Notes under the pieces: generated by a model
Database searches by the model: none
The model's input: the letters and a program-made list of their open reading frames with translations, nothing else
Told to the model about the DNA's origin: nothing
Position numbers and translations under genes: made by a program
Assembly (NCBI GenBank): GCA_965648935.1
Contig: CBFGIY010000001.1
Coordinates: 40,216 to 104,215, forward strand
Direction: 5' to 3'
DNA from: a candidate division WOR-3 bacterium
Lineage (GTDB): Bacteria > Hydrothermota > Tepidihabitantia > Tepidihabitantales > Tepidihabitantaceae
Length of the DNA stretch: 64,000 bases
Part shown: positions 1 through 64,000 of the stretch, in pieces
How positions within the stretch are numbered: position 1 is the stretch's first letter
Layout of the letters: each line of letters begins with the position of its first letter

Positions 1-736
1 CGACATAGGGCGAAACCGACAGGACCCGGCCCATGCCCAGCTCGCGACGCGACTCGGTCTCCACCAGCCGGTAGCGGCCGCCTGGCCGCACCCGGTCGCG
101 CCAGAAAGACTCGACGAAAAGTCGCGCCTGCAGCTGCGGCGAGCCGAGCGTTATCTTCGAGTCGTCGCCTGCGGCCAGGGTCTGGCCCAGACGCACGTCC
201 AGCTTGTATACAACCCCGTTCGCCGGCGCGCGCAGCGTGAGCTGTTCGAGTTGGGCGCGCGCCAGCTTCAGCTCGGCCTGCGCCGCCGCGGCTGTCGCCG
301 AGTCCAGCTCGGCCTTGAGTCTGAGCTGGGTCAGGTCCTGGTCTGATACTCCCTGCGTCGCGTTCAGACCGGCCGCCCGCTCGTAACTGTCGCGGCTGAT
401 GGCCCTGGCCCGTTCCGCCGCGGCCAGCCGCGCCTCGGCCGCCGCGACCTGCGCCGCCTCCACCGAGTTCTCGCACACCAGCAGGGCCTGGCCCGCCTCG
501 ACCGTGTCGCCCTCGGCCGCAAGGATGGCGCTGACAGGGCGCGGCACGCGCGCGGCCACGTGCACCGGTCCGCCCAGCGGCTCGACTGCCCCGTACATCC
601 GCACCGGCGCCGCGGCCGCATCGGGCGGCTCGGGCGTCGACTTCCGCGGCGCGGACCGCAGCAGCGCGACCACCACGAACATCAGCACGACCACGACCGC
701 GACCGGCACCGTCGCCCGCCTGACAAATCTCTTCAT
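1..736 (-). CDS. HlyD-family periplasmic efflux adaptor (MacA-like), partial; 3' end lies beyond the window start
   Basis: Not in the ORF track because it has no stop in the window. Reverse-strand translation from the ATG at 736-734 gives MKRFVRRATVPVAVVVVLMFVVVALL (N-terminal TM anchor), then a coiled-coil (EAAQVAAAEARLAAAERA), then a beta-barrel motif QLEQLTLRAPANGVVYKLDVRLGQ. It lies 1 nt downstream of the ABC ATPase. Confidence 0.7.
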   Translation of the reverse strand, partial: MKRFVRRATVPVAVVVVLMFVVVALLRSAPRKSTPEPPDAAAAPVRMYGAVEPLGGPVHVAARVPRPVSAILAAEGDTVEAGQALLVCENSVEAAQVAAAEARLAAAERARAISRDSYERAAGLNATQGVSDQDLTQLRLKAELDSATAAAAQAELKLARAQLEQLTLRAPANGVVYKLDVRLGQTLAAGDDSKITLGSPQLQARLFVESFWRDRVRPGGRYRLVETESRRELGMGRVLSVSPYV

Positions 737-737
737 C

Positions 738-1457
738 TCAACTGCCTCCAGTCCCGGCGCGCGAGTCGTAGACCACCGCGCCGTCTTCCATTCTCACCAG
801 CCGGTCAGCATAGGGAAACACGCGCGGGTCGTGCGTCACCAGCACCACCCCGCGCCGCGGGTCGCGCGACAGCCGCTTGAGCGTGTCCAGCACCAGCCGG
901 CTGGAATCGACATCCAGCGCCGAGGTCGGCTCATCGCAGAGGAGCACGGCCGGGTCGCTGACGAGTGCCCGGGCGATCCCGACACGCTGCTGCTGGCCGC
1001 CCGAGAGCTGGCTCGGCCGCGCGTCGAGGTAGTCGCCCATGCCCAGTTCCTCAAGTAGCTTCACCGCCGACTGCCGGGCGCTGTCGGTCAGCCGGCCGCC
1101 CTGCACCGCCAGCGCGATGAGCACGTTGTCCAGCGCCGACAGCGCCGGCACCAGCGCCGCCTGCTGGAACACGAATCCGTACTTCCGCAGCCTCAGTGTC
1201 GCGAGCTCGTCCTCGGACCGGCCGGTCACGTCCTCGCCATCAACCTCGATCCGGCCGTTGCTCGGGCTGAGGACCAGGCCCATCACGGTCAGCAGGGTGG
1301 TTTTACCCGAACCCGAGGGCCCGGCCAGCGCGGTCAGTTCCCCGGCGAAGACATCGAGCGTCGTTTCCTTCAGCACGCGCCGCACCACGCGGCCGTCCGA
1401 GAAGTCGCGCGCCACGCCGTCGAGGCGCAGCACCGCCCTGGCCGCGCTCGTCGCCAT
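738..1457 (-). CDS. ABC transporter ATP-binding protein (MacB/LolD type)
   Basis: Walker [13 protein letters not shown] signature LSGGQQQRV and Walker [12 protein letters not shown] are present. The start at MATSAARAV (ATG 1457-1455) overlaps the permease stop as ATGA. Confidence 0.85.
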
Positions 1458-2578
1458 CAGCGAAAAGCCGAAGCCGGCTCGATGGCGAGCGCCCGGCGCA
1501 GGGCGATCGCCGAACCGGCCAGGCACAGCAGGTAAGTCAGCAGCACGTGCGCCGGCGCCAGCCACAGCGGCAGGTTTGCGGGCAGGCGCGAACCCTTGAC
1601 CCCGAACAGGAACCCGGCCAGCAGGAAGAACCCGACCAGCAGCCCGATCGAACCGATGGTCAAGGCCTGGTACAGGATGATGGCGAACACGTCGCGCCGC
1701 CGCGCCCCGAGCGCGCGCAGCACCGCGAAGTCGCGCTGGCGGTTGAGCACGTTGGTGTACATCGTCAGGGTTATGATGACCACGCCGACAATGATGCCGA
1801 TGAGCGTCGAGAAGCCGAAGCTCGACCCGATGCCGGTGCTCGTCAGGTTGTAGACAATTGTGTTACGCGCCAGCTCGGCCGACGTGATTGCGTCGGCCGC
1901 GGGCAGCAGCGCGCGGATGCGCGCGAGCGCCTGCGCGCGGTCCGCGCCCGGCCTCAGCCGGATCAGGATGTTGCTGCACCGGTCCGCGGGCAGGCCGGTC
2001 ACCTCGCGCGCCTTGGTCGCATTGGTGAACACCAGCGGCGGCCCGAACGCGCGCGACCCCTGAGTGTAACCCGCAACCTCGACCCGGCGCGAGTTGATCT
2101 CCACGACCTGGCCGATTGAGGGCCGGCCGAGGTCGGCCAGGTCAAATGTGTCCACGGTCACGGCGTCGTGCGCGAGCAGAACGGCGTTGCTGCCCCGGGC
2201 GAACTGCCACGGTCCGCCGGCCAGGGCCGGCCGCACCACGCCCACGACCGTCACGCCCTGAAAAGTGCCGTCGCTCAGGCGAAGCTGACCTCCGCCATAG
2301 ACGAGCGGCTGGGCCCACTCCACCTCTTCCAGCCCGACGATGCGGTCGACATAGCGACTGGGCAGGCTGCCCGCGGTGCCGAGCGTGCCCGCGTTGCGCG
2401 ACAGCACCCAGATGTCGGCCCCGCTGTTGTCCACCACCGCGGTCATCAGCGTCAGCAGCCCGAAGAGCACGGCGAGCTGCTGCCCGACCAGAAAAACAAT
2501 GGAAATCACGCCCAGTATCGCGCCGGCGGTGGTCGACCGGTCGTGCAGCAGCATCCGGACCGCGGCGTGCCTACGCAT
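1457..2578 (-). CDS. ABC transporter permease, FtsX/MacB-like
   Basis: 373 aa with an N-terminal TM, a large periplasmic domain and three C-terminal TMs, which is the FtsX/MacB topology. It is coupled to the ATPase downstream. Confidence 0.8.
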   Translation of the reverse strand: MRRHAAVRMLLHDRSTTAGAILGVISIVFLVGQQLAVLFGLLTLMTAVVDNSGADIWVLSRNAGTLGTAGSLPSRYVDRIVGLEEVEWAQPLVYGGGQLRLSDGTFQGVTVVGVVRPALAGGPWQFARGSNAVLLAHDAVTVDTFDLADLGRPSIGQVVEINSRRVEVAGYTQGSRAFGPPLVFTNATKAREVTGLPADRCSNILIRLRPGADRAQALARIRALLPAADAITSAELARNTIVYNLTSTGIGSSFGFSTLIGIIVGVVIITLTMYTNVLNRQRDFAVLRALGARRRDVFAIILYQALTIGSIGLLVGFFLLAGFLFGVKGSRLPANLPLWLAPAHVLLTYLLCLAGSAIALRRALAIEPASAFR

Positions 2579-3662
2579 CGCCCAGCAGCTCCCTTGCCGC
2601 GCGGTCGGCCTCGTCGAACCGGCTCACCACGACCACGCCCGGCCGCGCCAGACGCTCTGCCGCAAGGTTGGCCGCATAGCCGCCGAGGACTACCTTGACT
2701 CCGGGCAACTCCCGGCGCAGCGTCTCGACCAGTCTCCTTGCCGCGGGCAGATTGGTGATATGCTGGACCGAGAGGAACGCGGCCTCTGAAGCGGTCGAAC
2801 GCAACCCGCGCACGAGATCCACTTCGGGCACGCCGCGGCCGGTGTAGCAAACGCTCCAGCCGCGCCGCTCCAGCTCGACTCCGACCAGCCAGGCCCCGAC
2901 TTCGTGGTCCTCGCCCGGTACGCAGCCGACCAGCCCGCTGCGGTCGGCTGGGCCCGGCTCGGCCAGATCGTCGTACATCCGCACCAGCGCATACCGGCAG
3001 ACCTCGGTTGCGGCGTGCTCCTCTACGACCGAAATCTCGTTGCGCTCCCAGCGCCGGCCGATTTCAGCGAGCGCCGACTGCACGATGGCCGTGACGCGCG
3101 ACTCCGGAGTCCGGTCCGAGCGCTCAAGCAGGAACACGGCCGCGGCCCGGCGATTGCGTTCCAGCAGGATGCCGGCAAACGTCCGCGCTTCGGCAGACAG
3201 CCCCGGGGCCGGCTTCTCCGAAGCCGGTCTACCGGCGATTGGCTTGAGCTGATGCAGCGGCCCGGTCAGCACCGCGGCATCGAGCCGGCCGAGCCTTGCG
3301 TCAAGCGCCAGTATCCAGGCATCAAGCAAGTGAGCGAAGAATCCTGGTTCGAACCCCCGCGCAATCAGAACTCGCTCAATCCACTCCAGCTCGCCGCCCA
3401 GCAGTCCGACCAGCCCGACATCAAGCAGGGCGGCGTAGGTCCGTCCGAAGAGCAGGCTGTACTCCTCGACCAGCGCGGCGTTCTCGCAACCCGGGCCGAG
3501 GCACTCGAACCGCGCGTCGAGCGCGAGCTTCTCGCTCGCGGCCGCGGCAAGCGCCGGCAACTGCGCCTCCAGCGATGCGACTGCCCGTTCAGACGGCGAC
3601 TGACTGGTGTTCATCTGGCGAAAGCCTCGCGCGATTGTAGTGCCGACAACCGCGCGGGGCAA
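2571..3662 (-). CDS. Cobalamin (B12)-binding domain protein with an unknown ~170-aa N-terminal domain
   Basis: The C-terminal half has a B12-binding-2 helical bundle followed by a Rossmann B12-binding domain carrying the DxHxxG-type motif GEDHEVGAWLV. There is no MerR HTH and no radical-SAM CxxxCxxC motif. An alternative start is ATG 3614 (MNTSQ). It overlaps the permease start by 8 nt. Confidence 0.6.
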   Translation of the reverse strand: MPRAVVGTTIARGFRQMNTSQSPSERAVASLEAQLPALAAAASEKLALDARFECLGPGCENAALVEEYSLLFGRTYAALLDVGLVGLLGGELEWIERVLIARGFEPGFFAHLLDAWILALDARLGRLDAAVLTGPLHQLKPIAGRPASEKPAPGLSAEARTFAGILLERNRRAAAVFLLERSDRTPESRVTAIVQSALAEIGRRWERNEISVVEEHAATEVCRYALVRMYDDLAEPGPADRSGLVGCVPGEDHEVGAWLVGVELERRGWSVCYTGRGVPEVDLVRGLRSTASEAAFLSVQHITNLPAARRLVETLRRELPGVKVVLGGYAANLAAERLARPGVVVVSRFDEADRAARELLGDA

Positions 3663-3674
3663 GGCCCGCCGGCA

Positions 3675-4826
3675 TCAGGCTCTCGGCCCGGGCAGGATGC
3701 GACCCTTCCACGATGCCCTGCCGCGCAGCGTGAGATACATCGACCGGGCACCGATTGCCGCGCCGCATGCGACCGCCGCCGGCCCGAGCAACCCAAGGCA
3801 GAGCGGGTAGCGCCAGCGCAGCGCGGTGACCAGCCAGAGCAGCGCGCCCAGTGCCCAGCCCAGCCCGGCCATCACCAGCGAGAAACCGGAGACATCCGCA
3901 CCCAGCGCGGCCAGCGCCAGTACCGCGACCGGTTGCCAGTAAGCAACCAGCAACCAGAGCCAGGCGAAGATGAAAGCCGCAACCCCGCCCCCGAAAGCCG
4001 GAAACAGATTCTTACTGAAGCCCGCGAAAGCCTCGCGCCCGGACCGGTACATACGACAGCGCAGATAATCCATTCCATCGACCAGCCGCCAGACCAGTCC
4101 CGCCCGCGCGACGCGCCGCACCAGCGCCAGGTCATCGACCGCACTGGTACGCACCGACTCGTGCCCGCCCGCGCGTTCGTATGCCGACCGCCGAAACAGC
4201 AAGTACTGGCCATTGGCCGCGGTGAAAGCAGGATTGCGCCAGCGCTCGACGACGCGCACCGCGAGAAAGCAGGTGATGCTCCAGAGCATTATCGGCACGG
4301 TCAGCGCCTCGCCCGGTGTTCCCACCTCCTCATATGGCACCAGCGACAGCAGGTCGGCGCGCTCGGCATGCAGCGCCGCGACTGCCCGGCCCAGGCAGTC
4401 GGGCGCGTGCCTCGTGTCGGCGTCGGTGAACAGCAGCAGCTCCCCGCCTGCCGCCTGCGCGAGCTGATGGCAGGCCCACGACTTGCCGACCCAGCCCTCG
4501 GGCAGCATCGCCCCTTCAATCAGGCGCAGCCGAGGCTCCGACCGCGCGAGCCGCATTACTGCTTCTCTCGTACCATCGCTGGACTGGTCGTCAAGAACGA
4601 GCAGTTCGAAGTCGGGATACTCCTGCGCGAGCAGAGACCCCACGACAGCTTCGGCGTTGTGCACCTCGTCCCGCATCGGCAGGCAGATTGACACGCGCGG
4701 CTGAACTGCCCCGGGCCGGTATCTCCCGAGTCGGCGAAACGACAGCGCGTTGTAGAGCGCGATCAGCAGAATAACTGACAGGAAGACGACGATGCCGGCC
4801 TGATGCTCGATCCAGAAGAGGTTCAA
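3675..4826 (-). CDS. Membrane-bound family-2 glycosyltransferase (CrtQ/HpnI-like lipid glycosyltransferase)
   Basis: The long ORF 3675..5402 is real only downstream of the PlsY stop. A TTG start at 4826 overlaps the PlsY TGA as TTGA. There is an N-terminal TM (IVVFLSVILLIALY), the GT-A motifs SICLPMRDE, LDDQSSDGT and FTDADT, and several C-terminal TM helices. Confidence 0.65.
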   Translation of the reverse strand: MNLFWIEHQAGIVVFLSVILLIALYNALSFRRLGRYRPGAVQPRVSICLPMRDEVHNAEAVVGSLLAQEYPDFELLVLDDQSSDGTREAVMRLARSEPRLRLIEGAMLPEGWVGKSWACHQLAQAAGGELLLFTDADTRHAPDCLGRAVAALHAERADLLSLVPYEEVGTPGEALTVPIMLWSITCFLAVRVVERWRNPAFTAANGQYLLFRRSAYERAGGHESVRTSAVDDLALVRRVARAGLVWRLVDGMDYLRCRMYRSGREAFAGFSKNLFPAFGGGVAAFIFAWLWLLVAYWQPVAVLALAALGADVSGFSLVMAGLGWALGALLWLVTALRWRYPLCLGLLGPAAVACGAAIGARSMYLTLRGRASWKGRILPGPRA

Positions 4827-5425
4827 CGTCTGCTCCGACGCAGCAGCGGCCCCGGTCCGGGTCGATGCAGGTCGCGGCGGTGCTTCCACAGCAACAGCGC
4901 AAAGTCTGCCAACCAGAAAACATAAACCGCGGGCTCGGCCCCACGCACCAGCCAGTATGCCAGCAGCACGACCATACCCCCGAGAACTACCCAGCCGCTG
5001 CCTGCCGTCAGCAGTCCCAGCAGTGCGAACCCGCCTCCCAGCACTGTCGGCCCTTCCCAGAGAGTCAGGCCGCACCAGGCGCCGAATGACGCGGCAATCG
5101 CCTTGCCGCCCCTGAATCCGAGCAACGGGGAAAACGCGTGGCCGAACACCGGCGCGGCTGCGACCGGCACGAGCCACCAGCCGCTGGCCCCGAATACCCA
5201 GCGCGCCAGCCCGACCGGCACCGCGGCCTTCAGGAAGTCGAGCCAGAGCGCGGGCAGACCCACCCGCCACGACCCTGCCTTCCATGCATTGACCGCGCCC
5301 GGGTTGCCGTCGCCGACCTTTCGGATGTCCTTTCTGGAGAATGCGCGCGCGAGCCACGCCGAAAAAGGCAGGCTGCCTGATGCGAACCCGGCTCCGACCC
5401 ACAGCAAAGCCAGACCGACCGTCAC
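4823..5425 (-). CDS. plsY: Glycerol-3-phosphate acyltransferase PlsY
   Basis: The conserved GDGNPGAVNAWKAG motif (the G-S/D-G-N-x-G-A-x-N block) is present, in a multi-TM ~200-aa protein. Confidence 0.85.
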   Translation of the reverse strand: MTVGLALLWVGAGFASGSLPFSAWLARAFSRKDIRKVGDGNPGAVNAWKAGSWRVGLPALWLDFLKAAVPVGLARWVFGASGWWLVPVAAAPVFGHAFSPLLGFRGGKAIAASFGAWCGLTLWEGPTVLGGGFALLGLLTAGSGWVVLGGMVVLLAYWLVRGAEPAVYVFWLADFALLLWKHRRDLHRPGPGPLLRRSRR

Positions 5426-5450
5426 TGGGCCGACCCGGGCAGACGCGGTC

Positions 5451-7568
5451 TCAACGAACTACCGCGAAACGGGCGGTCGCGGTTCGGCCGCCCTGACGGG
5501 CGAGCGCGAAGTAGCTACCGACCGGCAGATGTGCCGTCGCCATCCTCGCGCCTGTGCCCGGTTCGAGGTCCAGCGTTGCGACAGCCTGTCCGAGGCAGTC
5601 CGCGACCGTAACCCGGACCAGTCCGTCCCAGACTGCGTTCACGGCGAAAGTCACCGAACCGCGGCCTGCGAGCGCGGTGAGCCCGGCTTCAGGCCGATCA
5701 GCCCGACCGGTCTCGGACACCCCGGTGTACAGCTTGCGGTATCCCTGCACGCCGTCCCAGTAGTCCGCGATGTAGACGTGATCGCCGACAACCGCGACAC
5801 CGTGCGCTGATCCGGGTGTCGTGTAGTGGCCGGCGTTGCGCGGCGAGCTCGGTGCATCGACCCGCACGACCCTGAGCCCGGCGTCGTGGTCGGCGACACA
5901 GACGAAAGGGTAGGCTGTGGCCACGCCCCGCGCCAGGCCGGGTGTGTTGTACGAACCGACCTCGCGCGGACTGGCCGGGTTGGAAACATTGATGACCCTC
6001 AGACCTTGGTTGTCGTCCGCGACATACGCGTAGTTGCCGTAGAGCGCCACGCCGCAGGCCGTACCCGGCGTATCAACGAAGCCGACCTCGGTCGGGTTGC
6101 CCGGACCGGCGATGCTGACAATCCTCAGGCCGGCATTGCCGTCGGCAAGGAAGGCGTGGTCGGCGCGCACGGCGACCCCGGTCGTCCAGCCGGGTGAGTC
6201 GTATAACCCGGCTTCCCACGGCGTGGCCGGTTCGGCAAGTTCCACAACCCGCAACCCGTACTGCTCGGCCGCAACATAGGCTCGAGTGCCGGCCAAGGCC
6301 ACGGCTGCGGCCGGCCCGGGCAACGGGCAACGTCCGACAGGCGCGGGCCGAGCCGGGTCGGCGACATCGACAACCACCAGGCCGGCGGTGTCGCAGGCGA
6401 CCGCGGCCAGACCGGACCTCACTGCCACGCCGCGCGCCGACCCGGGCAGGGGACAATGCCCGACCTCGCGCAGGTCTCCGGCGTCAACCGAGAGAACTCG
6501 CAGTCCGTCCGGACCGCAGGCGACGAAGCCGTGCCCGGCATCAATGCACAATGCAGTCGCGGGTCCGGGGACCCCGAATCGCGCCTCAAGCCGCGGGTTG
6601 AACGGGTCTCGCACATCGATGACATACAGCCCGGCGTCGTTGCCGGCACAGAAAGCATACCCGGCGAGCACCGCAACATCGTAGACCTGTCCGGGAAGGT
6701 CGATCGCGCCGATCTCGAAAGGAGCCAGCGGATTTCCGATGTGAATGACGCGCAGGCCCGCATCAACATCGGCGACATAGGCGTAATCGCCGGCCAGCGC
6801 CACCCGCCATGCCGTGCCCGGCGTGTCGTGGGAGCCGAGCATCACCGGTGCGGTCGGCACGCTGACGTCGAGTATGTGCAGTCCCGCGCTGCCGTCGGCC
6901 ACGTAGGCGAAACTGCCGCGCACCACGATATCCCGTGCCTGTCCCGGCGTGTCGAGAAGTCCGCGCCGCCGGGGGTGGGTCGGGTCGGTCGCAAGCAGCA
7001 CGACGACCCCCAGCGCGTCGTGGGCCACGAGGGCGTAGTCGCCCGCCAGCGCCACGCTCCATGCGAAACCGGTCGTGTCATAAGAGCCGACCTCGCTCCA
7101 GTCGCTCAGGCGGACGACACGCACTCCCCGGCCCTCGTCGGCAATCCACGCGTGCGTCGGGCTGACGGTGATGTTCTCGGCCAGGCCCGGCGTGTCACGG
7201 CCGCCGAGCCGGACCGGCGCGGCTGGGTCGGCGATGTTCCACGCCTCGACGCCTTCGGCGTAGTCGGCGATGTAGAGCCGCCGCGTGCCCGCGTCGTAAT
7301 GCAGGCCGCGCGCCCAGCCTCGGCTGTGCACGGCTTCAGAGACCCTGGTCGGCGCGGCCGGGTTCGACACGTCGACCACGTACACCCCGCCGCCGGACCC
7401 GACGAAGACCAGCCCACGTGCAGTATCCACAGCCACGCACCAGCTCGGGCCGAAAGGCCAGTTGCCGACAAAGGTAACGTACTGCGAATCGGCAAGGGCC
7501 TGAGCACCTGCGCCGGGCAACGGCATCCCGGCGACCAGAGCTGATAGTACTGAACCGATGGCGCTCAT
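5451..7568 (-). CDS. Secreted LVIVD-repeat beta-propeller protein with a T9SS-type C-terminal sorting domain
   Basis: There is a signal peptide and about 12 repeats of the pattern A(G/Y)A(Y/F)VAD...GL(R/H)V(I/V)D(V)S(N/D)P, which is the LVIVD repeat. The C-terminal ~70 aa ends ARFAVVR, like the other cargo tails in this window. Confidence 0.75.
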   Translation of the reverse strand: MSAIGSVLSALVAGMPLPGAGAQALADSQYVTFVGNWPFGPSWCVAVDTARGLVFVGSGGGVYVVDVSNPAAPTRVSEAVHSRGWARGLHYDAGTRRLYIADYAEGVEAWNIADPAAPVRLGGRDTPGLAENITVSPTHAWIADEGRGVRVVRLSDWSEVGSYDTTGFAWSVALAGDYALVAHDALGVVVLLATDPTHPRRRGLLDTPGQARDIVVRGSFAYVADGSAGLHILDVSVPTAPVMLGSHDTPGTAWRVALAGDYAYVADVDAGLRVIHIGNPLAPFEIGAIDLPGQVYDVAVLAGYAFCAGNDAGLYVIDVRDPFNPRLEARFGVPGPATALCIDAGHGFVACGPDGLRVLSVDAGDLREVGHCPLPGSARGVAVRSGLAAVACDTAGLVVVDVADPARPAPVGRCPLPGPAAAVALAGTRAYVAAEQYGLRVVELAEPATPWEAGLYDSPGWTTGVAVRADHAFLADGNAGLRIVSIAGPGNPTEVGFVDTPGTACGVALYGNYAYVADDNQGLRVINVSNPASPREVGSYNTPGLARGVATAYPFVCVADHDAGLRVVRVDAPSSPRNAGHYTTPGSAHGVAVVGDHVYIADYWDGVQGYRKLYTGVSETGRADRPEAGLTALAGRGSVTFAVNAVWDGLVRVTVADCLGQAVATLDLEPGTGARMATAHLPVGSYFALARQGGRTATARFAVVR

Positions 7569-7656
7569 GGCACTGACGCAGTCTAGTCTTTGCCCCGGCG
7601 CGCGTCAACCGCGGCCGGCTTGACTTGGCCGCGTGTCTCGGCTAGATTCTGGGCAC

Positions 7657-7730
7657 GCGCCCGTAGCTCAGCTGGATAGAGCGGCAGACTCCGGATCTGC
7701 AGGCCACGCGTTCAACTCGCGTCGGGCGCT
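7657..7730 (+). tRNA. tRNA-Arg (anticodon CCG)
   Basis: The cloverleaf was folded by hand: acceptor GCGCCCG/CGGGCGC, D-stem GCTC/GAGC, anticodon stem GCAGA/TCTGC with loop CTCCGGA, T-arm ACGCG-TTCAACT-CGCGT, discriminator T. It is 74 nt. Confidence 0.85.
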
Positions 7731-7762
7731 TTCTCTGTCCCTAGACCCACCTGGAGGTTCTG

Positions 7763-8281
7763 ATGGACTTCTACAAGGCAGTCCAGTCCCGCCTGAGCAT
7801 CCGCGCCTACAAGCCTGACCCGGTACCGGAGGAAGCGCTGAACCGCATTCTCGAAGCGGCGCGGCTCGCTCCCTCAGCGAAGAATCTCCAGCCGTGGAAG
7901 TTCATCGTGGTCAAAGACCCCGCGGTCCGCGCCGCGCTCATTCCCGCCTGCCGGGGTCAGGCCTTCGTCGGCGAGGCTCCGCTGGTCATCTGCGCCTGCG
8001 CGGTCGAATCGGAAGCCTGGACCAATATGGGCGGGTACTGGAAATCGGACATCGTCGACGTCACGATTGCGTTCGAGCATATCGTGCTTGCCGCCGCGGC
8101 CGAGGGTTTCGGCACCTGCTGGATCGGCGCGTTCCTGGAAGAGGAAGTCCGCAAGGTCCTGGCGATACCGGCCGGCGTCAAGCCCGTCGCCCTGACCCCG
8201 CTCGGCTACCCTGCGCGCGAGGCGAAACCGCGCCCGCGCAAAAGCCTGTCCGAGATTGTCTGCTGGGACCGCTACTGCTGA
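7763..8281 (+). CDS. Nitroreductase-family protein
   Basis: Nitroreductase fold motifs are present: RLSIRAY, LEAARLAPSAKNLQPWKFIVV and AAEGFGTCWIG. Confidence 0.85.
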   Translation: MDFYKAVQSRLSIRAYKPDPVPEEALNRILEAARLAPSAKNLQPWKFIVVKDPAVRAALIPACRGQAFVGEAPLVICACAVESEAWTNMGGYWKSDIVDVTIAFEHIVLAAAAEGFGTCWIGAFLEEEVRKVLAIPAGVKPVALTPLGYPAREAKPRPRKSLSEIVCWDRYC

Positions 8282-8718
8282 GCCGGCTCGACCTCGCGCT
8301 CCATTATCAGCGCGTCCTCGCCGTTCTCGTAGTAGCCCTTGCGCGTGAACGTCGGCACGAAACCGTGCGTAGTGTAGAATAGCCGGGCCGCCGCGTTGGA
8401 AACCCGCACCTCAAGGTAGGCTGACCTCGCGCCGGCCGCGGCGGCGAACCGCAGCACCTCGTCCATCAAGGCCCGGCCGACTCCGCGCCGCCGGCTCTCC
8501 GGCGCCACCGCGAAGTTGGCGATGTGCAGTTCGTCCGTGCCCCACGCCACCGCGTACCCGACAACCTGTCCGCCCTCCTCCGCCACTATGCAGAGTCCCT
8601 GCTGACGCCCGAGGTCAGACCGAAAGAACGAACGCCGCCACGGATTGGGAAAGATTGCCTGCTCGAGCTCCATCACCCGATCAAGGTCAGCATCGGTCAT
8701 CCGGCGCACAAGCACCAC
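8272..8718 (-). CDS. rimI: Ribosomal-protein-alanine N-acetyltransferase (RimI-like GNAT)
   Basis: GNAT motif A (RRRGVGRALM) and the RimI-like core (GYAVAW...LHIANFAVAPESRRRG). The start may instead be the internal MTDADLD (8700). Confidence 0.75.
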   Translation of the reverse strand: MVLVRRMTDADLDRVMELEQAIFPNPWRRSFFRSDLGRQQGLCIVAEEGGQVVGYAVAWGTDELHIANFAVAPESRRRGVGRALMDEVLRFAAAAGARSAYLEVRVSNAAARLFYTTHGFVPTFTRKGYYENGEDALIMEREVEPAQQ

Positions 8719-8747
8719 GGCGTACTATCGGCGGTGTCGGGCGCGTG

Positions 8748-9779
8748 TCAACCCGGACGGCCGCCCGGCCCCTTGCCGGGCCTGCGACCAAGCAATTCCA
8801 GCACCCGCAGGAGATCGCGGTGGAACGCCTCGGCCGTGTCGGGTGCCGTGGCCTTGCCCGGGTAGATTTCGTACAAAGCCCGGTACTGCGGCGGCGTCAG
8901 GTTCGGCATCCAGACGTTTGCCCCGCGCGCCAGTCCCAGCTCGCGCCCCTGCCCCGGATTCACCGTCGCCAGCGCCGTAGTTGTCGGAATGTTGGCGTCC
9001 GGGCACGCCAGCCGCACCAGAGCCATCGCCCTGGTCGTCATCTCGTCGGTCGCCGGAACCTGCTCTTGGTCAGGCAGCGCCAGCCTTGCCGCATCACGGC
9101 CGAGCGGCGTGTCCGGGTGCGCGAGGTATGGCCCGACCCCGACCATCTCCAGTTCGAGCTCGCGGAACAGCATTATGTCGTCGGCCAGCGACTCGAAGCT
9201 CTGGCCGGGAATACCGACCATCACCCCGGATCCGGTCTCGTACCCCATTGCCTTGATGCGCCTGAGCAGCTCGAGCCGGTGCATTTCCTCGTCGCCGCAC
9301 CCGGGATGGACTGCCCGGAACAGCGCTTCGTCCGACGTCTCGTGCTTCAGCAGATAGCGGTCAGCGCCGGCCGCCCGCCACAGCTCGAGTTCGGCCACTC
9401 TCCGTTCGCCCAGGGACAGCGTTACCGCGAGCGGCGTTTCACCCTTGATGCGCCGCACGACGCGCTCGACCCAGTCCGCGGTCAGGCCCGGGTCCTCACC
9501 GGCCTGCAGCACGACCGTGCCGTAGCCGAGCCGCTGGGCCAGTCGAACGCAATCCATCACTTCGCTCTCGCTGAGCCGATAGCGCTCAATCCGCCGGCCG
9601 GCACGGATTCCGCAGTAGTGGCACGCGCGGCGGCAGTAGTTCGAAACTTCTATCAATCCGCGCAGGTGCACCTCGTCGCCGACGTGCTCGCGCCTTACCC
9701 GGTCGGCATCGGCCCACAGCTCGTCGAGCCGCGAATGGTCGCCTTCCCGCAGCCAGCCGAGTATCTCTGCGCGTGTCAT
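8748..9779 (-). CDS. hydE: [FeFe]-hydrogenase maturase HydE (radical SAM)
   Basis: CxxxCxxC radical-SAM motif CRRACHYCG. It is BioB/HydE-like throughout and sits next to hydF and hydG. Confidence 0.8.
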   Translation of the reverse strand: MTRAEILGWLREGDHSRLDELWADADRVRREHVGDEVHLRGLIEVSNYCRRACHYCGIRAGRRIERYRLSESEVMDCVRLAQRLGYGTVVLQAGEDPGLTADWVERVVRRIKGETPLAVTLSLGERRVAELELWRAAGADRYLLKHETSDEALFRAVHPGCGDEEMHRLELLRRIKAMGYETGSGVMVGIPGQSFESLADDIMLFRELELEMVGVGPYLAHPDTPLGRDAARLALPDQEQVPATDEMTTRAMALVRLACPDANIPTTTALATVNPGQGRELGLARGANVWMPNLTPPQYRALYEIYPGKATAPDTAEAFHRDLLRVLELLGRRPGKGPGGRPG

Positions 9780-11044
9780 TGTGCCTGCCGCGACTGCCGG
9801 TAAGCCTCAAGCGCAGCCGGGAAAGGCTCCAGCGCCCGTTCGAAGATGCCGAGCGACCAGGCTATGGCAAGTCCGTAGTTGGTGATTGGCACGCCCTGGG
9901 CCCGGCATTGCGCCACGCGGTTGAGCACTGCACGGCGGTTGGTCATGCACGCCCCGCAGTGGACCACGAGGCTGTACTGCGACACGTCGGCGGGAAAATC
10001 ATGGCCTTGATGGGTGGTGAACTCGACCTTGCCGCCGACGTACTGGGTGATCCATCGCGGTATCTTCACTCGACCGATGTCGTCGCCGATCGGGTGGTGT
10101 GTGCAGCTCTCGGCGACCAGCACGCGGTCCCCGGGCTTGAGCCGGTCGATCGCGACCGCGCCCCGAACCATCTCGACCAGGTCGCCCTTGAATCGGGCGA
10201 AGAGAATCGAGAAAGAGGTCATCTTCACCCCCGTCGGCGTGTCGGCCGAAACCTTGAGAAACGCTTGCGAGTCGGTCACGACGATGTCCGGCGGCCGGTT
10301 GAGTCGCCCGAGCGCATCCGCGAGCTCGCGCTCCTTCACAACCGCGCAGTAGGCGTCGTTGTCCAGGACATCGCGGATGGTCTGCACCTGCGGTTGAATC
10401 AGCCGGCCGCGCGGCGCTTCCTTGTCAATCGGCACCACGAGCACCGCCATCCCGCCCGGCGGAACGAGATCGCCGATTATCGTCGGCGGGTTCACGAAGT
10501 CCTCAGGTGCCGCTTCTATCAGGGCCTGCCTGAGATCGAGCACGCCGGCGCCGTCACGCGCCGCCGTGCGCACGGTCCGCACGCCATCGGCCCGCAGCTT
10601 CGCCTCGACGCTGTCCGGCGGCGCGGCGATATCGCTCTTGTTGAACACCGCGACGACCGGCACGCCGCGCGCGCGCAGCTCGGCGGCCATCTTCTCCTCG
10701 AACGCGTTCCACCGGCCGGCGTCGGTCACGATGAGACCGATGTCGGTCCGCTCGATGATCCGCCGGGTCTTCTCAACCCGCATCGCGCCGAGCGCGCCCT
10801 CGTCGTCAATCCCGGCCGTGTCGATGAACAGCACCGGTCCCAGCGGCAGCAGCTCCATCGGCTTCTCGACCGGGTCGGTTGTCGTGCCCGCCACTTCCGA
10901 GACGATTGATACCTGCTGGCGGGTCAGAGCGTTCAGCAGCGACGACTTGCCCACGTTGCGTCGACCGAAGATGCCGATGTGCAGACGCAGCGCCCTGGGC
11001 GCGGCCCTCATCGGGACCTCCAACGCGCGCTCTGCATTCTGCAC
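9776..11044 (-). CDS. hydF: [FeFe]-hydrogenase maturation GTPase HydF
   Basis: G1 motif GRRNVGKSS, G3 motif DTAGID, and a C-terminal FeS motif CTHH...HCGAC. It overlaps hydE by 4 nt. Confidence 0.8.
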   Translation of the reverse strand: MQNAERALEVPMRAAPRALRLHIGIFGRRNVGKSSLLNALTRQQVSIVSEVAGTTTDPVEKPMELLPLGPVLFIDTAGIDDEGALGAMRVEKTRRIIERTDIGLIVTDAGRWNAFEEKMAAELRARGVPVVAVFNKSDIAAPPDSVEAKLRADGVRTVRTAARDGAGVLDLRQALIEAAPEDFVNPPTIIGDLVPPGGMAVLVVPIDKEAPRGRLIQPQVQTIRDVLDNDAYCAVVKERELADALGRLNRPPDIVVTDSQAFLKVSADTPTGVKMTSFSILFARFKGDLVEMVRGAVAIDRLKPGDRVLVAESCTHHPIGDDIGRVKIPRWITQYVGGKVEFTTHQGHDFPADVSQYSLVVHCGACMTNRRAVLNRVAQCRAQGVPITNYGLAIAWSLGIFERALEPFPAALEAYRQSRQAQ

Positions 11045-11065
11045 TCTGCCTTCTGCATTCCCCTG

Positions 11066-12712
11066 CTACTCCGGGCTTCCCAGCCGGTTGACCGCCTCGG
11101 GCGCGACCAGTTCGTCGAACCTCTCCGGCGCGAGGCCGTACAGCTCGCCGGCCAGCTCGCGCAGCGACCTGCCCGTGCGCGCCGCCTCCTTGACCAGCGT
11201 CTCGGATTTCTCGTAACCCAGCTCGCCGACCAGCGCGGTCACGGTCGCGGTCGTGTTCTCAACGAACCTGCGGCAGCGCGACTCGTTCGCCTTCAGCCCG
11301 GCGACGCAGTGCAGCCGCAGGATGCGGCAGGCATTGTGCAGCAAGTCCAGCTCGTCCAGCAGGCAGGCCGCGATGAGCGGCATGAACTGGTTCAGTTCGA
11401 GGTTCCCGCCGGCTGCGGCCTGCGCGATTACCGCATCGAGGCCCATCACCATCAGCGCCGCCTGGGCAACCGCCTCGGGAATCACCGGGTTGACCTTGCC
11501 CGGCATTATCGTCGAACCGGCCTGGCGTTCGGGCAGCACGAGCTCGCCCAGCCCGGCCTCCGGCCCGGACGACAGCAGGCGCAGGTCGTTGCTGACCTTG
11601 AAAAGGTTCACGGCGCAGGCCTTCATTATTCCCGACGCCTCAACGAAAGCGTCGCAGTTCTGCGTCGCATCGACGAGGTTCTCGGCCCGGGCCAGGCCCA
11701 GGCCCGTGATCTCGCGCAGGATATCGGTCACCCGGAAGATGTAGCGCCGGGGCGCGCCGATGCCCGTGCCGATGGCCGTGCCGCCGAGGTTCACGGTGCG
11801 CAGCCGCTCGCCGCTCTTGAATACCCGCCAGCGGTCGCGCGCGAACGCCTCGGCGTACGCACCCATCTCTCTTCCCAGAGTGGTCAGCACGGCATCCTGC
11901 ATCTCGGTCCGGCCGACCTTCACGACCCGGGCAAACTCCCGCTCCCTGGCCTGGAACTCCTCCTGCAGCGCGACCAGTTCCTCTTCAAGCTCGGCCAGGG
12001 ATTTGAGCGCCGCGACCTTCAGCGCGGTCGGGTAGGTGTCATTGGTCGACTGGTGTCGGTTCAGGTCGTCGTGGGGCGACACGCGGCTGTAGTCGCCCTT
12101 GCGGCTGCCCAGTATTTCCAGCGCACGGTTCGCCAGCACCTCGTTGACGTTCATGTTGGTCGATGTGCCGGCCCCGCCCTGCAGCGCGTCGACCAGCACC
12201 TGGCTGTCGAGCCGCCCGGCCATCATCTCGGCGCAGGCCGCCTCGATCGCGTCGGCCTTGGCTTCATCCTCGCGCCAGGCCCCGAGCTCGCGGTTGGCCC
12301 GCGCGCAAGCCAGCTTCACGGCACCGTAGGCGCGCACGAGAAAAGAGTGAACCGGCCGGCCGGCAAGCGGGAAGTTCTCCAGTGCCCGCGCGGTGTGGAT
12401 GCCGTAGAGCGCCTCGGCCGGCACGCTGCGCTCGCCCAGGAGGTCGGCCTCGGTGCGCATCTGGGCACCGGCCCGGAACCGGCGAAACTCGCTGCTCACC
12501 AGCTCGGCCAGCCCGGGACCGACGTTCTCGCCGAGGACTGCATACTCGGTGTCGGCGACCACGGTCTCGGCCGGCTCGAGCCGTTCCTCGCCCACGCTCC
12601 AGAGGAAATCCCAGCGCGGCCCGGCGCGGCGGCACAGCCACAGCTTGGCCGGCTGGGAACGCACCAGCCTCTCCAGCGCGGTCCGAAACTCAGAAACAGA
12701 CGTCTCGCTCAT
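11066..12712 (-). CDS. Aspartate ammonia-lyase-like (fumarase/aspartase family) protein embedded in the hyd maturase operon
   Basis: Family signature GSTIMPGKVNP and the aspartase N-terminal block RTEADLLGERSVPAEALYGIHTARALENF. The ATG at 12712 adds an 84-aa N-terminal extension and a 23-nt overlap with hydG. The internal Met at ~12460 would give a canonical 464-aa protein. Confidence 0.75.
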   Translation of the reverse strand: MSETSVSEFRTALERLVRSQPAKLWLCRRAGPRWDFLWSVGEERLEPAETVVADTEYAVLGENVGPGLAELVSSEFRRFRAGAQMRTEADLLGERSVPAEALYGIHTARALENFPLAGRPVHSFLVRAYGAVKLACARANRELGAWREDEAKADAIEAACAEMMAGRLDSQVLVDALQGGAGTSTNMNVNEVLANRALEILGSRKGDYSRVSPHDDLNRHQSTNDTYPTALKVAALKSLAELEEELVALQEEFQAREREFARVVKVGRTEMQDAVLTTLGREMGAYAEAFARDRWRVFKSGERLRTVNLGGTAIGTGIGAPRRYIFRVTDILREITGLGLARAENLVDATQNCDAFVEASGIMKACAVNLFKVSNDLRLLSSGPEAGLGELVLPERQAGSTIMPGKVNPVIPEAVAQAALMVMGLDAVIAQAAAGGNLELNQFMPLIAACLLDELDLLHNACRILRLHCVAGLKANESRCRRFVENTTATVTALVGELGYEKSETLVKEAARTGRSLRELAGELYGLAPERFDELVAPEAVNRLGSPE

Positions 12713-14108
12713 CGCTCGTCCTTATCTTCTCTATGCGGTCCCGCACCTGTTCGCGCCGCTTCTCGTCCGGGATGCCGGCCAGCTCGCGCTCGATCAGCGC
12801 GAAGCCGGCCGCGCGCGTTTCCGGGCCGGCGTAGTCGACGAGGTACTCGGCCAGCGTGGCCAGAGCGTTGGGCGTGCAGTAGCGCTTGATGAACCCGGGA
12901 ATCGAAAACTCCATGAAGTGCTCGCCGGTGCGGCCCAGCCGGTAACAGGAAGTGCACCAGCTCGGGACGAACCCGTCGTCGATGAGCTCGCGCACGACCG
13001 CCTCGAGACCGCGCGTGTCCTGAATCTCGAACTGCTCGCGGTTCAGCTCCTGGCACTCGCCCTCGCGGCACTCCTGATAGGCGCCCAGCTCGATGCGCGT
13101 GCCGGCGTCAATCTGCGACACACCGAGGCGCAGCGCCTGGCGCCGTAGCTCTGGCCGCTCGCGCGCGGTCAGGATCAGACCGGTGTAGGGCACGGCCAGC
13201 CGGATCACCGCGATGAGCTTGAGGAAATCGGCGTCGCTGACAAAGTGACTGCGGTCCAGCGTGACATTCGATGCGACGTTCACGCGGGGAAAGCTGATGG
13301 TGTGCGGCCCGACCCCGAATCGCTGCTCAAGGTGAATCGTGTGATAGAGCAGGCCCATCACCTCGAACCGCCAGTCGGCCAGGCCGAAGAGCGCGCCGAT
13401 GCCGACATCGTCCACCCCGGCCTGCATCGCCCGGTCGTGGGCCAGAAGCCGCCACAGGTAGTCGCCCTTGCGGGTGTTGCCCGGATGGACCCGGCGGTAG
13501 GTCTCGTGGTGGTAGGTTTCCTGGAAGACCTGGTAAGTGCCGATGCCGACCGCCTTCATCGTCCGGTAGCCCTCGACATCGAGCGGCGCCGCGTTGATGT
13601 TCACCCGCCGTATCTCGCCCCGGCCGACCCTGGTCGAGTAGACGATGCGCACCACCCGCGCCATCTCCTCGGCCGAGTAGTCCGGATGCTCGCCCCAGAC
13701 CAGTATCAGACGCTTGTGGCCCTGGCTCTCGAGCGCGGCCAGCTCTCTGTGCAGCTCGGTATCGGACAGCGTCTTGCGCACCACCTCGCGGTTGGTGCAC
13801 TTGAAGCCGCAGTACGCGCAGTTATTGACGCACTTGTCGCCGATGTACAGCGGCGCGAACAGCACGATCCGGTTGCCGTAAACCGCTTCCTTGAGCTGTC
13901 GGGCGGCCTCGAACACCTCCTCCAGCAGCGCCGGCTCCTCCACGGCAAGCAGCGTCGCCACCTCTTCCGGTTCGAGCCGGTTCTTGGCCAGGCTGCGCGC
14001 GACAATCTCCCGCACCCGCGCCGGCTCGGGCCTGGCCCGCTCCAGCGTCTCCTGAATCCTGTCGTCGTCGATGAAGTCGACGGCCTCGGTCTTCCTTGCC
14101 GCGGTCAT
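12690..14108 (-). CDS. hydG: [FeFe]-hydrogenase maturase HydG (radical SAM tyrosine lyase)
   Basis: CVNNCAYCGF radical-SAM motif, a ThiH-like core, and the C-terminal CTSCYR auxiliary cluster motif. Confidence 0.85.
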   Translation of the reverse strand: MTAARKTEAVDFIDDDRIQETLERARPEPARVREIVARSLAKNRLEPEEVATLLAVEEPALLEEVFEAARQLKEAVYGNRIVLFAPLYIGDKCVNNCAYCGFKCTNREVVRKTLSDTELHRELAALESQGHKRLILVWGEHPDYSAEEMARVVRIVYSTRVGRGEIRRVNINAAPLDVEGYRTMKAVGIGTYQVFQETYHHETYRRVHPGNTRKGDYLWRLLAHDRAMQAGVDDVGIGALFGLADWRFEVMGLLYHTIHLEQRFGVGPHTISFPRVNVASNVTLDRSHFVSDADFLKLIAVIRLAVPYTGLILTARERPELRRQALRLGVSQIDAGTRIELGAYQECREGECQELNREQFEIQDTRGLEAVVRELIDDGFVPSWCTSCYRLGRTGEHFMEFSIPGFIKRYCTPNALATLAEYLVDYAGPETRAAGFALIERELAGIPDEKRREQVRDRIEKIRTSDERDVCF

Positions 14109-14455
14109 CTTTCCATCCCCCTGTCATCGCCGCGGGGTTCGCCTTCCGGCATCTGGTCTCTGACTTCGACCTCGTGCCCTCTGCCGTTCTTCTTCCTCAA
14201 TGCCGCCTTCACGCTCACGCCCGGTATCGAACCCAGCTTCCCGGTCAGGGCCCCGATTTCATCGTTCGTGCCGTCCACGATGACGGCCACGACCGACAGG
14301 TCCCTTTCCCGGTACGGGATGCCCATCCGCCCGACGACTATCGCGGCGTGGTCGGACAGCACCGCGTTCACCCGCGGCGCCGCGGCCAGGCGGTTCTCGA
14401 CAAACACCGCAACCACACCCAGCCGGTGCCCGGCTGCGATATGTGCTTCGCTCAC
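14105..14455 (-). CDS. TM1266-like small regulator of the iron-only hydrogenase system (NikR-C/ACT-like)
   Basis: The ~85-aa core (VVAVFVENRLAAAPRVNAVLSDHAAIVVGRMGIPYRERDLSVVAVIVDGTNDEIGALTGKLGSIPGVSVKAAL) resembles the family found upstream of hydG. It overlaps the hydG start as ATGA. Confidence 0.6.
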   Translation of the reverse strand: MSEAHIAAGHRLGVVAVFVENRLAAAPRVNAVLSDHAAIVVGRMGIPYRERDLSVVAVIVDGTNDEIGALTGKLGSIPGVSVKAALRKKNGRGHEVEVRDQMPEGEPRGDDRGMER

Positions 14456-14679
14456 TGCTCTTGCCTTTCTTTCAAAGCGTTCTCTGGGAAGCGCTCGAGG
14501 CTGGAACGCCCCGCCGGACTCAGGCGCGGTCTTCCGCCGCCCTTATCCCGGGACCAGGCTTCCGAATTGGGTCCTCCGCGCCGGCCCGGCCGGCCCGTCA
14601 GACAGCTCATCATACCCGGCCGGCCGGGCCGGTCAAGCAAGGTGCAGGGCGCGCGCCGTCAGCCCGGCCCCGCCATTCC

Positions 14680-14707
14680 TTGCCTGCAATTGAGCCAACG
14701 CTATAAT
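14680..14707 (+). promoter_or_regulatory. Sigma70-like promoter for the SPT-like/ACS operon
   Basis: -35 TTGCCT (14680-14685), 16-nt spacer, -10 TATAAT (14702-14707). A GGGAGG RBS lies 5 nt before the GTG at 14745. Confidence 0.5.
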
Positions 14708-14744
14708 CGCGCAGGCGTCAGATACCCTGTAACCGGGAGGCACC

Positions 14745-15929
14745 GTGGACCTGTTCGATAAATGCCGTCAGTTCGACATGATGCTCGGCTTCGTCCGCGC
14801 CCAGGGCCGGTTCTTCTACGGCCGCGACCTCGAGCCCGCGGCGTCGCCGGTCACGACCCGCGCCGGCCGCGAGCTCGTCAACCTCGGCTCCAACAACTAC
14901 CTCGGCCTGACCGACGACCCGAAGGTGAAAGCCGCGGCCATCGCCGCAGTCGAGCGCTACGGCACCGGCTCGGCCGGCTCGCGCCTGCTCACCGGCACCA
15001 CGCCCCTGCACCTCGAGATGGAGCGGCGCCTCGCCGAGTTCAAGCACGCCGACTCGGTCGTCTCGTTCTCGGCCGGGTTCATGGCGCTTTCGGCCACGGT
15101 TGCGACCCTCGCCGGCGAAAACGACCTCATCTTCTCCGACGAGCTCAACCACGCCTCGATAATCGACGGCTGCCGCCACTCCCGCGCGAAGACTGTTGTC
15201 TACCGGCACAATGACCTCGCCGACCTCGAATCAAAGCTCAAGGCCGCGCCGCCCGACGCGGCCCGGCTCATCGTCACCGACGGCGTCTTCTCGATGGAGG
15301 GCGACATCTGCGAGCTTCCCGGCCTGCACAAGCTGTCCCAGGCCCACAACTGCCGGCTGATGGTCGATGACGCCCACGCGACCGGCGTGCTCGGCCCGAC
15401 CGGCCGCGGCACGGCCGAGCACTTCGGGCTCGAGGGCAAAGTCGACATCACCTCGGGCACGCTCTCCAAGTCGATGGCCGCGGTCGGCGGGTTCACCGCC
15501 GCGCCGCGCACGGTGACCGACTACCTGCGATACAACGCCCGGATGTCCATCTTCTCGGCCAGCCTGCCGCCGTCCGTGCCCGCGACCGTGCTCGCCGCGC
15601 TCGAAGTGCTGTCGTCCGAACCCGGGCGCGTGGCGCGGCTCCACGCCAACTCGCGCTTCATCGCCGGGAGGCTCGTCGCCGACGGGTTCAAAACCGCCTA
15701 CCGCGGCACGCCGATACTGCCCATATACATCGGCGACGACGACAAGGCTTACCAGATGGCCGGCCGGCTCGAGCAGGAGGGCGTCTTTGCCAACCCGGTC
15801 GTGTACCCGGCCGTGCCCCGCGGCTCAGCCATCATCCGCATCAGCCTGATGGCGACGCACACCGAGGAACAGCTCGGCCGCGCCGCCGACAAGTTCCGGC
15901 TCGTCGGCCGGGAACTGGGGGTCATCTAG
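14745..15929 (+). CDS. Alpha-oxoamine synthase, serine-palmitoyltransferase-like (PLP-dependent; BioF/KBL/SPT/CqsA family)
   Basis: PLP-lysine block GTLSKSMAAVGGF, which is closest to the SPT TFSKSxGxxGGF. Also shows the AOS fold motifs NNYLGL, SGFMAL and DDAHATG. Confidence 0.8.
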   Translation: MDLFDKCRQFDMMLGFVRAQGRFFYGRDLEPAASPVTTRAGRELVNLGSNNYLGLTDDPKVKAAAIAAVERYGTGSAGSRLLTGTTPLHLEMERRLAEFKHADSVVSFSAGFMALSATVATLAGENDLIFSDELNHASIIDGCRHSRAKTVVYRHNDLADLESKLKAAPPDAARLIVTDGVFSMEGDICELPGLHKLSQAHNCRLMVDDAHATGVLGPTGRGTAEHFGLEGKVDITSGTLSKSMAAVGGFTAAPRTVTDYLRYNARMSIFSASLPPSVPATVLAALEVLSSEPGRVARLHANSRFIAGRLVADGFKTAYRGTPILPIYIGDDDKAYQMAGRLEQEGVFANPVVYPAVPRGSAIIRISLMATHTEEQLGRAADKFRLVGRELGVI

Positions 15930-17726
15930 ATGCCCGACACCATCTACCAGGCTTTCGCCGAGGTCGCCCGGCGCCACGCCGCGCGTCCCGCGCTGATGAA
16001 CAAGGTCGAGGGGCGCTACGTGCCGGTCAGCTACGCCGACCTCGCGCGCACGGTGGACGAGGTCGCGGCCGGACTGGCCGCGCGCGGCGTCAGGGTCGGG
16101 GACCGCGTCGGCATATACTCCTACAACCGGCCCGAATGGGTCGTCACAGACCTCGCCGTGGCCAAGCTCGGCGCGGTGCTCATCCCGGTCTACCACACCC
16201 TGCCCGAGGACGCGGTGCGCTACATCCTCAACGACGCCAGGGTCAGCCACCTCGTGGTCGAATCGCCCGACCTGTTCGCCGTGGTCGCGCGGGTGATGGC
16301 CGCGGTGCCGGACCTGACCGATGTCATCACGCTGTTCGCGCACGACCAGACCAGCCATACGGGCAAGTCCCTGTTCTCGTTCGAGCTGCTCCGGGCCGAA
16401 GGTGCCCGGGCGCTCGCCGCCGACCCCGGCCTGGCCATGGCGCACGAGCCGGGCCCGGACGACCTGTTCACGGTCTGCTACACCTCGGGCACGACCGGCG
16501 AGCCCAAGGGCGCGATGCTCACCCACCGCAACATCCTCTCCAATGTCATCTCCGGCGCGGCGCGGTTCGACATCAACGAGCGCGACGTCTTCGTGTCCTT
16601 CCTGCCGCTCTGCCATATGTTCGAGCGCACCTGCGGCTACTACACCGTGCTGCTCGTCGGCGGCTGCATCGCCTACGCCGAATCGACCCAGACCGTCGCC
16701 CGCGACGTCCAGGCCGTGAGGCCGACCGTGCTCATCGTCGTGCCCCGCGTGCTCGAAAAGGTGTACAACGTCGTGCGCGAGCGCGTGCTCACCGGCCCGG
16801 CCTGGAAGCGCTGGCTGATGGTCGAGTCACTGCGCGTCTACGGCCGCCACCACCGCCTCAAGTCGCGCAACCAGCCGATACCGTTCGGGCTCAGGCTCTC
16901 CCACTGGCTGCTCGGCCGGCTCGTCGTCAGAAAGCTCCACGCGCTGGCCGGCGGCCGGCTGCGCTACCTCGTGTCCGGCGGCGCGCCCCTGGACAAGCGG
17001 CTCGGCCGCATCCTGCGCAGCCTCGAGTTCAACATCTACGAGGGCTACGGCCTGACCGAGACCTCGCCCGTGGTCTGCTCGATGATGCCCGGCGACGAGC
17101 GCATCGGCACGGTCGGCAAGCCGATGGAGGACGTCGAGATACGCATCGGCCCCGACTCGGAAATCCTCGTCCGCGGCCCCAACGTGATGAAGGGCTACCT
17201 CAACAAGCCCGACGAGACCGCCAGGGTCATCGACGCCGACGGCTGGTTCCACACCGGCGACCAGGGCCGGTTTGACGAGCGCGGCAACCTCGTCATCACC
17301 GGCCGCATCAAGGAGCTCATCGTCAACTCCTACGGCAAGAACATCGCCCCGGTGCCGATCGAGCAGAAGCTCGCCTCGTCCGAGTACATCGAACAGGCGA
17401 TGGTCTATGGCGACCGCAAGCCCTTTCTTTCCGCGCTCATCGTGCCATCGCGCATCGTGCTCGAGGAGTGGTGCCGCGGCCAGGGCATCGACTGCGCCGA
17501 CTTCTCGCGCGCGCTCGACGAACCCCGCGTCGTCGCGCTCTACCGCGCCGAGGTGGAAAGCGCGCTCAAGGACTTCGCCCAGTACGAACAGGTCAAGGCT
17601 TTCCGGCTCATCCCCGAACCGTTCACGGTCGAAAACGGCCTCCTGACCCCGTCGTTCAAGCTGCGCCGGCCCCAGGTCTATGAAGCCTACAAGGAAGCGA
17701 TCGAGAAGCTCTACGAAGGACATTGA
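15930..17726 (+). CDS. Long-chain fatty-acid--CoA ligase (AMP-dependent synthetase)
   Basis: AMP-binding motif YTSGTTGEPKGAMLTHRN, plus the GYGLTE and GWFHTGD motifs. It is about 600 aa, FadD15-like. Its ATG immediately follows the AOS stop. Confidence 0.85.
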   Translation: MPDTIYQAFAEVARRHAARPALMNKVEGRYVPVSYADLARTVDEVAAGLAARGVRVGDRVGIYSYNRPEWVVTDLAVAKLGAVLIPVYHTLPEDAVRYILNDARVSHLVVESPDLFAVVARVMAAVPDLTDVITLFAHDQTSHTGKSLFSFELLRAEGARALAADPGLAMAHEPGPDDLFTVCYTSGTTGEPKGAMLTHRNILSNVISGAARFDINERDVFVSFLPLCHMFERTCGYYTVLLVGGCIAYAESTQTVARDVQAVRPTVLIVVPRVLEKVYNVVRERVLTGPAWKRWLMVESLRVYGRHHRLKSRNQPIPFGLRLSHWLLGRLVVRKLHALAGGRLRYLVSGGAPLDKRLGRILRSLEFNIYEGYGLTETSPVVCSMMPGDERIGTVGKPMEDVEIRIGPDSEILVRGPNVMKGYLNKPDETARVIDADGWFHTGDQGRFDERGNLVITGRIKELIVNSYGKNIAPVPIEQKLASSEYIEQAMVYGDRKPFLSALIVPSRIVLEEWCRGQGIDCADFSRALDEPRVVALYRAEVESALKDFAQYEQVKAFRLIPEPFTVENGLLTPSFKLRRPQVYEAYKEAIEKLYEGH

Positions 17727-17729
17727 GCA

Positions 17730-18503
17730 GTGAAACCACTCACCGGGCAACCCGACCGTCTGACCGCCGTGTTGTTTCTCATCCTGCTCTGCGTTGTTTC
17801 ACCCCTCGCCCTCGCCGCCGCGCCGCCGGCTGGCTCGCCGCTCGACCGGGCCGAGTTTTTGTTCTTCAACCGCCATCAGAGCCGCGCCTGGCTCGACTCC
17901 GCCTACCGCATCATCGCGGCCGAACGCCGCGCCGACCCGGCTGGCGAGCGCTGCCTCTATCTCTGGTCGCGCATTCATATCCAGAAGGGCGACGAGGCGA
18001 AGACCAGCGCCGAGAAGCTCGAGCTATACACCCGGGCCCGCGCCATCGCCGAAACTCTCATCACCCGCAACGAACGCAACCCGCTCGGCCACACCTGGTG
18101 GGCGGTCGCGCACGGCCGCATCGGCCAGACCCGCGGCGTGTTGAACTCGCTCTTCATGGTCCCGGCCCTGCGCAAGGCGGTCAACCGCGCGGTCGAGCTC
18201 GACCCGAACCAGCCGACCGCACTCGACGTGCTCGGAGTGCTGCACTACGAGTTGCCCGGGTTTGCCGGCGGCGACCTGCACAAGTCCGAAGGATACCTCC
18301 TGCGCGGCATCGAGGCCGACCCGAACTACACCCTGCTCCGGCTCGACCTCGCCAAGGTCTACATCCGCCAGAAGCGCTGGGTCGGCGCGCGCGCCCAGCT
18401 CGCGCGCCTGCTGGCGACCCAGAACCCGACCTACCCGGCCGACTTCTATCTCGACGACAAGCCCGAGGCCGAAGCCCTGCTCGGGGAAATCGCCGGCAGG
18501 TAG
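17730..18503 (+). CDS. Secreted helical-repeat (TPR-like) protein, paralog A
   Basis: Signal peptide LILLCVVSPLALAAA. It shares the blocks WLDSA, P(L/V)GH..WA.A...IG and ALELxP, and a C-terminal Y(W/Y)L(N/D)D...AE.LL.E, with the next gene. It starts 3 nt after the ACS stop. Confidence 0.55.
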   Translation: MKPLTGQPDRLTAVLFLILLCVVSPLALAAAPPAGSPLDRAEFLFFNRHQSRAWLDSAYRIIAAERRADPAGERCLYLWSRIHIQKGDEAKTSAEKLELYTRARAIAETLITRNERNPLGHTWWAVAHGRIGQTRGVLNSLFMVPALRKAVNRAVELDPNQPTALDVLGVLHYELPGFAGGDLHKSEGYLLRGIEADPNYTLLRLDLAKVYIRQKRWVGARAQLARLLATQNPTYPADFYLDDKPEAEALLGEIAGR

Positions 18504-18506
18504 CCC

Positions 18507-19226
18507 GTGCTCGCGGTCCTCTGCGCCGCGCTTGCCGCGCTCGGCCCGGCCGACTCGCTCGCCGCACAGGGCCGCTGGTACCTTGACCATCGCCACCTCG
18601 ACCGGTCCTGGCTTGATTCGGCCGCCGCACTCGCGGCCCGGGCCCGCGCTCTGGACCGCTTCGCCGAGGCCGCGGTCGCGCTCGACTGCGATGTCCGGCT
18701 GAACCGCGGGCTGGACACATCCGGCAGACCTGAACGGCTCATCGTGTTCCGCGCGATGCAGGCGCTTGCCGACTCGATGCGCTCGGCCCGGCCCGAAAGC
18801 CCGGTCGGCCACTTCCAGTGGGCCACGGCCACCGCCCAGATCGGCCTTGCCCAGCGCAACCTCGCCGCGCTCCAGGCCATCCCGGCCGTGCGCCGCGCCT
18901 ATGCCCGCGCGCTCGAACTCCAGCCCGCTCACGTCGGCGCGCTCTACGGTTTGGCCATGCTCTGGGCCGGCCCGCCGCGGATTGCCGGCGGCGCCCCAGA
19001 GCGAGCCGACAGCCTCCTCTCAGTAGCCATCGCGCTCGACCCGCGCCTGACAATGCTGCGCGTCGAGCGCGCCCGTCTGCTCATCGCGGCGAAACGCCGC
19101 GCCGAAGCGCGAGTCGAACTAGGAGCGGTGATGCGCGAAACCAGCCCGAGTGTTCCGTCGGCCTACTGGCTGAACGACCGGCATACCGCAGAGAAGCTGC
19201 TGGAGGAATTGGAGCAGGCCCGGTGA
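18507..19226 (+). CDS. Secreted helical-repeat (TPR-like) protein, paralog B
   Basis: Tandem paralog of 17730..18503, with clear collinear similarity. It starts 3 nt after paralog A. Confidence 0.55.
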   Translation: MLAVLCAALAALGPADSLAAQGRWYLDHRHLDRSWLDSAAALAARARALDRFAEAAVALDCDVRLNRGLDTSGRPERLIVFRAMQALADSMRSARPESPVGHFQWATATAQIGLAQRNLAALQAIPAVRRAYARALELQPAHVGALYGLAMLWAGPPRIAGGAPERADSLLSVAIALDPRLTMLRVERARLLIAAKRRAEARVELGAVMRETSPSVPSAYWLNDRHTAEKLLEELEQAR

Positions 19227-19310
19227 GCGCAGCTGGTGCTCTTTCGCGTGTCCGCCCCCTTCATTTCCGCATGCTTGAAACCCGGGACCCGCGTTCCCAT
19301 AAGGAGAAAG

Positions 19311-19814
19311 ATGGCAAACACAACTGACAACCTGAAGGCGGCATTCGCTGGCGAGAGCCAGGCCAACCGCCGCTACCTTGCCTTCGCGAAGAAGGCAGAC
19401 CAGCAGGGCCTGCCCGGCGTCGCGAAGCTCTTCCGCGCCGCGGCCGAGGCCGAAACCGTCCACGCCCACGCCCACCTGCGCGTGCTCGGCGGCGTCAAAG
19501 ACACGGCTGACAACCTCAAAGAGGCCATCGCCGGCGAGCACCACGAGTTCGCCTCGATGTACCCCGAGTTCCTCGCCGTGGCCAGGGCCGAGAACAACGT
19601 CGCCGCCCAGAAGAGCTTCGAGTTCGCCCTCGCCGTCGAGAAGATCCACCACCAGCTCTACTCCGAAGCGCTGGCCGCGGTCCAGTCGGGCAAGGACCTG
19701 CCCGCCGGCGAAATCTGGGTCTGCAGCGTCTGCGGCAACACGGTCCACGGCGCGCCGCCCGACAAGTGCCCGATCTGCGGCGTGGCCCGCGACAGATTCA
19801 CCCGCATCGACTGA
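19311..19814 (+). CDS. rbr: Rubrerythrin
   Basis: Ferritin-like diiron ExxH motifs (EAETVHAHAH, EHHEF, EKIHHQ) plus a C-terminal rubredoxin-like CSVCGN...CPICG. ATG 19311 is preceded by AAGGAGA. The track ORF starts at an upstream out-of-context Met. Confidence 0.85.
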   Translation: MANTTDNLKAAFAGESQANRRYLAFAKKADQQGLPGVAKLFRAAAEAETVHAHAHLRVLGGVKDTADNLKEAIAGEHHEFASMYPEFLAVARAENNVAAQKSFEFALAVEKIHHQLYSEALAAVQSGKDLPAGEIWVCSVCGNTVHGAPPDKCPICGVARDRFTRID

Positions 19815-19833
19815 CCCGGTCGGTCAAAAAGAA

Positions 19834-19855
19834 GGCGGGCCCGCGCGGGCCCGCC
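19834..19855. terminator. Bidirectional intrinsic terminator hairpin between convergent genes
   Basis: Perfect palindrome GGCGGGCCCGCGCGGGCCCGCC. On the minus-strand transcript it is followed by TTCTTTTTGACC, and on the plus strand by TTGCGTTCT. Confidence 0.6.
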
Positions 19856-19874
19856 TTGCGTTCTGCGGTCAGCT

Positions 19875-20195
19875 TCAGTCGAAATCCAGCGCGGCCTCCG
19901 GCCCGTTCTCGGCCGGTTCGACGCGCACGCCCGCGGGCAGCCCGGCGACCGCCTCATCGCCCGGGGCCGAAAGCGCGGCCGCGTCGCGCCGCGAGCGCGC
20001 CGCCGCGATCCGCTCCAGCGCGTCGCTGATTATCCGCACCCGCGTGTCGGCCGCGGCGCGGCGGTTGATGATGATCATCCAGCAGTCGCGCAGCCGGCAC
20101 ATCCCGCCCTCGCCCTGCACGTCGTCGTACACCAGCCTGATGCCCTGCTCGCGGCAGGCCTGCTCCAGCCCCAGAAGCCTCTTCTTCGGAGTCAT
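19875..20195 (-). CDS. Small hypothetical protein (~106 aa) translationally coupled to the epimerase
   Basis: ATG at 20195 overlaps the epimerase TGA as ATGA. The core is MTPKKRLLGLEQACREQGIRLVYDDVQGEGGMCRLRDCWMIIINRR and the tail is low-complexity. No family recognised. Confidence 0.4.
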   Translation of the reverse strand: MTPKKRLLGLEQACREQGIRLVYDDVQGEGGMCRLRDCWMIIINRRAAADTRVRIISDALERIAAARSRRDAAALSAPGDEAVAGLPAGVRVEPAENGPEAALDFD

Positions 20196-21151
20196 TGCCA
20201 CCCTTTCTCCTTGCACCACTCGAGAGTCTCGGCAAGCCCCCTCTCGAGCGTGTACTCCGGCTCAAACCCCAGCTCCGCGCGCGCCTTGTCCGGGCAGCAC
20301 ACCCAGCAGTCGTGCACCAGCTCGCGCGCCTTGTCCCGGTTGACATAGCTCCCGCCCGGGTGCAGCCACTCGGTCACGGTCGCGACCGCGAACACGAACC
20401 AGCCCGGCGCCCTGATGCGCCACACCCGGTGCCCGAGAGAGCGCGCGCCCAGCTCGGCGAACTGCGCCGCGGTGTGCTCTTCCCCGTCCGACACCAGGTA
20501 CACCGACCCGCTCGGCACGTCGCGCTCTGCGGCCAGCAGGGCCGCGCGCGCCGCGTCCTTGACATACACAACAGAGAAAGAGCCCCACGGGTCGAGCAGT
20601 ATGCCCCGGCGCAGCGCGTTCATTATTATCATCGTGTTCGCATCGTCCGGCCCGTACACCGCGGGCAGCCGCAGAATCACCGAGCGCAGCCGCTCGCGCA
20701 GCCCGAGCACCGCGCGCTCGGCCGCCAGCTTTGACTCGCCGTACCGACTCACCGGCGCGGGCGCCTGCGCCTCGGTCGTCGGGCGGTCGCGCGCGGGCGC
20801 CGGCCCGCACGCCGCCGTGCTCGACACGAACACGAATCGCTTCACGCCCGCCTCCGCGCACGCCTCGGCAATCACCCGCGTGCCCTCGCGATTCACCTGC
20901 ACCAGGTCGCGGCCTCTGCCCGGCGACACCTCGGCCGCGCAGTGGAAAACCCAGTCACAGCCCTGCACCGCCGCGCTCACCGTTGCCGGCTCGCGCAGGT
21001 CCGCGTGGACAGCGACCGCGCCCGCCCCTGCCAGCCGGTCCAGCCTGCTCGTCCGGCGCACCATCGCCCGCACCTCGTGGCCGCGCTCGGCCAGCAACCG
21101 GCACAGGTGCGAACCGATGAAGCCGCTCGCCCCGGTCACCAATGCCCTCAT
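20192..21151 (-). CDS. NAD-dependent epimerase/dehydratase (extended SDR)
   Basis: N-terminal Rossmann motif VTGASGFIGSHL and a YxxxK catalytic dyad context. Confidence 0.8.
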   Translation of the reverse strand: MRALVTGASGFIGSHLCRLLAERGHEVRAMVRRTSRLDRLAGAGAVAVHADLREPATVSAAVQGCDWVFHCAAEVSPGRGRDLVQVNREGTRVIAEACAEAGVKRFVFVSSTAACGPAPARDRPTTEAQAPAPVSRYGESKLAAERAVLGLRERLRSVILRLPAVYGPDDANTMIIMNALRRGILLDPWGSFSVVYVKDAARAALLAAERDVPSGSVYLVSDGEEHTAAQFAELGARSLGHRVWRIRAPGWFVFAVATVTEWLHPGGSYVNRDKARELVHDCWVCCPDKARAELGFEPEYTLERGLAETLEWCKEKGWQ

Positions 21152-22066
21152 CTACCGCAGGCGCGGCGCCAGGGCGCGCTCGAAGTAGTCGCGCGCCGCG
21201 AGCGCCGCCTCTTTCGGCCGCACCTCGAAGGTCAGCGTCGCCCTGGTCCGGGCAAGCATCGCCAGGAGCGGGACAAAGTCAATCCGGCCCTTGCCCGGGG
21301 CGAGGTGCTCGTCGCGCACCCCGTTGTTGTCGTGCACGTGGCAGTGGCACACGCGCGCGAGGTGCCGCCGAAAGAACTCCTGCTCGGCCGCGCGCTCGGC
21401 CGGCCTGAGGATGTTGGTATGCCCCAGGTCGTAGCACAGCCCGAGCCAGCCGCCCAGCATCCGGTCCAAGAGCCTCTGCACGAACGGGTAGCGGAACCCC
21501 CCGACATTCTCGATGCACAGCCGGGTCCGGCCCCGCGCATGGCCCTTCAGCTCGGCCAGGGCCGAACCGACCAGCTCGCGGTAGAAATCCGGGAAGTAAT
21601 CGTGCGGGTACACGTACCCCGCGCCCTGCCCGTAATGCATCTCGAACCCGAGGTGCAGCACCGCCTTGGCGATGCCTGAGTCCCGGCACTGGTCCAGCAG
21701 CCGCTTCGTCTCGGCCACGCCCGCGGCCACGACCCGCCTGCTCGGCACGAAGAACGAGGGTCCCTCGATCGCGTGCACCGCCAGCGTCAGCCCGAGCCGC
21801 ACAGCCGCGGCCCGGATGCGCCTGCGCTCCCGCGCCCGTTCGAGCTGCTCCGCGAAATGCCGGTTCCCGAGGTTCAGCTCCAGCACGGGAAAGGCGTTCG
21901 CCGCGGCGAACTCGATCGCCGCGACGATGTCGTCGAAGTCGAAGAGAATCTGCAGGCCCAGGCGCGAGCGTATGGCGTCTGCCGCGTGCACGCCCGATTC
22001 TATGGAAGTCCTCCCCGCCGTCAATTCGGTTTGGTTTTCTTTCGCGTCAAGTCCACGGATTGACAA
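21152..22066 (-). CDS. Sugar-phosphate isomerase/epimerase (xylose-isomerase-like TIM barrel)
   Basis: AP-endonuclease-2/xylose-isomerase-like TIM-barrel blocks (LHLGFEMHYGQ, LCIENVGGF, LCYDLGHTNI, HVHDNNG). Confidence 0.7.
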   Translation of the reverse strand: MSIRGLDAKENQTELTAGRTSIESGVHAADAIRSRLGLQILFDFDDIVAAIEFAAANAFPVLELNLGNRHFAEQLERARERRRIRAAAVRLGLTLAVHAIEGPSFFVPSRRVVAAGVAETKRLLDQCRDSGIAKAVLHLGFEMHYGQGAGYVYPHDYFPDFYRELVGSALAELKGHARGRTRLCIENVGGFRYPFVQRLLDRMLGGWLGLCYDLGHTNILRPAERAAEQEFFRRHLARVCHCHVHDNNGVRDEHLAPGKGRIDFVPLLAMLARTRATLTFEVRPKEAALAARDYFERALAPRLR

Positions 22067-22067
22067 G

Positions 22068-22439
22068 TCAGGGCGTCGGGTCGGGAATCGAAAGCACCTG
22101 CAGGCGCAGTGCGTCGAGCACGGTCTTCTTCAGCTCGCGCGCAATCCACTTGTTCTCGACCACCATCGCCTCGCGCCGCAGGGTCTCGCCCGTGAACCGC
22201 CGCTTCTTCTTCCACACCTCGCGGCAGAAATTCAGGTACCCGATGTAGGTGTGGGTCGGCACCCCGGCCTCGCCGAGTACCTCCTTGGCCTTGTTCTCCA
22301 GTTCGGCCAGCTCCTCCTGCACCTCGGTTTGCTTCGCGACCATCCGCTCGCGCCGCGCATCCACGAGCTTCTTGATGGTCTCGGTATTGTACTTCAGATT
22401 GTAGTTGTAGACGCGGTCGACCCCGGACTTCACTCCCAC
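22068..22439 (-). CDS. Hypothetical lysine-rich coiled-coil protein
   Basis: GTG start is preceded by AAGGAG. The -35/-10 (TTGACA/TAGAGT) lies at 22532-22560. No family recognised. Confidence 0.5.
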   Translation of the reverse strand: MGVKSGVDRVYNYNLKYNTETIKKLVDARRERMVAKQTEVQEELAELENKAKEVLGEAGVPTHTYIGYLNFCREVWKKKRRFTGETLRREAMVVENKWIARELKKTVLDALRLQVLSIPDPTP

Positions 22440-22531
22440 GAGTACGCTCCTTTCCCTGCACGCCGCAGCGGCAAGCCAGCCGCCGCCGCGCGCGCCTCAA
22501 CCAGTCCTGAAAACGATGCCATAACGCCCCG

Positions 22532-22560
22532 ACTCTAGCGAAATCAGGCCGGCCTGTCAA
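22532..22560 (-). promoter_or_regulatory. Sigma70-like promoter for the 22068..22439 gene
   Basis: On the minus strand: TTGACA, 17 nt, TAGAGT. Confidence 0.45.
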
Positions 22561-22870
22561 CACCCGACAACCCGCTTACCTCCCGCCGCCCAACCCCTCA
22601 ACCAACTAACCAACCAGCCCAACTCTCATACCGACCACCCTTGCATCTAACCATATAACCATCAACTACTTATTCAACCAAGTACTCATAGGTAGGGGCT
22701 AGCCCCCACACTAGCCCCCCGGCAGTACACTAGGCTGAATGACAGACTAAACTAATAGCGATACAGCTCGCCGATAGGGTAGCTATACGATGCGCTGATT
22801 ACCGGCCTGCCATTAGGCCAACCCATCAGGCATTCCATCAGCCAGCCGGACCAATACCTTACACAGAAGC
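22561..22870. other. Strand-asymmetric C/A-rich, G-poor, low-GC non-coding stretch containing the palindrome GGGGCTAGCCCC
   Basis: No ORF on either strand. The plus strand reads caacccctcaaccaactaaccaaccagcccaactc..., with the palindrome at 22695-22706 and a second CTAGCCCCCC copy. The composition differs from the ~70% GC flanks. Confidence 0.5.
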
Positions 22871-23188
22871 ACCAGTGGTTTGTATGCCTTGTGCTATGCT
22901 CATTCATTCGAATTACTTACGGCTCGGTCACTCGATTCAGACCGATGCTGCGGCGTCCGGCCGAGCCGTGGCGCCCATCAACCTGCCGCTTGACGCGAGG
23001 CTTCCCAGCAAAACCACGCCGCCGGAGTCCGCTTCCCCGGCGACTCGTGCCAGTCCGTCAATCTGCCCGGCTTGCTGCCTTCGGCCAGCGACCGCAGTGT
23101 TGTCTGCTCCCCGCCGACCGACGTGCCGACCCACCACAGCGAGCGAGCCGGCGGCAGATGCGCCGCCGGCTCATAGAGACCGCATTGC

Positions 23189-25003
23189 CTATCGGGTCTT
23201 CACCGCCTTCTTGACCCAGCTTTGTCCGCCAGACTCCAGACTGAACAGGTAGATTCCCTTGGGCACGACGTGACCTCTCTCATCTCGCCCGTCCCATAGC
23301 ACCTGATGGACTCCGCCCACTGCAGTCCCCTTGCTCAGCTCTCGAACGGCCACTCCGGCAGCGTCCAAGACTCGCAGACTGAAGACCGCATTTGCTGGAA
23401 CGCTGCAAGTCAGCCGGATGCTCCTGCTGAAGTGGCTCGGCCTGACATCTACTAGCCCGACTGCGGCGCGACTCGTCCCTGGGGCGCCTGACTCGTCGAC
23501 GGCAACTGTCTCCGTCCCGAAGCGGAAGACTGACGTAGAGCGCCTCGTACCCTCGCCATTTATGGCTAGAACGGACCAGAAGTACGTGGTGTTGTTCCTA
23601 AGCGGTACGACGCTGCCGTAATTGAACGACGTCCCAGTGGAACTACCCACTGTCACCTGCGGTGGATTCTGAGTGTCCAAGTTGATGTAGTACGACGTGG
23701 CACCAGCGGCGGCCTGCCAAGTCATTGTCCCTCGGGTCGCCACGCCTACGGCGTTGTTGACTGGCGTGAGCAATTCGAAGGGGCCAGGCCCGAGGGGAGC
23801 GGTCACGAAGTAGAACCTGCTATTGCACTCTCTCTGTCCTGCGCTATTTCTCGCAACAACGTACCAGTAGTATGTTCGACCTGGAAGACAGGAGTAAGGG
23901 GTTGATGTCCCCGTGACATTGCGAAGGAATCCTGGAGGATTCGTAAGCCCGAGGTAGACATCATAGCTCGTGGCACCCGATGAAGACGCCCAACGCAACG
24001 TACCAGTGGCCGGTAACTCACGCGAACCGTTTGCTGGGGAGGTCAGGTCAAATGCGCCTGGAGCAGCAATGACCGTGCTAAAGCTGAACACAGCGTTGCA
24101 CTGCCTGCTACCTGAGCTGTTTTCCGCAATCACACGCCAGTAGTATGTCTGACCATTATCGCCCGAGTATGTGGTGGAAGTCGTCGGAGCGGTCACGGTC
24201 CTGAGGTACGGAGGCGGATAGGCCGTGCCGAAGTACACCTTGTAGCGCTCTGCATTTGAGGATGTTCCCCACCGCAGCGTCCCCGAAGTTGGCTGGTTCG
24301 TGGCGCCGTCAGTAGGTGATGTGAGACTGAATGGCCCAGGTGCCGGCTGGATACGAACTGCCCCATTCACATACACTGCGATGCGATTAACCCCCATCGT
24401 ATCACTACCGTTCCAGATGTTCACCTTAGCAACGTTGTTGCTGGTGTTCCAGTTTATGGAACTCGAAGGCTTGGTGATGGACCAGAACCTCCAGGTCTCA
24501 TCCAAGTAGGGCGTCGTACCAGAAGAGCTATTTATGCTGATCTGGGCGCTCGCGTTGCCTCCCTTTGCCGTTAGAAGCGCTACCACATCGACATCATCAC
24601 AGCTCCCGTAGCCGGTCATGTTTAGGTTGTAGTACTCAACCGCGCCACCTGTGACCGGTATCCGCCAGCAATACGGGTTGCCGCTGATCCACGATATCCT
24701 CCCCACCGTGGTGTTGCCGGTACGCCTGAGTGATCCATTCCCGTTTGGATTAGTACCAGTGATTTCCAGAGCTCCTGTACTCGTGTTGATGACTGCCTGC
24801 TGGCTGAAGTCATCGAACGAACCGTCAGGCAGGTTGCCCTGCCCGTCGACCGGCAACGCAGGCTGACGTGACTCCCCGACAGGCAGGTCAAACCTGAGCG
24901 TAACCTTGCCGTTTCCTTCATCCGCCACGACCACCGGCTGAACGACTATGGCGTTCTCGATGCCGGCCGCTACGAGCATGAGGGCAATCATGCCCACGAT
25001 CAT
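23189..25003 (-). CDS. Secreted protein with three tandem ~85-aa fibronectin-III-like repeats and a T9SS/FlgD-Ig-like C-terminal sorting domain
   Basis: ATG 25003 is preceded by GGGAGG. The signal peptide is MIVGMIALMLVAAG. Three repeats follow the pattern LTSP.NG....TGTLRW.SSSGATSY.VY.G...PP..L..VT...T.Y......TYYW.V.A.NS.G.R.C..F. The C-terminal tail is GVHQVLWDGRDERGHVVPKGIYLFSLESGGQSWVKKAVKTR. GC is ~52-58%, against ~70% elsewhere in the window. Confidence 0.7.
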   Translation of the reverse strand: MIVGMIALMLVAAGIENAIVVQPVVVADEGNGKVTLRFDLPVGESRQPALPVDGQGNLPDGSFDDFSQQAVINTSTGALEITGTNPNGNGSLRRTGNTTVGRISWISGNPYCWRIPVTGGAVEYYNLNMTGYGSCDDVDVVALLTAKGGNASAQISINSSSGTTPYLDETWRFWSITKPSSSINWNTSNNVAKVNIWNGSDTMGVNRIAVYVNGAVRIQPAPGPFSLTSPTDGATNQPTSGTLRWGTSSNAERYKVYFGTAYPPPYLRTVTAPTTSTTYSGDNGQTYYWRVIAENSSGSRQCNAVFSFSTVIAAPGAFDLTSPANGSRELPATGTLRWASSSGATSYDVYLGLTNPPGFLRNVTGTSTPYSCLPGRTYYWYVVARNSAGQRECNSRFYFVTAPLGPGPFELLTPVNNAVGVATRGTMTWQAAAGATSYYINLDTQNPPQVTVGSSTGTSFNYGSVVPLRNNTTYFWSVLAINGEGTRRSTSVFRFGTETVAVDESGAPGTSRAAVGLVDVRPSHFSRSIRLTCSVPANAVFSLRVLDAAGVAVRELSKGTAVGGVHQVLWDGRDERGHVVPKGIYLFSLESGGQSWVKKAVKTR

Positions 25004-25428
25004 GCGTACCTCCCTAGTCTTGCGCCCACCGCACCAGCGTGCGCTTGCCTGCGTCTCGGCTCGGTGCCGCCGTGATGGACTTCTTGGTATGTCGCATCGG
25101 GCAACAGAATGCACAGAGCGTGCCAAGCGGACACGAGGACGAAGTCAAAGGCCAAAAGCCAAAACTCAAATGCCAAATCGACCGAGGAACGAGGTCATCC
25201 CGAGGGAATCGAGGGACCTTGCCCCGAGAGCCTGGCCCGCAACTGTCACCGAGGAGTGACGGGAGGTGTAACCGGGCGGTTACGGGCGGGGCGTTTGCGA
25301 AGCGGTGTGAATGAGGCTAACGGATGGGTGAGTGGGTGCTGGAATCGCGGGCTGGACAGGCCGAACTGAGTGCCGGCGGCTCTTGGCGTGGCCCAGACGC
25401 GCCCCTGCGGGGACGCAGTGCACTTCGT

Positions 25429-25752
25429 TCAGAGTGACATCGGGCGAGGCAGCAATGCCGCGACATACTGCTCCTCGGCCTCTGCCAGCACCTCGTCCCG
25501 GAAGTACGGACTGAGGAACTGCGGCGTGTTCAGGTCCACCTTCCGCCCGAGAATCGCCGACAACTCCTGTTCCATGTCGAAGTACGCCAACCCCGGCACG
25601 TGCCCGGGCTCGAACTCCACGAGCACGTCCACGTCGCTGTCCGGTTGGAAGTCCTCACGCAGTGCCGACCCGAAGAAGGACAGCCGGCGGATGTGGTGTC
25701 GCCGGCAGAACTCCGCAACGCGCTCGCGGTCGACATTGAGGCTGATACTCAC
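25429..25752 (-). CDS. Minimal nucleotidyltransferase (MNT/MntA-like antitoxin domain), orphan
   Basis: Nucleotidyltransferase fold motif GS...DSDVDVLVEF. There is no intact HEPN partner downstream. Confidence 0.65.
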   Translation of the reverse strand: MSISLNVDRERVAEFCRRHHIRRLSFFGSALREDFQPDSDVDVLVEFEPGHVPGLAYFDMEQELSAILGRKVDLNTPQFLSPYFRDEVLAEAEEQYVAALLPRPMSL

Positions 25753-25782
25753 GCCAGAGGATATGCCGACGGCGAGGCCGCG

Positions 25783-27138
25783 TCAAGACGCGTCGGCCGC
25801 GATGCCGAGGCGTTTGAGGATGCGGTGCAGGCTCGGGCGCTCGATGCCGAGCAGGCGCGCGGCGGCGGTGATGTTGCCGTGGGCCTCGGCCAGCGCCTTT
25901 TGGACCGCGTGGCGCTCGGCCTCGTCGACGACGGCCTTGAGCGTGCCGTCAGCCACCGGTGCCTCACTACCGTCGAGGAAGGTCTTGAGTTCAGCGACGT
26001 CGACCGTCTGCGCCTCGGCAAGCACGACGACGCGCTCCAGCAGGTTGCGCAGCTCCCTGACATTGCCCGGCCACTCGTGCGCCGCCAGCAGCGCCACGCC
26101 GTCTTGCGATATGCTGACACGCCGGTTGTGACGGAGGCTGTACCGGTCGAGAAAGAACTCAACCAGCGCAGGGATGTCATCGCGCCGCTCGCGCAGCGGC
26201 GGCACGCGGATGGCCACGACGTTCAATCGGTGATACAGGTCTTCGCGGAAGCTCCCGGCCTTGACCGCGAAAGGCAGGTCCTTGTTGGTCGCGGCGACCA
26301 CCCGCGCGTCCACGCTCAGGGCCTGGTTGCCGCCGACCCGCTGGACCTCGGCGTTCTCCAGGAACCGTAGCAGCTTGGCCTGCGCGGCCAAACTCATATC
26401 GCCAATCTCGTCGAGGAACAGCGTCCCGGTGTCGGCCTCCTGCAGGCGTCCCTTGCGCTGGGCCGACGCGCCGGTGAACGAGCCCTTCTCGTGGCCGAAC
26501 AGCTCGCTTTCGATGATGTCCCGGCTGATTGCGGCGCAGTTGAGCGCGACAAACGGCCCGTCTGACCGCAGGCTCTGCAGGTGCAGGGCGCGCGCCACCA
26601 ACTCCTTGCCGACCCCGCTCTCGCCGGTCACGAGCACGCTGGCCGTAGTCGGCGCGGCCCGCGCGATGAGCTCACGCACGCGCCGCATCGCCGCGCTCTC
26701 CCCAATCATCCGGAACCGGTCTTCCACCTCGGCCTTGAAGTGCGCCACCTGCCGCGCAAGCCTGCCCCGCTCGATGGCGTTGCTGACCGTCACGCGTATC
26801 CGGTTGGCGTCGGGCGGCTTCTCGAGGAAGTCGTATGCGCCGAGCCTCAGCGCCTCCACTGCTGCCTTGATGCTGCCCTGCCCGGACAACATCACCACCG
26901 GCAGGTTCGGCGCAATCTCCCGGACCCGCCGCAGGACCTCCAGCCCGTTGATGTCCGGCAGCATCAGGTCCAGCATCAGCGCATCGGGCACCCGCTCGGT
27001 CACCGCCTTCACGCCCGAGCCGCCGTCGGTGAACGCCTGTGCCTCCCAGCCGGCCTGCGTCAGTATCCGCCTGAGCGCATCGGCCAGCCGCGGGTCATCG
27101 TCCACGACATAGACAAGCATTGGTCTCACTTCAGGCAT
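25783..27138 (-). CDS. Sigma54-dependent response regulator (NtrC family)
   Basis: REC domain with DLMLPD, an AAA+ sigma54-interaction domain (GESGVGKE, GAFTGA-like GSFTGA, ESELFGHEKGSFTGA) and a C-terminal Fis-type HTH. Confidence 0.85.
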   Translation of the reverse strand: MPEVRPMLVYVVDDDPRLADALRRILTQAGWEAQAFTDGGSGVKAVTERVPDALMLDLMLPDINGLEVLRRVREIAPNLPVVMLSGQGSIKAAVEALRLGAYDFLEKPPDANRIRVTVSNAIERGRLARQVAHFKAEVEDRFRMIGESAAMRRVRELIARAAPTTASVLVTGESGVGKELVARALHLQSLRSDGPFVALNCAAISRDIIESELFGHEKGSFTGASAQRKGRLQEADTGTLFLDEIGDMSLAAQAKLLRFLENAEVQRVGGNQALSVDARVVAATNKDLPFAVKAGSFREDLYHRLNVVAIRVPPLRERRDDIPALVEFFLDRYSLRHNRRVSISQDGVALLAAHEWPGNVRELRNLLERVVVLAEAQTVDVAELKTFLDGSEAPVADGTLKAVVDEAERHAVQKALAEAHGNITAAARLLGIERPSLHRILKRLGIAADAS

Positions 27139-27151
27139 AGCAGTGCAACCT

Positions 27152-29578
27152 CTATGCCACGACCTTCGATACGGGCAGGACGAACCGGAACGTCGCGCCC
27201 TTGCCCGGTTCGCTTTCGACTTCCACTCTGCCGCCGTGGTCCTCGGCCACCTTGCGCACGATGGTCAGACCCAACCCGGTGCCGCCGGCCTTGCGCGTGA
27301 AGAACGGCTGGAACAGCTTGGCCAGGTAATCGGGTGGAATCCCTGGGCCGGAATCCGTTACAGCTACCACGACTTCAGCCGCGGACTCAGCCCGCCGCGT
27401 CGCCACCGCCAGCCGACCCTTGCCCCCCATCGCGCCGACCGCGTTGTTGACCAAGTTGCCCAAGGCCCGGACCACCTGCTCTTCGTCCAGTTGAACTGCC
27501 GGCAGGCCTTCGGCCAAGTCCAACTTGAGTTCGATATCTCGCAGGCTGGCGACGCCCAACTCATCAAGTGCACGCCGCACGACGGCGTTGATGTCCTTCG
27601 CCTCAAGTCGCGGCGGCTCGAAGTCAGCCAGCCTCATAAAGCCATCCGTCATCTTCGCCAGCCGGTCAACTTCCTCCTCAATCACCTTCGCCCCATCCGG
27701 GTCCACGCCTTCCATCGCCTGCGCGGTCAGCCGTATCGTACTCAAGGGCGTCTTGATGCCATGCGCCAGCCGCTGGGCAACCGGACCCCAAGCCCCAACC
27801 TTGCGAGCGTACTCGACCGCGGCAAGGTCCTCAAGACTCAACAGGTACCCGCCCAGCCGCAGGCGCGACAGCGCGGCCCGAAACGTCCGCTGTACCCCAT
27901 CGACCTCCAGCACGACATCTGCGACCGCTCGCGGCAACCTGCCTTCCTTGACCTTAGGAAACTCCGCGCGCAGGGACGCGAATGACGGCTGCGTCAGCAG
28001 ACCCTCAAGAACCCCGGTCCTCACACCCTTGGGCAGCACAAGCAACTCCGTTGCCCGTTTGTTGATGGATGTAACCCGCCCGCGACTACTGAACATCACG
28101 ATGCCGGCCCGCTCGACCATCCCGCGTGTCACGTAACGCACGAACTCGCGATAAGAGGCGCGGGAGTACAGCAGAGCGGTCGCGGCCAGCAGAAGCAGTG
28201 CAGTGGCTGTGGAAGCAGCCCACGGCCACGGGAACGGCAGCGGTATCGCAACCAACTGGTAGAATTGCCAGCGTGGAATCGGTGCAACTCCTGCGCGACC
28301 CGACGTAAGTTCAGTAACTCCGTCGTGTACCATGAACCCTCCGGGTCTGCCAGCGCTGCGCCGAACAGGAACCACGCGCCAGTCACTCTGGATCGCCCCA
28401 CCTTCTGCGGCCGACGTTCTACGTCGAGTGGCCGGATCCCACACCAGCAGATGGCCATCCCGCGTGGACACGAGAATCTGCTCGGCAGCCCCGGGGATGA
28501 TGTATCCGAGCCACCACAGGTGTTCAAGCTGAACGCCGGCCGGGGTCGAGGAAACCGTTCGCAGGTTCAGGTCTCGTACCACGACCCTGTCTCTTTCGAT
28601 GGTCACAATATCCGAGACGCCGTCACCTGTTGCGTCCAGCGTGACGAAACTGCTCGTGGAGTTGCGGACAGGAACACCCCGCAAGACCGTCCCTTTCTCC
28701 GGGTCGATTACCATCAGACGGTCGACGCTGTCTGATGCCCAATTGCTGCACGTATTCGCCACGAGCACCTGGCCGCCGTCGTCTGGCGACTCGGCCAAGG
28801 CAATCGAGACATTTGCTGCCGAGCTATCGTCCTCGGCAGGGATGCTCCATCGCAGACCACCTCGATCGTCGAAACTGAAGACGTACCCGATATGGTCTGC
28901 GAACCCATTCTCGACACAGCCGTTACACGGCGCACTGCCGCCAACGTATGTTTCCGGTCGCCCGTCCCCATCGACATCTCCGACAGCAAGTGCCCAAACC
29001 TGCGTGCCCATCCCGAACCGCCATAGCCTCTCACCGGTCACCAGATCAACTGCTGTTACGCTGCGCGGCTGCCACTGCCAGGCGAATCCCGAGACGACGC
29101 CCGCGACCATCTCCTTGACCCCGTCACTGTCCAGGTCTGCGAACGCGGCGTGCGGGATTCCACCGTCATACTGCCGTTCGCCCTTCTTGGGAGGCGCATC
29201 CACCACGAACCGGCGCAATCGCCTACCGTGGACATTCTCGACGAACACAAACAGCGACCCGGGGACGGCGGCAGTGACCACGATGTCCGGGACCGAGTCA
29301 TCACCCAGGTCAACAGCCCAGGCGGTAGAGGTGGACGAACCCCGCGGCAGGTAGCTGTCGTGTGACAACAGGAACCTCCCCTCCACATCACGGGCGCTGG
29401 CAATGTAGTTACAGACTCCATACCGCTCGTCCGACGAGTCTCCGTCGATGTCGACGGCTGCTACCGCATAGCTGATGATGTTCGCGTCCGCAATCCGGAC
29501 TACGTACCGCGGCTTGCGCTCGCACCGGACTGCGGCGACGATGAGCAGGACTGAAACAGGGAGTATCTTCCACCCCAT
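27152..29578 (-). CDS. Sensor histidine kinase with a periplasmic FG-GAP/integrin-like beta-propeller sensor domain
   Basis: The N-terminal periplasmic region has repeated DxDGDG/DSDG and VGD-DGDGRPE motifs. It is followed by a TM and a HisKA H-box HGIKTPLSTI, then a HATPase_c domain (N, G1 and G2 boxes). Confidence 0.8.
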   Translation of the reverse strand: MGWKILPVSVLLIVAAVRCERKPRYVVRIADANIISYAVAAVDIDGDSSDERYGVCNYIASARDVEGRFLLSHDSYLPRGSSTSTAWAVDLGDDSVPDIVVTAAVPGSLFVFVENVHGRRLRRFVVDAPPKKGERQYDGGIPHAAFADLDSDGVKEMVAGVVSGFAWQWQPRSVTAVDLVTGERLWRFGMGTQVWALAVGDVDGDGRPETYVGGSAPCNGCVENGFADHIGYVFSFDDRGGLRWSIPAEDDSSAANVSIALAESPDDGGQVLVANTCSNWASDSVDRLMVIDPEKGTVLRGVPVRNSTSSFVTLDATGDGVSDIVTIERDRVVVRDLNLRTVSSTPAGVQLEHLWWLGYIIPGAAEQILVSTRDGHLLVWDPATRRRTSAAEGGAIQSDWRVVPVRRSAGRPGGFMVHDGVTELTSGRAGVAPIPRWQFYQLVAIPLPFPWPWAASTATALLLLAATALLYSRASYREFVRYVTRGMVERAGIVMFSSRGRVTSINKRATELLVLPKGVRTGVLEGLLTQPSFASLRAEFPKVKEGRLPRAVADVVLEVDGVQRTFRAALSRLRLGGYLLSLEDLAAVEYARKVGAWGPVAQRLAHGIKTPLSTIRLTAQAMEGVDPDGAKVIEEEVDRLAKMTDGFMRLADFEPPRLEAKDINAVVRRALDELGVASLRDIELKLDLAEGLPAVQLDEEQVVRALGNLVNNAVGAMGGKGRLAVATRRAESAAEVVVAVTDSGPGIPPDYLAKLFQPFFTRKAGGTGLGLTIVRKVAEDHGGRVEVESEPGKGATFRFVLPVSKVVA

Positions 29579-29717
29579 GCCCGAATCATAGGCCCGGCCG
29601 GATTGGCGTCAAGCAGTAACCAGCCGACGGCTTGCGGCTGACGGCGGCTTTGACATCTGGCTCCCGGCCTTTGACTGCTGACTTGCCCCTTGCCCCTGCT
29701 CGGCTATAGTCTGCCCG

Positions 29718-32228
29718 ATGCGAAGAACACTGGCTACCGTCCTCTTGCTCTCGGCCGCGGCTGCGGCCCTGCCGCCCATCTCCGACACCATCGACATCCG
29801 CGAGTGGATTGTCGGCGGGCCGTTTCCGGCCGCGCCGCGCGAAGGAATAGTCCCGGTCATCGACGACGCGGCGACGTTCCGGCCCGCGGTCGGCGACACG
29901 TACTACTCCGGCCTCGTGCAGGGCGGCGTCACGCTTGCCCGCAAGGTCACGGTCGACTCGCTTGGCTGGCTTGCGACCGACTGGCAGGGCGTGCGCTGGG
30001 ACACGCTACAGGACTACTACGGCAACGTCGGGCTCTACTGCTCCGGCTTTGCCTATGCCGAGTTCGCCTCGCCGCGCGCCGGCCGCGCCGTCGCGGTCGC
30101 GACCGAACTGGGCGGGTTCACGCTCAATGGCCGCGGCTACACCGGCGACGCATACGGCGCGGGCTGGTTTGCCTGCCCGGTCGAGCTGGACTCGGGTCTC
30201 AACCGCGTGCTGTTGCGGCTGGCCAGCTTCGGCGACGACCGCGTGCGGTTTCGGCTCGTGCCGGTGCCGGCCGACGTGCGCACGGTCAGTGCCGATGCGA
30301 CCCGCCCCGACCTCGTGGCCGACTCCGCGCTGGACGCCTGGCTCGGTCTGCCGGTCCAGAACCTGTCGTCATCATCGCTGAAAAGAGTCTCCGTACGCGT
30401 ACTTTTCGCCGACAGCGCGGTCGGCCACACGACGGTTGACCTGCCCGCATATGGCGCGCGCAAGCTGCCCGTCCGAATCCGGCTGCCGCGCCAGCCCTGG
30501 GACAGCGCGCACAAGTCCCTGCCGCTCGTGGTCGAGACGCGCCTCGGCGACTCGGTCGCGTCCAGCGAAACACTGCAGCTCGACATCCGCCGGCCCGACG
30601 AGGTCCGCCGTGTCACGTTCCTTTCCGCCATCGACTCCTCGGTGCAGTACTACGCGGTGCTCTACCCGAGGGATTTCGACCCGGCGCGGCGCTACCCGGT
30701 GATTTACACCCTGCACGGCGCCGGGGTCGAGGCCGACGGCCAGGCCCGGGCGTACAAGCAGAAAGACTGGGCGTTCGTGGTCGCGCCGACCAACCGCCGC
30801 AAGTACGGCTTCGACTGGCAGGACTGGGGACGCCTCGACGCCATCGAGGTGCTCGACACGATTCTCGCCCGCCTGCCCATCGACCCGGACCGCGTCCTGC
30901 TCGTGGGCGGCTCAATGGGCGGCCACGGCACCTGGCACGTCGGCCTGACTCACCCTGACCGGTTCGCGGTCGCCTCGCCCCAGGCCGGCTGGCCCACGCA
31001 CCAGCTCTACGTGCCGTGGTTCCTCCAGCGCAGTGCCATCTTTGCCCAGCCAAGCGCGCTGGCGATCCGCGACCGGGTCCTGCGCTCGGACAACACCGCG
31101 GCGCTGCTTGAGAACGCGCTCAACCTGCCGTACTTCATCCTGCACGGCGGCGACGACGACAACGTGCCGCCCCTGCACGCGCGCAACTTCAAGATGTGGG
31201 CCGACGAACTCGGACTCGACGTCACTCTGCGCGAGGTGCCGGGCCGCGGCCACTGGTATGTCTACGAGGACCTCGACCTCACCTGCGTCGACGACACCGC
31301 GCTGATGAACTTCATCCGCGACCGGCGCCGCGACCCCGGCCCGCGCCGCGTCCGGTTCCGCACCGCCGACCTCGGCACCGCGCATGCATCCTACTGGGTC
31401 GCTATCGACCGCGTGGGCGTGGTCGGGCAGGACGCCGTGATTGACGCTTGGGCTGGTGACTCGCTGGTGCGGGTGACGACGCAGAATGTTGACCAGTTCG
31501 CGCTGAAGCTCGACGGCGCGCCGTTCTTTGCCGGACCGGTCCGTGTCGAGATTGACGGTGCGCGCGTCGGCGGCAGACTGGCACCGCCAGGCCGGTTCAC
31601 GTTTCACCGCAAGGACGGCAGGTGGCGCTTCGGCCCGAACTGGCTCCGGGGCCTTGCCAAGACCCCGGCGCAGTACGGCCCGGCGCGTCAGGTACTGATG
31701 CGGCCGTTCGCGCTGGTCTTTGGCACGCGCGACACCGCGCTGGCCCGCGACCTTGCCCATGCCGCTACTCAGGAAGCCCTGCGCTGGTGGCTGATAGGCA
31801 ACGGCGATGCGCCGGTACTGGCCGACACCGCGGTCACCGACAGCCTGCTCTCCCGGCGCAACGTCGTGCTCTTCGGCGGGCCCGCTCAGAACTCGGTCAC
31901 CGCCCGCATCGCCGCGCAGTTGCCCTGCCGGCTGGAATCAGGCCGGCTTGATTTCGCCGGCCGCGACCTCGGCGACAGCGCGGCCGCGGTGTTTGTCCGA
32001 CCCAGCCCGTTCAATCCCGAACGGCTGGTGCTCGTGCGGATGGGTACTGACGCGGCCGCGACCCGGCTGGCCGCGGCCTGGGGATTTGCCTACTCCGGCG
32101 CGGGCGCGCCTGACTTCGTCGTGTTTGACCGGCGCTGGCGCCGGCGCGGCTGGGCCGGGGTCCGCGCCGCCGGGTTCTTTGACTCCTACTGGCGCGTTGA
32201 CCCGCGCTCGTCGTTCTTCGAACGCTAG
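29718..32228 (+). CDS. Secreted alpha/beta-hydrolase-fold serine hydrolase (S9 peptidase/esterase-like), 836 aa
   Basis: Signal peptide MRRTLATVLLLSAAAAA. It has a nucleophile elbow LLVGGSMGGHG and a His-containing block PGRGHWY, flanked by beta-rich domains. Confidence 0.65.
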   Translation: MRRTLATVLLLSAAAAALPPISDTIDIREWIVGGPFPAAPREGIVPVIDDAATFRPAVGDTYYSGLVQGGVTLARKVTVDSLGWLATDWQGVRWDTLQDYYGNVGLYCSGFAYAEFASPRAGRAVAVATELGGFTLNGRGYTGDAYGAGWFACPVELDSGLNRVLLRLASFGDDRVRFRLVPVPADVRTVSADATRPDLVADSALDAWLGLPVQNLSSSSLKRVSVRVLFADSAVGHTTVDLPAYGARKLPVRIRLPRQPWDSAHKSLPLVVETRLGDSVASSETLQLDIRRPDEVRRVTFLSAIDSSVQYYAVLYPRDFDPARRYPVIYTLHGAGVEADGQARAYKQKDWAFVVAPTNRRKYGFDWQDWGRLDAIEVLDTILARLPIDPDRVLLVGGSMGGHGTWHVGLTHPDRFAVASPQAGWPTHQLYVPWFLQRSAIFAQPSALAIRDRVLRSDNTAALLENALNLPYFILHGGDDDNVPPLHARNFKMWADELGLDVTLREVPGRGHWYVYEDLDLTCVDDTALMNFIRDRRRDPGPRRVRFRTADLGTAHASYWVAIDRVGVVGQDAVIDAWAGDSLVRVTTQNVDQFALKLDGAPFFAGPVRVEIDGARVGGRLAPPGRFTFHRKDGRWRFGPNWLRGLAKTPAQYGPARQVLMRPFALVFGTRDTALARDLAHAATQEALRWWLIGNGDAPVLADTAVTDSLLSRRNVVLFGGPAQNSVTARIAAQLPCRLESGRLDFAGRDLGDSAAAVFVRPSPFNPERLVLVRMGTDAAATRLAAAWGFAYSGAGAPDFVVFDRRWRRRGWAGVRAAGFFDSYWRVDPRSSFFER

Positions 32229-32234
32229 CCGCCC

Positions 32235-33092
32235 GTGCGCTCTGTCACGCTCCGCTCACCAGCCAAGATCAACCTCGGCCTTGCCGTCGGGCCGCGCCGG
32301 CCCGATGGCTATCACGACATCACGACAATCTTCGTTCCGCTGGACTTCGGCGACACGGTGCGCATCGAGCGCCGCGCCGCCGGCATCACCCTGCGCTGCA
32401 GCGACCCGACGCTGCCGACCAATGAAGGCAATTTGGCTTGGCGCGCGGCCAGGGCTTTTTTCCCGGCTTCGCGCCTCATTACCGGCTGTGCCATCAGTAT
32501 CACCAAGCGCATCCCGGTCGGGTCCGGCCTGGGCGGCGGCTCGTCCAATGCCGCGGCCACGCTCCTGGGCCTCAATAGGCTGCACGGCAACCCGCTAGCG
32601 CCGCGCGCCCTCCGCCGCATTGCCGCGCGACTGGGCAGCGACGTCGCCTGTTTCCTCTACCCCGGCCCGACCGTGGGCCGGGGACGCGGCGAGCGACTGC
32701 GCCCCATCGGCCTGCCCCGCCTGCACCTGCTGCTGCACTTCCCCGGCCATCCCGTGCCCACGGCCTGGGCCTATGCCGCGCTTGACCGCTCGCGCCGGCG
32801 CGGTTTGACTCGCAGCGTTTTTTCGCCTAAGATGCTCTCGTTGCGTCTAAGGCGCAACGAGCTGGACAAGGCGGCCGCGCTCATCCAGAACGACTTCGAA
32901 CCTGTCGTTTTCCGCGCCCACCCGGGGCTTGCCCGTGCCAGGGCGAAGTTCCTCGAATCGGGCGCCTGGGCCGCGGCGCTGTCCGGCTCCGGCAGTACGG
33001 TCTATGGCCTGGTGACTGCACAGGGCTGGCACGACCCGATGGCCGCGATGTCGCGCTCTGGTTTCCCCTGCATTCACGCCTGTTCGCTGTAG
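32235..33092 (+). CDS. ispE: 4-diphosphocytidyl-2-C-methyl-D-erythritol kinase
   Basis: GHMP kinase motif PVGSGLGGGSSNAAA and an N-terminal PAKINL block. GTG start. Confidence 0.85.
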   Translation: MRSVTLRSPAKINLGLAVGPRRPDGYHDITTIFVPLDFGDTVRIERRAAGITLRCSDPTLPTNEGNLAWRAARAFFPASRLITGCAISITKRIPVGSGLGGGSSNAAATLLGLNRLHGNPLAPRALRRIAARLGSDVACFLYPGPTVGRGRGERLRPIGLPRLHLLLHFPGHPVPTAWAYAALDRSRRRGLTRSVFSPKMLSLRLRRNELDKAAALIQNDFEPVVFRAHPGLARARAKFLESGAWAAALSGSGSTVYGLVTAQGWHDPMAAMSRSGFPCIHACSL

Positions 33093-33114
33093 GCCCTGCC
33101 CGAGAGGCTTCTCT

Positions 33115-33186
33115 TGGGGCGTCGTTCAACTGGCAGGACCCAGGACTTTGGATCCTGTTATGAAGGTTCAACTCCTTCCGCCCCAG
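33115..33186 (+). tRNA. tRNA-Gln (anticodon TTG)
   Basis: Folded by hand: U1-A72 acceptor TGGGGCG/CGCCCCA, D-stem GTTC/GGAC, anticodon stem CAGGA/TCCTG with loop CTTTGGA, T-arm GAAGG-TTCAACT-CCTTC, discriminator G. Confidence 0.8.
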
Positions 33187-33214
33187 GCTATGATGACCGG
33201 CAAAGCGAGGTGAA

Positions 33215-34150
33215 ATGACTGGCCAGTTGAAGGTGCTCTCCGGCCGCGCCAATCTGCCGCTCGCCCGGAAGATCGCCGCCCACCTTGACCTGCAGCTGGG
33301 CGCGACCGAGCTGCGCAACTTCGCGGACGGCGAGATACGGGTCAACATTAACGAGAGCGTCCGCGGCGACGATGTCTTTGTCATCCAGCCGACCCAGCCG
33401 CCGGCCGAGAACCTCTTCGAACTGCTGCTGATGCTTGACGCGCTCAAGCGCGCCTCGGCCGAACGCATAACCGCGGTGATACCTTACTACGGCTACGCGC
33501 GCCAGGACCGCAAGGACCGGCCGCGCGTGCCGGTCTCGGCCAAGCTCGTGGCTAACCTCATCGAGCACGCCGGCGCCGACCGGGTCCTGACAATGGAGCT
33601 GCACGCCGAACAGATCCAGGCCTTCTTCGACATCCCGGTTGACCATATGTACGCAACGCCCGTGCTTGTCGACCACTTCCGCAAGGACGCGACTGACGGG
33701 CTCATCGTCGTCGCGCCCGACACCGGCAGGGCAAACCGCGCGCGCGGCTTCGCCCAGCGCCTCGGCGACAACATCCCCATCGCCATCATCGACAAGCGCC
33801 GGCCCGAACCGAACAGGGCCGAGGTCCACAACATCGTCGGCGACGTGGCCGGTTGCCGCGCGCTGATATTCGACGACATGATCGACACCGGCGGCACGCT
33901 CGTCGGCGCGGCCCGGGCACTGCTCGCGGCCGGCGCGAAGAGCGTCACCGCGGTCGCCACCCACGGCGTGCTCTCCGGCCCGGCGCGCGAGCGCCTATGC
34001 GGCCCCGAGTTCGAGTCGGTCGTCGTCACCGACACCATCAACCAGCCCGAAACCGAAAGCAAGATCAAGGTGCTCTCCGTCTCCGCGCTCCTGGCCGAGG
34101 CCATCTTCCGCATCCATCGCGGCGAATCGGTGAGCTCACTGTTCATCTAG
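33215..34150 (+). CDS. prs: Ribose-phosphate pyrophosphokinase
   Basis: PRPP synthetase motifs (FADGEIRV, PRPP-binding DLHA.QIQ and VVSPDTG-like VVAPDTG). Confidence 0.9.
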   Translation: MTGQLKVLSGRANLPLARKIAAHLDLQLGATELRNFADGEIRVNINESVRGDDVFVIQPTQPPAENLFELLLMLDALKRASAERITAVIPYYGYARQDRKDRPRVPVSAKLVANLIEHAGADRVLTMELHAEQIQAFFDIPVDHMYATPVLVDHFRKDATDGLIVVAPDTGRANRARGFAQRLGDNIPIAIIDKRRPEPNRAEVHNIVGDVAGCRALIFDDMIDTGGTLVGAARALLAAGAKSVTAVATHGVLSGPARERLCGPEFESVVVTDTINQPETESKIKVLSVSALLAEAIFRIHRGESVSSLFI

Positions 34151-34159
34151 AGGAGACCC

Positions 34160-34867
34160 ATGGCATACACCATCAAAGCGACCAGCCGCACCCAGACCGG
34201 CAAGGGCCCGGTCCGCCGAATGCGCTACAGCGGCACTGTCCCGGCCGTGCTCTACGGCCACGGCGACCCGTCGGTCATGCTCGGACTGGGCGCGCACGAC
34301 TTCGAGATGCTGCTCATCCAGCTCCGCGGCCACAGCCCGATCGTCGACCTTGAAATCGACGGCGCCCCGGCCCTGCGCTGCGTCATCAAAACGCTCCAGC
34401 GCAACCCGGTGTCGGGCAAGCTGCTCCACGTCGATTTCCAGAAAGTCCACGCCGGCGAGAAGATAACGCTCGATGTGCCGGTCGTGCTCCACGGCACGCC
34501 CGAAGGCATCAAGATGGGCGGCATCCTCGAATACATCCGCCGCGAGGTACCGGTCCGCGCCACCATCGACAAGATACCCGAGCACTTTGACGTCGATGTC
34601 ACCCACCTCGGCGTCGGCCAGAGCGTCCACATCGCCGACCTCAACCGGCCCGATCTCGAGTTCGGCCTGCCGCCCGACTCGGCCATCGTGACCGTGCTGG
34701 TGCCGCGCAAGATCGAGGTAGCGGCCGCGACGCCTGAAGCCGCGGCGGCCGCCGGCGAAGCCCCGGCCGAACCCGAGGTCATCAAAGAGAAGAAGCCGAC
34801 CGAGGAGGAGGCCGCGGCCGAGGACAAGGGCAAGGGCAAGGCCGCCAAGGAAGAAAAGAAGAAGTAA
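34160..34867 (+). CDS. rplY: 50S ribosomal protein L25 / general stress protein Ctc form
   Basis: L25/Ctc N-terminal and beta domains, with a Lys/Glu-rich C-terminal tail. Confidence 0.85.
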   Translation: MAYTIKATSRTQTGKGPVRRMRYSGTVPAVLYGHGDPSVMLGLGAHDFEMLLIQLRGHSPIVDLEIDGAPALRCVIKTLQRNPVSGKLLHVDFQKVHAGEKITLDVPVVLHGTPEGIKMGGILEYIRREVPVRATIDKIPEHFDVDVTHLGVGQSVHIADLNRPDLEFGLPPDSAIVTVLVPRKIEVAAATPEAAAAAGEAPAEPEVIKEKKPTEEEAAAEDKGKGKAAKEEKKK

Positions 34868-34871
34868 CGCG

Positions 34872-35450
34872 GTGACGGTCTTCGGCCTCGGCAACCCGGG
34901 CGAGGAGTACGCCCAGACCCGGCACAATGTCGGGTTCATGGTGCTGGACACTCTCGCCCGGCGTCTGCACGGCCGATTCCGCAGCGCCGGCGGCCGGATG
35001 GTCTGCCGCCGCGAGTTCGCGGGCCGGCCGCTCGTGCTCGTCAAGCCGATGCTCTGGATGAACGAGTCCGGCGTGGCGGTGCGCGAGCACCTCGAGCGCG
35101 AGCCCGACAGCTTCCTCGTGGTCTACGACGACATCGCCCTGCCCTTCGGCCGTCTGCGCATCCGGCCGCGCGGTTCGGACGGCGGCCACAAGGGCATCGG
35201 CTCGATCATCTACCGGCTCGGCACCGACAGCTTCCCGCGCCTGCGCGTCGGGGTCGATGCCCCGCCGCCGGGCGAGGACGCGGTCGGCTGGGTGCTCGGC
35301 CGGTTCTCCGCCGACGAGCAGGCCGCCCTGCCAGAACTCCTCGACCGGGCGGCCGACGCCTGCATCACGGTCGTCACACAGGGCATCGCCGCGGCGATGA
35401 ACCGCTACAACCCGGCGCCGGCCGCGCCCGGCGCAGCGGAGGCCGAATGA
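34872..35450 (+). CDS. pth: Peptidyl-tRNA hydrolase
   Basis: GLGNPG..Y..TRHN motif. Confidence 0.9.
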   Translation: MTVFGLGNPGEEYAQTRHNVGFMVLDTLARRLHGRFRSAGGRMVCRREFAGRPLVLVKPMLWMNESGVAVREHLEREPDSFLVVYDDIALPFGRLRIRPRGSDGGHKGIGSIIYRLGTDSFPRLRVGVDAPPPGEDAVGWVLGRFSADEQAALPELLDRAADACITVVTQGIAAAMNRYNPAPAAPGAAEAE

Positions 35451-36499
35451 AGGTCGGGCTTGTCGGCCTGCCCAACGCGGGCAAGTCCTCGCTCTTCAAC
35501 CTGCTCACCGCGGGCAACGCCCGGGTCGACCTCTACCCCTTCACGACCGTCGAGAAGAACGTCGGCGTCACGCTTGTGCCCGACGAGCGGCTCGAGGCCA
35601 TCGGCCGCGTCCTGCGACCCGAGCGGCTCACCCCGGCGCACGTCGAGTTCGTCGACATCGCCGGGCTGGTCAAGGGCGCGAGCCGGGGCGAGGGTCTGGG
35701 CAACAAGTTCCTCGGCCACATCCGCGAAGCCGACCTCGTCCTCCACGTCGTGCGCAACTTCGCCTCGGGCGACATCCCGCACGTCCTCGACACCGTGGAC
35801 CCGGACCGCGACGCCGCGATAGTCGAGGCCGAGCTGGCAATCGCCGACCTCGCGATAGTCGAGCGCCGGCTCGAACACGTCCGCAAGGAACCCAGGACCC
35901 CGGACAACGCGCCCCTGCTCGCCGCGCTTGAGAAGCTCCACGCCGCGCTCGCGGCAGGCGCGCCTGCGCCGGAGCTGCACCTCGACGAGAAGACCGCGGT
36001 GCGCGACCTCGGCCTGATCACCACGCGGCCGGTCGTCTACGCGGTCAACTGCTCGGACACCGAGCCGGCCGACCCGGCCCGTTTTCCCCGCCTCGCCGCG
36101 CTGACCAACCTGCTCTTCTCGGCGGCGCTCGAGGCGGGACTCGCCGAGTTCAGCCCGGCCGAGCGCGTCGAGCTGAGAACCGGCCTCGGGCTTCACCCCG
36201 ACGGCCCGGCCGGCATTGTCGAGACCTGCTTCCGTGCCCTCGACCTCATCCGCTTCTACACGGTGAAGGGGAACGAATCGCGCGCCTGGGCCGCGCCCCG
36301 CGGCATCACCGCGCACGAGGCCGCCAGCCTCATTCACACCGACATCGGCGCCGGCTTCATACGCGCCGAGGTCGTCAACCACGCCGACCTCGTGGCCGCG
36401 GGCGACTTCGCGCGCGCGCGCGACGCAGGCCACGTCAAGGTCGAAGGCAAGGGCTACACGGTGCAGGACGGAGATGTCCTGCTGGTGAAGTTCCGATGA
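35447..36499 (+). CDS. ychF: Ribosome-binding ATPase YchF (Obg family)
   Basis: GLVGLPNAGKSSLFN, a TGS domain and the C-terminal YchF domain. It overlaps pth as ATGA. Confidence 0.9.
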   Translation: MKVGLVGLPNAGKSSLFNLLTAGNARVDLYPFTTVEKNVGVTLVPDERLEAIGRVLRPERLTPAHVEFVDIAGLVKGASRGEGLGNKFLGHIREADLVLHVVRNFASGDIPHVLDTVDPDRDAAIVEAELAIADLAIVERRLEHVRKEPRTPDNAPLLAALEKLHAALAAGAPAPELHLDEKTAVRDLGLITTRPVVYAVNCSDTEPADPARFPRLAALTNLLFSAALEAGLAEFSPAERVELRTGLGLHPDGPAGIVETCFRALDLIRFYTVKGNESRAWAAPRGITAHEAASLIHTDIGAGFIRAEVVNHADLVAAGDFARARDAGHVKVEGKGYTVQDGDVLLVKFR

Positions 36500-36560
36500 A
36501 CAACAGAACGAAGGCAAACCGAATGACAAGCCCGGTGTCGGACCGGGCTCAGGAGGCAGT

Positions 36561-36947
36561 TTGAATCACTACGAAATCGCTCTGGTCATAAACCCCGACG
36601 TGCCCGAGAAGGAAGTCGAGAAGATCGCGCAGGAGACGCGCGACCTGCTCGCCGGGATGCAGGCCGCGGTAGCCAGCACCAAGGTAGAGCGCCGCTCGCT
36701 CGCCTACCCCATCAAGCGCTGGACCGAGGCCTACTACGTCTTCATCGAGTGCGACGCGCCCGGCTCGATGCCCCAGGCCATCCGCCACGAGCTCAGGCAC
36801 CGCGAGGGCCTCATCCGGATGGGCTTCGTCAACAAGCCGCTCCAGCCCGAGATGCCCGCTCCCGAGCCGCCCGCAGTCGAGCCCGCCCCGGCGCCCGAAG
36901 CCGAGCAGTTTGAGCCTGAACCAGTGCCCGAGGCCGACAATGCCTGA
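36561..36947 (+). CDS. rpsF: 30S ribosomal protein S6
   Basis: N-terminal HYEIALVINPD, with a Pro/Glu-rich tail. TTG start. Confidence 0.8.
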   Translation: MNHYEIALVINPDVPEKEVEKIAQETRDLLAGMQAAVASTKVERRSLAYPIKRWTEAYYVFIECDAPGSMPQAIRHELRHREGLIRMGFVNKPLQPEMPAPEPPAVEPAPAPEAEQFEPEPVPEADNA

Positions 36948-37374
36948 ACTGCGCCTCGGCAGCCTCAACTACGTCGTCCTACTCGGCCGGGTGACGATGG
37001 ACCCGGACCTGCGCTACGTGCCCAGCGGCACGGCCGTGCTCGGCTTCCGCATCGCGGTCAACCGCCGCTACAAGGACAAGTCCGGTGAGTGGAAGGACGA
37101 CACGTCGTACTTCACGGTCAATATCTGGGGCCAGGCCGCCGAACGGTTGAGCGAGCAGATGAAGCGCGGCTCGGCCGTGCTCGTTGAGGGTCAGTTGCGC
37201 AGCCGCGACTGGGAGACAAAGTCCGGTGAGAAGCGCACCTCGGTCGAAATCTGGTCGACGCGCACCCAGGTGCTCGACAAGACCGGTCCGTCTTCAGAAG
37301 GCGCCCGGCCGGCGAAAGCCGAAGAGGAAGAACCGGACATACCCCGCGACCAGCTCGACGACATACCGTTCTAG
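36940..37374 (+). CDS. ssb: Single-stranded DNA-binding protein
   Basis: OB fold, with a C-terminal acidic tail ending DDIPF. Start MPELRLGSLNYVVLLGRV (ATG 36940) overlaps rpsF by 8 nt. Confidence 0.8.
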   Translation: MPELRLGSLNYVVLLGRVTMDPDLRYVPSGTAVLGFRIAVNRRYKDKSGEWKDDTSYFTVNIWGQAAERLSEQMKRGSAVLVEGQLRSRDWETKSGEKRTSVEIWSTRTQVLDKTGPSSEGARPAKAEEEEPDIPRDQLDDIPF

Positions 37375-37480
37375 AAAGAAGAGGAGCAAGCTCAGGGAAT
37401 CCGGGCGCAACGGACACGGTCAGGCGACCAGCGCCGTGTTTGACCCTGAGTGCAGGCTTCTGACCGAACTGCCGGCGGCC

Positions 37481-37888
37481 CTACTGGCCGCAGACCGGAC
37501 ACTTGACCTCGAGCGATGCCGGCGGCTTGGGATGCTCATTGCGGCCCAGCCCCAGCGTACCCGAGTGCTTGTGATAAGCCTCGCAATGACAGACGAAGGT
37601 CTCGCGCGGTGACAGCCCCACGTCGTACCAGTAGTACTGGTACTCGTGGACGTGGCTCTTGATCGCGTCGCGCAAACCCTTCTCGGCCCGGTCAACGTAC
37701 TCGACCTGTTCCGGGTTGTGCGCCAGGCAATAGACCCCGCCGACATTGCTCGGTATGGTCATGTCGACCCGGATCATCTCCAGACGATAAGGCCCTCTCA
37801 TCAGTACTCCCGCGAAAGCAAAGCGACGCACCCCCTGCAGGAGGGCCGCCGTCGATTCGAACACCGCCTCTCGAGCGCCATGATGCAA
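37481..37888 (-). CDS. Hypothetical protein with a C-terminal Cys/His cluster (CHCEAYHKH...CPVCGQ)
   Basis: The start may be the internal Met at 37798. It has a GVYCL...YVDRA...LRDAIKSH block that is faintly GIY-YIG-like. No confident family. Confidence 0.4.
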   Translation of the reverse strand: MHHGAREAVFESTAALLQGVRRFAFAGVLMRGPYRLEMIRVDMTIPSNVGGVYCLAHNPEQVEYVDRAEKGLRDAIKSHVHEYQYYWYDVGLSPRETFVCHCEAYHKHSGTLGLGRNEHPKPPASLEVKCPVCGQ

Positions 37889-37922
37889 CCTGGTCCAAGT
37901 CTAACCCTCCCCCCTTTGCCTG

Positions 37923-39230
37923 TCAATCAGCCGCAGGTAAGTGGACGGTGAAGACCGAGCCCTCGCCCAAGACGCTCTGCACGGTCACTTCCCCGCCGTG
38001 CAGCGCGGTGATGTGCTTGACGATGGCCAGCCCCAGCCCGGTGCCGCCGGCGCGGCGCGAGCGCGACTTGTCCGCAACGTAGAAGCGTTCGAAGACGCGG
38101 TCAAGGTGCCGCCGCTCGATGCCGATACCGGTATCGGCGACATCGACTGCCAGACGGTCGCCTTCGCGCCGCAGCCGCACCGTGACCGATCCCTTCTCAG
38201 TGTAATTGACCGCGTTGTCGACAAGATTGACAAAGACCTGCTCAAGCTTGAACCGGTCGGCCTGCACGCGGCTCGCGCTCGGCTCGATCTCCAACCTGAG
38301 TTCCAGACCCTTCTCCCGCGCCCGGGGCTCGAACAGGGCGACGACATCGCCGAGCAGCGCGTCGAGCGCGACCGGCTCGAACTCCGGCGCGCGGACGCTG
38401 TCGTCCTCGACCTCAGCCAGCAGGGCGAGGTCCTTGACCATCTGGACCAGCCGGTCAGTGTGCCGCTGGACAATCGCCAGCGGTCGGCGATTCGCATCGC
38501 TGACGTGCTCCTCCATCGTCTCGACGAAACCCTTGATTGCGGTCAGCGGCGTGCGCAATTCGTGCGCCACGTTGCGCACGAAGTCACGCTTCATCCGTAT
38601 GACCCGTTCCATCTCGGTGACGTCGTGGAATGTGACAAGCACGCTGTCCGGGCGGTCAAGCCGGGCCGCGGCGCACAGCCAGGTCCGGCCGTCCAGTTCG
38701 ATCGGACGCGGCTGCGACTGCGCGAGCGTGCCGGCCGAACGAACCGCCTCGGCCAGGGCCGGGTCGCGGATTGCCTCCCAGTGAAACAGCCCGACAACCG
38801 ATTCCCGTCCGCACAGCCGCAGAAATGCCTGGTTGGCCAGGGTGATCCGGCCGAAGCGGTCGGCCACGAGCACTCCGTCGCGCATCGCGGCTATGGTCGC
38901 GTCGAATGTCTCGCGCTCGGCCTCGAGCTGGCGCACCAGCTCGCCGGTGCGGAACGCCGACTCGTTGAACGCGCGCGCCAGCTCACGCAGCACCGGGTGG
39001 CTGCCCGGCTCGAGCCGGGCAGTGAAATCGCCCTTCCCGAACCGCTCGAATGCCCGGGTGCAGTCCCTGAGCTGGTGCTCGGTCGACCGGTAGAGAAAGA
39101 AAAGCAGCAGCCCGCCCAGCACGAACCAGCCGAGAACTATCACCGCCGCGACGCGTCCCGGTGTGAAAACCAGCAGCGCGCCGGCCGCGAACCACGCGCC
39201 GGCCAGCGCCAGAACCAGTCGGCGGTTCAC
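37923..39230 (-). CDS. phoR: Phosphate regulon sensor histidine kinase PhoR
   Basis: TM, PAS, H-box HELRTPLTAIKGF and HATPase_c. Confidence 0.8.
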   Translation of the reverse strand: MNRRLVLALAGAWFAAGALLVFTPGRVAAVIVLGWFVLGGLLLFFLYRSTEHQLRDCTRAFERFGKGDFTARLEPGSHPVLRELARAFNESAFRTGELVRQLEAERETFDATIAAMRDGVLVADRFGRITLANQAFLRLCGRESVVGLFHWEAIRDPALAEAVRSAGTLAQSQPRPIELDGRTWLCAAARLDRPDSVLVTFHDVTEMERVIRMKRDFVRNVAHELRTPLTAIKGFVETMEEHVSDANRRPLAIVQRHTDRLVQMVKDLALLAEVEDDSVRAPEFEPVALDALLGDVVALFEPRAREKGLELRLEIEPSASRVQADRFKLEQVFVNLVDNAVNYTEKGSVTVRLRREGDRLAVDVADTGIGIERRHLDRVFERFYVADKSRSRRAGGTGLGLAIVKHITALHGGEVTVQSVLGEGSVFTVHLPAAD

Positions 39231-39925
39231 TCGCGGTCGAGCTTGTACCCGACGCCGCGCACGTTCTTCAGCAACGCGCCGGCCCGGCCCAGCTTGCGCC
39301 GGAGATTGGTGATGTGGACATCGACCGTCCGGTCGATGACCGACTTGTCGTGCCCCCAGAGCCGGTTGAGGATTTCGTCACGCGAGTGCACCCAGCCCGG
39401 GTGTTCGGCGAGAATGCCGAGGATGCGGAACTCGGTGGTGGTCAGGCTAACCGGCCGGCCGTCGACGGTTGCCTCGAACCGCTTGTCGTCAATCGCCAGG
39501 CCCGGGGCGACCTCACGCGGCGCGCCCGGCCGGGGTGCCTCGCGCCGGCGCAGTACCGCCTTCACCCGGGCCTCGAGCTCGCGCGGCGAGAACGGCTTGG
39601 TGATGTAGTCGTCGGCGCCGAGTTCAAGCCCCAGCACCTTGTCTGTCTCCCCTGCCCGGGCCGTAAGCATCACCACCGGCACATCGGCGGTACGCGGCTC
39701 GGCGCGCAGCCGGCGGCATATCTCCATCCCGTCGGCGTCGGGCAACATCAGGTCCAGAAGCAGCAGGTCGGGCAGGTTGTCGTCAAGCCAGCGGTAGAAC
39801 GGCTCGGCCTCGGCGAACTCGACCGTGCGGAACCCGGCGCGCTCTAGCGTGCCCGACACAAGTTCGAGCAGGTCGGGCTCGTCGTCGACTATGGCGACGA
39901 GGCGGCTAGCTGTCTTGCTGGTCAA
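39227..39925 (-). CDS. phoB: Phosphate regulon response regulator PhoB (OmpR family)
   Basis: REC domain (VAIVDDEPD...LLLLDLMLPDADG) plus a winged-helix domain. A TTG start at 39925 is inferred; the track's upstream Met would lie inside phoU. It overlaps the phoU 3' end by 20 nt. Confidence 0.75.
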   Translation of the reverse strand: MTSKTASRLVAIVDDEPDLLELVSGTLERAGFRTVEFAEAEPFYRWLDDNLPDLLLLDLMLPDADGMEICRRLRAEPRTADVPVVMLTARAGETDKVLGLELGADDYITKPFSPRELEARVKAVLRRREAPRPGAPREVAPGLAIDDKRFEATVDGRPVSLTTTEFRILGILAEHPGWVHSRDEILNRLWGHDKSVIDRTVDVHITNLRRKLGRAGALLKNVRGVGYKLDRE

Positions 39926-40574
39926 AGTGGTGCTTGATGACCTCGCCGGTTGACATGTAGATGACATCCTCGGCGAGGTTGGTCGCGAGGTCGGCGATAC
40001 GCTCGAGGTTGAGCGATACCATCATCAGCTTGAGCGCGCGGTCGATGGCCTTCGCGTCCGAGGTCATGTACGTCACCAGCTCGCGTTTGATCTGATCGTT
40101 GAGCGCGTCGACTATGGAGTCGCGCGCGCAGACATCGCGCGCCAGCCGCGCGTCGGCCCGCGTGAACGCGTCGAGCGCGTCCTTGAGCATCGCCACCGCC
40201 TGCTCCGCCATGCGCGGAATGTCGACCAGTGGCTTGAGCTGGGGCACGCCGATCAGGTAGGTCGCGGCCTCGGCCACGTTCACGGCGTGGTCGCCGATGC
40301 GCTCGAGGTCGTTGTTGATCTTGATGCAGGCGGCGAGCGTGCGCAGGTTGCCCGCCTCGGGCTGGTGCAGCGCCATCAGGTTGATGATGAGGTCCTCGTT
40401 CTCGACCTCCTGCCGGTTAACGACGCTCTCCTGGACTTCGATGATGTGACGCGCGGCTTCGGCATCCCGCTCGACCAGTGCCCGGATGCTGCCCGAGACC
40501 ATGTCCTCGACCGTGCCGGCCATCGCCAGCAGGCGTTCCTTCAGCTCGGCTATCTTGCCTTCGAGTACGGTCAA
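39906..40574 (-). CDS. phoU: Phosphate transport system regulator PhoU
   Basis: Two PhoU repeats, with the motifs ERIGDHAVNVAE and ERIADLATNLAE. Confidence 0.85.
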   Translation of the reverse strand: MTVLEGKIAELKERLLAMAGTVEDMVSGSIRALVERDAEAARHIIEVQESVVNRQEVENEDLIINLMALHQPEAGNLRTLAACIKINNDLERIGDHAVNVAEAATYLIGVPQLKPLVDIPRMAEQAVAMLKDALDAFTRADARLARDVCARDSIVDALNDQIKRELVTYMTSDAKAIDRALKLMMVSLNLERIADLATNLAEDVIYMSTGEVIKHHFDQQDS

Positions 40575-40644
40575 CTTTGACTCCTATTCTCGGTCGCGGT
40601 CTGTCAGATTATGGCCCTTCCCGCGCGGAACGCAAGCCCCTGCG

Positions 40645-41403
40645 TCATCCGAACTTGCCCGTCAGGAAGTCCTCGGTGCGGCGATCCTTGGGCTTGGTGA
40701 AGACACCCGCGGTCGGACCGGTCTCCACCATCTCGCCCAGCATCAGAAAGGCGCAGAAGTCCGAAACGCGCGCCGCCTGCTGCATGTTGTGGGTCACGAT
40801 GACGATGGTGTAGTCGCGCTTGAGCTGGATGACCAGCTCCTCGAGCTTGGCGGTCGAGTGCGGGTCCAGGGCCGAGGCCGGCTCGTCGAGCAGGATGATC
40901 TCGGGCCGCACCGCTATCGCCCGGGCGAGGCAGAGCCGCTGCTGCTGCCCGCCCGACAGGCTGAAGGCGCTGTCGTGCAGCCGGTCCTTGACCTCGTCCC
41001 AGAGGTTGGCCGCGCGCAGCGACTCCTCGACGCGCGCCCCGATCTCGTTGCGGTTGCCTTCATGATGAATCCGCAGGCCGAAAGCCACGTTCTCGAATAT
41101 CGACTTGGGAAACGGGTTGGGTTTCTGGAACACCATACCGACGCGCTTGCGCAGCTCTATCACATCGACATCGGCGAAGATGTTCTTGCCGTCGATGACG
41201 ATGCGGCCCTCGATACGCACGCCGGCCACAAGGTCGTTCATCCGGTTGATGGTGCGCAGCAGCGTCGACTTGCCGCAGCCGGACGGACCCATAATCGCGG
41301 TCACGGCATTCGGCGGTATGTCCAGACTGCAGCCCTTCAGAACGTGGTTCGTGCCGAACCACAGTGAGAGGTCCTGTACCGAAATTCTGGTCTGGTCTGG
41401 CAT
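40645..41403 (-). CDS. pstB: Phosphate ABC transporter ATP-binding protein PstB
   Basis: Walker [20 protein letters not shown] and [11 protein letters not shown]. Confidence 0.9.
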
Positions 41404-41418
41404 TTCTCTCCTGTTCTC

Positions 41419-42327
41419 CTACACCTGCCAGCTGTTGGTCCGGGCGATGCGCATCCGTATCGCGAAGGCGATCGCGTCAAAGAAGAGCACCGCGACGAGC
41501 AGGACGATGGCGGTGCCGAAAGCCAGGGGCCGGACCTGCATGATCTTGTCATGCTGGGTCGCCAGAGTGAAAAGGTGATAGGGCAGGGCCATGAACTTGC
41601 TCGAAAGCGACGTCGGCAACTGCCGCGTGTAGTAGGTCACGCCGGTGAACAGTATCGGCGCGGTCTCGCCGATGGTGCGGGCCAGCGCGAGCAGCGCGCC
41701 GGTCAGTATTCCCGGGAACGCATAGGGCAACACGTTCTTGCGTATCGCCTCCCAGCGGGTCGCGCCCAGGGCCAGCGCGCCCTCACGGAACGACGAAGGT
41801 ATCGCAGTGATCGCCTCTTCCGCGGTCGTGATGATCCAGGGCAGGTTCATCAAACCGAGCGTCAGGCCCGACGCGATGATCGACATCCCCAGGCGCAGGC
41901 TCGACACGAACAGCGCGACACCGAAAAGGCCGTACACGATGGAAGGTATCCCGGCGAGGCTGCGGATCGCCGAGCGCAAGAGCCGCGTGAACAGGTTGGC
42001 CGGCGCGTACTCGGAAAGGTATATTCCCGAGCAGACACCGACCGGTATCGAAAACGCGAGCGAAATGAACGTCACGAAAGCCGTGCCGACCACGCAGGGC
42101 AGGATGCCGCCCGCAGTCATTCCTTCCAGCGGCGGCTTGCTCAGGAACTCCCACGACAGCACCCCGGCGCCGTTGCGGAAGAGATAGAAAAACATGAAGG
42201 CGATGAACGCGATGAACAGGAACAGCGGCACCGCGAGCACGATGAACAGCGCGCTCGACGCGAACCGGGCGCGGCGCAGCCGGGCCTGACCCTCCGGGCT
42301 GCGGGCAGCAGGACTCGAATCGCTCAT
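41419..42327 (-). CDS. pstA: Phosphate ABC transporter permease PstA
   Basis: Start MSDSSPAARS overlaps the pstC stop as ATGA. The EAA-loop region is ALGATRWE. The upstream extension in the track ORF overlaps pstC and was rejected. Confidence 0.85.
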   Translation of the reverse strand: MSDSSPAARSPEGQARLRRARFASSALFIVLAVPLFLFIAFIAFMFFYLFRNGAGVLSWEFLSKPPLEGMTAGGILPCVVGTAFVTFISLAFSIPVGVCSGIYLSEYAPANLFTRLLRSAIRSLAGIPSIVYGLFGVALFVSSLRLGMSIIASGLTLGLMNLPWIITTAEEAITAIPSSFREGALALGATRWEAIRKNVLPYAFPGILTGALLALARTIGETAPILFTGVTYYTRQLPTSLSSKFMALPYHLFTLATQHDKIMQVRPLAFGTAIVLLVAVLFFDAIAFAIRMRIARTNSWQV

Positions 42328-43211
42328 AGCATGAAGCTCCGTTTCTCGCGCCGGATGAGCGCTTCGGCCAGCAGGTTGGTGCCCAGGGTAATGGCGAAAA
42401 GCACCAGACCGAGCGCGAACAGCGCGTAGTAGTGCGTCGTGAAGAACGGAGTCTCGCCCAGCTCGATGGCGATGGTCGTCGTTATGGTGCGCGTCGCGTC
42501 GAACAGCGACCTGGGCATGTGCGGCGCATTGCCCGCCACCATCAGCACCGCCATCGTCTCGCCCACGGCCCGGCCAAACCCGAGCATGCACCCGGCAAGG
42601 ATGCCCGACTTGGCCGCGGGCAGCACCACACGCGTTGCCGTGGTCCAGGGCGTTGCGCCCAGCGCCGCGGCCGCCTCGCGGTAGGAGTGGGGCACGACGC
42701 GCAACGCGTCGTCCGAAACCGATATGATGGTCGGCAGCGCCATCAAGGCAAGTAGCACCCCGGCATTGAGAATGTTCAATCCGGACGGCACGTTGAACAG
42801 CCGAGCGATGAGCGGCGCGACCACGACCAGACCGAAGAATCCGAGGACCACCGACGGAAACCCCGCGAAGAGCTCGACCATCGTCTTGACCATCACCCGC
42901 ACCCAGCCGCGTAGCCGCTCCGAGATGAACACCGCGCTGGCGATCCCCAGCGGCACCGCAATCACAAGGGCCAGTGCCGTGGTCACCAGGCTGCCGACCA
43001 GCAGCGGCAGCAGGCCGTAGCTCGGCTCGCCGTAGGCATCCGGGTTCCAGACCGTGCCGAACAGGAACCTGGCGACGCTCGTTTCGCGAAACGTCCGCAC
43101 TCCGTAAAGCGCGAGGAACGCAAGAATGCCGAGCAGCGTCGCCGACCCGATCAGTGCGTTGACGAAGAACACCGAACGGGCGGTGCGGTCGGCAAGACGG
43201 CGGGTGTTCAT
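42324..43211 (-). CDS. pstC: Phosphate ABC transporter permease PstC
   Basis: Six TM segments and the EAA motif EAAAALGATPW. Confidence 0.85.
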   Translation of the reverse strand: MNTRRLADRTARSVFFVNALIGSATLLGILAFLALYGVRTFRETSVARFLFGTVWNPDAYGEPSYGLLPLLVGSLVTTALALVIAVPLGIASAVFISERLRGWVRVMVKTMVELFAGFPSVVLGFFGLVVVAPLIARLFNVPSGLNILNAGVLLALMALPTIISVSDDALRVVPHSYREAAAALGATPWTTATRVVLPAAKSGILAGCMLGFGRAVGETMAVLMVAGNAPHMPRSLFDATRTITTTIAIELGETPFFTTHYYALFALGLVLFAITLGTNLLAEALIRREKRSFML

Positions 43212-43250
43212 TTGATTAGCGGCGCGGCGCCTCCCGCCGCGCCCGGTTTG

Positions 43251-44108
43251 TCACTTCAGCTTCGCGTTGTTCTTCTCGACCCAGTCCCTCGTGACCGGCA
43301 GGAAGCCCTCTTCCTCGACTATCCTCTGCCCGGCCGGGCTGAGCTCGAACTCGATGAACGCCTTGACCGCGCCCTTGGGCTTGCCGTTGGTGTACTGGAA
43401 CAGCGCCCGGGTCAGCGGGTAGTTGCCCGACTTCACGAGATTGTCGTCCAGCGGCGACACGTAGGTCTTGCCGTCGCGCGACAGGCTCACCGGCTTGACT
43501 CCGGTCATTTCTTTGAGGTAGCCCAGGCCGACGTAACCGACGCCGCCGAGGTCGGCCTTCACGCCCTCGATTATCTGGGCGTTGCCGTTCATCTGGCGCA
43601 TCGCCGCCGAATACTCCGCCTTCACGACCTCGTCGCGGAAGAACACGAAAGTGCCCGAGGAAGGCTGGCGCCCGTAGAGCGTTATCTTGCGGTCCGGCCC
43701 GCCGACTTCCTTCCAGTTCTTGATCGTGCCGCGGTAGATCTTGGCAAGCTGGTCCATCGTCAGCTTCTCGACGGTGTTCGAGGAATTGACGATCACCGAC
43801 AGCCCGTCGATGGCGATCGCAAACTCGGTGATGTTGACGCCGTTGGCCCGCGCCGTGCCGATTTCCTTCGACTTGATCGGGCGCGACGCGTTGGCGATGT
43901 CGGCCTCGCGGTTGGATATCGCGTTGATGCCCACGCCCGAGCCGCCGCCGGTGATGGACACCGTGGCGTCGGCCCTGGTCGCGCTGAACGCCTCGGCCAG
44001 CCGCTGGGTCAGGTTGAGCATCGTGTCTGAACCCTTGACCAGTATCTCACCGGCCAGGGCGGTGCCGGCCAGGGCGGCCAGGGCGAGCAGTGTGCCGAAT
44101 CTCTTCAT
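43251..44108 (-). CDS. pstS: Phosphate-binding protein PstS
   Basis: ATG 44108 has an AAGGAGA RBS. The signal peptide is MKRFGTLLALAALAGTALA, and there is a GSDT/SGS binding motif. Confidence 0.85.
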   Translation of the reverse strand: MKRFGTLLALAALAGTALAGEILVKGSDTMLNLTQRLAEAFSATRADATVSITGGGSGVGINAISNREADIANASRPIKSKEIGTARANGVNITEFAIAIDGLSVIVNSSNTVEKLTMDQLAKIYRGTIKNWKEVGGPDRKITLYGRQPSSGTFVFFRDEVVKAEYSAAMRQMNGNAQIIEGVKADLGGVGYVGLGYLKEMTGVKPVSLSRDGKTYVSPLDDNLVKSGNYPLTRALFQYTNGKPKGAVKAFIEFELSPAGQRIVEEEGFLPVTRDWVEKNNAKLK

Positions 44109-44130
44109 TTCGTCTCCTTGGTTCGGTTGC

Positions 44131-45318
44131 CTAAATCTCGGGCGGCGGCACGTGCGCGACCCACTCGAACCGGAACTGGGCCATGAACGTGTCCTTCGGG
44201 TCCACGCCTTCCTTGCGCGACATCTCGCGCGACCAGGCAAGCTGGAGCGCGGCCCCGGGCCGCCCGCCGGCGCGGCGGTAGAAGTGCCAGTTGGCCCCGG
44301 CCCCGATGCGCGAGAAGCTCGCGCCGAGATTGACCGGCATCGAATCTCCGGACTGCTCCTTGCGCTCCCAGGTCGAGAACCGGCCCCACGCTTCGAGCCT
44401 GCGCCCGAGCAGCGTCACGACCGGCATCACGTCGAACCCGCCCATCGCATAGTCCTTGGTCTTGGTCTCAAGTGTCGAGTCGATGAGGACGTTGGCCGTA
44501 TCGTAGACGAGCTTGTACTGGCTGAAGGAACGGGTGTAATTGTAGCCGACATAGCTGCCCAGCACATAGACCGGGCCGACCGCAACGCGGACCATCGGGC
44601 TGAACGCGAGACGCTTGGTGTTGGCGGTGTCGGGCATCAGCCTGAGCTTGTTGTCGCTCGAGCGCTTGCCCCCGGCGACATCGTTCTTGTACAGCGATAT
44701 GTCGCGCTCGTGGGTGAAGACCGAGCCGCCGAACTGCAGACCCGGGAACGGGGTCAGGCGCAGGTTGGCCAGCAGCTCGGGGGCCGTGCCGACGAACTTG
44801 CCCGCCATCTTGTAGCCCTCGCCGTTGTACACGCCGAGCTGAAGCTCGCCCAGACCCGAGGGCAGGAAACCGTTGACCGTGATACCGTAGTCGGCGCTCG
44901 AACACACGCCGCGGTCGTCAATCAGGTCCTTGTCCGGGTTCAGGTAGTCCCACGAATAGATGAGCCCGAAGTAGTGCTTCTGCAGGCCCGCGGTCAGCAG
45001 GAAGTCGGGCAGGAAGGGAATGGCGAAGTCCATGTAGCCTTCCTTCAGCCGCACGGTCGAGCCCTCGGTGTACTTGTCGGACGAGAACATGTCGACCGTG
45101 AACTTGGAGTACAGCGCCGGGGTCCAGCGGTGCGCCAGCCGGATGTAGCCGCGCTCCAGCGCGAACCGGCTGACACTCGGGTCGGTGATACTGAAGTTCG
45201 TGGACTGGTTCGTGTAGCGGAACCAGCCGTTCATCTCCAACTGAGTATGGCCCGGATCCTGGGCCAGTGCGCCTGCTGCCGCGATAGCGAGCAGCACGAT
45301 TACAGCGGTCGTTTTCAC
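44131..45318 (-). CDS. Phosphate-selective porin O/P-like outer-membrane beta-barrel
   Basis: Signal peptide, alternating amphipathic beta-strands, and an aromatic terminus FRFEW. It is the first gene of the Pho cluster. Confidence 0.65.
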   Translation of the reverse strand: MKTTAVIVLLAIAAAGALAQDPGHTQLEMNGWFRYTNQSTNFSITDPSVSRFALERGYIRLAHRWTPALYSKFTVDMFSSDKYTEGSTVRLKEGYMDFAIPFLPDFLLTAGLQKHYFGLIYSWDYLNPDKDLIDDRGVCSSADYGITVNGFLPSGLGELQLGVYNGEGYKMAGKFVGTAPELLANLRLTPFPGLQFGGSVFTHERDISLYKNDVAGGKRSSDNKLRLMPDTANTKRLAFSPMVRVAVGPVYVLGSYVGYNYTRSFSQYKLVYDTANVLIDSTLETKTKDYAMGGFDVMPVVTLLGRRLEAWGRFSTWERKEQSGDSMPVNLGASFSRIGAGANWHFYRRAGGRPGAALQLAWSREMSRKEGVDPKDTFMAQFRFEWVAHVPPPEI

Positions 45319-45474
45319 TCAGAGCCTCCTTTTGTGAGTTTCGAGCGCAGGGCTATGCTAAGACCGCCTGTTATTGCCGGATAAGCCGAATGCTAAGACT
45401 TTCTTAACACTGCACCGAGCGAATCGAGGCTGTCCGGGATGCGCGATTGACAGCAGTTAGCGCGGTCAATATGA

Positions 45475-46197
45475 TTGGCCGTGCCTCGCGCCTTGGTCTG
45501 CATCCCGACCTACAACGAGGCCGAAAACATCGGCCGCATCATCCCGGTCGCGCTCGCGCAGTCGCCGGAGATAGACGTGCTGGTCATTGACGACGGCTCG
45601 CCGGACGGCACCGGCGACATCGTGGCCCGGCTCGCGGCCGAGAACCCGCGCGTCCACCTGCTGAGGCGACAGGGCAAGCAAGGCTTGGGCACCGCCTATG
45701 TCGCCGGCTTCAAGTGGGGCCTTGAGCGCGACTATGACCGGTTCTTCGAGATGGACGCGGACTTCTCCCACCCGGTCGACCAGTTGCCCGTGATGCTCGA
45801 ACTGCTCAAGACTCACGACCTCGTCATCGGCTCGCGCTATTGCGACGGCATCTCGATAGTGCGCTGGCCGATGAAACGGCTGCTGCTGTCCTATGGCGCG
45901 TCCATCTATGCGCGGCTGGGTACCGGCATCCCGGTGCGCGACCTCACTGCCGGGTTCAAGGGCTACACCCGCAAGGCGCTGGAATCCATCGACCTCGACC
46001 GCCTGCGCGTCGACGGCTACGGCTTCCAGATTGAGATAGTTTTCGCGATAGTGCGCAAGGGGCTGAAGTTCGTCGAAACGCCGATCGTGTTCACCGAGCG
46101 CACCGCCGGCGTCTCCAAGATGTCGCGGCGCATCATCTGGCAGGCCTTCGGGCTGGTCATCCGCCTGCGCCTGCGCCGCATCTTCGGGCGCGGCTAG
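45475..46197 (+). CDS. Polyprenyl-phosphate glycosyltransferase (Dpm1/GtrB-like GT2)
   Basis: IPTYNEAENI, VIDDGSPDGT, and the DADFSHP and GSRY blocks. Confidence 0.8.
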   Translation: MAVPRALVCIPTYNEAENIGRIIPVALAQSPEIDVLVIDDGSPDGTGDIVARLAAENPRVHLLRRQGKQGLGTAYVAGFKWGLERDYDRFFEMDADFSHPVDQLPVMLELLKTHDLVIGSRYCDGISIVRWPMKRLLLSYGASIYARLGTGIPVRDLTAGFKGYTRKALESIDLDRLRVDGYGFQIEIVFAIVRKGLKFVETPIVFTERTAGVSKMSRRIIWQAFGLVIRLRLRRIFGRG

Positions 46198-46577
46198 TCC
46201 GCACGCGAATACCGCACCCAACCCGGCCCGGATGATGGCTGCAGGCCGGACAGACATCCATCTTCGCACTAATTGAACTTCGCGAGCGTTGTGTCAGTGA
46301 CGACACGGCCGTCCTGAACTGCGACCCCGGCGTCAGACGGCGTATCAGCTTGAATGGTCTGTACTTAGTCCTGGTCTCGACCGAACTGCGGGGCCGCTGG
46401 GGGAACGGTTCCCCCACCCCTTTCCTGGCCTAACACGAATACCACGCTGTGTCAGATCGGCCGCGCCGGTGACCGTGGCGGTCACCCTGCCGCATTCCCT
46501 GCCGACTCCTCCCCTGCGGAACGACAGCTTCTCTGTGGGGCGCTTGGGCCGGCCCTCAGGTCGCGTTATACTGCGCT

Positions 46578-46933
46578 GAAGGCGGGTCGGACGGTCGCCC
46601 GGCAACGGGAGGAAAGTCCGAGCACCATAGGGCAAGGCACTCGTTAAGAGCGAGGCTGCGGGTCGGAGACGGCCCGTGGACGGAAAGTGCCACAGAAAAC
46701 ATACCGCCCGCAAGGGTAAGGGTGAAATAGTGCGGTAAGAGCGCACTGTCCCCGACGGCGACGCCGGGGACCGGCAAACCCTGCCGGTGCAAGACGAATA
46801 TGGGAACAGGACCGGCCCGGTCCGTTACGATTCCCGGGTATGTCGCTTGAGACCGGCGGGCAACCGCCGGCCCAGATAAATGACCGTCACCGGCGCAAGC
46901 CGGTACAGAACTCGGCTTACAGACCCGCCTCCA
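46578..46933 (+). ncRNA. rnpB: RNase P RNA, bacterial type A
   Basis: Conserved GGAAAGTCCGAGCACCATAGGGCAAGGC (P4/P5), AAGGGTGAAATAGTGCGGTAAGAGCGCAC (P10-P12) and ACAGAACTCGGCTTACAG. P1 pairs GGCGGGTC with GACCCGCC. A promoter TTGGGC-17-TATACT lies 6 nt upstream. Confidence 0.85.
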
Positions 46934-46997
46934 CTCTCGCCGCCCTGCGGGCTTGCCCGGCCGTTGACAACGGGCAACCCGTCCCTAAGCTGGCGCG

Positions 46998-48740
46998 ATG
47001 CTGATTCAGGGCACCAATCTCCACAAGTCCATCGGCGCACAGGCCGTGCTTGCCGGTGTCTCGTTTGTCGTCAACCGCGGCGACAAGGTCGGCGTCGTCG
47101 GCCCGAACGGCTCGGGCAAGACCACGCTGCTGCGCATCGTGAAGCGCGAGATCGAACCGGACGATGGCGAGCTGGTGTTTGCCGGCCGGCCAGAAATCGG
47201 CTACTTCCGGCAGGACGTACTCGCCGACAGCGGGACGACGGTGTATTCGGCCGTGCTCGGCGAGATGGAGAACGTCCAGAAGCGCATCGACTCGGTGCGG
47301 CGCGAGCTGGAAGAGGACCCCGAGGATGAGGCCGCGCTGGTCAAGCTCGAGGCTTTCGAAGAGGAGATGGACGCGCGGTTCGGCCCGGACTTCCGCAGCC
47401 GCGCCGAGAAAGCCCTGGCCGGGCTGGGTTTCGGCAGGGAACGGTACGGGGACGCGGTCGCGGCGATCTCGCCGGGCGAGCGGGCCCGGCTGGAGATGGC
47501 ACGCATTCTCATCGGCCAGCCCGAGCTGCTGCTGCTGGATGAGCCGACCAACTACCTCGACGTCGGCCAGCGCGAGTGGCTCGAACATTACCTGGAGGAC
47601 TACAAGGGCACGGTACTGGTCGTGTCGCACGACCGCGTGTTCCTCAACGAGGTCGCCAACCGGATTTTCGAGCTGCGGCGCGGCAGGCTGAAGACCTGCG
47701 AGGGCGGGTACGACGACTATATCTTCGAGCGCGAGCAGGAACAGCAGCGCGCCGTGCGCGAGCACGACGAGCACAGGAAGGAAATCGCCAAGCTTGACCG
47801 GATTGCCCGGCGCCAGGACGCGTGGTCGGCGCGCAAGGAGAAGACCAAGACAGCGGCCGCTGATTCAGGCTTCGTCTCGGCCGCGGCCGCGCGGCTGGCC
47901 CGGCGCGGTAAGCAGGCCAGGCGGCGCATCGAAGCGGCCATCGAGGAGCACGAGGGCAAGACCCCGTTTGTCGAGAAGAAGCCCGCGCCGGTCATCTACA
48001 GCGCGGTCGAGCCCGGGCGCCGGGCAGTCCTGGTCAAGGGCCTGACCAAGAGCTTCGGCCGGCGCTGCGTGGTGAAGGACGCCGGGTTCGAGATTCGCAC
48101 CGGCGAGCGCGTGGCTCTGGTCGGGCCGAACGGCTGCGGCAAGACCGTGCTGGTGCGGATGCTCGTCGGCGAACTGAAGCCGGACAAGGGCACGGTGACC
48201 CCGGGCGCGGCCGCGAAGGTCGGCTACTTCCCGCAGGACCTCGGCACGCTCGACCTCGACTGCACCGCGGTCGAGGAGGTGATGAAGTCCGGGGTGACGC
48301 AGGAGACCGCGCGCACCGTGCTCGGCACGCTGTTGCTGCCCAAGGACTTTGCCGAGCGCCGGCTCCGCGACCTGTCGGCCGGGGAACGTTCGAAGGTGCT
48401 GCTCGCGCGGGTTCTGGCGGGCGGCGCCGACTTCCTCGTGCTCGACGAGCCTACCAACCATCTCGACATCGACGCGCTGCTCGCGCTGGAGTCGCTGCTC
48501 GTTTCGTTCCTGGGCGCGATTCTCTTCACCTCGCACGACCGGGCTCTGCTCGACAAGCTCGCGGGCCGCGTGCTTGAACTGCGCGATGGCCGGCTCACCG
48601 ACTTTCCGGGCGGCTGGCAGGCGTTTCAGGCGCAAAGCTCCCGACAGCAAGCCCCGGTTTCCAGACCCCAGACGCCGATTCCCGGGTCGAAGGCACGCGG
48701 GCCCAAGACCCGGACTCCACAGAACAAAGCGCGCAGGTAG
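46998..48740 (+). CDS. ABC-F family ATPase (translation-associated, Uup/YheS/EttA-like)
   Basis: Two complete ABC cassettes (GPNGSGKTT...LSPGERARL...LLDEPTNYLD, and GPNGCGKT...LSAGERSKV...VLDEPTNHLD) with a coiled-coil linker, no TM, and a basic C-terminal tail. Confidence 0.85.
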   Translation: MLIQGTNLHKSIGAQAVLAGVSFVVNRGDKVGVVGPNGSGKTTLLRIVKREIEPDDGELVFAGRPEIGYFRQDVLADSGTTVYSAVLGEMENVQKRIDSVRRELEEDPEDEAALVKLEAFEEEMDARFGPDFRSRAEKALAGLGFGRERYGDAVAAISPGERARLEMARILIGQPELLLLDEPTNYLDVGQREWLEHYLEDYKGTVLVVSHDRVFLNEVANRIFELRRGRLKTCEGGYDDYIFEREQEQQRAVREHDEHRKEIAKLDRIARRQDAWSARKEKTKTAAADSGFVSAAAARLARRGKQARRRIEAAIEEHEGKTPFVEKKPAPVIYSAVEPGRRAVLVKGLTKSFGRRCVVKDAGFEIRTGERVALVGPNGCGKTVLVRMLVGELKPDKGTVTPGAAAKVGYFPQDLGTLDLDCTAVEEVMKSGVTQETARTVLGTLLLPKDFAERRLRDLSAGERSKVLLARVLAGGADFLVLDEPTNHLDIDALLALESLLVSFLGAILFTSHDRALLDKLAGRVLELRDGRLTDFPGGWQAFQAQSSRQQAPVSRPQTPIPGSKARGPKTRTPQNKARR

Positions 48741-48796
48741 CGGCAATCGGCTGAGCAGAAGCCGGGCCGCGCGGTCTTATGTCAGATGGACAGGAT

Positions 48797-48932
48797 CGAT
48801 GAGGTATGCCGAGGGGGTGGAGGTGCACTGCGGCGGGCAGGACCCGCCGCAGCCAAATCCCCACTGATGAGGCATGCTGATGGGGTGGAGGTGCACTGCG
48901 GCGGGCAGAACCCGCCGCAGCCAAATCCCCAC
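48797..48932. repeat. Two tandem 68-bp direct repeats derived from the 3' end of the adjacent tRNA-Leu, each with a 10-bp GC hairpin
   Basis: The unit is TGATGAGG(Y)ATGC(C/T)GA(G/T)GGGGTGGAGGTGCACTGCGGCGGGCAG(G/A)ACCCGCCGCAGCCAAATCCCCAC. In the tRNA sense each unit ends CACCTCCACCCC(C/A)TC(G/A)GCA, which is the tRNA variable-arm and acceptor 3' sequence with the T-arm deleted. The hairpin is CTGCGGCGGG-N5-CCCGCCGCAG. Confidence 0.7.
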
Positions 48933-48940
48933 TGATGATG

Positions 48941-49024
48941 TATGCCGAGGGGGGGATTTGAACCCCCATGGAGGTGAGTCCACTAACTCCTGAGGCTAGC
49001 GCGTCTGCCATTTCCGCCACCTCG
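48941..49024 (-). tRNA. tRNA-Leu (anticodon CAG)
   Basis: The 84-nt type-II tRNA is GCCGAGGTGGCGGAAATGGCAGACGCGCTAGCCTCAGGAGTTAGTGGACTCACCTCCATGGGGGTTCAAATCCCCCCCTCGGCA. It is near-identical in architecture to E. coli tRNA-Leu(CAG), with a 7-bp acceptor, anticodon loop CTCAGGA and a long variable arm. Confidence 0.85.
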
Positions 49025-49098
49025 GCAGTCACGGATTGTCGGGCGCGGTAAGGATAGCCGGCCGGGTCGGTCAGTCAAGCATACCCGACGAGAACGCC

Positions 49099-49126
49099 GC
49101 GGCGGGCAGGTTGCCCTGCCCGCCGC
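49099..49126 (-). terminator. GC hairpin (12-bp stem) downstream of pmbA; member of the same hairpin family as the tRNA-Leu repeats
   Basis: GCGGCGGGCAGG-TTGC-CCTGCCCGCCGC. It shares the GCGGCGGGCAGG arm with the 68-bp repeats. Confidence 0.5.
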
Positions 49127-49140
49127 GCAGAGATTGCGGT

Positions 49141-50517
49141 CTAGAAGCTGTCGGCCACGTCGTTGATGCGAACCTCGTCGCAGAGCAGGTACTCGGGCAC
49201 GCTGATTGCGTTGGGCGAGCGCCGGTCATAGGTGCCGGAAACGTTGACGGGCACGGTTTTCGAACTGACCGCGACGACGTGGTTGAGCACGCTCGGTATC
49301 TCGTCGGTCACGCGGGTCGAGAACAGGGGCGCGGTCAGCGTTCCCTTCTCGACGCGCATCGCGTTGAACCGCGATGAGCCGGTGAACATCCCTTTTGTCG
49401 GGTCGGGCAGGTGGATGTAGTGCAGGTGCGGGATGAACAGCGCGTCACCCGCGAGCTTGAGCCCGGCCTCGATGCCGGCCGGCGCGGAACCGGGCAGCAT
49501 CGCCGCGTCGACCTGGCCGTCGTGGCCGGTGGGCTTGCGGCCGTACTTGGCCGCGGTGACGCTGTCGTACATCACGTTGCGGAAGATTCCGTTCTCGACG
49601 AGCACGAAGCGCGACCGGCGCATGCCGTTGAAGTCGAAGGGCATCCCGAAGCAGTCCGGGTTGGCCGGGTCGTCGACGATGGAGATGGCCTCGCCGAAGA
49701 GCTTGTCGCCGAACTTGAGATTCGCGGTGAAAGCGCGCTTCTCCTCGAAGCTGCGGCCGAAGAAGCCGCCCCAGACCGACAGCATGACCAGTTCGGCCAC
49801 GGCCTGGCCCGCGAACAGCACGCGCTGGCGGCCGATGGCCGTCTTGTACCCGGGGTTCTTCTCGTAGACCGGCAACCGGGCGCTGAGTTCTTCGATGATG
49901 TCGGCCGCGCTGAAACTGCCGGCCGCTTTCTGGGTGCGCTCGGCCGAGAGCTCCCACTTCCTGTCCTGCTCCTTGAGCACGATGACGAGCTTGCCGTCGG
50001 TCAGCCGCCGGTACGCTTCGTTGTCGTTGGCGGTGCTGATCACGTACATCTCGGTCGCGCCGGTGGACCAGGACCCGGAGAAGTCGTACTTGCCGCGCGG
50101 CTTGAGTTCCTTGATGACCTCGGCGCAGAGCGCGGTCTTGGCCTCGGGCGAGAGCGCCTCGAGCGCCGGGTCGTAGCCGGTCGAGTCGTCGACCGTCTCC
50201 TGCACGGTGCAGAATATCGGGTCGTAGTCCTTGGGCACCGCCGCGGCGCAGGCGGCCCGCGCCCGCTCGATCGCGTCGTCGAGCACGGTGCGCGAGGAGA
50301 TGTCCGCGGTCAGCGAGTAGGAACCGGTGCGGCGGCCGTCGGTCACGCCGACATCGAGCCGGGTGAGCTGTTCGCCGGTCGAGAGCGCGACCGACGAGTT
50401 GCCCAGTCGGATGAGCGAGGACTTCTCGCGGTGGAAGTTGAACTCGGCCTGCACTCCCGCCTTGCGGCAGCGGTCGCGGGCCTCGAGCAGCAGTTCGCGG
50501 ATGCGATTGTCGAGCAT
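49141..50517 (-). CDS. pmbA: Metalloprotease PmbA/TldE (TldD/PmbA family)
   Basis: PmbA/TldD fold throughout, about 458 aa. It lies immediately downstream of tldD. Confidence 0.8.
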   Translation of the reverse strand: MLDNRIRELLLEARDRCRKAGVQAEFNFHREKSSLIRLGNSSVALSTGEQLTRLDVGVTDGRRTGSYSLTADISSRTVLDDAIERARAACAAAVPKDYDPIFCTVQETVDDSTGYDPALEALSPEAKTALCAEVIKELKPRGKYDFSGSWSTGATEMYVISTANDNEAYRRLTDGKLVIVLKEQDRKWELSAERTQKAAGSFSAADIIEELSARLPVYEKNPGYKTAIGRQRVLFAGQAVAELVMLSVWGGFFGRSFEEKRAFTANLKFGDKLFGEAISIVDDPANPDCFGMPFDFNGMRRSRFVLVENGIFRNVMYDSVTAAKYGRKPTGHDGQVDAAMLPGSAPAGIEAGLKLAGDALFIPHLHYIHLPDPTKGMFTGSSRFNAMRVEKGTLTAPLFSTRVTDEIPSVLNHVVAVSSKTVPVNVSGTYDRRSPNAISVPEYLLCDEVRINDVADSF

Positions 50518-50520
50518 GGC

Positions 50521-51999
50521 TTACTCCTTCTCCCCGGTTTCGACATTGCGGAAGCGCATCACCGGTATGCCGTGGCCGAGTTCCATTATCTGGTTGGGCT
50601 CGCCCTTGCCGCAGTTGGGCACTTGCTGGAGGCGCCAGGTCGGCTTCGACCCGACCATGTCGAGCGAGTTCCAGAACTCCAGGGTGTGGCCGTGGTAGGT
50701 CGGGTTCTTCCAGACCCCGACGCGCCTGCCGTCTTTCACCTGCCAGGCAATCTCGCAGCCGAAGTGGAAGTGCTCCCGGTTCGACCCGATGGACCAGGAT
50801 ACCGGTACGTCGACGATGACGCCGTCCCCGGTCGCAGCGGTGATGTCATCGAGCGAGCCCGAGTCGCCGTAGTCGATGTTAATGTTGGTCATCCGGTCGA
50901 TGGGCGTGCGGTAGAATGCGCAGGCCCGGGCCGCGGCGCCCGATTCGGTCACGACCGTCCTGCCGGCCTTGGCGTTGGCCTCGGCGAGGTCGGCGCGCGA
51001 GGAGAGCACATTGACGAGGATGCCTTCCTTGATGAGGAAGTACTCGTGCTGGGGCGTGCCCTCGTCGTCGTAGCCGAATGTGCCGGGCGAGTTGGGCGTG
51101 ACCCCGGCGCGGCAGTTGAGCAGCTTCGAGCCGTAGCGCAGCGTGCCGATCATCTCCGGCCGCACGTGCGAGCCGCCCGCGAACGACAGCTCGTAGCCGA
51201 GGATGCGGTCGAGTTCGAGCGCGTGGCCGATGGTCTCGTGCACCTGCAGGAAACCCTGACCGGGCAGGATGATCAGGTCGCGCCGCGCCGGGGGCATCGG
51301 CTCGGCCGCGACAATCTGGCCGAGTTCGAGCTTGATGCGGTCGGCGTTGCCCGCGAAGCAACAGGAGTCGGCCATCCACTCCCAGCCGCGCGTGCCGGTG
51401 CCGTCGCAGGAAAGGTCGGCACTGCGCCGCTGCATCCGGCCCTGCTTGTCCGGTGCCATCACCATCATCGTGCCGAAGGTGTTGAGCGCGCGGCGGTCGA
51501 CCTCGGTGCCCTCGGTGTTGAAGTAGAAGATGTGGCGGCGCTGGAAGTGCGCCTGCACCATTCGGTGTGCGACCGTCGCGTCCTTGAGCGCGGCGTCGAT
51601 GCCCATCAGCAGTTCGAGCTTCTCGGCGAGCGGTACTTCGAACGGGTCGCGCTCGACCGGCGGCCGGTACTCGCCTTTGACCGGTCTGGCTTCGCCCATG
51701 GTCTTGGGAAAGCCGGGGAGCCGGGCCGCGGCGCGGGCGTTGGCCAGCGCGCGGTCAAACACGGCCGGAATGGCCTCGAGCTCGGCCGCAGCGGCGAAGC
51801 CCCACGCGCCGTCAAACAGCACGCGCACGCCGATTCCCCGTTCCAGGCCGCCGCTGTTGCCCTCCAGGTTGCCGTCGCGGATGAAGAGCGACTCGCTGCG
51901 GTCCTCGTCGTAGAAGCGGGCATCGGCGAAGCTGCACCCGGCAGCGCTCATCCGCGCCAGCTCCGTACGGATTGCGGAAGCTGTCTCTTTCTGGGTCAC
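50521..51999 (-). CDS. tldD: Metalloprotease TldD
   Basis: HExxxH-containing TldD core (HETIGHALE). The start was reassigned to GTG 51999, preceded by AGGAGA. The 5' 1.07 kb of track ORF 50521..53070 is an in-frame artefact. Confidence 0.8.
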   Translation of the reverse strand: MTQKETASAIRTELARMSAAGCSFADARFYDEDRSESLFIRDGNLEGNSGGLERGIGVRVLFDGAWGFAAAAELEAIPAVFDRALANARAAARLPGFPKTMGEARPVKGEYRPPVERDPFEVPLAEKLELLMGIDAALKDATVAHRMVQAHFQRRHIFYFNTEGTEVDRRALNTFGTMMVMAPDKQGRMQRRSADLSCDGTGTRGWEWMADSCCFAGNADRIKLELGQIVAAEPMPPARRDLIILPGQGFLQVHETIGHALELDRILGYELSFAGGSHVRPEMIGTLRYGSKLLNCRAGVTPNSPGTFGYDDEGTPQHEYFLIKEGILVNVLSSRADLAEANAKAGRTVVTESGAAARACAFYRTPIDRMTNINIDYGDSGSLDDITAATGDGVIVDVPVSWSIGSNREHFHFGCEIAWQVKDGRRVGVWKNPTYHGHTLEFWNSLDMVGSKPTWRLQQVPNCGKGEPNQIMELGHGIPVMRFRNVETGEKE

Positions 52000-52125
52000 G
52001 ATATCTCCTAAGTAAGTATTGTTGCCTTCTGCGGTGCGGGCGACTCCATTATGCCGGGCCGGGCCGGGAATGCAAGCGGATGCCGCGGCGGCACGGCCCG
52101 GACTCGGACAGGTGTCCGGGCCGGC

Positions 52126-52155
52126 TTGACATCGGGCCGCGCCCGTGCGTAAGAT
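52126..52155 (+). promoter_or_regulatory. Sigma70-like promoter for the TPR-OmpA lipoprotein gene
   Basis: TTGACA (52126-52131), an 18-nt spacer and TAAGAT (52150-52155). It is preceded by the palindrome CGGACAGGTGTCCG (52104-52117). Confidence 0.45.
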
Positions 52156-52170
52156 AGAGCAGAGTTCAGC

Positions 52171-54069
52171 TTGATAAGCCCCCCGCGCATCGCCGCCCGC
52201 ATCCTGTTGCCCGCGCTGCTGCTGGCAACCGGGTGCGCCTACTTCAACACCTTCTACAACGCTGAGAAGAACTTCAAGGAAGGGCTGCGCCTGAAGGACC
52301 AGAACCAGCAGGTTCAGTCCAAGGCCAAGTTCGACAAGTCGATCGAGCGGTCGGCCCGGGTCATCCAGCGCTGGCCCCGCTCGCGCTGGGTCGACGACGC
52401 GCTTTTCCTGATCGGCCGCAGCTACTACGAAACCGGCCAGTACGGCAAGGCGATGCGCAGCTTTGACCAGCTGACTCTGGCCTTTCCCCGTTCCCCGCTC
52501 GCGGGCGAGGCGGCGCTGTTCCGGGCCCGCGCCCTGATCGCCGACAAGCGCCAGGCCGAGGGCCTGCTTGCGCTCCAGGCCGTGCGGGTCGAGTACCCGC
52601 GCCTGGCCGACGATGCCACGTTCGCCATCGCCAGGTCGTTCGTCGAGCGCGACGACACCGGCGAGGGTACCGACTCGCTTGCCGCTTTTCTGGCGCGCTA
52701 CCCGCGCTCGCCGCACCGCGACGAGGCGCTCAGGCTGCTGGCCGACGCCAGCTTCAAGTCCGGCCGCTATGATGAGGCGGAGAACTACTATGTCCGCTAC
52801 GCCCGGGTCGCGCCCGACCCGCGGCGCCGGGCCGAGACCCAGATACAGGTCGCGGCGGCGATGGTCGAGCAGGAGAAATGGGAACCCGCGTTGCGTATCC
52901 TGCGCGATGTCATCGGCCGCTACCCCCAGCTTGACGATCGCGCCAACCTTCTGCTCGGTCGTGCCCTGGAGGGCGCGGACCGCAAGGAGGAAGCGGTCGC
53001 GGCCTGGCAGAAGGTCAGAGCCCAGAACGACCTTGGCGCCGAGGCGATGTACCGCATCGGCCGCCACCACGAGCAGACCGGGGACATCGCCGCGGCCAAG
53101 GCCTGTTTCGACACCGCCCGCACCCGCCGTCCCGAGTCGCGCTACGGCCTGCTCGCGGCGCGGCGCGGCGCGCTGGTTGAGGCGATTGACGCGTTGCGCA
53201 CCGGGTCAAAGCCGGCCGATGAAGCGCTGTTCATGCTTGCCGAAGCCCACAACGTCAGCCTCGGCGAGTACGACCGGGCATTGGAGCTATATGCCCAGGT
53301 TGATGATTCGTTTCCGCAGAGCCGGTTTGCGCCCAAGGCCCGGCTGGCCCGCGCCTGGATACTGCGCACGCCCCGGGCCGATACCGCCGCGGCCGAGCCG
53401 CTTCTGCGCAGCCTCATCGCGGAATACCCTGAGACCGACTACGCCGACGAGGCGCGGCGCTGGCTCGGTTTGAGCGTGCCCAGGCGCGCAAGACCGGCTT
53501 CCGCTGAAACGACCGCAGCGCCGGCCGGCACCGGCGCGACAACGCCGCCTGAACCGGAATTCGAACCGACGCCCGAACCCCTGCCTCCGGAAGGCGTCAC
53601 CGGCCGAACCCGGCCTGACGACCGTCGACTGCGCGAGCTGGCTGGCGAGCGCGAACCCGAGCCGGAACCGACGCCGCTGGCCGAAGCCGAGCCGGTCGCC
53701 AAAGACCAGTTGCCGGCGCGGCCCGACTCAGCCGTTCAAGACAGGCTCGAACTGGCCACCGTCTACTTCGACACCGACAGCTCGGCGATTCGGCCTGATG
53801 CCGCCGAGATACTGCGCCGCAACGCCGCGCAGCTCAAGGACGCCACCGGAGTCCGCATCACGCTTGTCGGCCATTGCGACCCGCGCGCCGATGACTCATA
53901 CAACGACGCGCTCGGTCTGCGCCGCGCCCGTGCGGTGCGCGATTTTCTCGTCGCCGAGGGAGTGGAGCGCGGCCGCATCGCGGTGCGCAGCGAGGGCCGG
54001 CGCCGCACCGTCTCGTCCGGGCCGGATGAGTACTGGCTTGACCGGAGGGTGGTATTCGAACTGCGCTAG
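52171..54069 (+). CDS. TPR-repeat lipoprotein with a C-terminal OmpA-family peptidoglycan-binding domain
   Basis: Lipobox LLLATGC and multiple TPR-like helical repeats (YbgF/BamD-like). The OmpA_C block is TVYFDTDSSAIRPDAAEILRRNAAQLKDATGVRITLVGHCDPRADDSYNDALGLRRARAVRDFL. Confidence 0.75.
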   Translation: MISPPRIAARILLPALLLATGCAYFNTFYNAEKNFKEGLRLKDQNQQVQSKAKFDKSIERSARVIQRWPRSRWVDDALFLIGRSYYETGQYGKAMRSFDQLTLAFPRSPLAGEAALFRARALIADKRQAEGLLALQAVRVEYPRLADDATFAIARSFVERDDTGEGTDSLAAFLARYPRSPHRDEALRLLADASFKSGRYDEAENYYVRYARVAPDPRRRAETQIQVAAAMVEQEKWEPALRILRDVIGRYPQLDDRANLLLGRALEGADRKEEAVAAWQKVRAQNDLGAEAMYRIGRHHEQTGDIAAAKACFDTARTRRPESRYGLLAARRGALVEAIDALRTGSKPADEALFMLAEAHNVSLGEYDRALELYAQVDDSFPQSRFAPKARLARAWILRTPRADTAAAEPLLRSLIAEYPETDYADEARRWLGLSVPRRARPASAETTAAPAGTGATTPPEPEFEPTPEPLPPEGVTGRTRPDDRRLRELAGEREPEPEPTPLAEAEPVAKDQLPARPDSAVQDRLELATVYFDTDSSAIRPDAAEILRRNAAQLKDATGVRITLVGHCDPRADDSYNDALGLRRARAVRDFLVAEGVERGRIAVRSEGRRRTVSSGPDEYWLDRRVVFELR

Positions 54070-54086
54070 GCCCGCACCTCTGCCCG

Positions 54087-54821
54087 GTGGTTGCCCGGCG
54101 CGAGTCAGGACCGGGCATCGTTTCGCTCTGGCTCGACGCGCCACGCCTCGCGACGCGCATCCAGCCCGGCCAGTTCGTCAACGCGCGCGCGGGCGCAGGC
54201 CCTGACCCGCTGCTGCGCCGGCCGATTTCGGTCGCCGACGTCACCGGCGAGCGGTTGCTTCTGGTGTTCCGGGTTGCCGGCCGGGGCACGGCATTGCTCG
54301 CGCAGGCGCGGCGCGGCGACAGGCTTGACCTGCTCGGACCGCTGGGCCGGCCCGCGCCCCGGTTCCGCGATCGCGATGTGATCGTCTGCGGCGGCGGTAT
54401 CGGCATACCGCCGCTGCTGCATTTCGCGCGGCGCAACCGCGACGCCAACCGCCTGCAGGTGCTGCTCGGGGCTCGGCGCGCGGCCGAGCTGGTCCTTCTG
54501 TCCGAGTTCCGGAAGCTGGGCGTGCCGGTCGCGGTCGCAACCGACGACGGCAGCCGCGGCCGCAAGGGCCCGGTGACCACGCTCGCTGAGCAGGCGGCCC
54601 GCGCCGCCCGCAGCCCGGTCGTCGTGGCCTGCGGGCCACGGGCGATGCTCGCCGACCTGGTCCGACGCCTCGACCCGATCCCGGTATGGGGTTTCATTGA
54701 AGAACGGATGGGCTGCGGCACTGGCCTGTGCGCCTGCTGTGCACTGCCCCGGCGCGAGGGCGGTTACGTGCGTTTCTGCCAGGACGGCCCGGTAGTGCTG
54801 CTCAACGAGGTAAGGCTGTGA
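54087..54821 (+). CDS. pyrK: Dihydroorotate dehydrogenase electron-transfer subunit PyrK
   Basis: FAD-binding PGQFVN...RRPISV, NAD-binding GGGIGIPP, and a C-terminal 2Fe-2S motif CGTGLCACC...C. GTG start. Confidence 0.8.
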   Translation: MVARRESGPGIVSLWLDAPRLATRIQPGQFVNARAGAGPDPLLRRPISVADVTGERLLLVFRVAGRGTALLAQARRGDRLDLLGPLGRPAPRFRDRDVIVCGGGIGIPPLLHFARRNRDANRLQVLLGARRAAELVLLSEFRKLGVPVAVATDDGSRGRKGPVTTLAEQAARAARSPVVVACGPRAMLADLVRRLDPIPVWGFIEERMGCGTGLCACCALPRREGGYVRFCQDGPVVLLNEVRL

Positions 54822-55723
54822 ATCTCACGGTGCGCGTTGCGGGCCTGGAGTTCGCCAACCCGGTGCTTGCCGCATCGGGGACTTTCGGATTCGGGCAGGC
54901 TTTTCCGGCCGTGGCAGCGCGCGTCGGCGGCATCGTCACCAAGGCGGTCACGCTCGAACCCCGCATCGGCAACCCGCCGCCGCGCATCTGGGAGTTCCCG
55001 GGCGGGGTCATCAATTCGGTCGGGCTGGAGAACCCCGGACTTGAGGCATTTTGCCGCGACATCCTGCCCGGTCTGGGCGCGCGCCGCAGCCGGCTCCTGG
55101 TCAATGTCGCCGGGTCGGCGATCGATGAGTACGCCGAGATAGTGGCCCGGCTTGACCCCGAGCCGGTCGACGGATTCGAGATCAATGTTTCTTGCCCCAA
55201 CGTGCGCGAGGGCGGCGCCGCCTTCGGCCAGTCTCCGGCCGCGGTCGAGCGCATCACCCGTGCCTGCCGGGAGCGGACCGCGAAGCTGCTGTCGGTGAAG
55301 CTCACCGCCAACTTCGTTGACCCGGCCGAGACCGCGCGCGCCGCGGCCAGCGCCGGCGCCGACGCGGTTACTCTCATCAACACCCTTTTCGGTCTTGCGC
55401 TCGGGCCCGACGGCCGGCCGTTTCTCGGCGGCCGCACCGGCGGCATCTCCGGCCCGGCGCTCAAGCACTTCGCGCTCTATTGCGTTGACCGTGTCGCGCG
55501 CGCGGTGAAGGTGCCGATAATCGGCTCGGGCGGCGTGATGTCCGGGGCGGACGCGGCCGAGTTTCTCTCGGCCGGCGCGTCGCTGGTCGAAGTCGGCACG
55601 GCCAGCCTGGCTGACCCGGCCGCACCGGCCAACGTTGCCGAGGAACTGGCGCAGTGGTGCCGCGCGAACAGAGTGGAGGATGTCTCGACGATTGTCGGCC
55701 GAACACGGGAGACAGAACGATGA
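54818..55723 (+). CDS. pyrD: Dihydroorotate dehydrogenase catalytic subunit PyrD (class 1B)
   Basis: A GTG start overlaps the pyrK TGA as GTGA. The N-terminal block VAGLEFANPVLAASGTFGFG and the GLENPG and SCPN motifs are present. Confidence 0.85.
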   Translation: MNLTVRVAGLEFANPVLAASGTFGFGQAFPAVAARVGGIVTKAVTLEPRIGNPPPRIWEFPGGVINSVGLENPGLEAFCRDILPGLGARRSRLLVNVAGSAIDEYAEIVARLDPEPVDGFEINVSCPNVREGGAAFGQSPAAVERITRACRERTAKLLSVKLTANFVDPAETARAAASAGADAVTLINTLFGLALGPDGRPFLGGRTGGISGPALKHFALYCVDRVARAVKVPIIGSGGVMSGADAAEFLSAGASLVEVGTASLADPAAPANVAEELAQWCRANRVEDVSTIVGRTRETER

Positions 55724-56424
55724 CAAAGATAGTCCTGGCACTTAATACCGACACGAGCGCCGAGGCGCTTGGGTTCCTTGAGCGCGTCGGCGCGGGCGCG
55801 GATGTCTACAAGCTTGGGATGGACCTTTTCACGCGCACCGGGCCGGGACTGGTGCGTGAGTTTGCCGGCCGCGGCGCGTCCGTGTTCCTCGACCTCAAGT
55901 TCTCGGACATTCCGTCGGTCGTGGCCAAGGCGGTGAGCGCGGCGGCCGAGCTCGGCGTCGCGATGCTCACTGTGCACACGATGGGCGGGCCAAAGATGCT
56001 TGAGGCCGCGGCTCAGGCCGCAGAGAAGTCGCAGGCCCGGCCCCTGGTCCTGGGCGTGACGGTGCTGACCAGCCTTGACGAGGCCGCGCTGGAGCGGGTC
56101 ACGGGCCGGCGCCAGCCCGTGCCCGAGCGGGTCGAGGCGCTGGCCCGGATGGCGCGGGACTGCGGTTGCGGCGGGGTCGTGTCGTCGCCCAACGAGATTG
56201 CCGTGATTCGCGCGGCCTGCGGCAGCGCCTTCAAGATTGTCACGCCGGGCATCAGGATGAGCACGGACGCCGCAGATGACCAGGCCCGGACAATGACCCC
56301 GGCCGAGGCGGCGCGGGCCGGGGCCGACTATGTTGTGGTGGGCCGGCCGGTGTATGCCGCGTCCGACCCGCTGGCCGCGCTGGAGCGAATCCGCGAGGAG
56401 CTCAGACAGGGAGGCGCGCAGTGA
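55720..56424 (+). CDS. pyrF: Orotidine 5'-phosphate decarboxylase
   Basis: ATG overlaps the pyrD TGA as ATGA. The DLKFSDIP catalytic block is present. Confidence 0.85.
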   Translation: MTKIVLALNTDTSAEALGFLERVGAGADVYKLGMDLFTRTGPGLVREFAGRGASVFLDLKFSDIPSVVAKAVSAAAELGVAMLTVHTMGGPKMLEAAAQAAEKSQARPLVLGVTVLTSLDEAALERVTGRRQPVPERVEALARMARDCGCGGVVSSPNEIAVIRAACGSAFKIVTPGIRMSTDAADDQARTMTPAEAARAGADYVVVGRPVYAASDPLAALERIREELRQGGAQ

Positions 56425-56996
56425 ATTCTGACCTTGGCGCGATGATGAAGCGGCACGGTGTGCTGCGCGAGGGCCACTTCCTCTTGACCTCGGGCCGGCA
56501 CTCGGACCGCTACTTCGAGAAGTTCCGTATCCTCGAACAGCCGCCTGTGTGCGAGGCTTTTGCCCGGGCGGTCGCCGAGCGGTTCCGCGACAGCCTTGCC
56601 ACCGCGGTCTGCGGCCCGACGACCGGCGGCGTCATCATCGCCTACGAGGTCGCGCGCCAGCTCGGCACGCGCTGCATCATCGCGGAGAAGGCCGAGACCG
56701 GTCGCCGCATCGGGCGCGGATTCAAGCTCGGTCCGGACGACCGGGTGCTCGTCGTGGACGACGTGATGACCACCGGCGGTTCGATTCAGGAGACTCTTGA
56801 CGCGGTGCGCGCGGCCGGCGCCGGGATTGTCGGGGTCGGGGTGTATGTCGACCGCAGCCCGGGCGTGGACTTCGGGGTGCCGCTGTTCGGTGCTTACCGG
56901 CAGCAGGTCACGACCCACGAGGCAGCGGACTGCCCGCTCTGCCGCGCCGGCGTGCCGCTGGAAGAGCCGGGCCGCAGCGGCAAGCGCGCCGGCTAG
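56421..56996 (+). CDS. pyrE: Orotate phosphoribosyltransferase
   Basis: PRTase motif VLVVDDVMTTGGS. A GTG start overlaps pyrF. Confidence 0.85.
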   Translation: MNSDLGAMMKRHGVLREGHFLLTSGRHSDRYFEKFRILEQPPVCEAFARAVAERFRDSLATAVCGPTTGGVIIAYEVARQLGTRCIIAEKAETGRRIGRGFKLGPDDRVLVVDDVMTTGGSIQETLDAVRAAGAGIVGVGVYVDRSPGVDFGVPLFGAYRQQVTTHEAADCPLCRAGVPLEEPGRSGKRAG

Positions 56997-57325
56997 CGTT
57001 TCTTCTTTCTCTTCTCAGCCTCGTACTCGGCGCGGCGCTCCTTGAGTTCAGACTCCAGCTCGCGCAACTCGGCGACCAGCCGAACCACCTCGCGGTCGTC
57101 GGTCAGAGCGTTGCCGGTCCCGGTTTCGCCTGTATCCACCAGCCGGTAGATTCTGCCGCCGAGTCTGGCCATAGCCTTCTCGATCTCCCGGCTCAGCCGC
57201 ATCATGTCCATCTTCAGCCGGCCGCGCCGGGTCAGGTCTTCGGCCTCGCGGATTGCCGAATCGGCCGTACCGGTCAGCCAGCCGGCAACTTCATCCCACA
57301 AAGACTTACGTTTCTCGCTTGCCAC
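56993..57325 (-). CDS. Small coiled-coil protein, Lys-rich C-terminus
   Basis: 110 aa. It lies downstream of the lipoprotein gene in the same orientation. No family recognised. Confidence 0.4.
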   Translation of the reverse strand: MASEKRKSLWDEVAGWLTGTADSAIREAEDLTRRGRLKMDMMRLSREIEKAMARLGGRIYRLVDTGETGTGNALTDDREVVRLVAELRELESELKERRAEYEAEKRKKKR

Positions 57326-57339
57326 TCCGTTCCTCCTTG

Positions 57340-58092
57340 TCAGATAATCTCGCCCGGTTCTTCGGCCAGCCGGAGTATCACCGAGCCGATGCCGGCCTTG
57401 ATGTTCACTTCGACCGCCGGGCCTGAGCCTGCGTCATTGACATACCTGCCGTCGCGCCGGGCAAGGCCGGGCGCGCTCACGTCACCGATCCCGCCCTCGA
57501 CACTCACCGCCACCGGTGTCGCGCGTGGCAGCACCAGCACAAGCCTGCCGACCCCGGCGTTTATCGCCACGGACAGGGGCGCGCGGCGCGGCCCGGAGAG
57601 GTCGAGACGGCCTTCGCCCGCGCCCGCGTCGACCGACAGCCGTCGCAGGTCTATCCCGCGGAGGTCGAGCTCCGCGTTGCCCGCGCCGAACTTCACCTCA
57701 AGCCGCGTCGGCAGCGAGTCGCCCAGCCGGACGTTCCAGTCGTAGCGGATACTGCCGGGCCAGGTCACGCCGACCACGCTCGACGGCTGGGACAAGTCCA
57801 GCCGGCCGAGACCATCTGACGCCTCGTACGACATCACCGGCTTCCAGTCAGGAATGTTGTAGCTCACCGAAGCTTCGGCCGCGGCCTCGGCACCGCCCGC
57901 AACCTTCAGGGTTCCGACACCAACAGCAAGTGCGACGGTCAGCGATTCGGCTCCGGCCGGTTCCCAGCGCTCGGTCACGATCTCGGTCTTGCTGGCCTGC
58001 GGCGTCGGCACGTAGCAGCTGGACGCGACCAGGAGCGTCGCCGCCAGCGCGGCAAGGGTGATTCGGTTCAAGTTACCTCCGTTGAGCGGCAC
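57340..58092 (-). CDS. Lipoprotein with repeated beta-strand units (DUF4097/LiaF-like 'toast-rack' fold suspected)
   Basis: Lipobox LLVASSCY. It has repeats of (G/N)AG.G.L.L/V..... with paired charged residues (LDLRGIDLRRLSVDAGAGEGRLDLSG). Confidence 0.45.
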   Translation of the reverse strand: MPLNGGNLNRITLAALAATLLVASSCYVPTPQASKTEIVTERWEPAGAESLTVALAVGVGTLKVAGGAEAAAEASVSYNIPDWKPVMSYEASDGLGRLDLSQPSSVVGVTWPGSIRYDWNVRLGDSLPTRLEVKFGAGNAELDLRGIDLRRLSVDAGAGEGRLDLSGPRRAPLSVAINAGVGRLVLVLPRATPVAVSVEGGIGDVSAPGLARRDGRYVNDAGSGPAVEVNIKAGIGSVILRLAEEPGEII

Positions 58093-58142
58093 TGCCGTTC
58101 TGGAGTATGACGCGCCGGCGCGGGCCGATGTTGCCCGGCGCT

Positions 58143-59696
58143 TCAGCGCACGACCACGAACCGGCGGCGGGAAGCTCCGTCATCGAGCCAGTACACGCCG
58201 GCCTTGAGCCCGGCTGTCGAGACACGGCCGCCCCGGCCTTCGGCAGCGACGCGGCCATCCGGCCCGAACAGCTTCGCCCGGCCGGCAACCACCAGCGACG
58301 CACCGGCGCGCGCGATGCCGTTCCCGGCCAGCCGGGCGCGCGGCCCGCGGCCTCCTGTCTCGGCGATGCCCGCCAGCGCACCACGCCAGACGCAGACCGG
58401 GTTGTCCGACACCGCGCCAATCGAGTCGGAGTTGAACCCGGCAATCACGTCCTGCAGGAAGAACACCGCCAGCGAATCCTGTGTGCAATCCCGCGCCAGG
58501 ACCGGGAACCGCTTCGAGGTGCCGTCGGGTGAGGTCAGCCGGACCGGCTCGGACCACGCGGCCCCGTCGTCCGACCACGCGCACCAGACTTCGGCCCGCA
58601 ACAGCCCGGTGGTCGGCTCGACGTCCAGCGAGTCAAACTCCTCCCAGGTCATCCAGAATCGCCCGGTCGCCGGGTTCTGCCCGAGCGACGGCCGGCCGCA
58701 GAACGTCGCGCTCGACCCCGTCGAACCGGCCGGCGCTCTCGCACCGGCCCGGCGCACCCGGTGCCAACTCACCCCGGCCGACTTGAACACCCATATCTCG
58801 GCCGGGTTGCTGCGCGCGGTCTCCGCGACCACCGGCACCAGCACGGTCGCCAGCAGCCAGTCATCGTTGCGGTCGAACAGGATGTTCGCGCCCTGGCCGC
58901 AGGTCGTGGCCGTATCGCCGCCATACACGCTCGGCGGCACCAGCTCGGCCGGCGCGGCCCAGCTCGCCCCCGCGTCCGTCGACATCCGTACGAACAGGGC
59001 CGCCTCAGCGCCCGAGCCGCCGAGCCAGGAAGCGACCACCGCGCCGGTCTGATGCGAGGCGCACAGGTTGTGGCCGTACGCGCCTGACTGCAGCCAGCCC
59101 TGCGGCCCGTCCCAGTCGCACCAGCTTGTCGAACGCGAGTAGAACAGGTTGTCCGACGTGGCGAACTGGATGTGAAGCAGGTGCACGATGCCGCCCGGCG
59201 AGGCCGCGACCACGGGCAGGAAGTGATTGACAAGATTCGGTTCTCCGATGCACCAGTCGAAAATGCCGCCCCCGGGCGCGACGTCCCGCGCCACGACCGG
59301 GCACCACTGCGGCGGCATCCCGCCCAGGCTGTAGTGCGCCGCGACCAGCGCTGTGCCGTCGGCCGGGTCGAGTTCCATCGTGCCATACCCGGTGCGCCGG
59401 TTCTGGGAGTTCAGGCCCGACAGCATGAAGTCCTCCGGGTCCACCCAGTTCCACTCGCCGGTCGCGCGGTCAAGGTAGTTGTACTTCATTGTCCGGTCGG
59501 GCCAGTTCGACCCGCGCGCCAGCGCGCTATAGAGCCACGCTACGTGGATGCCGTTCGCCGGGTCATTGACTATCCACTGCAGGGCCGGGCCGGTGTTCTG
59601 GTTGTCGAACGTCGTGCCGCCGACGGTGTCGACCGCACCGGTTTGCGCGGCGGCGATTGCGCAGAGCATTGCGGTCAGAATCACGATACGTGTCAT
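58143..59696 (-). CDS. Secreted BNR/sialidase-like beta-propeller protein with a T9SS-type C-terminal sorting domain
   Basis: Signal peptide, then the BNR motifs STDAGASW and SDDGAAWS. The C-terminal tail is KAGVYWLDDGASRRRFVVVR. Confidence 0.65.
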   Translation of the reverse strand: MTRIVILTAMLCAIAAAQTGAVDTVGGTTFDNQNTGPALQWIVNDPANGIHVAWLYSALARGSNWPDRTMKYNYLDRATGEWNWVDPEDFMLSGLNSQNRRTGYGTMELDPADGTALVAAHYSLGGMPPQWCPVVARDVAPGGGIFDWCIGEPNLVNHFLPVVAASPGGIVHLLHIQFATSDNLFYSRSTSWCDWDGPQGWLQSGAYGHNLCASHQTGAVVASWLGGSGAEAALFVRMSTDAGASWAAPAELVPPSVYGGDTATTCGQGANILFDRNDDWLLATVLVPVVAETARSNPAEIWVFKSAGVSWHRVRRAGARAPAGSTGSSATFCGRPSLGQNPATGRFWMTWEEFDSLDVEPTTGLLRAEVWCAWSDDGAAWSEPVRLTSPDGTSKRFPVLARDCTQDSLAVFFLQDVIAGFNSDSIGAVSDNPVCVWRGALAGIAETGGRGPRARLAGNGIARAGASLVVAGRAKLFGPDGRVAAEGRGGRVSTAGLKAGVYWLDDGASRRRFVVVR

Positions 59697-59717
59697 ACAA
59701 CCTCCATTGTGGCTGGT

Positions 59718-61268
59718 CTAGGGCACCAGGACGACCCGGCGAGTCTCCTCGCCGGCCCTGAGCCAGTAGACTCCGGGTCTGAGCTCATCGGCCGACCGGA
59801 CCGCGCGGCCGTCGGCAGAGAACGCCTGTTCGGCCGGATGCAGGCGCAGGTCGGCGGCGCGACAGACGGTCTGTTCGCCGACGCGGCCGCGCGTCGCGCC
59901 CGGCCGCTCGACGATGCCCGATGCGTTCGCCGTGTAGCTGTAGGACCGCCGCCCCGAGGGAGTGTGGTTTGCCGGCACCAGGTACACCGACTGCCAGTCC
60001 GTGCCGAAACCCGGCACGCTGATGTCGGCCCGGCCCGCCGAGTCGAGCGCAATCGTGTCCACGAGCAGCCGGCGCCCCACCGTGTCCAGCCCGATCACGA
60101 ACAGCCGGAACTCGGCGTCGTCGGCAGCGTCGAAGGTCGCGTCGAGACCGATCCCGCCCTGAAAGAGAATGTACTCCCCGGCCCAGCGGTTCAGGTCGCC
60201 GCTGCGCGCCACCGGAAACGTGAAGTGGTATCCGGCAACCCCGAACCGCGGCACGCGCTCGCCGTAGTAGCCGTACCGGCCGCCCGCGAAAGACGTATCG
60301 TTGATGCGGTTGGCCAGGACCCAGCTGTCAAAGACATCGGCGAACCGCTCGTCCAGCCCGGTCGCGGCGAAGGCCGAGTCGATGCCCTCAATGCTGGTGA
60401 ATGGCGAGGCGATTATGTTGTGAATCAGGTCTGATCCGACCCGGCCGCCGTACTGCTCGTAGAGATAGAGGAAGAACAGGTAGGTCTTGATGTAGTCGGC
60501 CCAGGACCCGGTCCAGCTCGTCAGGTCGTTGTCCGGGTTCGACGGGAAAGACGACACCGGGTCGGGCGCGCCATAGAGCCACATCGCCAGCTCGCAGTTG
60601 CCCTCGGCCACCCAAAGCGACTCGGCCGGGTCGTAGTTCCAGTGAATCATGTGACCGAACTCGTGGGCGGCGATGGCGATGCGGTAGTCCCCGGAGGGGT
60701 TGTTGGGCCAGCAGTCGAGGTACACGCACTCGACCTCGTTGGAGTGATAGCCCCACAGCCGCATCGCAGTCGTATCGTAGTACTGGTCGAAGTACTGCCA
60801 GAAACCGTCGAAAGAGTAGCCGTGAAAGCTGCCGATGTCGTAGTAAAGCAGGTAGATGGCCGAGTCGTTGTCGATGGCGTCGGGCGGCATCCCCAGCACC
60901 GATGTGTTGTGCCCCCACACGCCCCTGGTGCTGTCGCGTGGGCTGGATAAGTCGAACCGCTCGGCGATGCGCGCGGCAGCGGCCGAGTCCATCTGCCCGG
61001 CCGCCCACGCCGAGTCTTCAACCATCACGTAGCAGTGCGGGCCGACTGCCCGGCAGGTCATGTTTGCCTGGAACTGCGCTGGCGGCATCACGCTCATATT
61101 CTGCAGCCACATCACGCGCGAATCGCCGATCTGCAGCCGCTCGGCCGCGGCGCGGGGCAAGGGCTTGGGCGGCAGCCCTGCGGACTTCAGTTCTTCGAAC
61201 AGCGGGGTCGCGCAGCGCATCGGCACGGTCGGCGCCTGCGTGACGAGCGTCAACATGACAAGCAGCAA
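59718..61268 (-). CDS. Secreted zinc metalloprotease (HExxH; M6/InhA-like) with a T9SS-type C-terminal sorting domain
   Basis: AHEFGHMIHWNYD with a downstream Glu. The C-terminal tail is PGVYWLRAGEETRRVVLVP. It is 21 nt upstream of the BNR cargo gene. Confidence 0.7.
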   Translation of the reverse strand: MLLVMLTLVTQAPTVPMRCATPLFEELKSAGLPPKPLPRAAAERLQIGDSRVMWLQNMSVMPPAQFQANMTCRAVGPHCYVMVEDSAWAAGQMDSAAAARIAERFDLSSPRDSTRGVWGHNTSVLGMPPDAIDNDSAIYLLYYDIGSFHGYSFDGFWQYFDQYYDTTAMRLWGYHSNEVECVYLDCWPNNPSGDYRIAIAAHEFGHMIHWNYDPAESLWVAEGNCELAMWLYGAPDPVSSFPSNPDNDLTSWTGSWADYIKTYLFFLYLYEQYGGRVGSDLIHNIIASPFTSIEGIDSAFAATGLDERFADVFDSWVLANRINDTSFAGGRYGYYGERVPRFGVAGYHFTFPVARSGDLNRWAGEYILFQGGIGLDATFDAADDAEFRLFVIGLDTVGRRLLVDTIALDSAGRADISVPGFGTDWQSVYLVPANHTPSGRRSYSYTANASGIVERPGATRGRVGEQTVCRAADLRLHPAEQAFSADGRAVRSADELRPGVYWLRAGEETRRVVLVP

Positions 61269-61580
61269 GATACCTCCTGTCGGCTCGGCACACAGATACT
61301 AGACCACAGGCGCGGCGCGTCAACCCGCAGGCGGGCACGCCGGCCGATGAGCCATACCGCGCACAGGTTCTGGTGAGGCTTGGCCGGAAACACCGGGGCT
61401 CCGAGTGAGGCGGTTCGGTCAGGATTCGGCGCAGCGGGAAGCTCTGCCCGCGGTCGGCACAGCGCCAGACGCCGGCCATTCGGTCGTGCCGGTAGCAGAC
61501 CTGTCAGTCTTGCCGCTTGACCGGCCGGTTGGGCGGTCTATCCTGTGGCCACAGATGAGCTTTGAAAGGAGCGCCGCCGA

Positions 61581-62165
61581 ATGAGCGACGAGCGGCCGCA
61601 GTTGCGGATGCGTTGGACCGGCGAGATGCCGGGCGCGCCGAACGGCGTGAGCCCGCCCGAGGGCTACCACACGCGCATCTTCCGGCCCGGGGACGAGCCG
61701 CGGTTCTTTGAGTTGATGGAGCAGTGCGGCTGGCCGGGATGGGACAATGAACGGCTGGCGTACTCGCTTGAGCGCGTGCTGCCGGACGGCTGGCTGATGG
61801 CGGTTGAGGAGTCGACAGACCGCATCGTCGGCACTGCGATGGCCCTGCACAACTACACCGGCAGGCGGCCGTTCTCGGGTGACATCGGCTGGGTCGCGGT
61901 CGACCCGGAGCACCGGGGACGGGGCGTGGGCAGGATGCTGGTTGCCGCGGTGACGTGGCGGCTGGCCGCGGCCGGGTACCTCGACTTCGGGCTGGGGACC
62001 GAGGACTTCCGCCTCCCGGCCATCAGCATCTACTTTGACCTCGGCTACGTGCCGGTGCTGGATTCGCCGGATGCGGCCGAGCGCTGGCGGGCAATCTGCG
62101 TTCAGCTCAGCCAGCCGTTTGAGCCGGAGAAGTGGGCTTCGCGCCCGGGCACTCAGGCAGACTGA
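61581..62165 (+). CDS. GNAT-family N-acetyltransferase
   Basis: Motif A: VAVDPEHRGRGVGRMLVAAV. Confidence 0.75.
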   Translation: MSDERPQLRMRWTGEMPGAPNGVSPPEGYHTRIFRPGDEPRFFELMEQCGWPGWDNERLAYSLERVLPDGWLMAVEESTDRIVGTAMALHNYTGRRPFSGDIGWVAVDPEHRGRGVGRMLVAAVTWRLAAAGYLDFGLGTEDFRLPAISIYFDLGYVPVLDSPDAAERWRAICVQLSQPFEPEKWASRPGTQAD

Positions 62166-62221
62166 GGTTGGCCGGTCACACTGCGCCCCGTTATGCGGGG
62201 CGCTCGCCATTCGGGCGGAAG

Positions 62222-63046
62222 TCAGTCGGCAGGTGTGAAGCCGAGCTTGTCGTAGGTCCGGCGGGCGGGGAGGTTGGCGGCGGTGACCACGAGCGAGAGC
62301 CGAGTGTGACCCGCGGCGGCCAGGGCGCGGGCCGACTGCAGTATCAGGGCCGAGGCGAGGCCGCGACGCTGCGCTGAAGGGCGGGTCATCGAGAAGGCTA
62401 GCAGTGGAACCACATCCGGCGAACCTTCATTGAGCAGGGTGATGAGGCAGGCCGACTGCAGGTCGCCGGCGCTCGCAGCCACGAAAGAGCAATCGGGCAG
62501 GAAGCGACCGTAGGCACCGGCCATCGTCCGGTCGATTTCGGACCGCGCGTCCTCGAGCGTCTCGCCGTTGTAGTCGACCGTGCCGCGGTAGGCGTCGAGC
62601 ATCAGGTCGGCGAGCGCCGGGGCGTCGGCGTTGGAGACTGCGCGACAGTCGATGCTCGGCCCCGGCAGCGGAGAGGACAGGGAGAGGACCATCTTCAAGC
62701 GCTTGCCGGTCTGCGGTTCGAAAGTCGTGCCGCGGCGGCGAGCCAGCTCGATGTGCAGGGCGTCACAGCGGTCATACCAGAGGCGCTGGTACTCATCGGG
62801 AGGGACGATTCGGGTCCTGAGGTCTGACACCGAGCGGATGCCTTCATCGCGGCACCAGCGGACACACTCCTCGTATGCTTCCCAGTCAAGGTCGTCTGTT
62901 TTCCAGTAGACCGTCAGTTCGCTGATGCCGGACAGCGCGGCCGCGACCGCGCGGGTGTGGCCGTCGGTGAGCATCAGGCAGTCGGCCAGTTGTTTGACCG
63001 GGAGCGGCGCGACGTCGGCCGGGAGCAGCCGCTCGCGCCCGGCCAT
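62222..63046 (-). CDS. Protein with an unknown N-terminal domain fused to a C-terminal GNAT acetyltransferase domain (start uncertain)
   Basis: GNAT motif in SAQRRGLASALILQS. Only the 3' part of track ORF 62222..63865 is real, because the plus-strand SGNH gene occupies 63203 onward. ATG 63046 was chosen. Confidence 0.5.
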   Translation of the reverse strand: MAGRERLLPADVAPLPVKQLADCLMLTDGHTRAVAAALSGISELTVYWKTDDLDWEAYEECVRWCRDEGIRSVSDLRTRIVPPDEYQRLWYDRCDALHIELARRRGTTFEPQTGKRLKMVLSLSSPLPGPSIDCRAVSNADAPALADLMLDAYRGTVDYNGETLEDARSEIDRTMAGAYGRFLPDCSFVAASAGDLQSACLITLLNEGSPDVVPLLAFSMTRPSAQRRGLASALILQSARALAAAGHTRLSLVVTAANLPARRTYDKLGFTPAD

Positions 63047-63202
63047 CACCGCGGCGAGCTTTTCTGAGCTGACCCAGAGTTGGCTGGGCTGGAGTTCGAC
63101 GAGCCGTGCGGTGAAGGTCGGTTCGGTCACGAATGAACATAGAGCAGGGAGTAGTGCGGTCAAGCGCTTGACCGCGAGCGCGGGATGGTCTAGCATCGGC
63201 AG

Positions 63203-64000
63203 ATGAAACGCGTGGTGCTGGGCCTGGTTCTGCTGCTGGCGGGCGCGCGGGCGTTGGATGTGCTGTTCGTCGGCAACAGCCACACCTATGTCAACGACCT
63301 GCCCGCGCTGTTCCGCGGGCTGTCCGAGGCGGGCGGGTTCGTCGTGAGGACCGCCACGAGCGCGCCGGGCGGTTACGCTCTGCACCAGCACGTCGCATAC
63401 CAGCCGACCCTGGACTCGATCAGCGGCCGCCAGTGGGACTACGTGGTGCTGCAGGAGCAGAGCCAGATACCGGCCATCAACTGGTGCCGGGACAGCCTGA
63501 TGCACCCGGCGGCGCGCAGCCTCGACGCGCTGATAGCGGCGCGCGGGGCGCAGACCGCGTTCTACCTGACGTGGGGTTGGCGCGACGGCGGCACCCACAC
63601 CTATGGCGGTCATTCGAGCCCTGGTTTCCGCGATTACTTCGAGATGCAGGACAGCGTGTCCGTTTCGTACCGGATGATTGCCGACGAACTGGCCGCGGTG
63701 CTGGTGCCGGTGGGCGAGGCGTGGCGCAATGCGCGCCTGCTCAACCCGAGCATCGACCTCTGGCAGGACGACGAGTGTCACGCGACGCTGAAGGGCACCT
63801 ACCTCGGAGCCTGCGTGTTCTACGCGGTCCTGCACGGCGATGACCCGACCGGCCTTGCGTTCCACGGCGGCTTGAGTCCGGCGGATGCGCGCTGGTTGCA
63901 GGAAGTCGCGTGGCAGACCGTGTCGGGAATTGCCGAACGGCCGGCCGAGGCAGTCGAGGGCGCAGGGCTGGTCGTGCCGTCGCCATTGCGACCGGGTATG
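63203..64000 (+). CDS. Secreted SGNH/GDSL-like hydrolase (DUF4886-like), partial; runs off the window end
   Basis: Not in the ORF track because it has no stop. It reads MKRVVLGLVLLLAGARALDVLFVGNSHTYVNDLPALF, a signal peptide followed by a GNSH/GDSL block I. The frame is open to position 64000. Confidence 0.65.
   Translation, partial: MKRVVLGLVLLLAGARALDVLFVGNSHTYVNDLPALFRGLSEAGGFVVRTATSAPGGYALHQHVAYQPTLDSISGRQWDYVVLQEQSQIPAINWCRDSLMHPAARSLDALIAARGAQTAFYLTWGWRDGGTHTYGGHSSPGFRDYFEMQDSVSVSYRMIADELAAVLVPVGEAWRNARLLNPSIDLWQDDECHATLKGTYLGACVFYAVLHGDDPTGLAFHGGLSPADARWLQEVAWQTVSGIAERPAEAVEGAGLVVPSPLRPGM

Follow-up and report, generated by a model that had tools for sequence, protein, structure and literature searches.

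Why would a stand-alone cobalamin-binding protein be encoded between genes for lipid modification and genes for a tripartite exporter? The question is raised by the first part of a 64,000-nucleotide stretch of DNA from a candidate division WOR-3 bacterium (the window), in which six consecutive ORFs all lie on the minus strand. A preliminary description had recognised these six genes and read them as one coupled operon joining four functions. We found instead that the region is made up of two independent modules, a four-gene cassette of sensor and pump (2–3662) and a PlsY-like/GT2 gene pair (3675–5425), with the following features.

2–736, minus strand: membrane-fusion (HlyD/RND_mfp-type) adaptor, N-terminal 245 aa (TIGR01730 at 1.3e-22, HlyD_D23, HlyD_3)
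738–1460, minus strand: ABC ATPase (DevA/MacB/LolD-like), 240 aa, ATGA overlap (PF00005 at 5.5e-33)
1457–2578, minus strand: MacB/DevC-type (type VII ABC) permease, 373 aa (MacB_PCD, PF12704, aa 17–224; FtsX, PF02687, aa 257–368)
2571–3614, minus strand: stand-alone photoglobin and AdoCbl-binding sensor (permuted photocobilin-type), 347 aa (PF02607 and PF02310, PDB profile search, AF2)
2583–2942, minus strand: Rossmann-type B12-binding domain of the sensor, aa 225–344 (PF02310 at 7e-15)
2970–3194, minus strand: four-helix-bundle cap (B12-binding_2) of the sensor, aa 141–215, with Wx9EH (Pfam, alignment, AF2)
3234–3614, minus strand: photoglobin (globin-fold) domain of the sensor, aa 1–127 (fold-level match to globin)
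3634–3662, minus strand: sigma-70-like promoter TTGCCC-17-TACAAT in the GT2-sensor spacer, predicted from sequence
3675–4826, minus strand: polytopic GT2 (CruC/HpnB/CruG-like, with GT21-like blocks), 383 aa, TTG start (PF00535 and PF13506)
4823–5425, minus strand: PlsY-family paralogue with motif 1 GDGNPGAVN, 200 aa, GTG start, TTGA-coupled (PF02660 at 7e-36)

Gene junctions and the start of the sensor gene

Four of the five junctions were as the preliminary description had stated: plsY and GT2 overlap by 4 nt at TTGA (cgTTGAac), the permease start overlaps the sensor stop by 8 nt (ATGCGTAG), permease and ATPase meet at ATGA, and a single nucleotide separates ATPase and adaptor (TGAgATG). The fifth, a 12-nt gap between the GT2 and B12 genes, was wrong. 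It requires a TTG start at 3662 and hence a protein of 363 aa, which contradicts the 350 aa given in the same description. The start is ATG 3614, backed by the N-termini of homologues and by the database gene call (P0001, 347 aa), and GAGG lies 10 nt upstream of it. As TTG 3662 is the first base of the predicted −35 box, the real GT2-sensor spacer is 60 nt long and carries its own promoter. Three promoter-like sites were found in the region (0.4 expected), and an equivalent, TTGAAC-17-TAGAAT, precedes the sensor gene at the corresponding place in the majority of the related WOR-3 loci that were inspected. The spacer has no terminator-like site, so read-through from GT2 could still occur.

A photocobilin-type sensor protein

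The N-terminal 170 aa of the B12 protein had been said to match nothing. This was true for Pfam, but by fold the domain is a globin; it is neither an enzyme partner of the B12 module nor something new, as this photoglobin and its domain order have been catalogued (PMC8717448, PMC10979010). The photocobilins 8J2X/8J2W came top in a PDB profile search (1e-44 with alignment A3, 1e-25 with alignment A1), followed by CarH (7e-30) and AerR (7TE2, 1.5e-14). The AF2 model was confident (pLDDT 87.5, pTM 0.85), and Foldseek matched its B12 domain to those of CarH and Chloracidobacterium at TM 0.8. Profile matches to the N-terminal domain comprised 134 representatives, nearly all of 340–375 aa. All 45 family members sampled had the two B12 Pfam domains and lacked an output domain, and no HTH Pfam match occurred in these or in the B12 protein itself, in agreement with the earlier remark that a DNA-binding domain is lacking.

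The cobalamin module is of the sensor type and not the enzyme type, as had been supposed. Among 100 family representatives, the Wx9EH residues of the cap domain (W189, 3048–3050; E199-H200, 3015–3020) were conserved at 98% (W), 94% (E) and 96% (H). The Rossmann domain carries the motif E235-D-H237-E-V-G240, that is (D/E)xHxxG, in which H237 (2904–2906), the predicted lower axial ligand, was 94% conserved. In the globin domain, W78 (3381–3383) aligns with Trp296 of SasPcob, and Trp is kept in 83% of the family. E51 (3462–3464) falls about where the bilin-binding Asp (SasPcob Asp270) should be, the alignment position being approximate; across the family this position is D in 47%, E in 20% and H in 8%, with His in other WOR-3 members. 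A His at the bilin-Asp site lowers biliverdin binding in AbPcob. Since the Asp is replaced by Glu here and by His in other WOR-3 members, bilin binding is uncertain. C38 and C43 are two WOR-3-specific cysteines. Judged from its sequence, the cobalamin protein belongs to the recently described vitamin-B12/globin light sensors, the photocobilins.

A corrinoid carrier for a methyltransferase, or the small subunit of a mutase, is what the database names on P0005 and P0010 (MtbC1; methylmalonyl-CoA mutase B12 subunit) and weak NCBIfam matches (MtbC, 5.5e-8; MtgC, 2e-4) would suggest. However, the CarH model outscored the MtbC model (63.7 versus 32.6 bits), photocobilin and CarH lead the PDB ranking, Wx9EH is present, the N-terminal domain is no enzyme, and a methyltransferase or mutase gene adjoined the sensor gene in no locus examined. 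We regarded this role, already disfavoured, as barely credible.

Linkage of the sensor to a MacB-type pump

All parts of a MacB-type tripartite exporter are present behind the sensor gene: an FtsX-type four-TM permease with the MacB periplasmic core, an ABC ATPase and a membrane-fusion protein, whose gene runs off the window edge (full-length homologues are 288–291 aa). Across phyla, permease identity is 50–88%, and the length of 373 aa is shared exactly by most homologues. DevC was its best NCBIfam match, though below the cut-off (78.8 versus 290.35); those for DevA (TIGR02982, 210.5 versus 295.8) and DevB (35.3 versus 129) were missed too, as were the curated thresholds for MacB and LolC/E. 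Neither the cassette nor its flanks encode a TolC-like outer-membrane factor, and Pfam found no extra domain in the ATPase or permease that would mark a docking site.

A co-occurrence search tied the B12-domain architecture firmly to MacB. The permease gene lay directly downstream of the sensor gene in 22 of 22 family loci of the genome collection, with ATPase and adaptor next wherever the contig was long enough; in the reverse direction, the sensor gene lay directly upstream of all three permease homologues at 52–56% identity. The named hosts span several phyla, at least six (WOR-3, Zixibacteria, Ignavibacteria, Desulfobacterota (Desulfobaccales/'delta'), Acidobacteriota, Syntrophobacterales). 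Cassette junctions ranged from −4 to +36 nt across loci, and the divergence of sensor and permease was correlated (Spearman 0.94). The linkage held in every locus examined and supports the proposed tie between sensor and exporter. We found no paper joining a B12-binding domain, MacB and a photoreceptor. Linkage this tight within an operon is also compatible with a role in transcriptional co-regulation or in handling of the cofactor, and both are weighed below.

The PlsY-like/GT2 pair

The six-gene operon stood for the cassette, whose four-gene order is kept in relatives, but not for the PlsY-like and GT2 genes, which adjoin it in a single sub-clade. Only the four nearest relatives, with sensor identity as low as 61%, have them ahead of the sensor gene. 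The same slot holds a metallo-beta-lactamase-fold gene in other WOR-3 loci, and outside WOR-3 the genes flanking the cassette, including those upstream of the sensor gene, are unrelated. A PlsY-like gene stands directly upstream of GT2 in 48 of 83 loci. The pair is best described, on sequence grounds, as a separate, widespread two-gene lipid-modification unit, which may be co-transcribed with the cassette by read-through in the one sub-clade where the two are neighbours. No literature description of a conserved PlsY-like/GT2 pairing was found.

As reported earlier, the GT2 has TM segments at its N- and C-terminal ends and contains DD/DAD blocks; database call P0147 gives it the same length. 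Its assignment reaches only the general GT2/GT21 domain level in Pfam, with scores far below the curated cut-offs for HpnB (150.1 versus 379), CruG (134.1 versus 600) and HpnI (38.8 versus 310). Many homologues are found at ~50% identity, and the JGI automatic name is 'chlorobactene glucosyltransferase'. Lysophosphatidate synthesis, the function previously given to PlsY, is doubtful: the protein scored 84.5 bits against the PlsY equivalog TIGR00023 (cut-off 137.2) and falls in a paralogue group in which GDGNPGAxN, common to nearly all GT2-paired copies, replaces GSGNxGATN. In L088, a distantly related PlsY copy that has no GT2 partner reads GSGNMGSTN.

Could all six genes nevertheless form one unit, in which a glycolipid is made by the pair and exported by the pump, with the B12 protein gating synthesis or export? 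Same-strand adjacency with no predicted terminator between GT2 and sensor points that way, as does the arrangement kept in the four relatives. DevBCA, which exports glycolipids, is the closest named ABC family, and in an Anaerolineae-type lineage and another WOR-3 genome the pair adjoins photolyase, CarH-like, RudS, UvdE or Pyr_excise genes. However, cassettes mostly lack the pair and pairs mostly lack the cassette, a conserved promoter lies between them, the 130 ORFs flanking the pair showed no enrichment of any neighbour family, and the DevA/B/C thresholds were missed. We consider this model very unlikely.

A proposed light-gated pump and its alternatives

The best explanation, which we hold with middling confidence, is that the sensor is the light-sensing partner of the MacB-type pump in a four-gene cassette that is self-contained and has a promoter of its own. 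This keeps the tie between sensor and exporter from the preliminary description and drops the obligatory link to glycolipid. From the domains, motifs and linkage observed, we infer the mechanism as follows, from cofactor binding, photochemistry and physical contact to the direction of regulation and the cargo. The cassette would encode a cytoplasmic photocobilin-type photoreceptor followed by a three-protein MacB-type tripartite ABC efflux pump. The pump would consist of a 4-TM permease that carries a periplasmic domain, an ATPase on its own polypeptide and a membrane-fusion adaptor, and would work with an outer-membrane channel encoded elsewhere. AdoCbl is predicted to bind base-off/His-on through His237, with Trp189, Glu199 and His200 capping the adenosyl group and the globin residue Trp78 touching the edge of the corrin. 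The AdoCbl-bound sensor would occupy one oligomeric state in the dark; near-UV to green light would break the Co-C bond and shift the Glu-His helix as in SasPcob, altering the quaternary state, and direct protein-protein contact would relay this change to the pump, most probably to its ATPase dimer. Efflux from the periplasm or outer leaflet would thereby be switched by light. Two guesses lead for the cargo, each by analogy: phototoxic tetrapyrroles, as with protoporphyrin IX and MacAB-TolC, or a membrane glycolipid, as with DevBCA.

Genomic context reinforced the light reading. RudS and UvdE genes directly follow the cassette in WOR-3 relatives, and RudS follows it in L119; because the window ends inside the adaptor gene, both are seen only in relatives. 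RudS is a tRNA s4U desulfidase documented in light-responsive operons (PMC11417400). The WOR-3 transcription unit would run on into RudS, which removes photosensitive tRNA s4U, and UvdE, a UV-lesion endonuclease, so that, taken as a whole, the unit looks like an operon for photoprotection.

These light-response genes would also suit a sensor that acts, like AerR, on an unlinked transcription or sigma factor, with light controlling the cassette promoter and, in WOR-3, RudS and UvdE as well; in that case the sensor would regulate the pump without being its physical partner. Stand-alone B12 antirepressors are an established mechanism, AerR is among the profile matches, and the conserved promoter immediately precedes the sensor gene. 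We nonetheless judged such a co-regulator rather unlikely. In none of the phyla examined does a transcription-factor gene regularly accompany the cassette, the translational coupling of sensor and permease by overlaps of 4–8 nt in several lineages suggests roughly stoichiometric output instead of regulator-like levels, and the linkage is specific to the pump, RudS and UvdE being lineage-specific add-ons.

The hosts are mostly anaerobes of sediments, springs and the subsurface, where light may be scarce, and the window encodes HydE/F/G. A dark function would suit them: the protein would sense or buffer a tetrapyrrole (AdoCbl, or else a bilin or porphyrin bound in the pocket of the globin) and couple cytoplasmic tetrapyrrole status to a pump clearing tetrapyrroles or corrinoids from the envelope. 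Globin and B12 domains both bind tetrapyrroles, and protoporphyrin IX is exported by MacAB-TolC (PMC4263509). Yet the Wx9EH adenosyl cap, so strongly conserved here, is the hallmark of the light-sensing CarH/photocobilin class, and UV-repair genes are co-transcribed in WOR-3. Moreover, the substrates of MacB-type (type VII ABC) pumps are periplasmic, and a carrier in the cytoplasm would therefore not deliver cargo to them. A dark function is in our view distinctly unlikely.

Comparison with known systems

The PlsY-like protein shares with PlsY (acyl-phosphate:G3P acyltransferase) the PF02660 fold and the His/Pro and GGK motifs and differs in motif 1, while the GT2 has a catalytic core with flanking TM helices in common with CruC/CrtQ/HpnB-type lipid glycosyltransferases. 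The pump resembles MacAB-TolC, DevBCA, LolCDE and HrtBA in its FtsX-type 4-TM permease with periplasmic core, its ATPase and its membrane-fusion adaptor, and is laid out as separate polypeptides like DevCA. To our knowledge, a cytoplasmic subunit dedicated to sensing light or a cofactor is not part of any of these four systems.

AerR/PpaA is likewise a stand-alone B12-binding protein without a DNA-binding domain, and acts through a partner protein; however, AerR has no globin domain, its sequence relation to the sensor is much weaker (1.5e-14 versus 1e-44 for photocobilins), and no CrtJ/PpsR-type regulator lay near the cassette in the loci examined. CarH/LitR repressors have the same B12 photoreceptor module and motifs and the same association with photoprotection genes (photolyase, RudS operons), but also a MerR DNA-binding domain, which the sensor lacks; its output is presumably by protein-protein contact and not DNA binding. 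The residue after the capping Trp189 is Glu/Gln in the sensor family, as in SasPcob, and His in CarH, which makes a bis-His light state unlikely. In LitR/CarH-controlled RudS/photolyase operons (PMC11417400), as here, RudS (here with UvdE) lies behind a B12 light sensor; the sensor of our loci differs in being no transcription factor, and the genes of an entire efflux pump separate it from RudS.

Closest are the photocobilins (SasPcob 8J2W/8J2X, AbPcob 8J2Y; PMC10979010), which also join a CarH-like AdoCbl module and a globin fold in a stand-alone protein. They are the best sequence and fold matches, and the sensor has their Wx9EH, His ligand and corrin-contacting Trp. Compared with the solved structures, its domains come in the opposite order, globin first, an arrangement of the photoglobin-B12 architecture already on record (PMC8717448; PMC10979010). 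The sensor also differs at the bilin-binding Asp (Glu here, His in other WOR-3 members) and in the added C38 and C43. The hosts of the sensor family belong to uncultured, mostly anaerobic phyla and not to the Actinobacteria, and the family is linked to a MacB-type pump in every locus examined. Stand-alone photocobilins regulate partners via protein-protein interactions, their natural targets being 'less clear' (PMC10979010); the supplement of that paper mentions association with 'transporters (e.g. ABC transporter)' in generic terms only. Since the sensor gene stands directly before the same tripartite pump across phyla, the MacB-type pump is the first concrete candidate target for stand-alone photocobilin-class sensors.

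Organization of the six genes

Six consecutive minus-strand genes lie within the first 5425 nt, in a region of ~70% G+C, as the preliminary description had reported, and Pfam and NCBIfam agree with each assignment below at domain level.

4823-5425, minus strand: PlsY-like gene
3675-4826, minus strand: GT2 gene
2571-3614, minus strand: B12 protein gene (347-aa product, hereafter the sensor)
1457-2578, minus strand: MacB-type permease gene
738-1460, minus strand: ABC ATPase gene
2-736, minus strand: membrane-fusion adaptor gene, cut by the window edge

Four of the junctions read in the sequence as described: a TTGA overlap, an 8-nt overlap (ATGCGTAG), ATGA and a 1-nt gap. The fifth, given as a 12-nt gap between the GT2 and sensor genes, requires a TTG start at 3662 and is actually a 60-nt spacer. 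The N-termini of homologues, the 347-aa database gene call and a GAGG lying 10 nt upstream of ATG 3614 favour that ATG over the TTG as the start. A promoter-like site (TTGCCC-17-TACAAT, 3662..3634, minus strand) opens with the rejected TTG, and most of the related WOR-3 loci that were inspected have an equivalent -35/-10 pair, usually TTGAAC-17-TAGAAT, ahead of the orthologous gene. With translation starting at ATG 3614, the GT2 and sensor genes would thus be separated by 60 nt carrying a promoter. The spacer contains no terminator-like site, so transcription could still read through from GT2. Rfam detected no riboswitch or other RNA element in window 1-9000, its sole match being a tRNA-Arg.

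A sensor-pump cassette recurring across phyla

Neighbourhoods of the sensor gene were collected from nine loci by exact-protein look-up and from 23 loci by a genome scan (one genome per species) that used a sensor-family alignment, A1; loci were annotated by tblastn with the window proteins. A MacB-type permease gene lay directly downstream of the sensor gene in 22/22 family loci from the scan, and the nine look-up loci had the same order. ATPase and then adaptor genes followed wherever the contig continued, and the spacing between sensor and permease matches ranged from -4 to +36 nt. Named hosts were candidate division WOR-3 (most loci), Zixibacteria, Ignavibacteria, Desulfobaccales, a 'delta proteobacterium', Acidobacteriota and Syntrophobacterales. 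Outside WOR-3 the flanks were unrelated housekeeping genes; thus, the four genes travel as a cassette of a sensor and a three-protein pump. Divergence from the window copies was tightly correlated between sensor and permease (Spearman 0.94, n = 21), with the sensor evolving much faster (28-71% versus 49-88% identity). In a reverse search from the permease, homologues were almost all exactly 373 aa, and all three sampled (52-56% identity) had a 355-365-aa B12 protein encoded directly upstream and ATPase and adaptor downstream.

UvdE, a UV-damage endonuclease (Pfam PF03851), and a 320-aa DUF523+DUF1722 protein are encoded after the cassette in most WOR-3 loci that are long enough; three loci (L014, L019 and L022) gave a partial DUF1722 match only and no detected UvdE, and the DUF523+DUF1722 gene was also present at the cassette of L119. 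This domain fusion is RudS, a tRNA 4-thiouridine desulfidase known from light-responsive operons (PMC11417400). As the window ends inside the adaptor gene, RudS and UvdE are inferred in the source genome from relatives whose sensors are 61-71% identical. Upstream of the sensor gene, five loci (L002, L005, L016, L019 and L022) had an ORF of about 190-220 aa with a metallo-beta-lactamase fold; in WOR-3 lineages without the PlsY-like/GT2 pair, it takes that pair's place ahead of the cassette promoter.

The PlsY-like/GT2 pair is a separate module

The preliminary description had placed all six genes in one B12- or light-responsive operon for glycolipid synthesis and export. The four-gene part of this unit recurs across phyla, whereas the PlsY-like/GT2 pair is next to the sensor gene nowhere but in the window and the four relatives closest to it, and we regard the pair as a module separate from the cassette.

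Homologues of the GT2 at about 50% identity number in the thousands, and many carry the JGI automatic name 'chlorobactene glucosyltransferase'; the GT2 itself scores far under the curated CruG, HpnB and HpnI thresholds. A scan of metagenomes with a GT2 alignment yielded 80 loci, or 83 with three earlier look-ups, and in 48 of the 83, nearly all of the closest included, a PlsY-like gene immediately preceded the GT2 gene on the same strand. The two genes often overlap by 4 nt, and the loci with the pair (among L033-L115) come from many metagenomes. Paired PlsY-like proteins share a motif 1 of the form GDGNPGAxN, as opposed to GSGNxGATN in canonical PlsY; the canonical form occurs in a distant, unpaired PlsY copy of one of these loci (L088). 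At 84.5 bits, the protein encoded in the window falls short of the PlsY equivalog cut-off of 137.2 and is, as judged by motif and score, a PlsY-family paralogue of a distinct subgroup. As far as we found, the gene pair is unrecognised, with no description in the literature.

A Pfam census of 130 flanking ORFs revealed no enriched neighbours of the pair (maximum 4/130). In one Anaerolineae-type lineage it lies among genes for a MerR-B12 (CarH-like) regulator, photolyase, a Rieske/VanA_C oxygenase, an MFS transporter, RudS and UvdE, and in another WOR-3 genome RudS and a T4-endoV-like pyrimidine-dimer glycosylase come after it (these two arrangements: L033 1-7164; L036, L039 and L049; L034 5417-8819). 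Such company suggests light-regulated membrane-lipid modification. Since the pair has this partial association of its own with light and UV genes, its placement beside the cassette is plausible but not obligatory. An integrated glycolipid module of all six genes is decidedly improbable.

Remainder of the window

Other features of the window are as follows.

5451-7568, minus strand: LVIVD-repeat protein, 705 aa (PF08309, 2e-89)
7657-7730, plus strand: tRNA-Arg (CCG), between the LVIVD and nitroreductase genes
8748-9779, minus strand: radical-SAM HydE-like gene
9776-11044, minus strand: HydF gene
11066-12712, minus strand: aspartase/fumarase-class lyase gene, between HydF and HydG
12690-14108, minus strand: HydG-like gene
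14105-14455, minus strand: TM1266-like regulator gene
33114-33188: tRNA-Gln (TTG)
48942-49027: tRNA-Leu (CAG)

The LVIVD-repeat gene, 25 nt upstream of the PlsY-like gene and with a promoter-like site at 7608..7580, is a variable insertion: it is present in one related locus (L001, 698 aa) and absent from two others (L008 and L009), where a nitroreductase gene directly precedes plsY. An [FeFe]-hydrogenase maturation cluster occupies 8748-14455 on the minus strand, and the source organism is probably a fermentative anaerobe. On the same strand, at 25783-29578, a 451-aa sigma-54-dependent response regulator adjoins an 808-aa histidine kinase whose sensor part contains FG-GAP repeats; this locus is unrelated to the cassette. 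Among 36 ORFs scanned in the window outside the six-gene region, there were no carotenoid, hopanoid or photolyase genes.

The B12 protein resembles photocobilins

The C-terminal 200 residues of the sensor form a CarH-type module. Its closest solved relatives by profile search were the photocobilins SasPcob and AbPcob (8J2X, 1e-44; 8J2Y, 4e-36), followed by a Chloracidobacterium MerR B12 domain, CarH (7e-30) and AerR (1.5e-14). Close homologues show no variation in the Wx9EH adenosyl-capping motif (W189, E199-H200) or in the lower-ligand His of E-D-H237-E-V-G, and conservation of these residues among 100 family representatives is 94-98%. Like SasPcob, the sensor family has Glu/Gln after the capping Trp, whereas CarH has His at this position, giving its bis-His light state.

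A confident AlphaFold model built from 12 homologues (pLDDT 87.5, pTM 0.85) comprises five N-terminal helices, a linker, a four-helix cap and a Rossmann domain. Foldseek matches to the full model were dominated by the B12 module and did not inform on the N-domain, which no Pfam model matches. The lower places of the fold ranking for the N-domain were taken by an RsbR-type non-haem globin (12.5), several phycobiliproteins (about 12.5-11), 8J2Y (11.0) and then haem globins. In a weak HMM stretch aligning this domain to the SasPcob globin domain, W78 falls on Trp296, which in SasPcob touches both corrin and biliverdin (PMC10979010). At the position of the bilin-binding Asp, the window sensor has Glu and other WOR-3 members have His, with Asp occurring in 47% of the family. 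On this sequence and model evidence the sensor is a photoglobin-plus-B12 protein, globin first. The architecture is of a known kind and contains no new domain: photoglobin was described 'either before or after' B12 domains by Schneider et al. (PMC8717448), and Zhang et al. reported a structural group whose AdoCbl domain is C-terminal (PMC10979010).

The globin domain also carries a C-x-G-P-x-C pair (C38 and C43, window 3486-3503), invariant within the WOR-3 clade and found in only about 22% of the wider family, which could serve as a disulfide specific to this lineage, as a metal site or for attachment of a chromophore.

A word-indexed search returned only 12 close sensor homologues, and an N-domain profile run against 1.84 billion representatives returned 134 clusters, nearly all of which are 340-375 aa long and have this domain N-terminally. 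In 45/45 members sampled, Pfam detected the two B12 domains and no others, and no real fusion to pump components or output domains was seen among the members inspected. In one 173-aa database protein (P0016), the final ~35 residues of the cassette ATPase follow straight after the globin domain; this most likely reflects misassembly, or a deletion running through the B12 module and permease, rather than a genuine fusion. Another apparent fusion (P0042) was a repeat artefact. A 501-aa member (P0126) has a Cys-rich C-terminal extension (…ICGHCKKIRDDEGYWSQLEEYIANHSEADFSHSICPDC…) beyond the B12 domain, the only additional C-terminal element noticed among the longer members inspected.

Databases call these proteins 'cobalamin-dependent protein', 'MtbC1' or 'mutase subunit'. 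NCBIfam scores and the PDB profile ranking led us to reject a corrinoid methyltransferase or mutase subunit, and a role for the sensor as corrinoid methyl-carrier can practically be dismissed. Even read conservatively, the analysis re-annotates at least 134 representative clusters.

Possible link between sensor and pump

The functional readings that follow are computational predictions. In the solved photocobilins, light causes adenosyl loss, a Glu-His helix shift and a quaternary change, which through contacts between proteins activates an enzyme, either fused to the photocobilin or added separately; what the stand-alone forms act on in nature was stated to be unclear, with protein-protein contacts probable (PMC10979010). 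The invariant position of the sensor gene, its translational coupling to the permease gene and the lack of a DNA-binding or enzymatic output domain all fit a physical partnership with the pump. In the best-supported reading, to which we give about even odds, the sensor serves the pump as a dedicated AdoCbl photoreceptor of photocobilin type. The ATPase dimer would be its obvious contact. As MacB-type pumps use cytoplasmic ATP hydrolysis to drive periplasmic work, such a sensor would send a cytoplasmic light signal outward. Action as an AerR-like transcriptional co-regulator would accord with the match to AerR and is fairly unlikely.

More tentatively, the sensor may be a true pump subunit, AdoCbl photolysis directly switching ATP hydrolysis and mechanotransmission of a MacB-type tripartite exporter, with light-gated efflux in at least six phyla. 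Most hosts are anaerobic dwellers of sediments and springs (the window itself encodes HydE/F/G), which calls for caution about light as the physiological signal. A dark tetrapyrrole or corrinoid sensor would suit such habitats and is quite unlikely in view of the conserved adenosyl-capping motif. Were the subunit reading correct, the pump would be the first physiological effector identified for stand-alone photocobilins.

Comparison with known systems

B12-based photoreception is a young field. The sensor adds a new member to a known class and the pump is of MacB type, but their fixed four-gene union across phyla appears undescribed. ABC, MacB, FtsX and efflux are absent from the text of the photoglobin paper (PMC8717448), as are transporters and efflux from that of the SignatureFinder paper, and our literature search found no publication combining a B12-binding domain, MacB and a photoreceptor. 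[quoted passage not shown] The cassette gives these forms one specific candidate partner that recurs across phyla, and turns the question of their targets into an experiment on three proteins: sensor, ATPase and permease.

Among related pumps, MacAB-TolC exports the photosensitiser protoporphyrin IX (PMC4263509). A direct sensor-pump link would make ABC-type membrane transport a new output class of B12 photoreceptors, and the cassette would then exemplify a cytoplasmic signal sent outward via a type VII ABC transporter and offer synthetic biology a compact green-light efflux switch. The nearest named family to the cassette pump is DevBCA, which exports glycolipids.

Follow-up and report, generated by a model that had tools for sequence, protein, structure and literature searches.

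A low-GC gene for a predicted secreted protein in a probable single-gene expression slot of a candidate division WOR-3 bacterium

Within 64,000 nucleotides of a candidate division WOR-3 genome (here termed the window), one surface protein gene and its surroundings stand out by their low GC content, which raises the question whether a foreign island entered at this site or whether a smaller unit is exchanged there. The preliminary description had regarded positions 22440 to 25780 as a horizontally acquired island, bounded by a C/A-rich spacer on one side and an orphan MNT gene with a decayed partner on the other. The gene concerned is the following:

23189 to 25003, minus strand: low-GC gene for a predicted 604-aa secreted protein (open reading frame and domain layout)

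Recalculation in 300-nt windows reproduced the reported GC drop across this gene (0.53 to 0.59 at 23400-24900, compared to ∼0.68 to 0.72 in the flanks) as well as the low GC of the noncoding stretch at 22561-22870 (0.50 to 0.53 across 22500-22950). Codon usage was not uniform: with GC1, GC2, and GC3 of 0.527, 0.544, and 0.661, respectively, the gene exhibited the lowest GC3 of the window, ∼3.9 standard deviations below the 55 other genes (mean, 0.856; standard deviation, 0.050; minimum, 0.726). An amino acid artefact of a Ser/Thr/Asn/Gly/Tyr-rich repeat protein, or an open reading frame that is not a real gene, could in principle cause such a dip, and GC1 is low while Ser, Thr, and Asn are enriched about 2- to 3-fold. 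However, when the expected GC was computed from the amino acid composition of the gene combined with the synonymous codon choice of the host, host-like usage predicted a GC3 of 0.855 and an overall GC of 0.651, against 0.661 and 0.577 observed. Amino acid composition thus accounted only for the step from ∼0.68 to 0.651, and the remainder, from 0.651 to 0.577, was synonymous, so that the dip is mostly of synonymous origin. Since this calculation already contradicts an artefact, and the open reading frame is intact, is preceded by a GGAGG ribosome-binding site, and has homologues that align over all domains, we consider this explanation extremely improbable. Among the backgrounds tested, the gene's own host gave the worst codon-usage fit. 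Donor inference from codon usage named no donor, as all family genes fitted best to flatter, lower-GC backgrounds, and was uninformative because flat usage fits any lower-GC background; weak selection would likewise produce such a fit.

The extent of the variable segment was determined by comparison with the only close relative found, a WOR-3 MAG (L004). The features relevant to this comparison were as follows:

23173 to 25055, minus strand: cassette proper, the segment replaced in L004 (blastn of L004 against the window)
23145 to 23172, minus strand: GC-rich hairpin GAGCCGGCGGC-N6-GCCGCCGGCTC immediately behind the stop codon, marking where the slot ends on its 3' side and also present in L004
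23044 to 23018, minus strand: further terminator-like hairpin, with a run of T residues
22068 to 23144, minus strand: conserved downstream block, not part of an island, with ∼700 nt of noncoding DNA (G/T-rich on this strand), a promoter, and an open reading frame
22560 to 22532, minus strand: sigma-70-like promoter of the downstream block (promoter scan)
22068 to 22439, minus strand: orphan 123-aa open reading frame with one homologue cluster only
25320 to 25795, minus strand: ∼475-bp insertion, not part of the cassette, with a solo MNT-type nucleotidyltransferase gene at 25429-25752 (NTP_transf_2, 2.5e-12)
25786 to 25758, minus strand: sigma-70-like promoter of the MNT insertion (promoter scan)

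As far as the end of the regulator gene described below, L004 and the window were collinear (87% identity); identity on the other flank was about 73%. Homology reached position 25056 on the promoter side and resumed at 23172 on the terminator side, leaving a cassette that comprises the gene and at most 53 nt of leader. Between the same promoter/leader and terminator, L004 instead contained 869 bp with a GH16 gene (1.8e-20). The palindrome-promoter-leader region was present twice in L004 (78% and 83% identity), though misassembly of this MAG is a conceivable cause of the duplication. The duplicated copy preceded a gene whose 734-aa product ends in a TIGR04183 tail (41.6 bits); next to this gene, L004, and only L004, carried an IS3 OrfA and a truncated rve remnant. 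The occupants of the L004 slot also had a low GC3 (0.656 to 0.747 versus 0.85 to 0.88 in neighboring core genes). When metagenomes were scanned for the palindrome pattern, no match was obtained, and no further close relatives emerged. The gene was thus absent from the same site in L004, where other genes occupied the slot, and therefore behaved as accessory and exchangeable.

The same comparison bears on the proposed island. A single acquired island at 22440-25780 that brought in a foreign cargo would agree with the low GC of both spacer and gene, with the frequent mobility of MNT-type genes, and with the absence of the gene from L004. Yet positions 22131-23130 were 90 to 99% identical to L004 per 100 nt (60 to 80% further downstream), so that the spacer (92% identical) and the 123-aa open reading frame belong to a 1-kb block conserved in a genome that lacks the gene, and the spacer does not mark an island boundary. 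Rfam gave no match in 22000-25900, and folding of the conserved spacer yielded only z = -2.9 (minus strand), a value to which the terminator hairpin contributed. On the other side, the MNT gene was found where it had been described, but as an independent insertion that is absent from L004 and took the place of the final codons of the regulator gene, which in L004 runs directly into the palindromes. The MNT gene scored 44 bits with the MntA model (cut-off, 60), and the ∼110 nt left downstream contained neither a HEPN-like frame nor a HEPN remnant; the gene therefore lacks the features of an MNT-HEPN (type VII) toxin-antitoxin system. The 230-bp stretch that separates MNT from the low-GC gene, formerly taken for a decayed partner, is largely regulatory DNA (palindromes and sigma-54 promoter) that is conserved, and present twice, in L004. 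As already reported, no tRNA or integrase was nearby (nearest tRNAs at 7657 and 33114), and no mobility gene, tRNA, or direct repeat marked an island boundary in the window. The single-island model is thus already contradicted by the L004 comparison and very unlikely, and the variable segment shrinks to about 23173-25055.

Upstream of the cassette, we found a two-component system, a promoter, and a structured leader:

27152 to 29578, minus strand: 808-aa sensor histidine kinase; its periplasmic domain is of the FG-GAP/β-propeller type (Pfam HATPase_c 5.5e-29, HisKA, FG-GAP_3 3.4e-9)
25783 to 27138, minus strand: NtrC-type response regulator/sigma-54 activator, 451 aa (Response_reg 9e-27, Sigma54_activat [PF00158] 1.4e-69, HTH_8)
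25245 to 25283, no strand assigned: two inverted repeats, GTAACC-N4-GGTTAC (25283-25268) and GTCAC-N6-GTGAC (25260-25245), with arms invariant in the window and both L004 promoter copies
25110 to 25125, minus strand: sigma-54-type -24/-12 promoter TGGCACGCTCTGTGCA, with GG/GC at canonical spacing
25004 to 25098, minus strand: 5' leader of ∼95 nt, with a putative transcription start placed from the promoter position
25072 to 25057, minus strand: leader hairpin CGGC-GGCACCGA-GCCG
25035 to 25031, minus strand: complementary pentamer GGTGC within the leader
25014 to 25010, minus strand: Shine-Dalgarno sequence GGAGG within the leader

The kinase shared 93% amino acid identity with its L004 copy and 33% with a kinase at the equivalent relative position in a distant genome (L001); its lineage is sparsely sampled, and the next matches were 26 to 28% identical. 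The regulator contains a GSFTGA loop in its translation and, judging by adjacency, is presumably the cognate activator of the promoter, with the inverted repeats as candidate binding sites ∼125 to 165 bp upstream. TGGCACGCTCTGTGCA was the only -24/-12 site in the window, in which no sigma-54 gene was seen. The architecture YGGCACR-N4-GTGCW recurred upstream of homologues in four other genomes (L001, L003, L011, and L012) and in both L004 copies. L001 retained the order kinase-regulator-promoter-homologue with identities of 33%, 49%, and 49% for the three proteins; the cargo has therefore diverged no more than its regulators. Of the five other family loci whose upstream DNA could be read, three (L003, L011, and L012) had no kinase/regulator pair next to the gene, so that this pairing is not obligatory; L003 and L011 also contained a sigma-70-like promoter further upstream, and L009 merely a weak sigma-54-like site. 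As is general for bacterial enhancer-binding proteins of the NtrC family and their sigma-54 promoters, the locus combines receiver, AAA+, and HTH domains, a GAFTGA-type loop, a GG-N10-GC promoter, paired inverted repeats at this distance, and a T-rich tract between repeats and promoter. It differs in that the -12 element was GTGC rather than the consensus TTGC in all seven promoters, that the sensor is an FG-GAP β-propeller-type kinase, and that the target is a single surface protein gene whose identity differs between sister genomes.

The leader hairpin was 100% paired in eight leaders from hosts of 42 to 68% GC, with compensatory changes in two of its four pairs, and its score was reached by 8 of 500 shuffles. 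Its loop showed an invariant G(C/U)ACCGA, and a complementary GGUGC follows ∼30 nt downstream, with which it could pair as a kissing loop or long-range helix. A covariance model matched this leader only at family genes and at L004 promoter copy 2. The hairpin was rejected as the sigma-54 promoter itself, its GC being at the wrong spacing. The motif GCACCGAGC, of which the window contains two further copies, was likewise rejected as a general promoter element: ∼1.7 copies are expected by chance, and the covariance model yielded no further leaders. On a less likely reading, promoter and ∼80-nt leader together might form a portable, previously undescribed cis-regulatory unit, which in WOR-3 would serve as a recombinase-free "expression socket" for swapped secreted or T9SS-tail genes, each inheriting control by the same sensor kinase.

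The 604-aa protein, which ends in SGGQSWVKKAVKTR as previously described, was resolved into the following parts:

residues ∼1 to 19: predicted signal peptide
residues 23 to 40: invariant segment PVVVAxEGNGKVTLRxDL
residues 62 to 220 (24344 to 24820, minus strand): CBM-like β-sandwich
residues 221 to 313, 314 to 404, and 405 to 497 (23513 to 24343, minus strand): three FN3-like repeats
residues ∼521 to 604 (23192 to 23443, minus strand): FlgD-Ig/T9SS-A-like C-terminal domain

The N-terminal domain has a CBM-like fold but a very rare sequence family (14 matches among 1.84 billion representative proteins); relative to CBM36/6/35/61-like β-jelly rolls, it shows only ∼10% sequence identity and belongs to no Pfam family. 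The three tandem repeats that had been noted were present (40 to 54% pairwise identity), but are 91 to 93 rather than ∼85 aa long. Their designation as FN3 holds as far as tandem ∼90-aa β-sandwich units are concerned, but all HMM matches were subthreshold: FN3 (PF00041 and relatives) gave none above the gathering threshold, and Ig_Rha78A_N and GH85_C scored 19.2 (cut-off, 27.4) and 18.1 bits (cut-off, 27), respectively. With an E value of 0.019 to the Fn3-like PDB structure 3mpc and faint fn3 matches in homologues, the repeats appear FN3-like by resemblance only. The number of units varied between homologues.

Identity to the best nonself match was 49% for the entire protein and 58% for the N-terminal domain alone; no donor or near-identical copy could be identified. 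The family was patchy and elsewhere adjoined restriction-modification genes and other unrelated contexts. Matches to PHROG were negligible, and exact look-ups of window proteins in assemblies returned none.

Regarding export, the hydrophobic N terminus MIVGMIALMLVAAGIENA represents a putative Sec signal, and the signal peptide of homologue P0003 is canonical. The C-terminal domain, which ends at the stop codon, passed Pfam FlgD_ig (42.7 bits; cut-off, 27), did not reach the cut-off of 23 bits for the T9SS type-A model TIGR04183 (18.3 bits; E value, 0.0017), did not match Por_Secre_tail, and reads PSHF in place of the usual PNPF motif of type-A tails. With type-A cargo of Bacteroidota and other FCB-group bacteria (TIGR04183/PF18962 Por_Secre_tail), the protein shares a signal peptide, modular β-sandwich passengers, and an ∼80-aa terminal β-sandwich, and differs in passing only the related FlgD_ig model. 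By contrast, homologue P0007 carries Por_Secre_tail, and the TIGR04183 match of the L004 slot protein suggests that the lineage does use such tails. None of the window proteins scanned was a T9SS component (PorK/L/M/N, SprA/Sov, PorV, or PorU). Our literature search, which covered T9SS in candidate division WOR-3 and FlgD-Ig tails, found no paper on the former; its only useful result was a review, according to which some T9SS C-terminal domains are labeled FlgD_ig superfamily. The lysine-rich tail had been thought to have a foreign flavour compared with three other window proteins. Their endings RRFVVVR, ARFAVVR, and RRVVLVP were found as described, but the lysine-rich ending is a conserved trait of the family (KKVVKTE, KKVVRLE, KKMVMLR, and RKMVKTH), and the contrast rests on unverified comparators, since the tails of the three proteins matched no sorting-domain model.

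Taken together, the low-GC feature is probably one gene-sized accessory cassette (about 23173-25055) in a regulated, swap-prone expression slot. Here, the FG-GAP sensor kinase would detect an extracytoplasmic signal, for which a glycan or surface cue is a plausible guess, and phosphorylate the NtrC-type regulator. The latter would then bind the palindromes at 25283-25245 and activate sigma-54 RNA polymerase at 25125-25110, giving a transcript of the conserved structured leader and the coding sequence. The protein would be exported by Sec and then probably directed to a T9SS-like pathway via its C-terminal domain, and on the surface the CBM-like β-sandwich may be displayed, potentially for glycan binding, on a stalk of three FN3-like repeats. 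Promoter, leader, and terminator would represent the stable frame, within which coding content turns over between close relatives, and the near-unbiased codon usage would mark the occupant genes as part of an accessory gene pool that circulates horizontally or is under weak constraint.

Whether the gene was ever transferred is the point at which an alternative deserves most attention. It might have resided at the promoter already before the L001 lineage split off and have been lost or replaced in L004 without any transfer, its low GC3 being gene specific (e.g., caused by rare expression, or by an AT-biased mutation spectrum that selection or biased gene conversion counteracts only weakly). The synteny with the kinase/regulator pair in L001, where cargo and regulator are equally diverged, is in line with this, as are the flat codon usage of homologues everywhere, the reduced GC3 of the kinase sensor domain (0.695), and the family-specific leader retained in L004 before GH16. 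However, a long stay in a 68% GC genome should shift GC3 toward that of the host unless it is actively held down, and in a 42% GC host the GC3 of a homologue (0.40) lies above that of its neighbors (0.30 to 0.37), which resembles regression to a pool mean rather than one-way mutational drift. Moreover, the distribution of the family is patchy, and turnover of the locus is demonstrated by L004. We therefore consider purely vertical residence unlikely and favor the exchangeable slot. As to horizontal acquisition, the foreign-looking composition and the absence at the L004 site stand in its favor, but a recent arrival is doubtful, because a 49%-identical homologue follows the same kinase/regulator pair in L001 and because L004 keeps the family-specific leader before its replacement gene. 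The FN3-family gene is probably an older occupant of the slot, a direction and timing of exchange that we infer from these comparisons.

Two known arrangements resemble this slot. Integron gene cassettes are likewise promoterless genes exchanged downstream of a fixed promoter, but here both integrase and attC-like sites are absent, the 3' hairpins of other family loci are mutually unrelated, and the family gene has its own promoter elsewhere. The GAGCCG at both cassette edges was rejected as an integron-like recombination site, the 3' flanks of other family loci being unrelated and a 6-mer match being compatible with chance. In replacement-type flexible genomic islands, e.g., surface-antigen loci, genes are swapped by recombination in conserved flanks. 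The slot shares with them the conserved flanks, the nonhomologous, lower-GC, surface-related genes at the same position in close relatives, and the lack of an integrase or tRNA at the site. It differs in that the unit is a single gene and that the breakpoints lie between the regulated promoter/leader and the terminator, so that incoming genes inherit regulation.

Rather than a foreign island of 3.3 kb, the low-GC stretch thus represents ordinary turnover of accessory genes in a neatly ordered regulatory setting. As accessory-gene replacement and lower GC of accessory genes are both common, current understanding is not overturned. What had appeared as a "low-GC island" is now a defined unit of sensor kinase, sigma-54 activator, and promoter/leader frame, the content of which differs between sister WOR-3 genomes, and attention is drawn to a family of uncharacterized CBM-like domains and to a candidate RNA motif in the leader. 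The locus provides a concrete example of accessory surface proteins being exchanged while their regulation is kept in the uncultivated WOR-3 lineage.

Three-hundred-nucleotide sliding windows gave GC contents of 0.53 to 0.59 over positions 23400-24900 and 0.50 to 0.53 over 22500-22950, against 0.65 to 0.72 in the rest of the window. The first dip coincided with one minus-strand open reading frame (ORF), 23189-25003, which starts with ATG preceded by GGAGG and encodes a 604-aa secreted protein (here the cargo protein). Its GC1/2/3 values were 0.527/0.544/0.661; GC3 in the 55 other credible genes of the window averaged 0.856 (standard deviation, 0.050; minimum, 0.726). Ser, Thr, and Asn are enriched about two- to threefold in the protein. 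Recoding it with the synonymous codon usage of the window predicted a GC3 of 0.855 and an overall GC of 0.651, compared with the observed 0.661 and 0.577. Amino acid bias thus explains only the smaller part of the dip; the remainder reflects atypical synonymous usage, with the strongest deviations in four- and sixfold codon families (e.g., CCA and CCT make up 57% of Pro codons, versus 10% in the host). The composition dip described beforehand from the sequence was borne out.

Upstream of the cargo gene, genes for a two-component pair were found on the same strand, and the 425 bp between a solo nucleotidyltransferase (MNT) gene and the ORF, scanned in minus-strand reading, contained the following elements.

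Genes and elements upstream of the cargo gene
27152-29578, minus strand: FG-GAP sensor histidine kinase
25783-27138, minus strand: NtrC-type sigma-54 activator, directly upstream (Sigma54_activat, 1.4e-69; GSFTGA loop)
25283-25268, minus strand: inverted repeat GTAACC-N4-GGTTAC
25260-25245, minus strand: inverted repeat GTCAC-N6-GTGAC
between the inverted repeats and the -24/-12 site, minus strand: T-rich tract
25125-25110, minus strand: sigma-54-type site TGGCACGCTCTGTGCA, the sole -24/-12-type site in 64 kb
between the -24/-12 site and the ORF, minus strand: leader of about 95 nt, then a ribosome-binding site

The cargo gene is predicted to be sigma-54 dependent, with its promoter and leader presumably controlled by the adjacent two-component system in response to a signal that the kinase would sense. 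An upstream TTG start, which would yield 645 aa, is unlikely to be used, since it precedes the predicted transcription start (near 25098-25100). The kinase gene was itself below the host norm (GC3 of 0.73 for the whole gene and 0.695 for its periplasmic FG-GAP portion), as were the sensor kinase genes at L004 and L001, two related loci described below.

A kinase query against species-representative genomes recovered one close relative, a metagenome-assembled genome (MAG) labelled candidate division WOR-3 (locus L004), whose kinase was 93% identical to that of the window at the amino acid level. By blastn, window positions 37277-25796 were collinear in L004 (87% identity), followed by 25285-25093 with the palindromes and promoter (78% identity) and then by ∼3.8 kb of DNA unrelated to the window. 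The final 100 nt of the regulator gene then recurred together with window 25285-25056 (83 to 89% identity); after 869 bp of unrelated DNA, homology resumed exactly at window 23172 and continued to 19875.

Occupants of the slot in L004
behind promoter copy 1: 145-aa ORF and 734-aa protein, the latter with a tail above the TIGR04183 cut-off (41.6 bits)
between the copies: IS3 OrfA and a truncated rve fragment adjoining promoter copy 2
behind promoter copy 2: GH16 glycoside hydrolase (1.8e-20)

GC3 of the three occupant genes was 0.66 to 0.75, versus 0.85 to 0.88 for the neighboring regulator gene and 123-aa ORF. These breakpoints confine the variable unit to about 23173-25055, a stretch comprising the gene and no more than 53 nt of its leader. 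The conserved promoter and leader border it at one end, and a conserved GC-rich hairpin (23145-23172) borders it at the other. The cassette consists of just this one gene. Within L004 12270-17550, the 3' end of the regulator gene, the palindromes, and the sigma-54 promoter are tandemly duplicated, with near-identical copies in the enhancer, and the truncated IS3 element (OrfA and partial rve) falls precisely on the copy 2 junction; the arrangement could be a real rearrangement or an artefact of MAG assembly.

The preliminary description had placed a foreign island at 22440-25780, bounded by a C/A-rich spacer and by the MNT gene with a decayed partner. Neither boundary held. The spacer together with the orphan 123-aa ORF (22131-23130) was 90 to 99% identical to L004 per 100 nt and thus better conserved than the flanking genes (87% upstream, 60 to 80% downstream); the spacer is not a boundary scar. 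The 1-kb block 22131-23172 comprises the ORF and about 700 nt of noncoding DNA, G/T-rich on the minus strand, in which GGTTGGTTAGTTGGTTGAGGGGTTGGG occurs just upstream of a sigma-70-like promoter.

Signals in the conserved block
22560 to 22532: sigma-70-like promoter for the 123-aa ORF
23044 to 23018: terminator-like hairpin with a T run

An Rfam search of the block returned no matches, and the fold z-score of its noncoding DNA was −2.9. Its high identity may stem from recent recombination across the tract or from strong constraint, perhaps on a shared 3' UTR or noncoding RNA. The MNT gene (25429-25752) belongs to a separate insertion of ∼475 bp (25320-25795) with its own sigma-70-like promoter and no counterpart in L004. 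This insertion sits between the activator gene and the activator's presumed binding sites, shifting the gene about 475 bp from the enhancer and rewriting its last codons (IAADAS* in the window versus IAALSSESD* in L004). No HEPN remnant was found beside MNT; the presumed decayed partner is largely the enhancer and promoter of the cargo gene.

In the cargo protein, only a C-terminal FlgD_ig domain exceeded the Pfam threshold (42.7 bits when the tail was scanned alone; cut-off, 27); the T9SS type-A model TIGR04183 gave 18.3 bits on the same tail, under its cut-off of 23. Residues 221-497 form three tandem repeats of 91 to 93 aa (40 to 54% identity) with subthreshold resemblance to FN3/Ig domains. 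The N-terminal domain had 14 matches (E ≤ 0.001) among 1.84 billion representative proteins; in relatives, it is joined to varying numbers of FN3-like repeats or to other repeats, with the tail type constant; the closest non-self homologues of the cargo gene were 49% identical. Family tails end in KKVVKTE, KKVVRLE, KKMVMLR, RKMVKTH, or RKMVKAD, so the Lys-rich ending, previously taken as foreign, is a family trait. The three proteins with which it had been contrasted as further T9SS cargo (5451-7568, 58143-59696, and 59718-61268; one of them an LVIVD-repeat protein), ending in ARFAVVR, RRFVVVR, or RRVVLVP, matched no sorting-domain model (Por_Secre_tail/TIGR04183, FlgD_ig, or CHU_C) even at E ≤ 10, and their sorting signal, if any, is not of a recognized type. 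The cargo protein would probably be exported through a T9SS-like pathway and may bind glycans. The family's most conserved stretch, PVVVAxEGNGKVTLRxDL (residues 23-40; 24884-24937), directly follows the signal peptide and came out as disordered in the structure model (pLDDT <50); a role in docking, anchoring, or strand donation is conceivable.

At two ENA loci (L001 and L002), the cargo homologue is preceded by homologues of the FG-GAP kinase and the sigma-54 activator; TGGCACGGTCCGTGCT lies upstream of it, and two small secreted ORFs are interposed. Compared with L001, the window's kinase was 33% identical, and its regulator and cargo were each 49% identical; cargo divergence is thus no greater than that of the regulators. 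The two contigs are identical in the kinase-regulator-cargo region, but the genes upstream of about 4 kb (positions 1-4000) are wholly different (thrS-infC-rpmI-rplT on one contig, TrmB/DUF4389 on the other), pointing to either a strain-level rearrangement beside the module or a chimeric assembly. At three further family loci (L003, L011, and L012), no kinase or regulator gene adjoins the family gene, and neighbors include SurE, a ribosomal-protein-like ORF, and restriction-modification genes; CGGCACG-N4-GTGCT is still upstream of the family gene in all three.

All family genes carried a small leader hairpin, YRGC-[G/U]G[C/U]ACCGA-GCYR, about 55 to 65 nt upstream of the start codon, even at L008, in a host of 42% GC. 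In an alignment of eight leaders, pairing was retained in all cells, with compensatory changes in two of the four pairs, and the score was reached by 8 of 500 shuffles. A conserved GGUGC about 30 nt past the hairpin is complementary to GCACC of the loop; variation is limited to two C-to-U changes, in one element or the other, and both remain wobble compatible. Minimum-free-energy folds disagreed between a GCACC-GGUGC loop-loop contact and a long-range helix. Matches to a leader covariance model were confined to family genes and to promoter copy 2 ahead of GH16 in L004, which suggests that an FN3-family gene formerly held that slot and has since been replaced. There was a weak additional match (18.6 bits; E about 0.005) at L012 399-472, upstream of an HNH-like ORF in a restriction-modification pair. 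A (CAGA)n microsatellite begins near the predicted transcription start in L003 (2452-2471, 5 copies), L011 (1311-1342, 8 copies), and L008 (1-27, at least 6 copies), and is lacking in the window; it may represent a contingency-type length polymorphism of the leader.

GC3 of family genes and their neighbors
Window: family gene 0.66; neighbors about 0.86
L001: family gene 0.675; neighbors 0.78-0.85
L011: family gene 0.69; neighbors 0.72-0.81
L012: family gene 0.70; neighbors 0.70-0.79
L003: family gene 0.64; neighbors 0.62-0.79
L008: family gene 0.40; neighbors 0.30-0.37

At these six loci, the family genes are drawn to the middle in every host. In a likelihood test, flat, lower-GC codon tables were the best fit for all of them; the own host was the worst fit for the window gene but the best for the regulator gene. 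Two readings fit this flat usage: the genes may belong to a pool that moves repeatedly from host to host, or compositional pressure on them may be weak throughout. No donor could be named.

The low-GC feature is genuine, though of a common sort. It is an accessory gene for a surface protein, its codon usage is atypical, and its site, bracketed by a predicted sigma-54 promoter and leader, changes content between close relatives. In the sister genome, copies of the same predicted promoter precede a glycoside hydrolase gene and the gene for another protein with a T9SS-type tail, and the rare protein family retains this sigma-54-type promoter and a conserved leader hairpin across very different hosts.

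What the first reader, a model, noticed from the sequence alone, without database searches (positions are those of the whole stretch)
48780..49126. tRNA-Leu(CAG) followed by two 68-bp tandem copies of a T-arm-deleted tRNA 3' fragment, each with a GC hairpin also found at the pmbA terminator
Immediately 3' of tRNA-Leu are two direct repeats. Read in the tRNA sense, each ends …CACCTCCACCCC(C/A)TC(G/A)GCA. That is the tRNA variable-arm and acceptor 3' strand, with the T-arm precisely missing.

Each repeat carries the 10-bp-stem hairpin CTGCGGCGGG-N5-CCCGCCGCAG. A third hairpin shares the arm GCGGCGGGCAGG. It sits on the other side of the tRNA, at 49099-49126, as the apparent pmbA terminator.

This resembles serial att-site duplications left by tRNA-targeting integrative elements. 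It could also be a small REP/MITE-like family that copies tRNA ends, or a stack of tRNA-like terminators.
Basis: seen in the sequence. Interest (0 to 1): 0.5.

Follow-up and report, generated by a model that had tools for sequence, protein, structure and literature searches.

The report
tRNA-linked repeats behind tRNA-Leu
Behind a leucine tRNA gene of an uncultivated WOR-3 bacterium, a 68-base module (strong hairpin plus a copy of the tRNA's own tail) is repeated in tandem, the same layout as the obscure "tRNA-linked repeats" of E. coli; it is a modest curiosity, not a mobile-element scar.

Summary
tRNA-Leu(CAG) lies on the minus strand at 48943-49026. It is followed by a 68-bp unit present 2.3 times (48798-48953), each unit with a 10-12-bp GC hairpin. 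A related hairpin sits behind pmbA (49098-49127).

"T-arm deleted" is probably a misalignment. In four related genomes the unit's end aligns collinearly with the tRNA's last 21 nt, from the T-loop to the discriminator, plus the trailer.

Among five close WOR-3 lineages the copy number is 0, 1, 2, 2(+1 decayed) and at least 2. Units are 76-90% identical between genomes, while neighbouring spacers are 34-49% identical. No integrase, island or attP-like match was found. No second locus turned up in the window or in a strict scan of 185,579 genomes.

The architecture matches E. coli tRNA-linked repeats (TLRs, e.g. "178 bp x 3.14" behind tyrT). There is no sequence homology: Rfam RtT hits the E. 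coli control but not these units.

Best reading: a locus-bound TLR-type terminator/processing module. Its copy number changes by unequal recombination between the 14-20-nt direct repeats. Its function is inferred, not shown.

Verdict: new member of a known but poorly understood kind; interest about 0.3.

The parts
49141..50517 (-). PmbA/TldD-family metallopeptidase gene, upstream neighbour on the same strand as the tRNA
   Evidence: Pfam PF19289, E = 1e-31. Homologues are named WOR-3 TldD-related proteins.
49098..49127 (-). GC hairpin 14 nt after the pmbA stop codon (13-bp perfect stem, 4-nt loop); apparent pmbA terminator, related in sequence to the unit hairpins
   Evidence: - (I4) gives the arms; folds at -34.2 kcal/mol, z = -5.5.
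- The stems are conserved in L001, L002 and L031 while the loops differ.
- It aligns to the unit hairpin with one 7-nt indel.
49051..49078 (-). Promoter-like site for tRNA-Leu: TTGACT (49078-49073), 16 nt, TATCCT (49056-49051)
   Evidence: Consensus scan. The boxes are identical or nearly identical in four genomes (9/9 and 7-9/9) while the spacers around them diverge. Function is inferred.
48943..49026 (-). tRNA-Leu(CAG), CCA not encoded
   Evidence: ARAGORN 48942-49027. Rfam tRNA 53.6 bits at 48943-49026.
48934..48963 (-). First, partial copy of the repeat: the tRNA's own last 21 nt (T-loop to discriminator, 48943-48963) plus the 9-nt trailer TACATCATC (48934-48942)
   Evidence: The TRF array runs into the tRNA up to 48953. 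Supported by the 20-mer family D2, the collinear alignment and the in-register 68-nt period in L002 (D1).
48866..48933 (-). Proximal 68-bp unit. In tRNA sense: 5' flank AGTGGGGATTTGG (48921-48933), hairpin (48896-48920), pseudo-3' end TGCACCTCCACCCCATCAGCA (48875-48895), trailer TGCCTCATC (48866-48874)
   Evidence: Folds as a two-tier hairpin, -34.3 kcal/mol.
48798..48865 (-). Distal 68-bp unit. In tRNA sense: 5' flank (48853-48865), hairpin (48828-48852), pseudo-3' end TGCACCTCCACCCCCTCGGCA (48807-48827), trailer TACCTCATC (48798-48806)
   Evidence: Matches the tRNA end plus trailer at 19 of 20 positions (D2). Folds at -34.5 kcal/mol.
46998..48740 (+). Convergent ABC-F ATPase gene whose 3' end faces the repeats. 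It is a neighbour, not part of the module, because the module is kept in L002 where this gene is absent
   Evidence: Pfam ABC_tran x2 plus ABC_tran_Xtn. L002 context.

Best explanation
**What it is.** This is a tRNA-linked repeat (TLR)-type array. The 3' flank of tRNA-Leu(CAG) is built from a 68-bp module. In tRNA sense, written from the end of one hairpin to the end of the next, the module consists of:
- a copy of the tRNA's last ~21 nt, from the T-loop to the discriminator, with three fixed changes in the T-loop part;
- the 9-nt genomic trailer;
- a 13-nt G-rich flank;
- a 10-12-bp GC hairpin.

Counting the tRNA's own 3' end as the first partial copy, the module is present 2.3 times.

**Distribution (shown).** The array is seen only at this locus. 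It is ancestral to a small WOR-3 clade. Copy number differs between lineages (0, 1, 2, about 3, at least 2).

**How copy number changes (inferred).** Unequal recombination or replication slippage between the 14-20-nt direct repeats is the likely cause.

**How it works (inferred).** The module is co-transcribed with tRNA-Leu from the conserved TTGACT/TATCCT promoter. Each unit folds into a very stable two-tier hairpin that stops or stabilises the transcript. Where the ABC-F gene is present, the hairpin also insulates the tRNA from that convergent gene. The repeated junction of tRNA 3' end and trailer re-presents the tRNA's 3'-processing signal, so that units can be cut out as discrete hairpin RNAs. 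This has been proposed for E. coli RtT and RrB.
For: **1. Architecture.**
- Period 68, 2.3 copies, with the array starting inside the tRNA.
- The unit ends are collinear with the tRNA's last 21 nt plus trailer, with 14 nt exact and 19 of 20 in the distal unit.
- L002 shows the same 68-nt period, in register into the T-loop (D1).

**2. Same layout as E. coli TLRs.**
[quoted passage not shown] There are 1-5 TLRs per locus (PMC8144298).
- I verified this on the MG1655 tyrT-tyrV sequence. Three 178-bp units each end in AATCCTTCCCCCACCACCA, an identity that starts in the T-loop. Each unit has an internal GC hairpin.

**3. Seen only behind tRNA-Leu.**
- An nhmmer profile of the unit finds only the two units in the window.
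- The strict pattern has one true hit in GTDB genomes, the orthologous locus of GCA_965649225.1, with two matches both behind tRNA-Leu.
- Of 14 tRNAs in all sequence held, only the clade's tRNA-Leu genes and E. coli tyrT/tyrV have their last 14 nt recurring downstream.

**4. Copy number in relatives.**
- L031 has one unit.
- L002 has two units plus a decayed third hairpin.
- The L032 lineage has at least two pseudo-ends about 130 nt apart, and its contigs break at the repeat.
- L001 has none.
- The PmbA identities place L002 outside the group of window, L001 and L031. The unit is therefore ancestral and was lost in L001.

**5. Constraint.**
- Units are 76-90% identical between genomes.
- Spacers around the promoter are 34% identical (window vs L002, 18/53) and 49% identical (window vs L031, 26/53).
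- The module is retained in L002, where the convergent ABC-F gene is absent.

**6. Structure.** Every unit folds into a lower 6-7-bp stem plus an upper 10-12-bp stem, at -32 to -41 kcal/mol and z about -3.
Against: - There are no expression data, so co-transcription, termination and processing are all inferred.
- The hairpins lack a U-tract. The consensus scan calls no intrinsic terminator here.
- There is no covariation in the stems. They are invariant, so structure is not independently supported.
- The units have no sequence or structure homology to the E. coli TLR family. Rfam RtT is found in the E. coli control but not here.
- E. coli TLRs occur at ten loci of one genome. Here only one locus is seen. 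My genome-wide pattern included the tRNA-Leu-specific part, so relatives behind other tRNAs would have been missed.
- The exact identity to the tRNA proper is shorter than in E. coli: 11-13 nt plus 3 trailer nt, against 18-19 nt.
- Conservation of the pseudo-3' end could come from repeated homogenisation against the tRNA rather than from function.
Confidence: 0.6

Rival explanations
1. Neutral relic. The unit is a collapsed tandem duplicate of the whole tRNA-Leu cassette (pmbA terminator hairpin, promoter, tRNA). In the second copy the promoter and most of the tRNA were deleted. It has no function of its own beyond being another hairpin.
For: - The unit hairpin aligns to the pmbA terminator hairpin with one 7-nt indel (20 of 21 nt in the window). 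The same alignment continues into the tRNA 3' end. Scores beat dinucleotide shuffles, at z = 2.8-4.9.
- All three GCGGCGGG hairpins of the window lie in this one locus.
- In L002 the distal third copy is visibly decaying (D2).
Against: - Units are far better conserved between genomes (76-90%) than neighbouring non-functional spacers (34-49%). A relic would have decayed at the spacer rate.
- The flanks GGGGATTTG and GTGCACCTCC are essentially invariant in five units from three genomes.
- This model explains the origin and is compatible with the best explanation. Only the 'no function' part is a true rival.
Confidence: 0.15
2. Trans-acting small RNA. The units are released from the tRNA-Leu precursor, as with the 3'ETS-leuZ sponge or RrA/B/F of E. 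coli. They then act by base pairing. Candidate pairing motifs are the invariant CACCUCC (identical to the anti-Shine-Dalgarno core) and GGGGAUUUG (a perfect complement of the tRNA's CAAAUCCCC).
For: - The single-stranded or flank motifs are invariant, and not only the stem.
- GGGGATTTG is the exact reverse complement of the T-loop/T-stem 3' segment of this tRNA (direct reading).
- The E. coli TLR likewise carries GGGGAAGGAT, the complement of ATCCTTCCCC in its own 19-mer (sequence).
- tRNA- and rRNA-trailer sRNAs have precedents (PMC8144298).
Against: - There are no expression data and no target.
- In the predicted fold, CACCUCC is mostly paired in the lower stem.
- A 9-nt complementarity has a chance probability of order 0.02 for sequences of this size (my estimate).
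- Most E. coli TLRs have no known function.
Confidence: 0.12
3. Serial att sites. The pseudo-3' ends are attR-type scars left by tRNA-targeting integrative elements that inserted and were later deleted.
For: - Direct repeats of a tRNA 3' end that include the genomic trailer are what integration produces.
- The tRNA's 3' flank is a synteny breakpoint in the clade. ABC-F is present or absent, a PF05635 gene is inserted in L001, and other genes occupy the site in L024.
Against: - No integrase or island lies in or next to the array. The flanking genes are ABC-F and a pst operon.
- The sequences between the repeats are copies of one another and only 48 nt long.
- The pseudo-ends lack the 5' half of the T-stem. 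A T-loop att core would need both half-sites (established knowledge of tRNA att sites).
- The tRNA T-arm-to-3'-end 32-mer is absent from viral contigs. The two matches to the pseudo-end pattern were not examined.
- The L001 insertion has no repeat of the tRNA end at its far side.
Confidence: 0.08
4. REP/MITE-like dispersed element that happens to sit behind the tRNA.
For: It has a palindromic GC core with G-rich and C-rich flanks. A related hairpin also occurs at the pmbA terminator.
Against: - Only this locus is hit in 64 kb.
- Only the orthologous locus is hit in the related GTDB genome.
- Nothing real was found in the metagenome scans.
- The 33 viral hits to the core are one conserved phage coding sequence without the hairpin.
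- There are no terminal inverted repeats or target-site duplications of transposon size.
Confidence: 0.04

Closest known systems
tRNA-linked repeats (TLRs) of Escherichia coli (Egan & Landy 1978; Rudd 1999; RtT RNA, Rfam RF00391; rrA/rrB/rrF), as summarised in PMC8144298
   Same: - They lie immediately downstream of a tRNA (or 5S) gene, in the same orientation.
- They occur as 1-5 tandem copies, and the array starts inside the gene ('178 bp x 3.14' there, '68 bp x 2.3' here).
- Each unit ends with a copy of the gene's own 3' end, and that identity begins in the T-loop.
- Each unit has an internal GC hairpin.
- Each unit has a G-rich segment complementary to the T-stem 3' region.
- They are conserved among relatives.

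Sources.
   Different: - There is no sequence or structure homology. RtT scores 133-138 bits on the E. coli units and gives no match here.
- The unit is 68 bp rather than about 100-178 bp.
- The copied tRNA segment is 11-13 nt exact plus trailer, rather than 18-19 nt including an encoded CCA.
- Only one locus is seen, against ten loci in E. coli.
- The host is a candidate-phylum WOR-3 MAG.
3'ETS-leuZ and other sRNAs cut from tRNA/rRNA precursor trailers
   Same: It is a hairpin-containing trailer of a tRNA-Leu transcription unit and is conserved beyond what a terminator needs (PMC8144298).
   Different: No expression, processing or target evidence exists here. 3'ETS-leuZ is not a repeat and carries no copy of the tRNA end.
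attL/attR duplications of tRNA 3' ends by integrative elements
   Same: Both give direct repeats of a tRNA 3' end that include flanking genomic bases.
   Different: The spacing is 48 nt with no cargo. There is no integrase and no attP match. The repeat lacks the 5' half of the T-stem.
Tandem tRNA gene duplicates and tRNA pseudogene fragments
   Same: Part of the unit derives from the tRNA gene. The hairpin resembles the terminator that precedes the tRNA cassette.
   Different: Only the last ~21 nt of the tRNA are represented. The unit is conserved rather than decaying.

Membership tests
tRNA-linked repeats (TLR), architectural class | Located immediately downstream of a tRNA or rRNA gene, same orientation, inside the same apparent transcription unit | tested here: met
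   The units start 9 nt after the discriminator, on the tRNA strand. No promoter-like site lies between the tRNA and the units. Co-transcription itself was not tested.
tRNA-linked repeats (TLR), architectural class | The 3' end of each repeat (18-19 bp in E. coli) is identical to the 3' end of the upstream gene | tested here: met
   - Distal unit: 14 nt exact (CCCCCTCGGCATAC) and 19 of 20 over the tRNA end plus trailer.
- Collinear similarity extends over the last 21 nt of the tRNA (18 of 21 plus one 1-nt indel).
- The proximal unit is 17 of 20 (85%).
- L002 and L031 behave the same way.
- The exact stretch is shorter than in E. coli.
tRNA-linked repeats (TLR), architectural class | One to five copies per locus; copy number is a property of the locus | tested here: met
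   Two copies here. Counts in the four relatives are 0, 1, 2 (+1 decayed) and at least 2.
tRNA-linked repeats (TLR), architectural class | Family members at several tRNA/rRNA operons of one genome (ten loci in E. coli K-12) | tested here: inconclusive
   The two other tRNAs in the window (Arg, Gln) have no such repeat. The profile finds no other copy in 64 kb. The genome-wide pattern contained the tRNA-Leu-specific segment, so it could not detect members behind other tRNAs.
RtT RNA (Rfam RF00391), the E. coli TLR sequence family | Match to the RtT covariance model | tested here: not met
   There is no RtT match at E <= 1 in 48000-50000. There is none at the gathering threshold in L002 or L031. 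The same run finds four RtT copies (133-138 bits) at E. coli tyrT/tyrV.
att-site remnants of tRNA-integrating elements | Repeats flank, or once flanked, an element with an integrase; a matching attP exists in an element | tested here: not met
   No integrase-like Pfam hit among the neighbouring genes. The spacers are 48 nt and are copies of each other. The tRNA T-arm-to-3'-end 32-mer has no match in viral contigs. The L001 insertion lacks a far-side repeat.
REP / MITE-like dispersed repeats | Many copies dispersed in intergenic regions of the same genome | tested here: not met
   Copies occur only at this locus in the window. Only the orthologous locus is hit in a related genome. The whole genome of this MAG could not be scanned.
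Intrinsic (Rho-independent) terminator | GC-rich stem-loop followed by a U-tract | tested here: not met
   The stems are strong, but they are followed by UGCACCUCC in tRNA sense and CCAAAUCCCC in the opposite sense. The scan reports 0 terminator-like sites in 48300-49400.

The most novel reading that the evidence does not exclude
The TLR layout is a stable hairpin followed by a copy of the tRNA's own 3' end, preceded by a segment complementary to the T-arm's 3' half. On this reading it is a functional module, maintained by selection, that arose independently in Enterobacteria and in candidate phylum WOR-3. The duplicated 3' end lets the tRNA 3'-processing machinery release the trailer hairpins as discrete small RNAs, or act on them as decoys. 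Their dose would then be set by copy number and coupled to tRNA-Leu transcription.
Probability: 0.2. Interest if true: 0.55.

Novelty: new member of a known kind. Interest (0 to 1): 0.3.

Why it matters
TLRs have been known since 1978. They have been described only in E. coli and close relatives, and most still have no assigned function.

An independent, non-homologous instance in a deep-branching uncultivated phylum shows the same fine anatomy. It is also clearly better conserved than the neighbouring spacers. That argues the layout is more than an enterobacterial accident.

The layout may be a recurrent by-product of recombination at tRNA 3' ends, or a reusable way to make processed trailer RNAs. 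The finding suggests a simple genome-wide survey: look for recurrence of each tRNA's last 14 nt downstream of the gene.

It also has a practical side. Such arrays break short-read assemblies at tRNA genes, and they can be mistaken for att scars of integrated elements.

Tried and rejected
1. **'T-arm-deleted tRNA fragment'.** I compared alignment schemes. The long-gap alignment wins only in the window. In L002, L031 and L032 only 5 nt match the variable arm, whereas the collinear alignment to the T-loop works in every unit. I rejected the long-gap reading as the less parsimonious one.

2. **attP search.** The tRNA 3' 32-mer gave no hit in viral contigs. The pseudo-end pattern gave 2 viral hits, which I did not examine.

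3. **Core pattern in viral contigs.** GGGATTTG(N)CTGCGGCGGG gave 33 hits. All are one conserved phage coding sequence with no hairpin partner, so they are coincidental.

4. **Metagenome scans.**
   - The clade-specific tRNA-Leu 34-mer gave no hit.
   - The pseudo-end pattern gave 7 hits. None is near a tRNA or has the hairpin, and their flanks look like ordinary coding sequence.

5. **GTDB scan.** Of 21 hits, 20 are single matches in unrelated taxa and were not examined further.

6. **Rfam.** Only the tRNA is credible. The mir-B6 matches (27-30 bits against a gathering score of 89) are an artefact of two GC hairpins.

7. **Small ORFs in the repeats.** Read by eye, there is a 24-aa Arg-rich ORF on the plus strand and a 31-aa ORF on the minus strand. 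Neither start codon is conserved in L031, and 68 is not a multiple of 3. I rejected them.

8. **Whole unit as a degenerate full-length tRNA** (D-arm resembling GTGGGGATTTGGC). This is suggestive by eye, but the local alignment prefers the pmbA-hairpin match. I did not pursue it.

9. **Covariation.** There is none, because the stems are invariant.

10. **Window PmbA look-up.** An exact look-up of the window's own PmbA in the contig index failed. The source assembly could therefore not be read beyond the window.

11. **BLAST of the E. coli TLR unit.** Searching it against E. coli genomes gave a median of 3 places per genome. That did not resolve how many loci share the core.
Full report
**1. The observation**

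The window carries tRNA-Leu(CAG) on the minus strand. ARAGORN places it at 48942-49027. Rfam gives tRNA 53.6 bits at 48943-49026. CCA is not encoded.

Read in tRNA sense, the tRNA ends ...GGGGGTTCAAATCCCCCCCTCGGCA. Two units follow:
- TACATCATC | AGTGGGGATTTGG CTGCGGCGGGTTCTGCCCGCCGCAG TGCACCTCCACCCCATCAGCA
- TGCCTCATC | AGTGGGGATTTGG CTGCGGCGGGTCCTGCCCGCCGCAG TGCACCTCCACCCCCTCGGCA TACCTCATC

Tandem Repeats Finder calls period 68, 2.3 copies and score 277 at 48798-48953. This is the strongest array in the window. The repeat finder gives the two 68-nt copies at 94% identity. It also gives three copies of the 20-mer made of the tRNA 3' end plus trailer, and two perfect 10-bp hairpins.

The third hairpin (49098-49127, 13-bp perfect stem) lies 14 nt after the stop of a PmbA/TldD-family gene. 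Between it and the tRNA there is a TTGACT-16-TATCCT promoter-like site.

None of this is chance. The 12-mer GCGGCGGGCAGG and the hairpin pattern occur only in this locus within 64 kb, against 0.10 expected for the pattern.

**2. Context and organism**

The gene order, in tRNA sense, is tldD-like, pmbA-like, hairpin, promoter, tRNA-Leu, two units. After the units comes the 3' end of a convergent ABC-F ATPase gene (46998-48740, plus strand).

The nearest PmbA homologues are annotated as candidate division WOR-3 MAG proteins. No integrase or other mobile-element domain was found among the neighbours. Beyond ABC-F lie genes without Pfam matches and a pst-type phosphate transport operon.

**3. Relatives**

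I recovered the orthologous locus from four close lineages and from several more distant ones.

| Locus | Source | Identity to window | What follows tRNA-Leu |
|---|---|---|---|
| L031 | JGI 3300037851 | PmbA 85.6% | One unit, then ABC-F |
| L002/L021 | GCA_965649225.1 | PmbA 82.4% | Two units, also 68-nt period, plus a third decaying hairpin copy; no ABC-F |
| L032-L037 | Logan | ABC-F 85% | At least two pseudo-ends about 130 nt apart |
| L001 | GCA_046485245.1 | PmbA 87.4% | No unit |
| L024 | ENA ERZ27245470 | PmbA 71% | Ordinary hairpin with a U-rich tail |
| L027, L028, L046, L047 | various | PmbA 68-70% | No tRNA behind pmbA at all |

Some details on individual loci:
- In the Logan lineage, five of six contigs break exactly at CCGCCGCAGTGCACCTCC. 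This is expected for a repeat.
- In L001 the sequence diverges right after the discriminator. A 120-aa PF05635 gene sits there, with no repeat of the tRNA end at its far side.
- In L024 the tRNA-Leu has a different variable arm.

The PmbA identity matrix places L002 outside the group of window, L001 and L031. The unit therefore predates the clade and was lost in L001. The two copies within a genome share loop sequences that differ between genomes. This means either independent duplications or concerted evolution.

**4. Is it dispersed?**

An nhmmer profile of five units finds only the two units in the window.

The strict pattern GCGGCGGG-N4-14-GCAGTGCACCTCC was run against one genome for each of 185,579 species. 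It hit one relevant contig, the L002 locus, twice. The other 20 hits were single matches in unrelated taxa.

The metagenome and viral scans gave nothing relevant.

There is one limit. The pattern included the part derived from tRNA-Leu. Related modules behind other tRNAs of the same genome would therefore have escaped. The window's two other tRNAs have none.

**5. What the unit is made of**

Across genomes this does not hold. With ordinary gap costs, every unit end aligns collinearly with the tRNA's last 21 nt plus trailer. GTTCAAATCCCCCCCTCGGCA aligns with GTGCACCTCC(A)CCCCCTCGGCA.

The long-gap alignment wins only in the window. It matches just 5 nt of the variable arm elsewhere. In L002 repeat finder extends the 68-nt register into the T-loop (D1).

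The array is therefore '68 bp repeated 2.3 times, starting in the T-loop'.

The hairpin part resembles the pmbA terminator hairpin, differing by one 7-nt indel. Alignment scores beat shuffles at z = 2.8-4.9. This hints that the module arose from a local duplication of the tRNA cassette.

Each unit folds into a two-tier hairpin at -32 to -41 kcal/mol. The lower stem pairs the G-rich flank with CCUCCAC, which lies in the altered T-loop copy. The stems are invariant, so there is no covariation.

One feature remains unexplained. GGGGATTTG in the 5' flank is the exact complement of the tRNA's CAAATCCCC, which spans the T-loop and the T-stem 3' strand.

**6. Constraint**

Between genomes the units are 76-90% identical, and most differences are in the loop. 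Unconstrained spacers in the same alignment are much less conserved: 18/53 identical for window vs L002, and 26/53 for window vs L031. These spacers run from the stop codon to the hairpin, from the hairpin to the -35 box, between the -35 and -10 boxes, and across the trailer. The promoter boxes, the pmbA hairpin and the tRNA are conserved.

The module is kept in L002, where ABC-F is absent. Whatever maintains it is therefore tied to the tRNA.

**7. Comparison with what is known**

The layout is that of the tRNA-linked repeats of E. coli. PMC8144298 summarises them:
- There are 22 TLRs at ten loci, with one to five per locus.
- Most have no known function.
- rrA, rrB and rrF bind Hfq and CsrA.
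- The authors suggest the repeated end is recognised by the same processing nuclease as the upstream gene.

I checked the classic case directly. At MG1655 tyrT-tyrV, three 178-bp units each end in AATCCTTCCCCCACCACCA. This identity starts in the T-loop. The units contain a GC hairpin and a diverged T-arm segment. They also carry GGGGAAGGAT, the complement of ATCCTTCCCC in the 19-mer.

Rfam's RtT model finds four copies there at 133-138 bits, but none in the WOR-3 loci. The WOR-3 array therefore meets the architectural definition of a TLR. It is not a member of the E. coli sequence family.

**8. Mechanism and rivals**

*Shown:* the anatomy, the restriction to this locus in the data available, the copy-number variation among relatives, and the elevated conservation.

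*Inferred:*
- Copy number changes by unequal recombination or slippage between the 14-20-nt direct repeats.
- The units are co-transcribed with tRNA-Leu.
- The hairpins terminate or stabilise the transcript despite lacking U-tracts.
- The copied junction of tRNA end and trailer serves as a processing signal.

*Rivals:*
- A functionless relic of a collapsed cassette duplication. This is compatible as an origin but is contradicted by the conservation.
- A trans-acting trailer sRNA. This is possible but untested.
- att scars. These are not supported.
- A REP/MITE family. This is not supported.

**9. Verdict**

It is best filed as a TLR-type array in a new phylum. It is a new member of a known but little-studied kind. 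Interest is about 0.3.

The most novel reading still open is that the TLR layout is a convergent, functional way to make processed trailer RNAs. I give that about 0.2 probability.

Noticed in passing
L001 5577-6065 (GCA_046485245.1): In this closest relative the sequence diverges from the rest of the clade exactly after the tRNA-Leu discriminator. A 120-aa PF05635 (23S_rRNA_IVP, four-helix-bundle) gene with a different hairpin occupies the place of the repeats. No copy of the tRNA end lies at the far side.
   Followed up: partly
window 48875-48895 and L002 5610-5632: The tRNA-proximal unit in both genomes carries TCAGC instead of TCGGC in the pseudo-acceptor strand, while the distal unit is intact. 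This is either a shared ancestral change that survived homogenisation or a recurrent mutation.
   Followed up: no
window 48853-48865 and 48921-48933 versus 48949-48957: GGGGATTTG in the unit's 5' flank is a perfect reverse complement of CAAATCCCC (T-loop plus T-stem 3' strand) of the adjacent tRNA-Leu. It is invariant in all five units of three genomes. The E. coli tyrT repeat has an analogous 10-nt complement of its own 19-mer.
   Followed up: partly
window 46998-48740; L001, L031, L032 orthologues: The ABC-F proteins end in length-variable K/P/Q/S-rich tails (578-604 aa), encoded by short GC-rich repeats (TGGGCTTTGGG...). In L002 this gene is absent from the locus. A GT2 gene lies there instead, followed by the same 395-aa/PstS/PstC genes as in window 41419-45318.
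   Followed up: partly
L033-L037 (Logan contigs): Five independent short-read contigs all end at CCGCCGCAGTGCACCTCC. The repeat fragments assemblies at this tRNA locus.
   Followed up: yes
window 49051-49078 and orthologues: The promoter-like boxes CTTGACTGA and GCTATCCT upstream of tRNA-Leu are essentially invariant in four genomes, while the 12-nt spacer between them is free to vary (0-10 of 12 identical).
   Followed up: partly
window 19807-19882: An imperfect palindrome with 42-nt arms (74% complementary) is the longest inverted repeat in the window.
   Followed up: no
window 30662-30721, 36854-36906, 39494-39551: Three other short tandem duplications (periods 24-29, two copies each) were reported by Tandem Repeats Finder. 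I did not check whether they lie in coding sequence.
   Followed up: no
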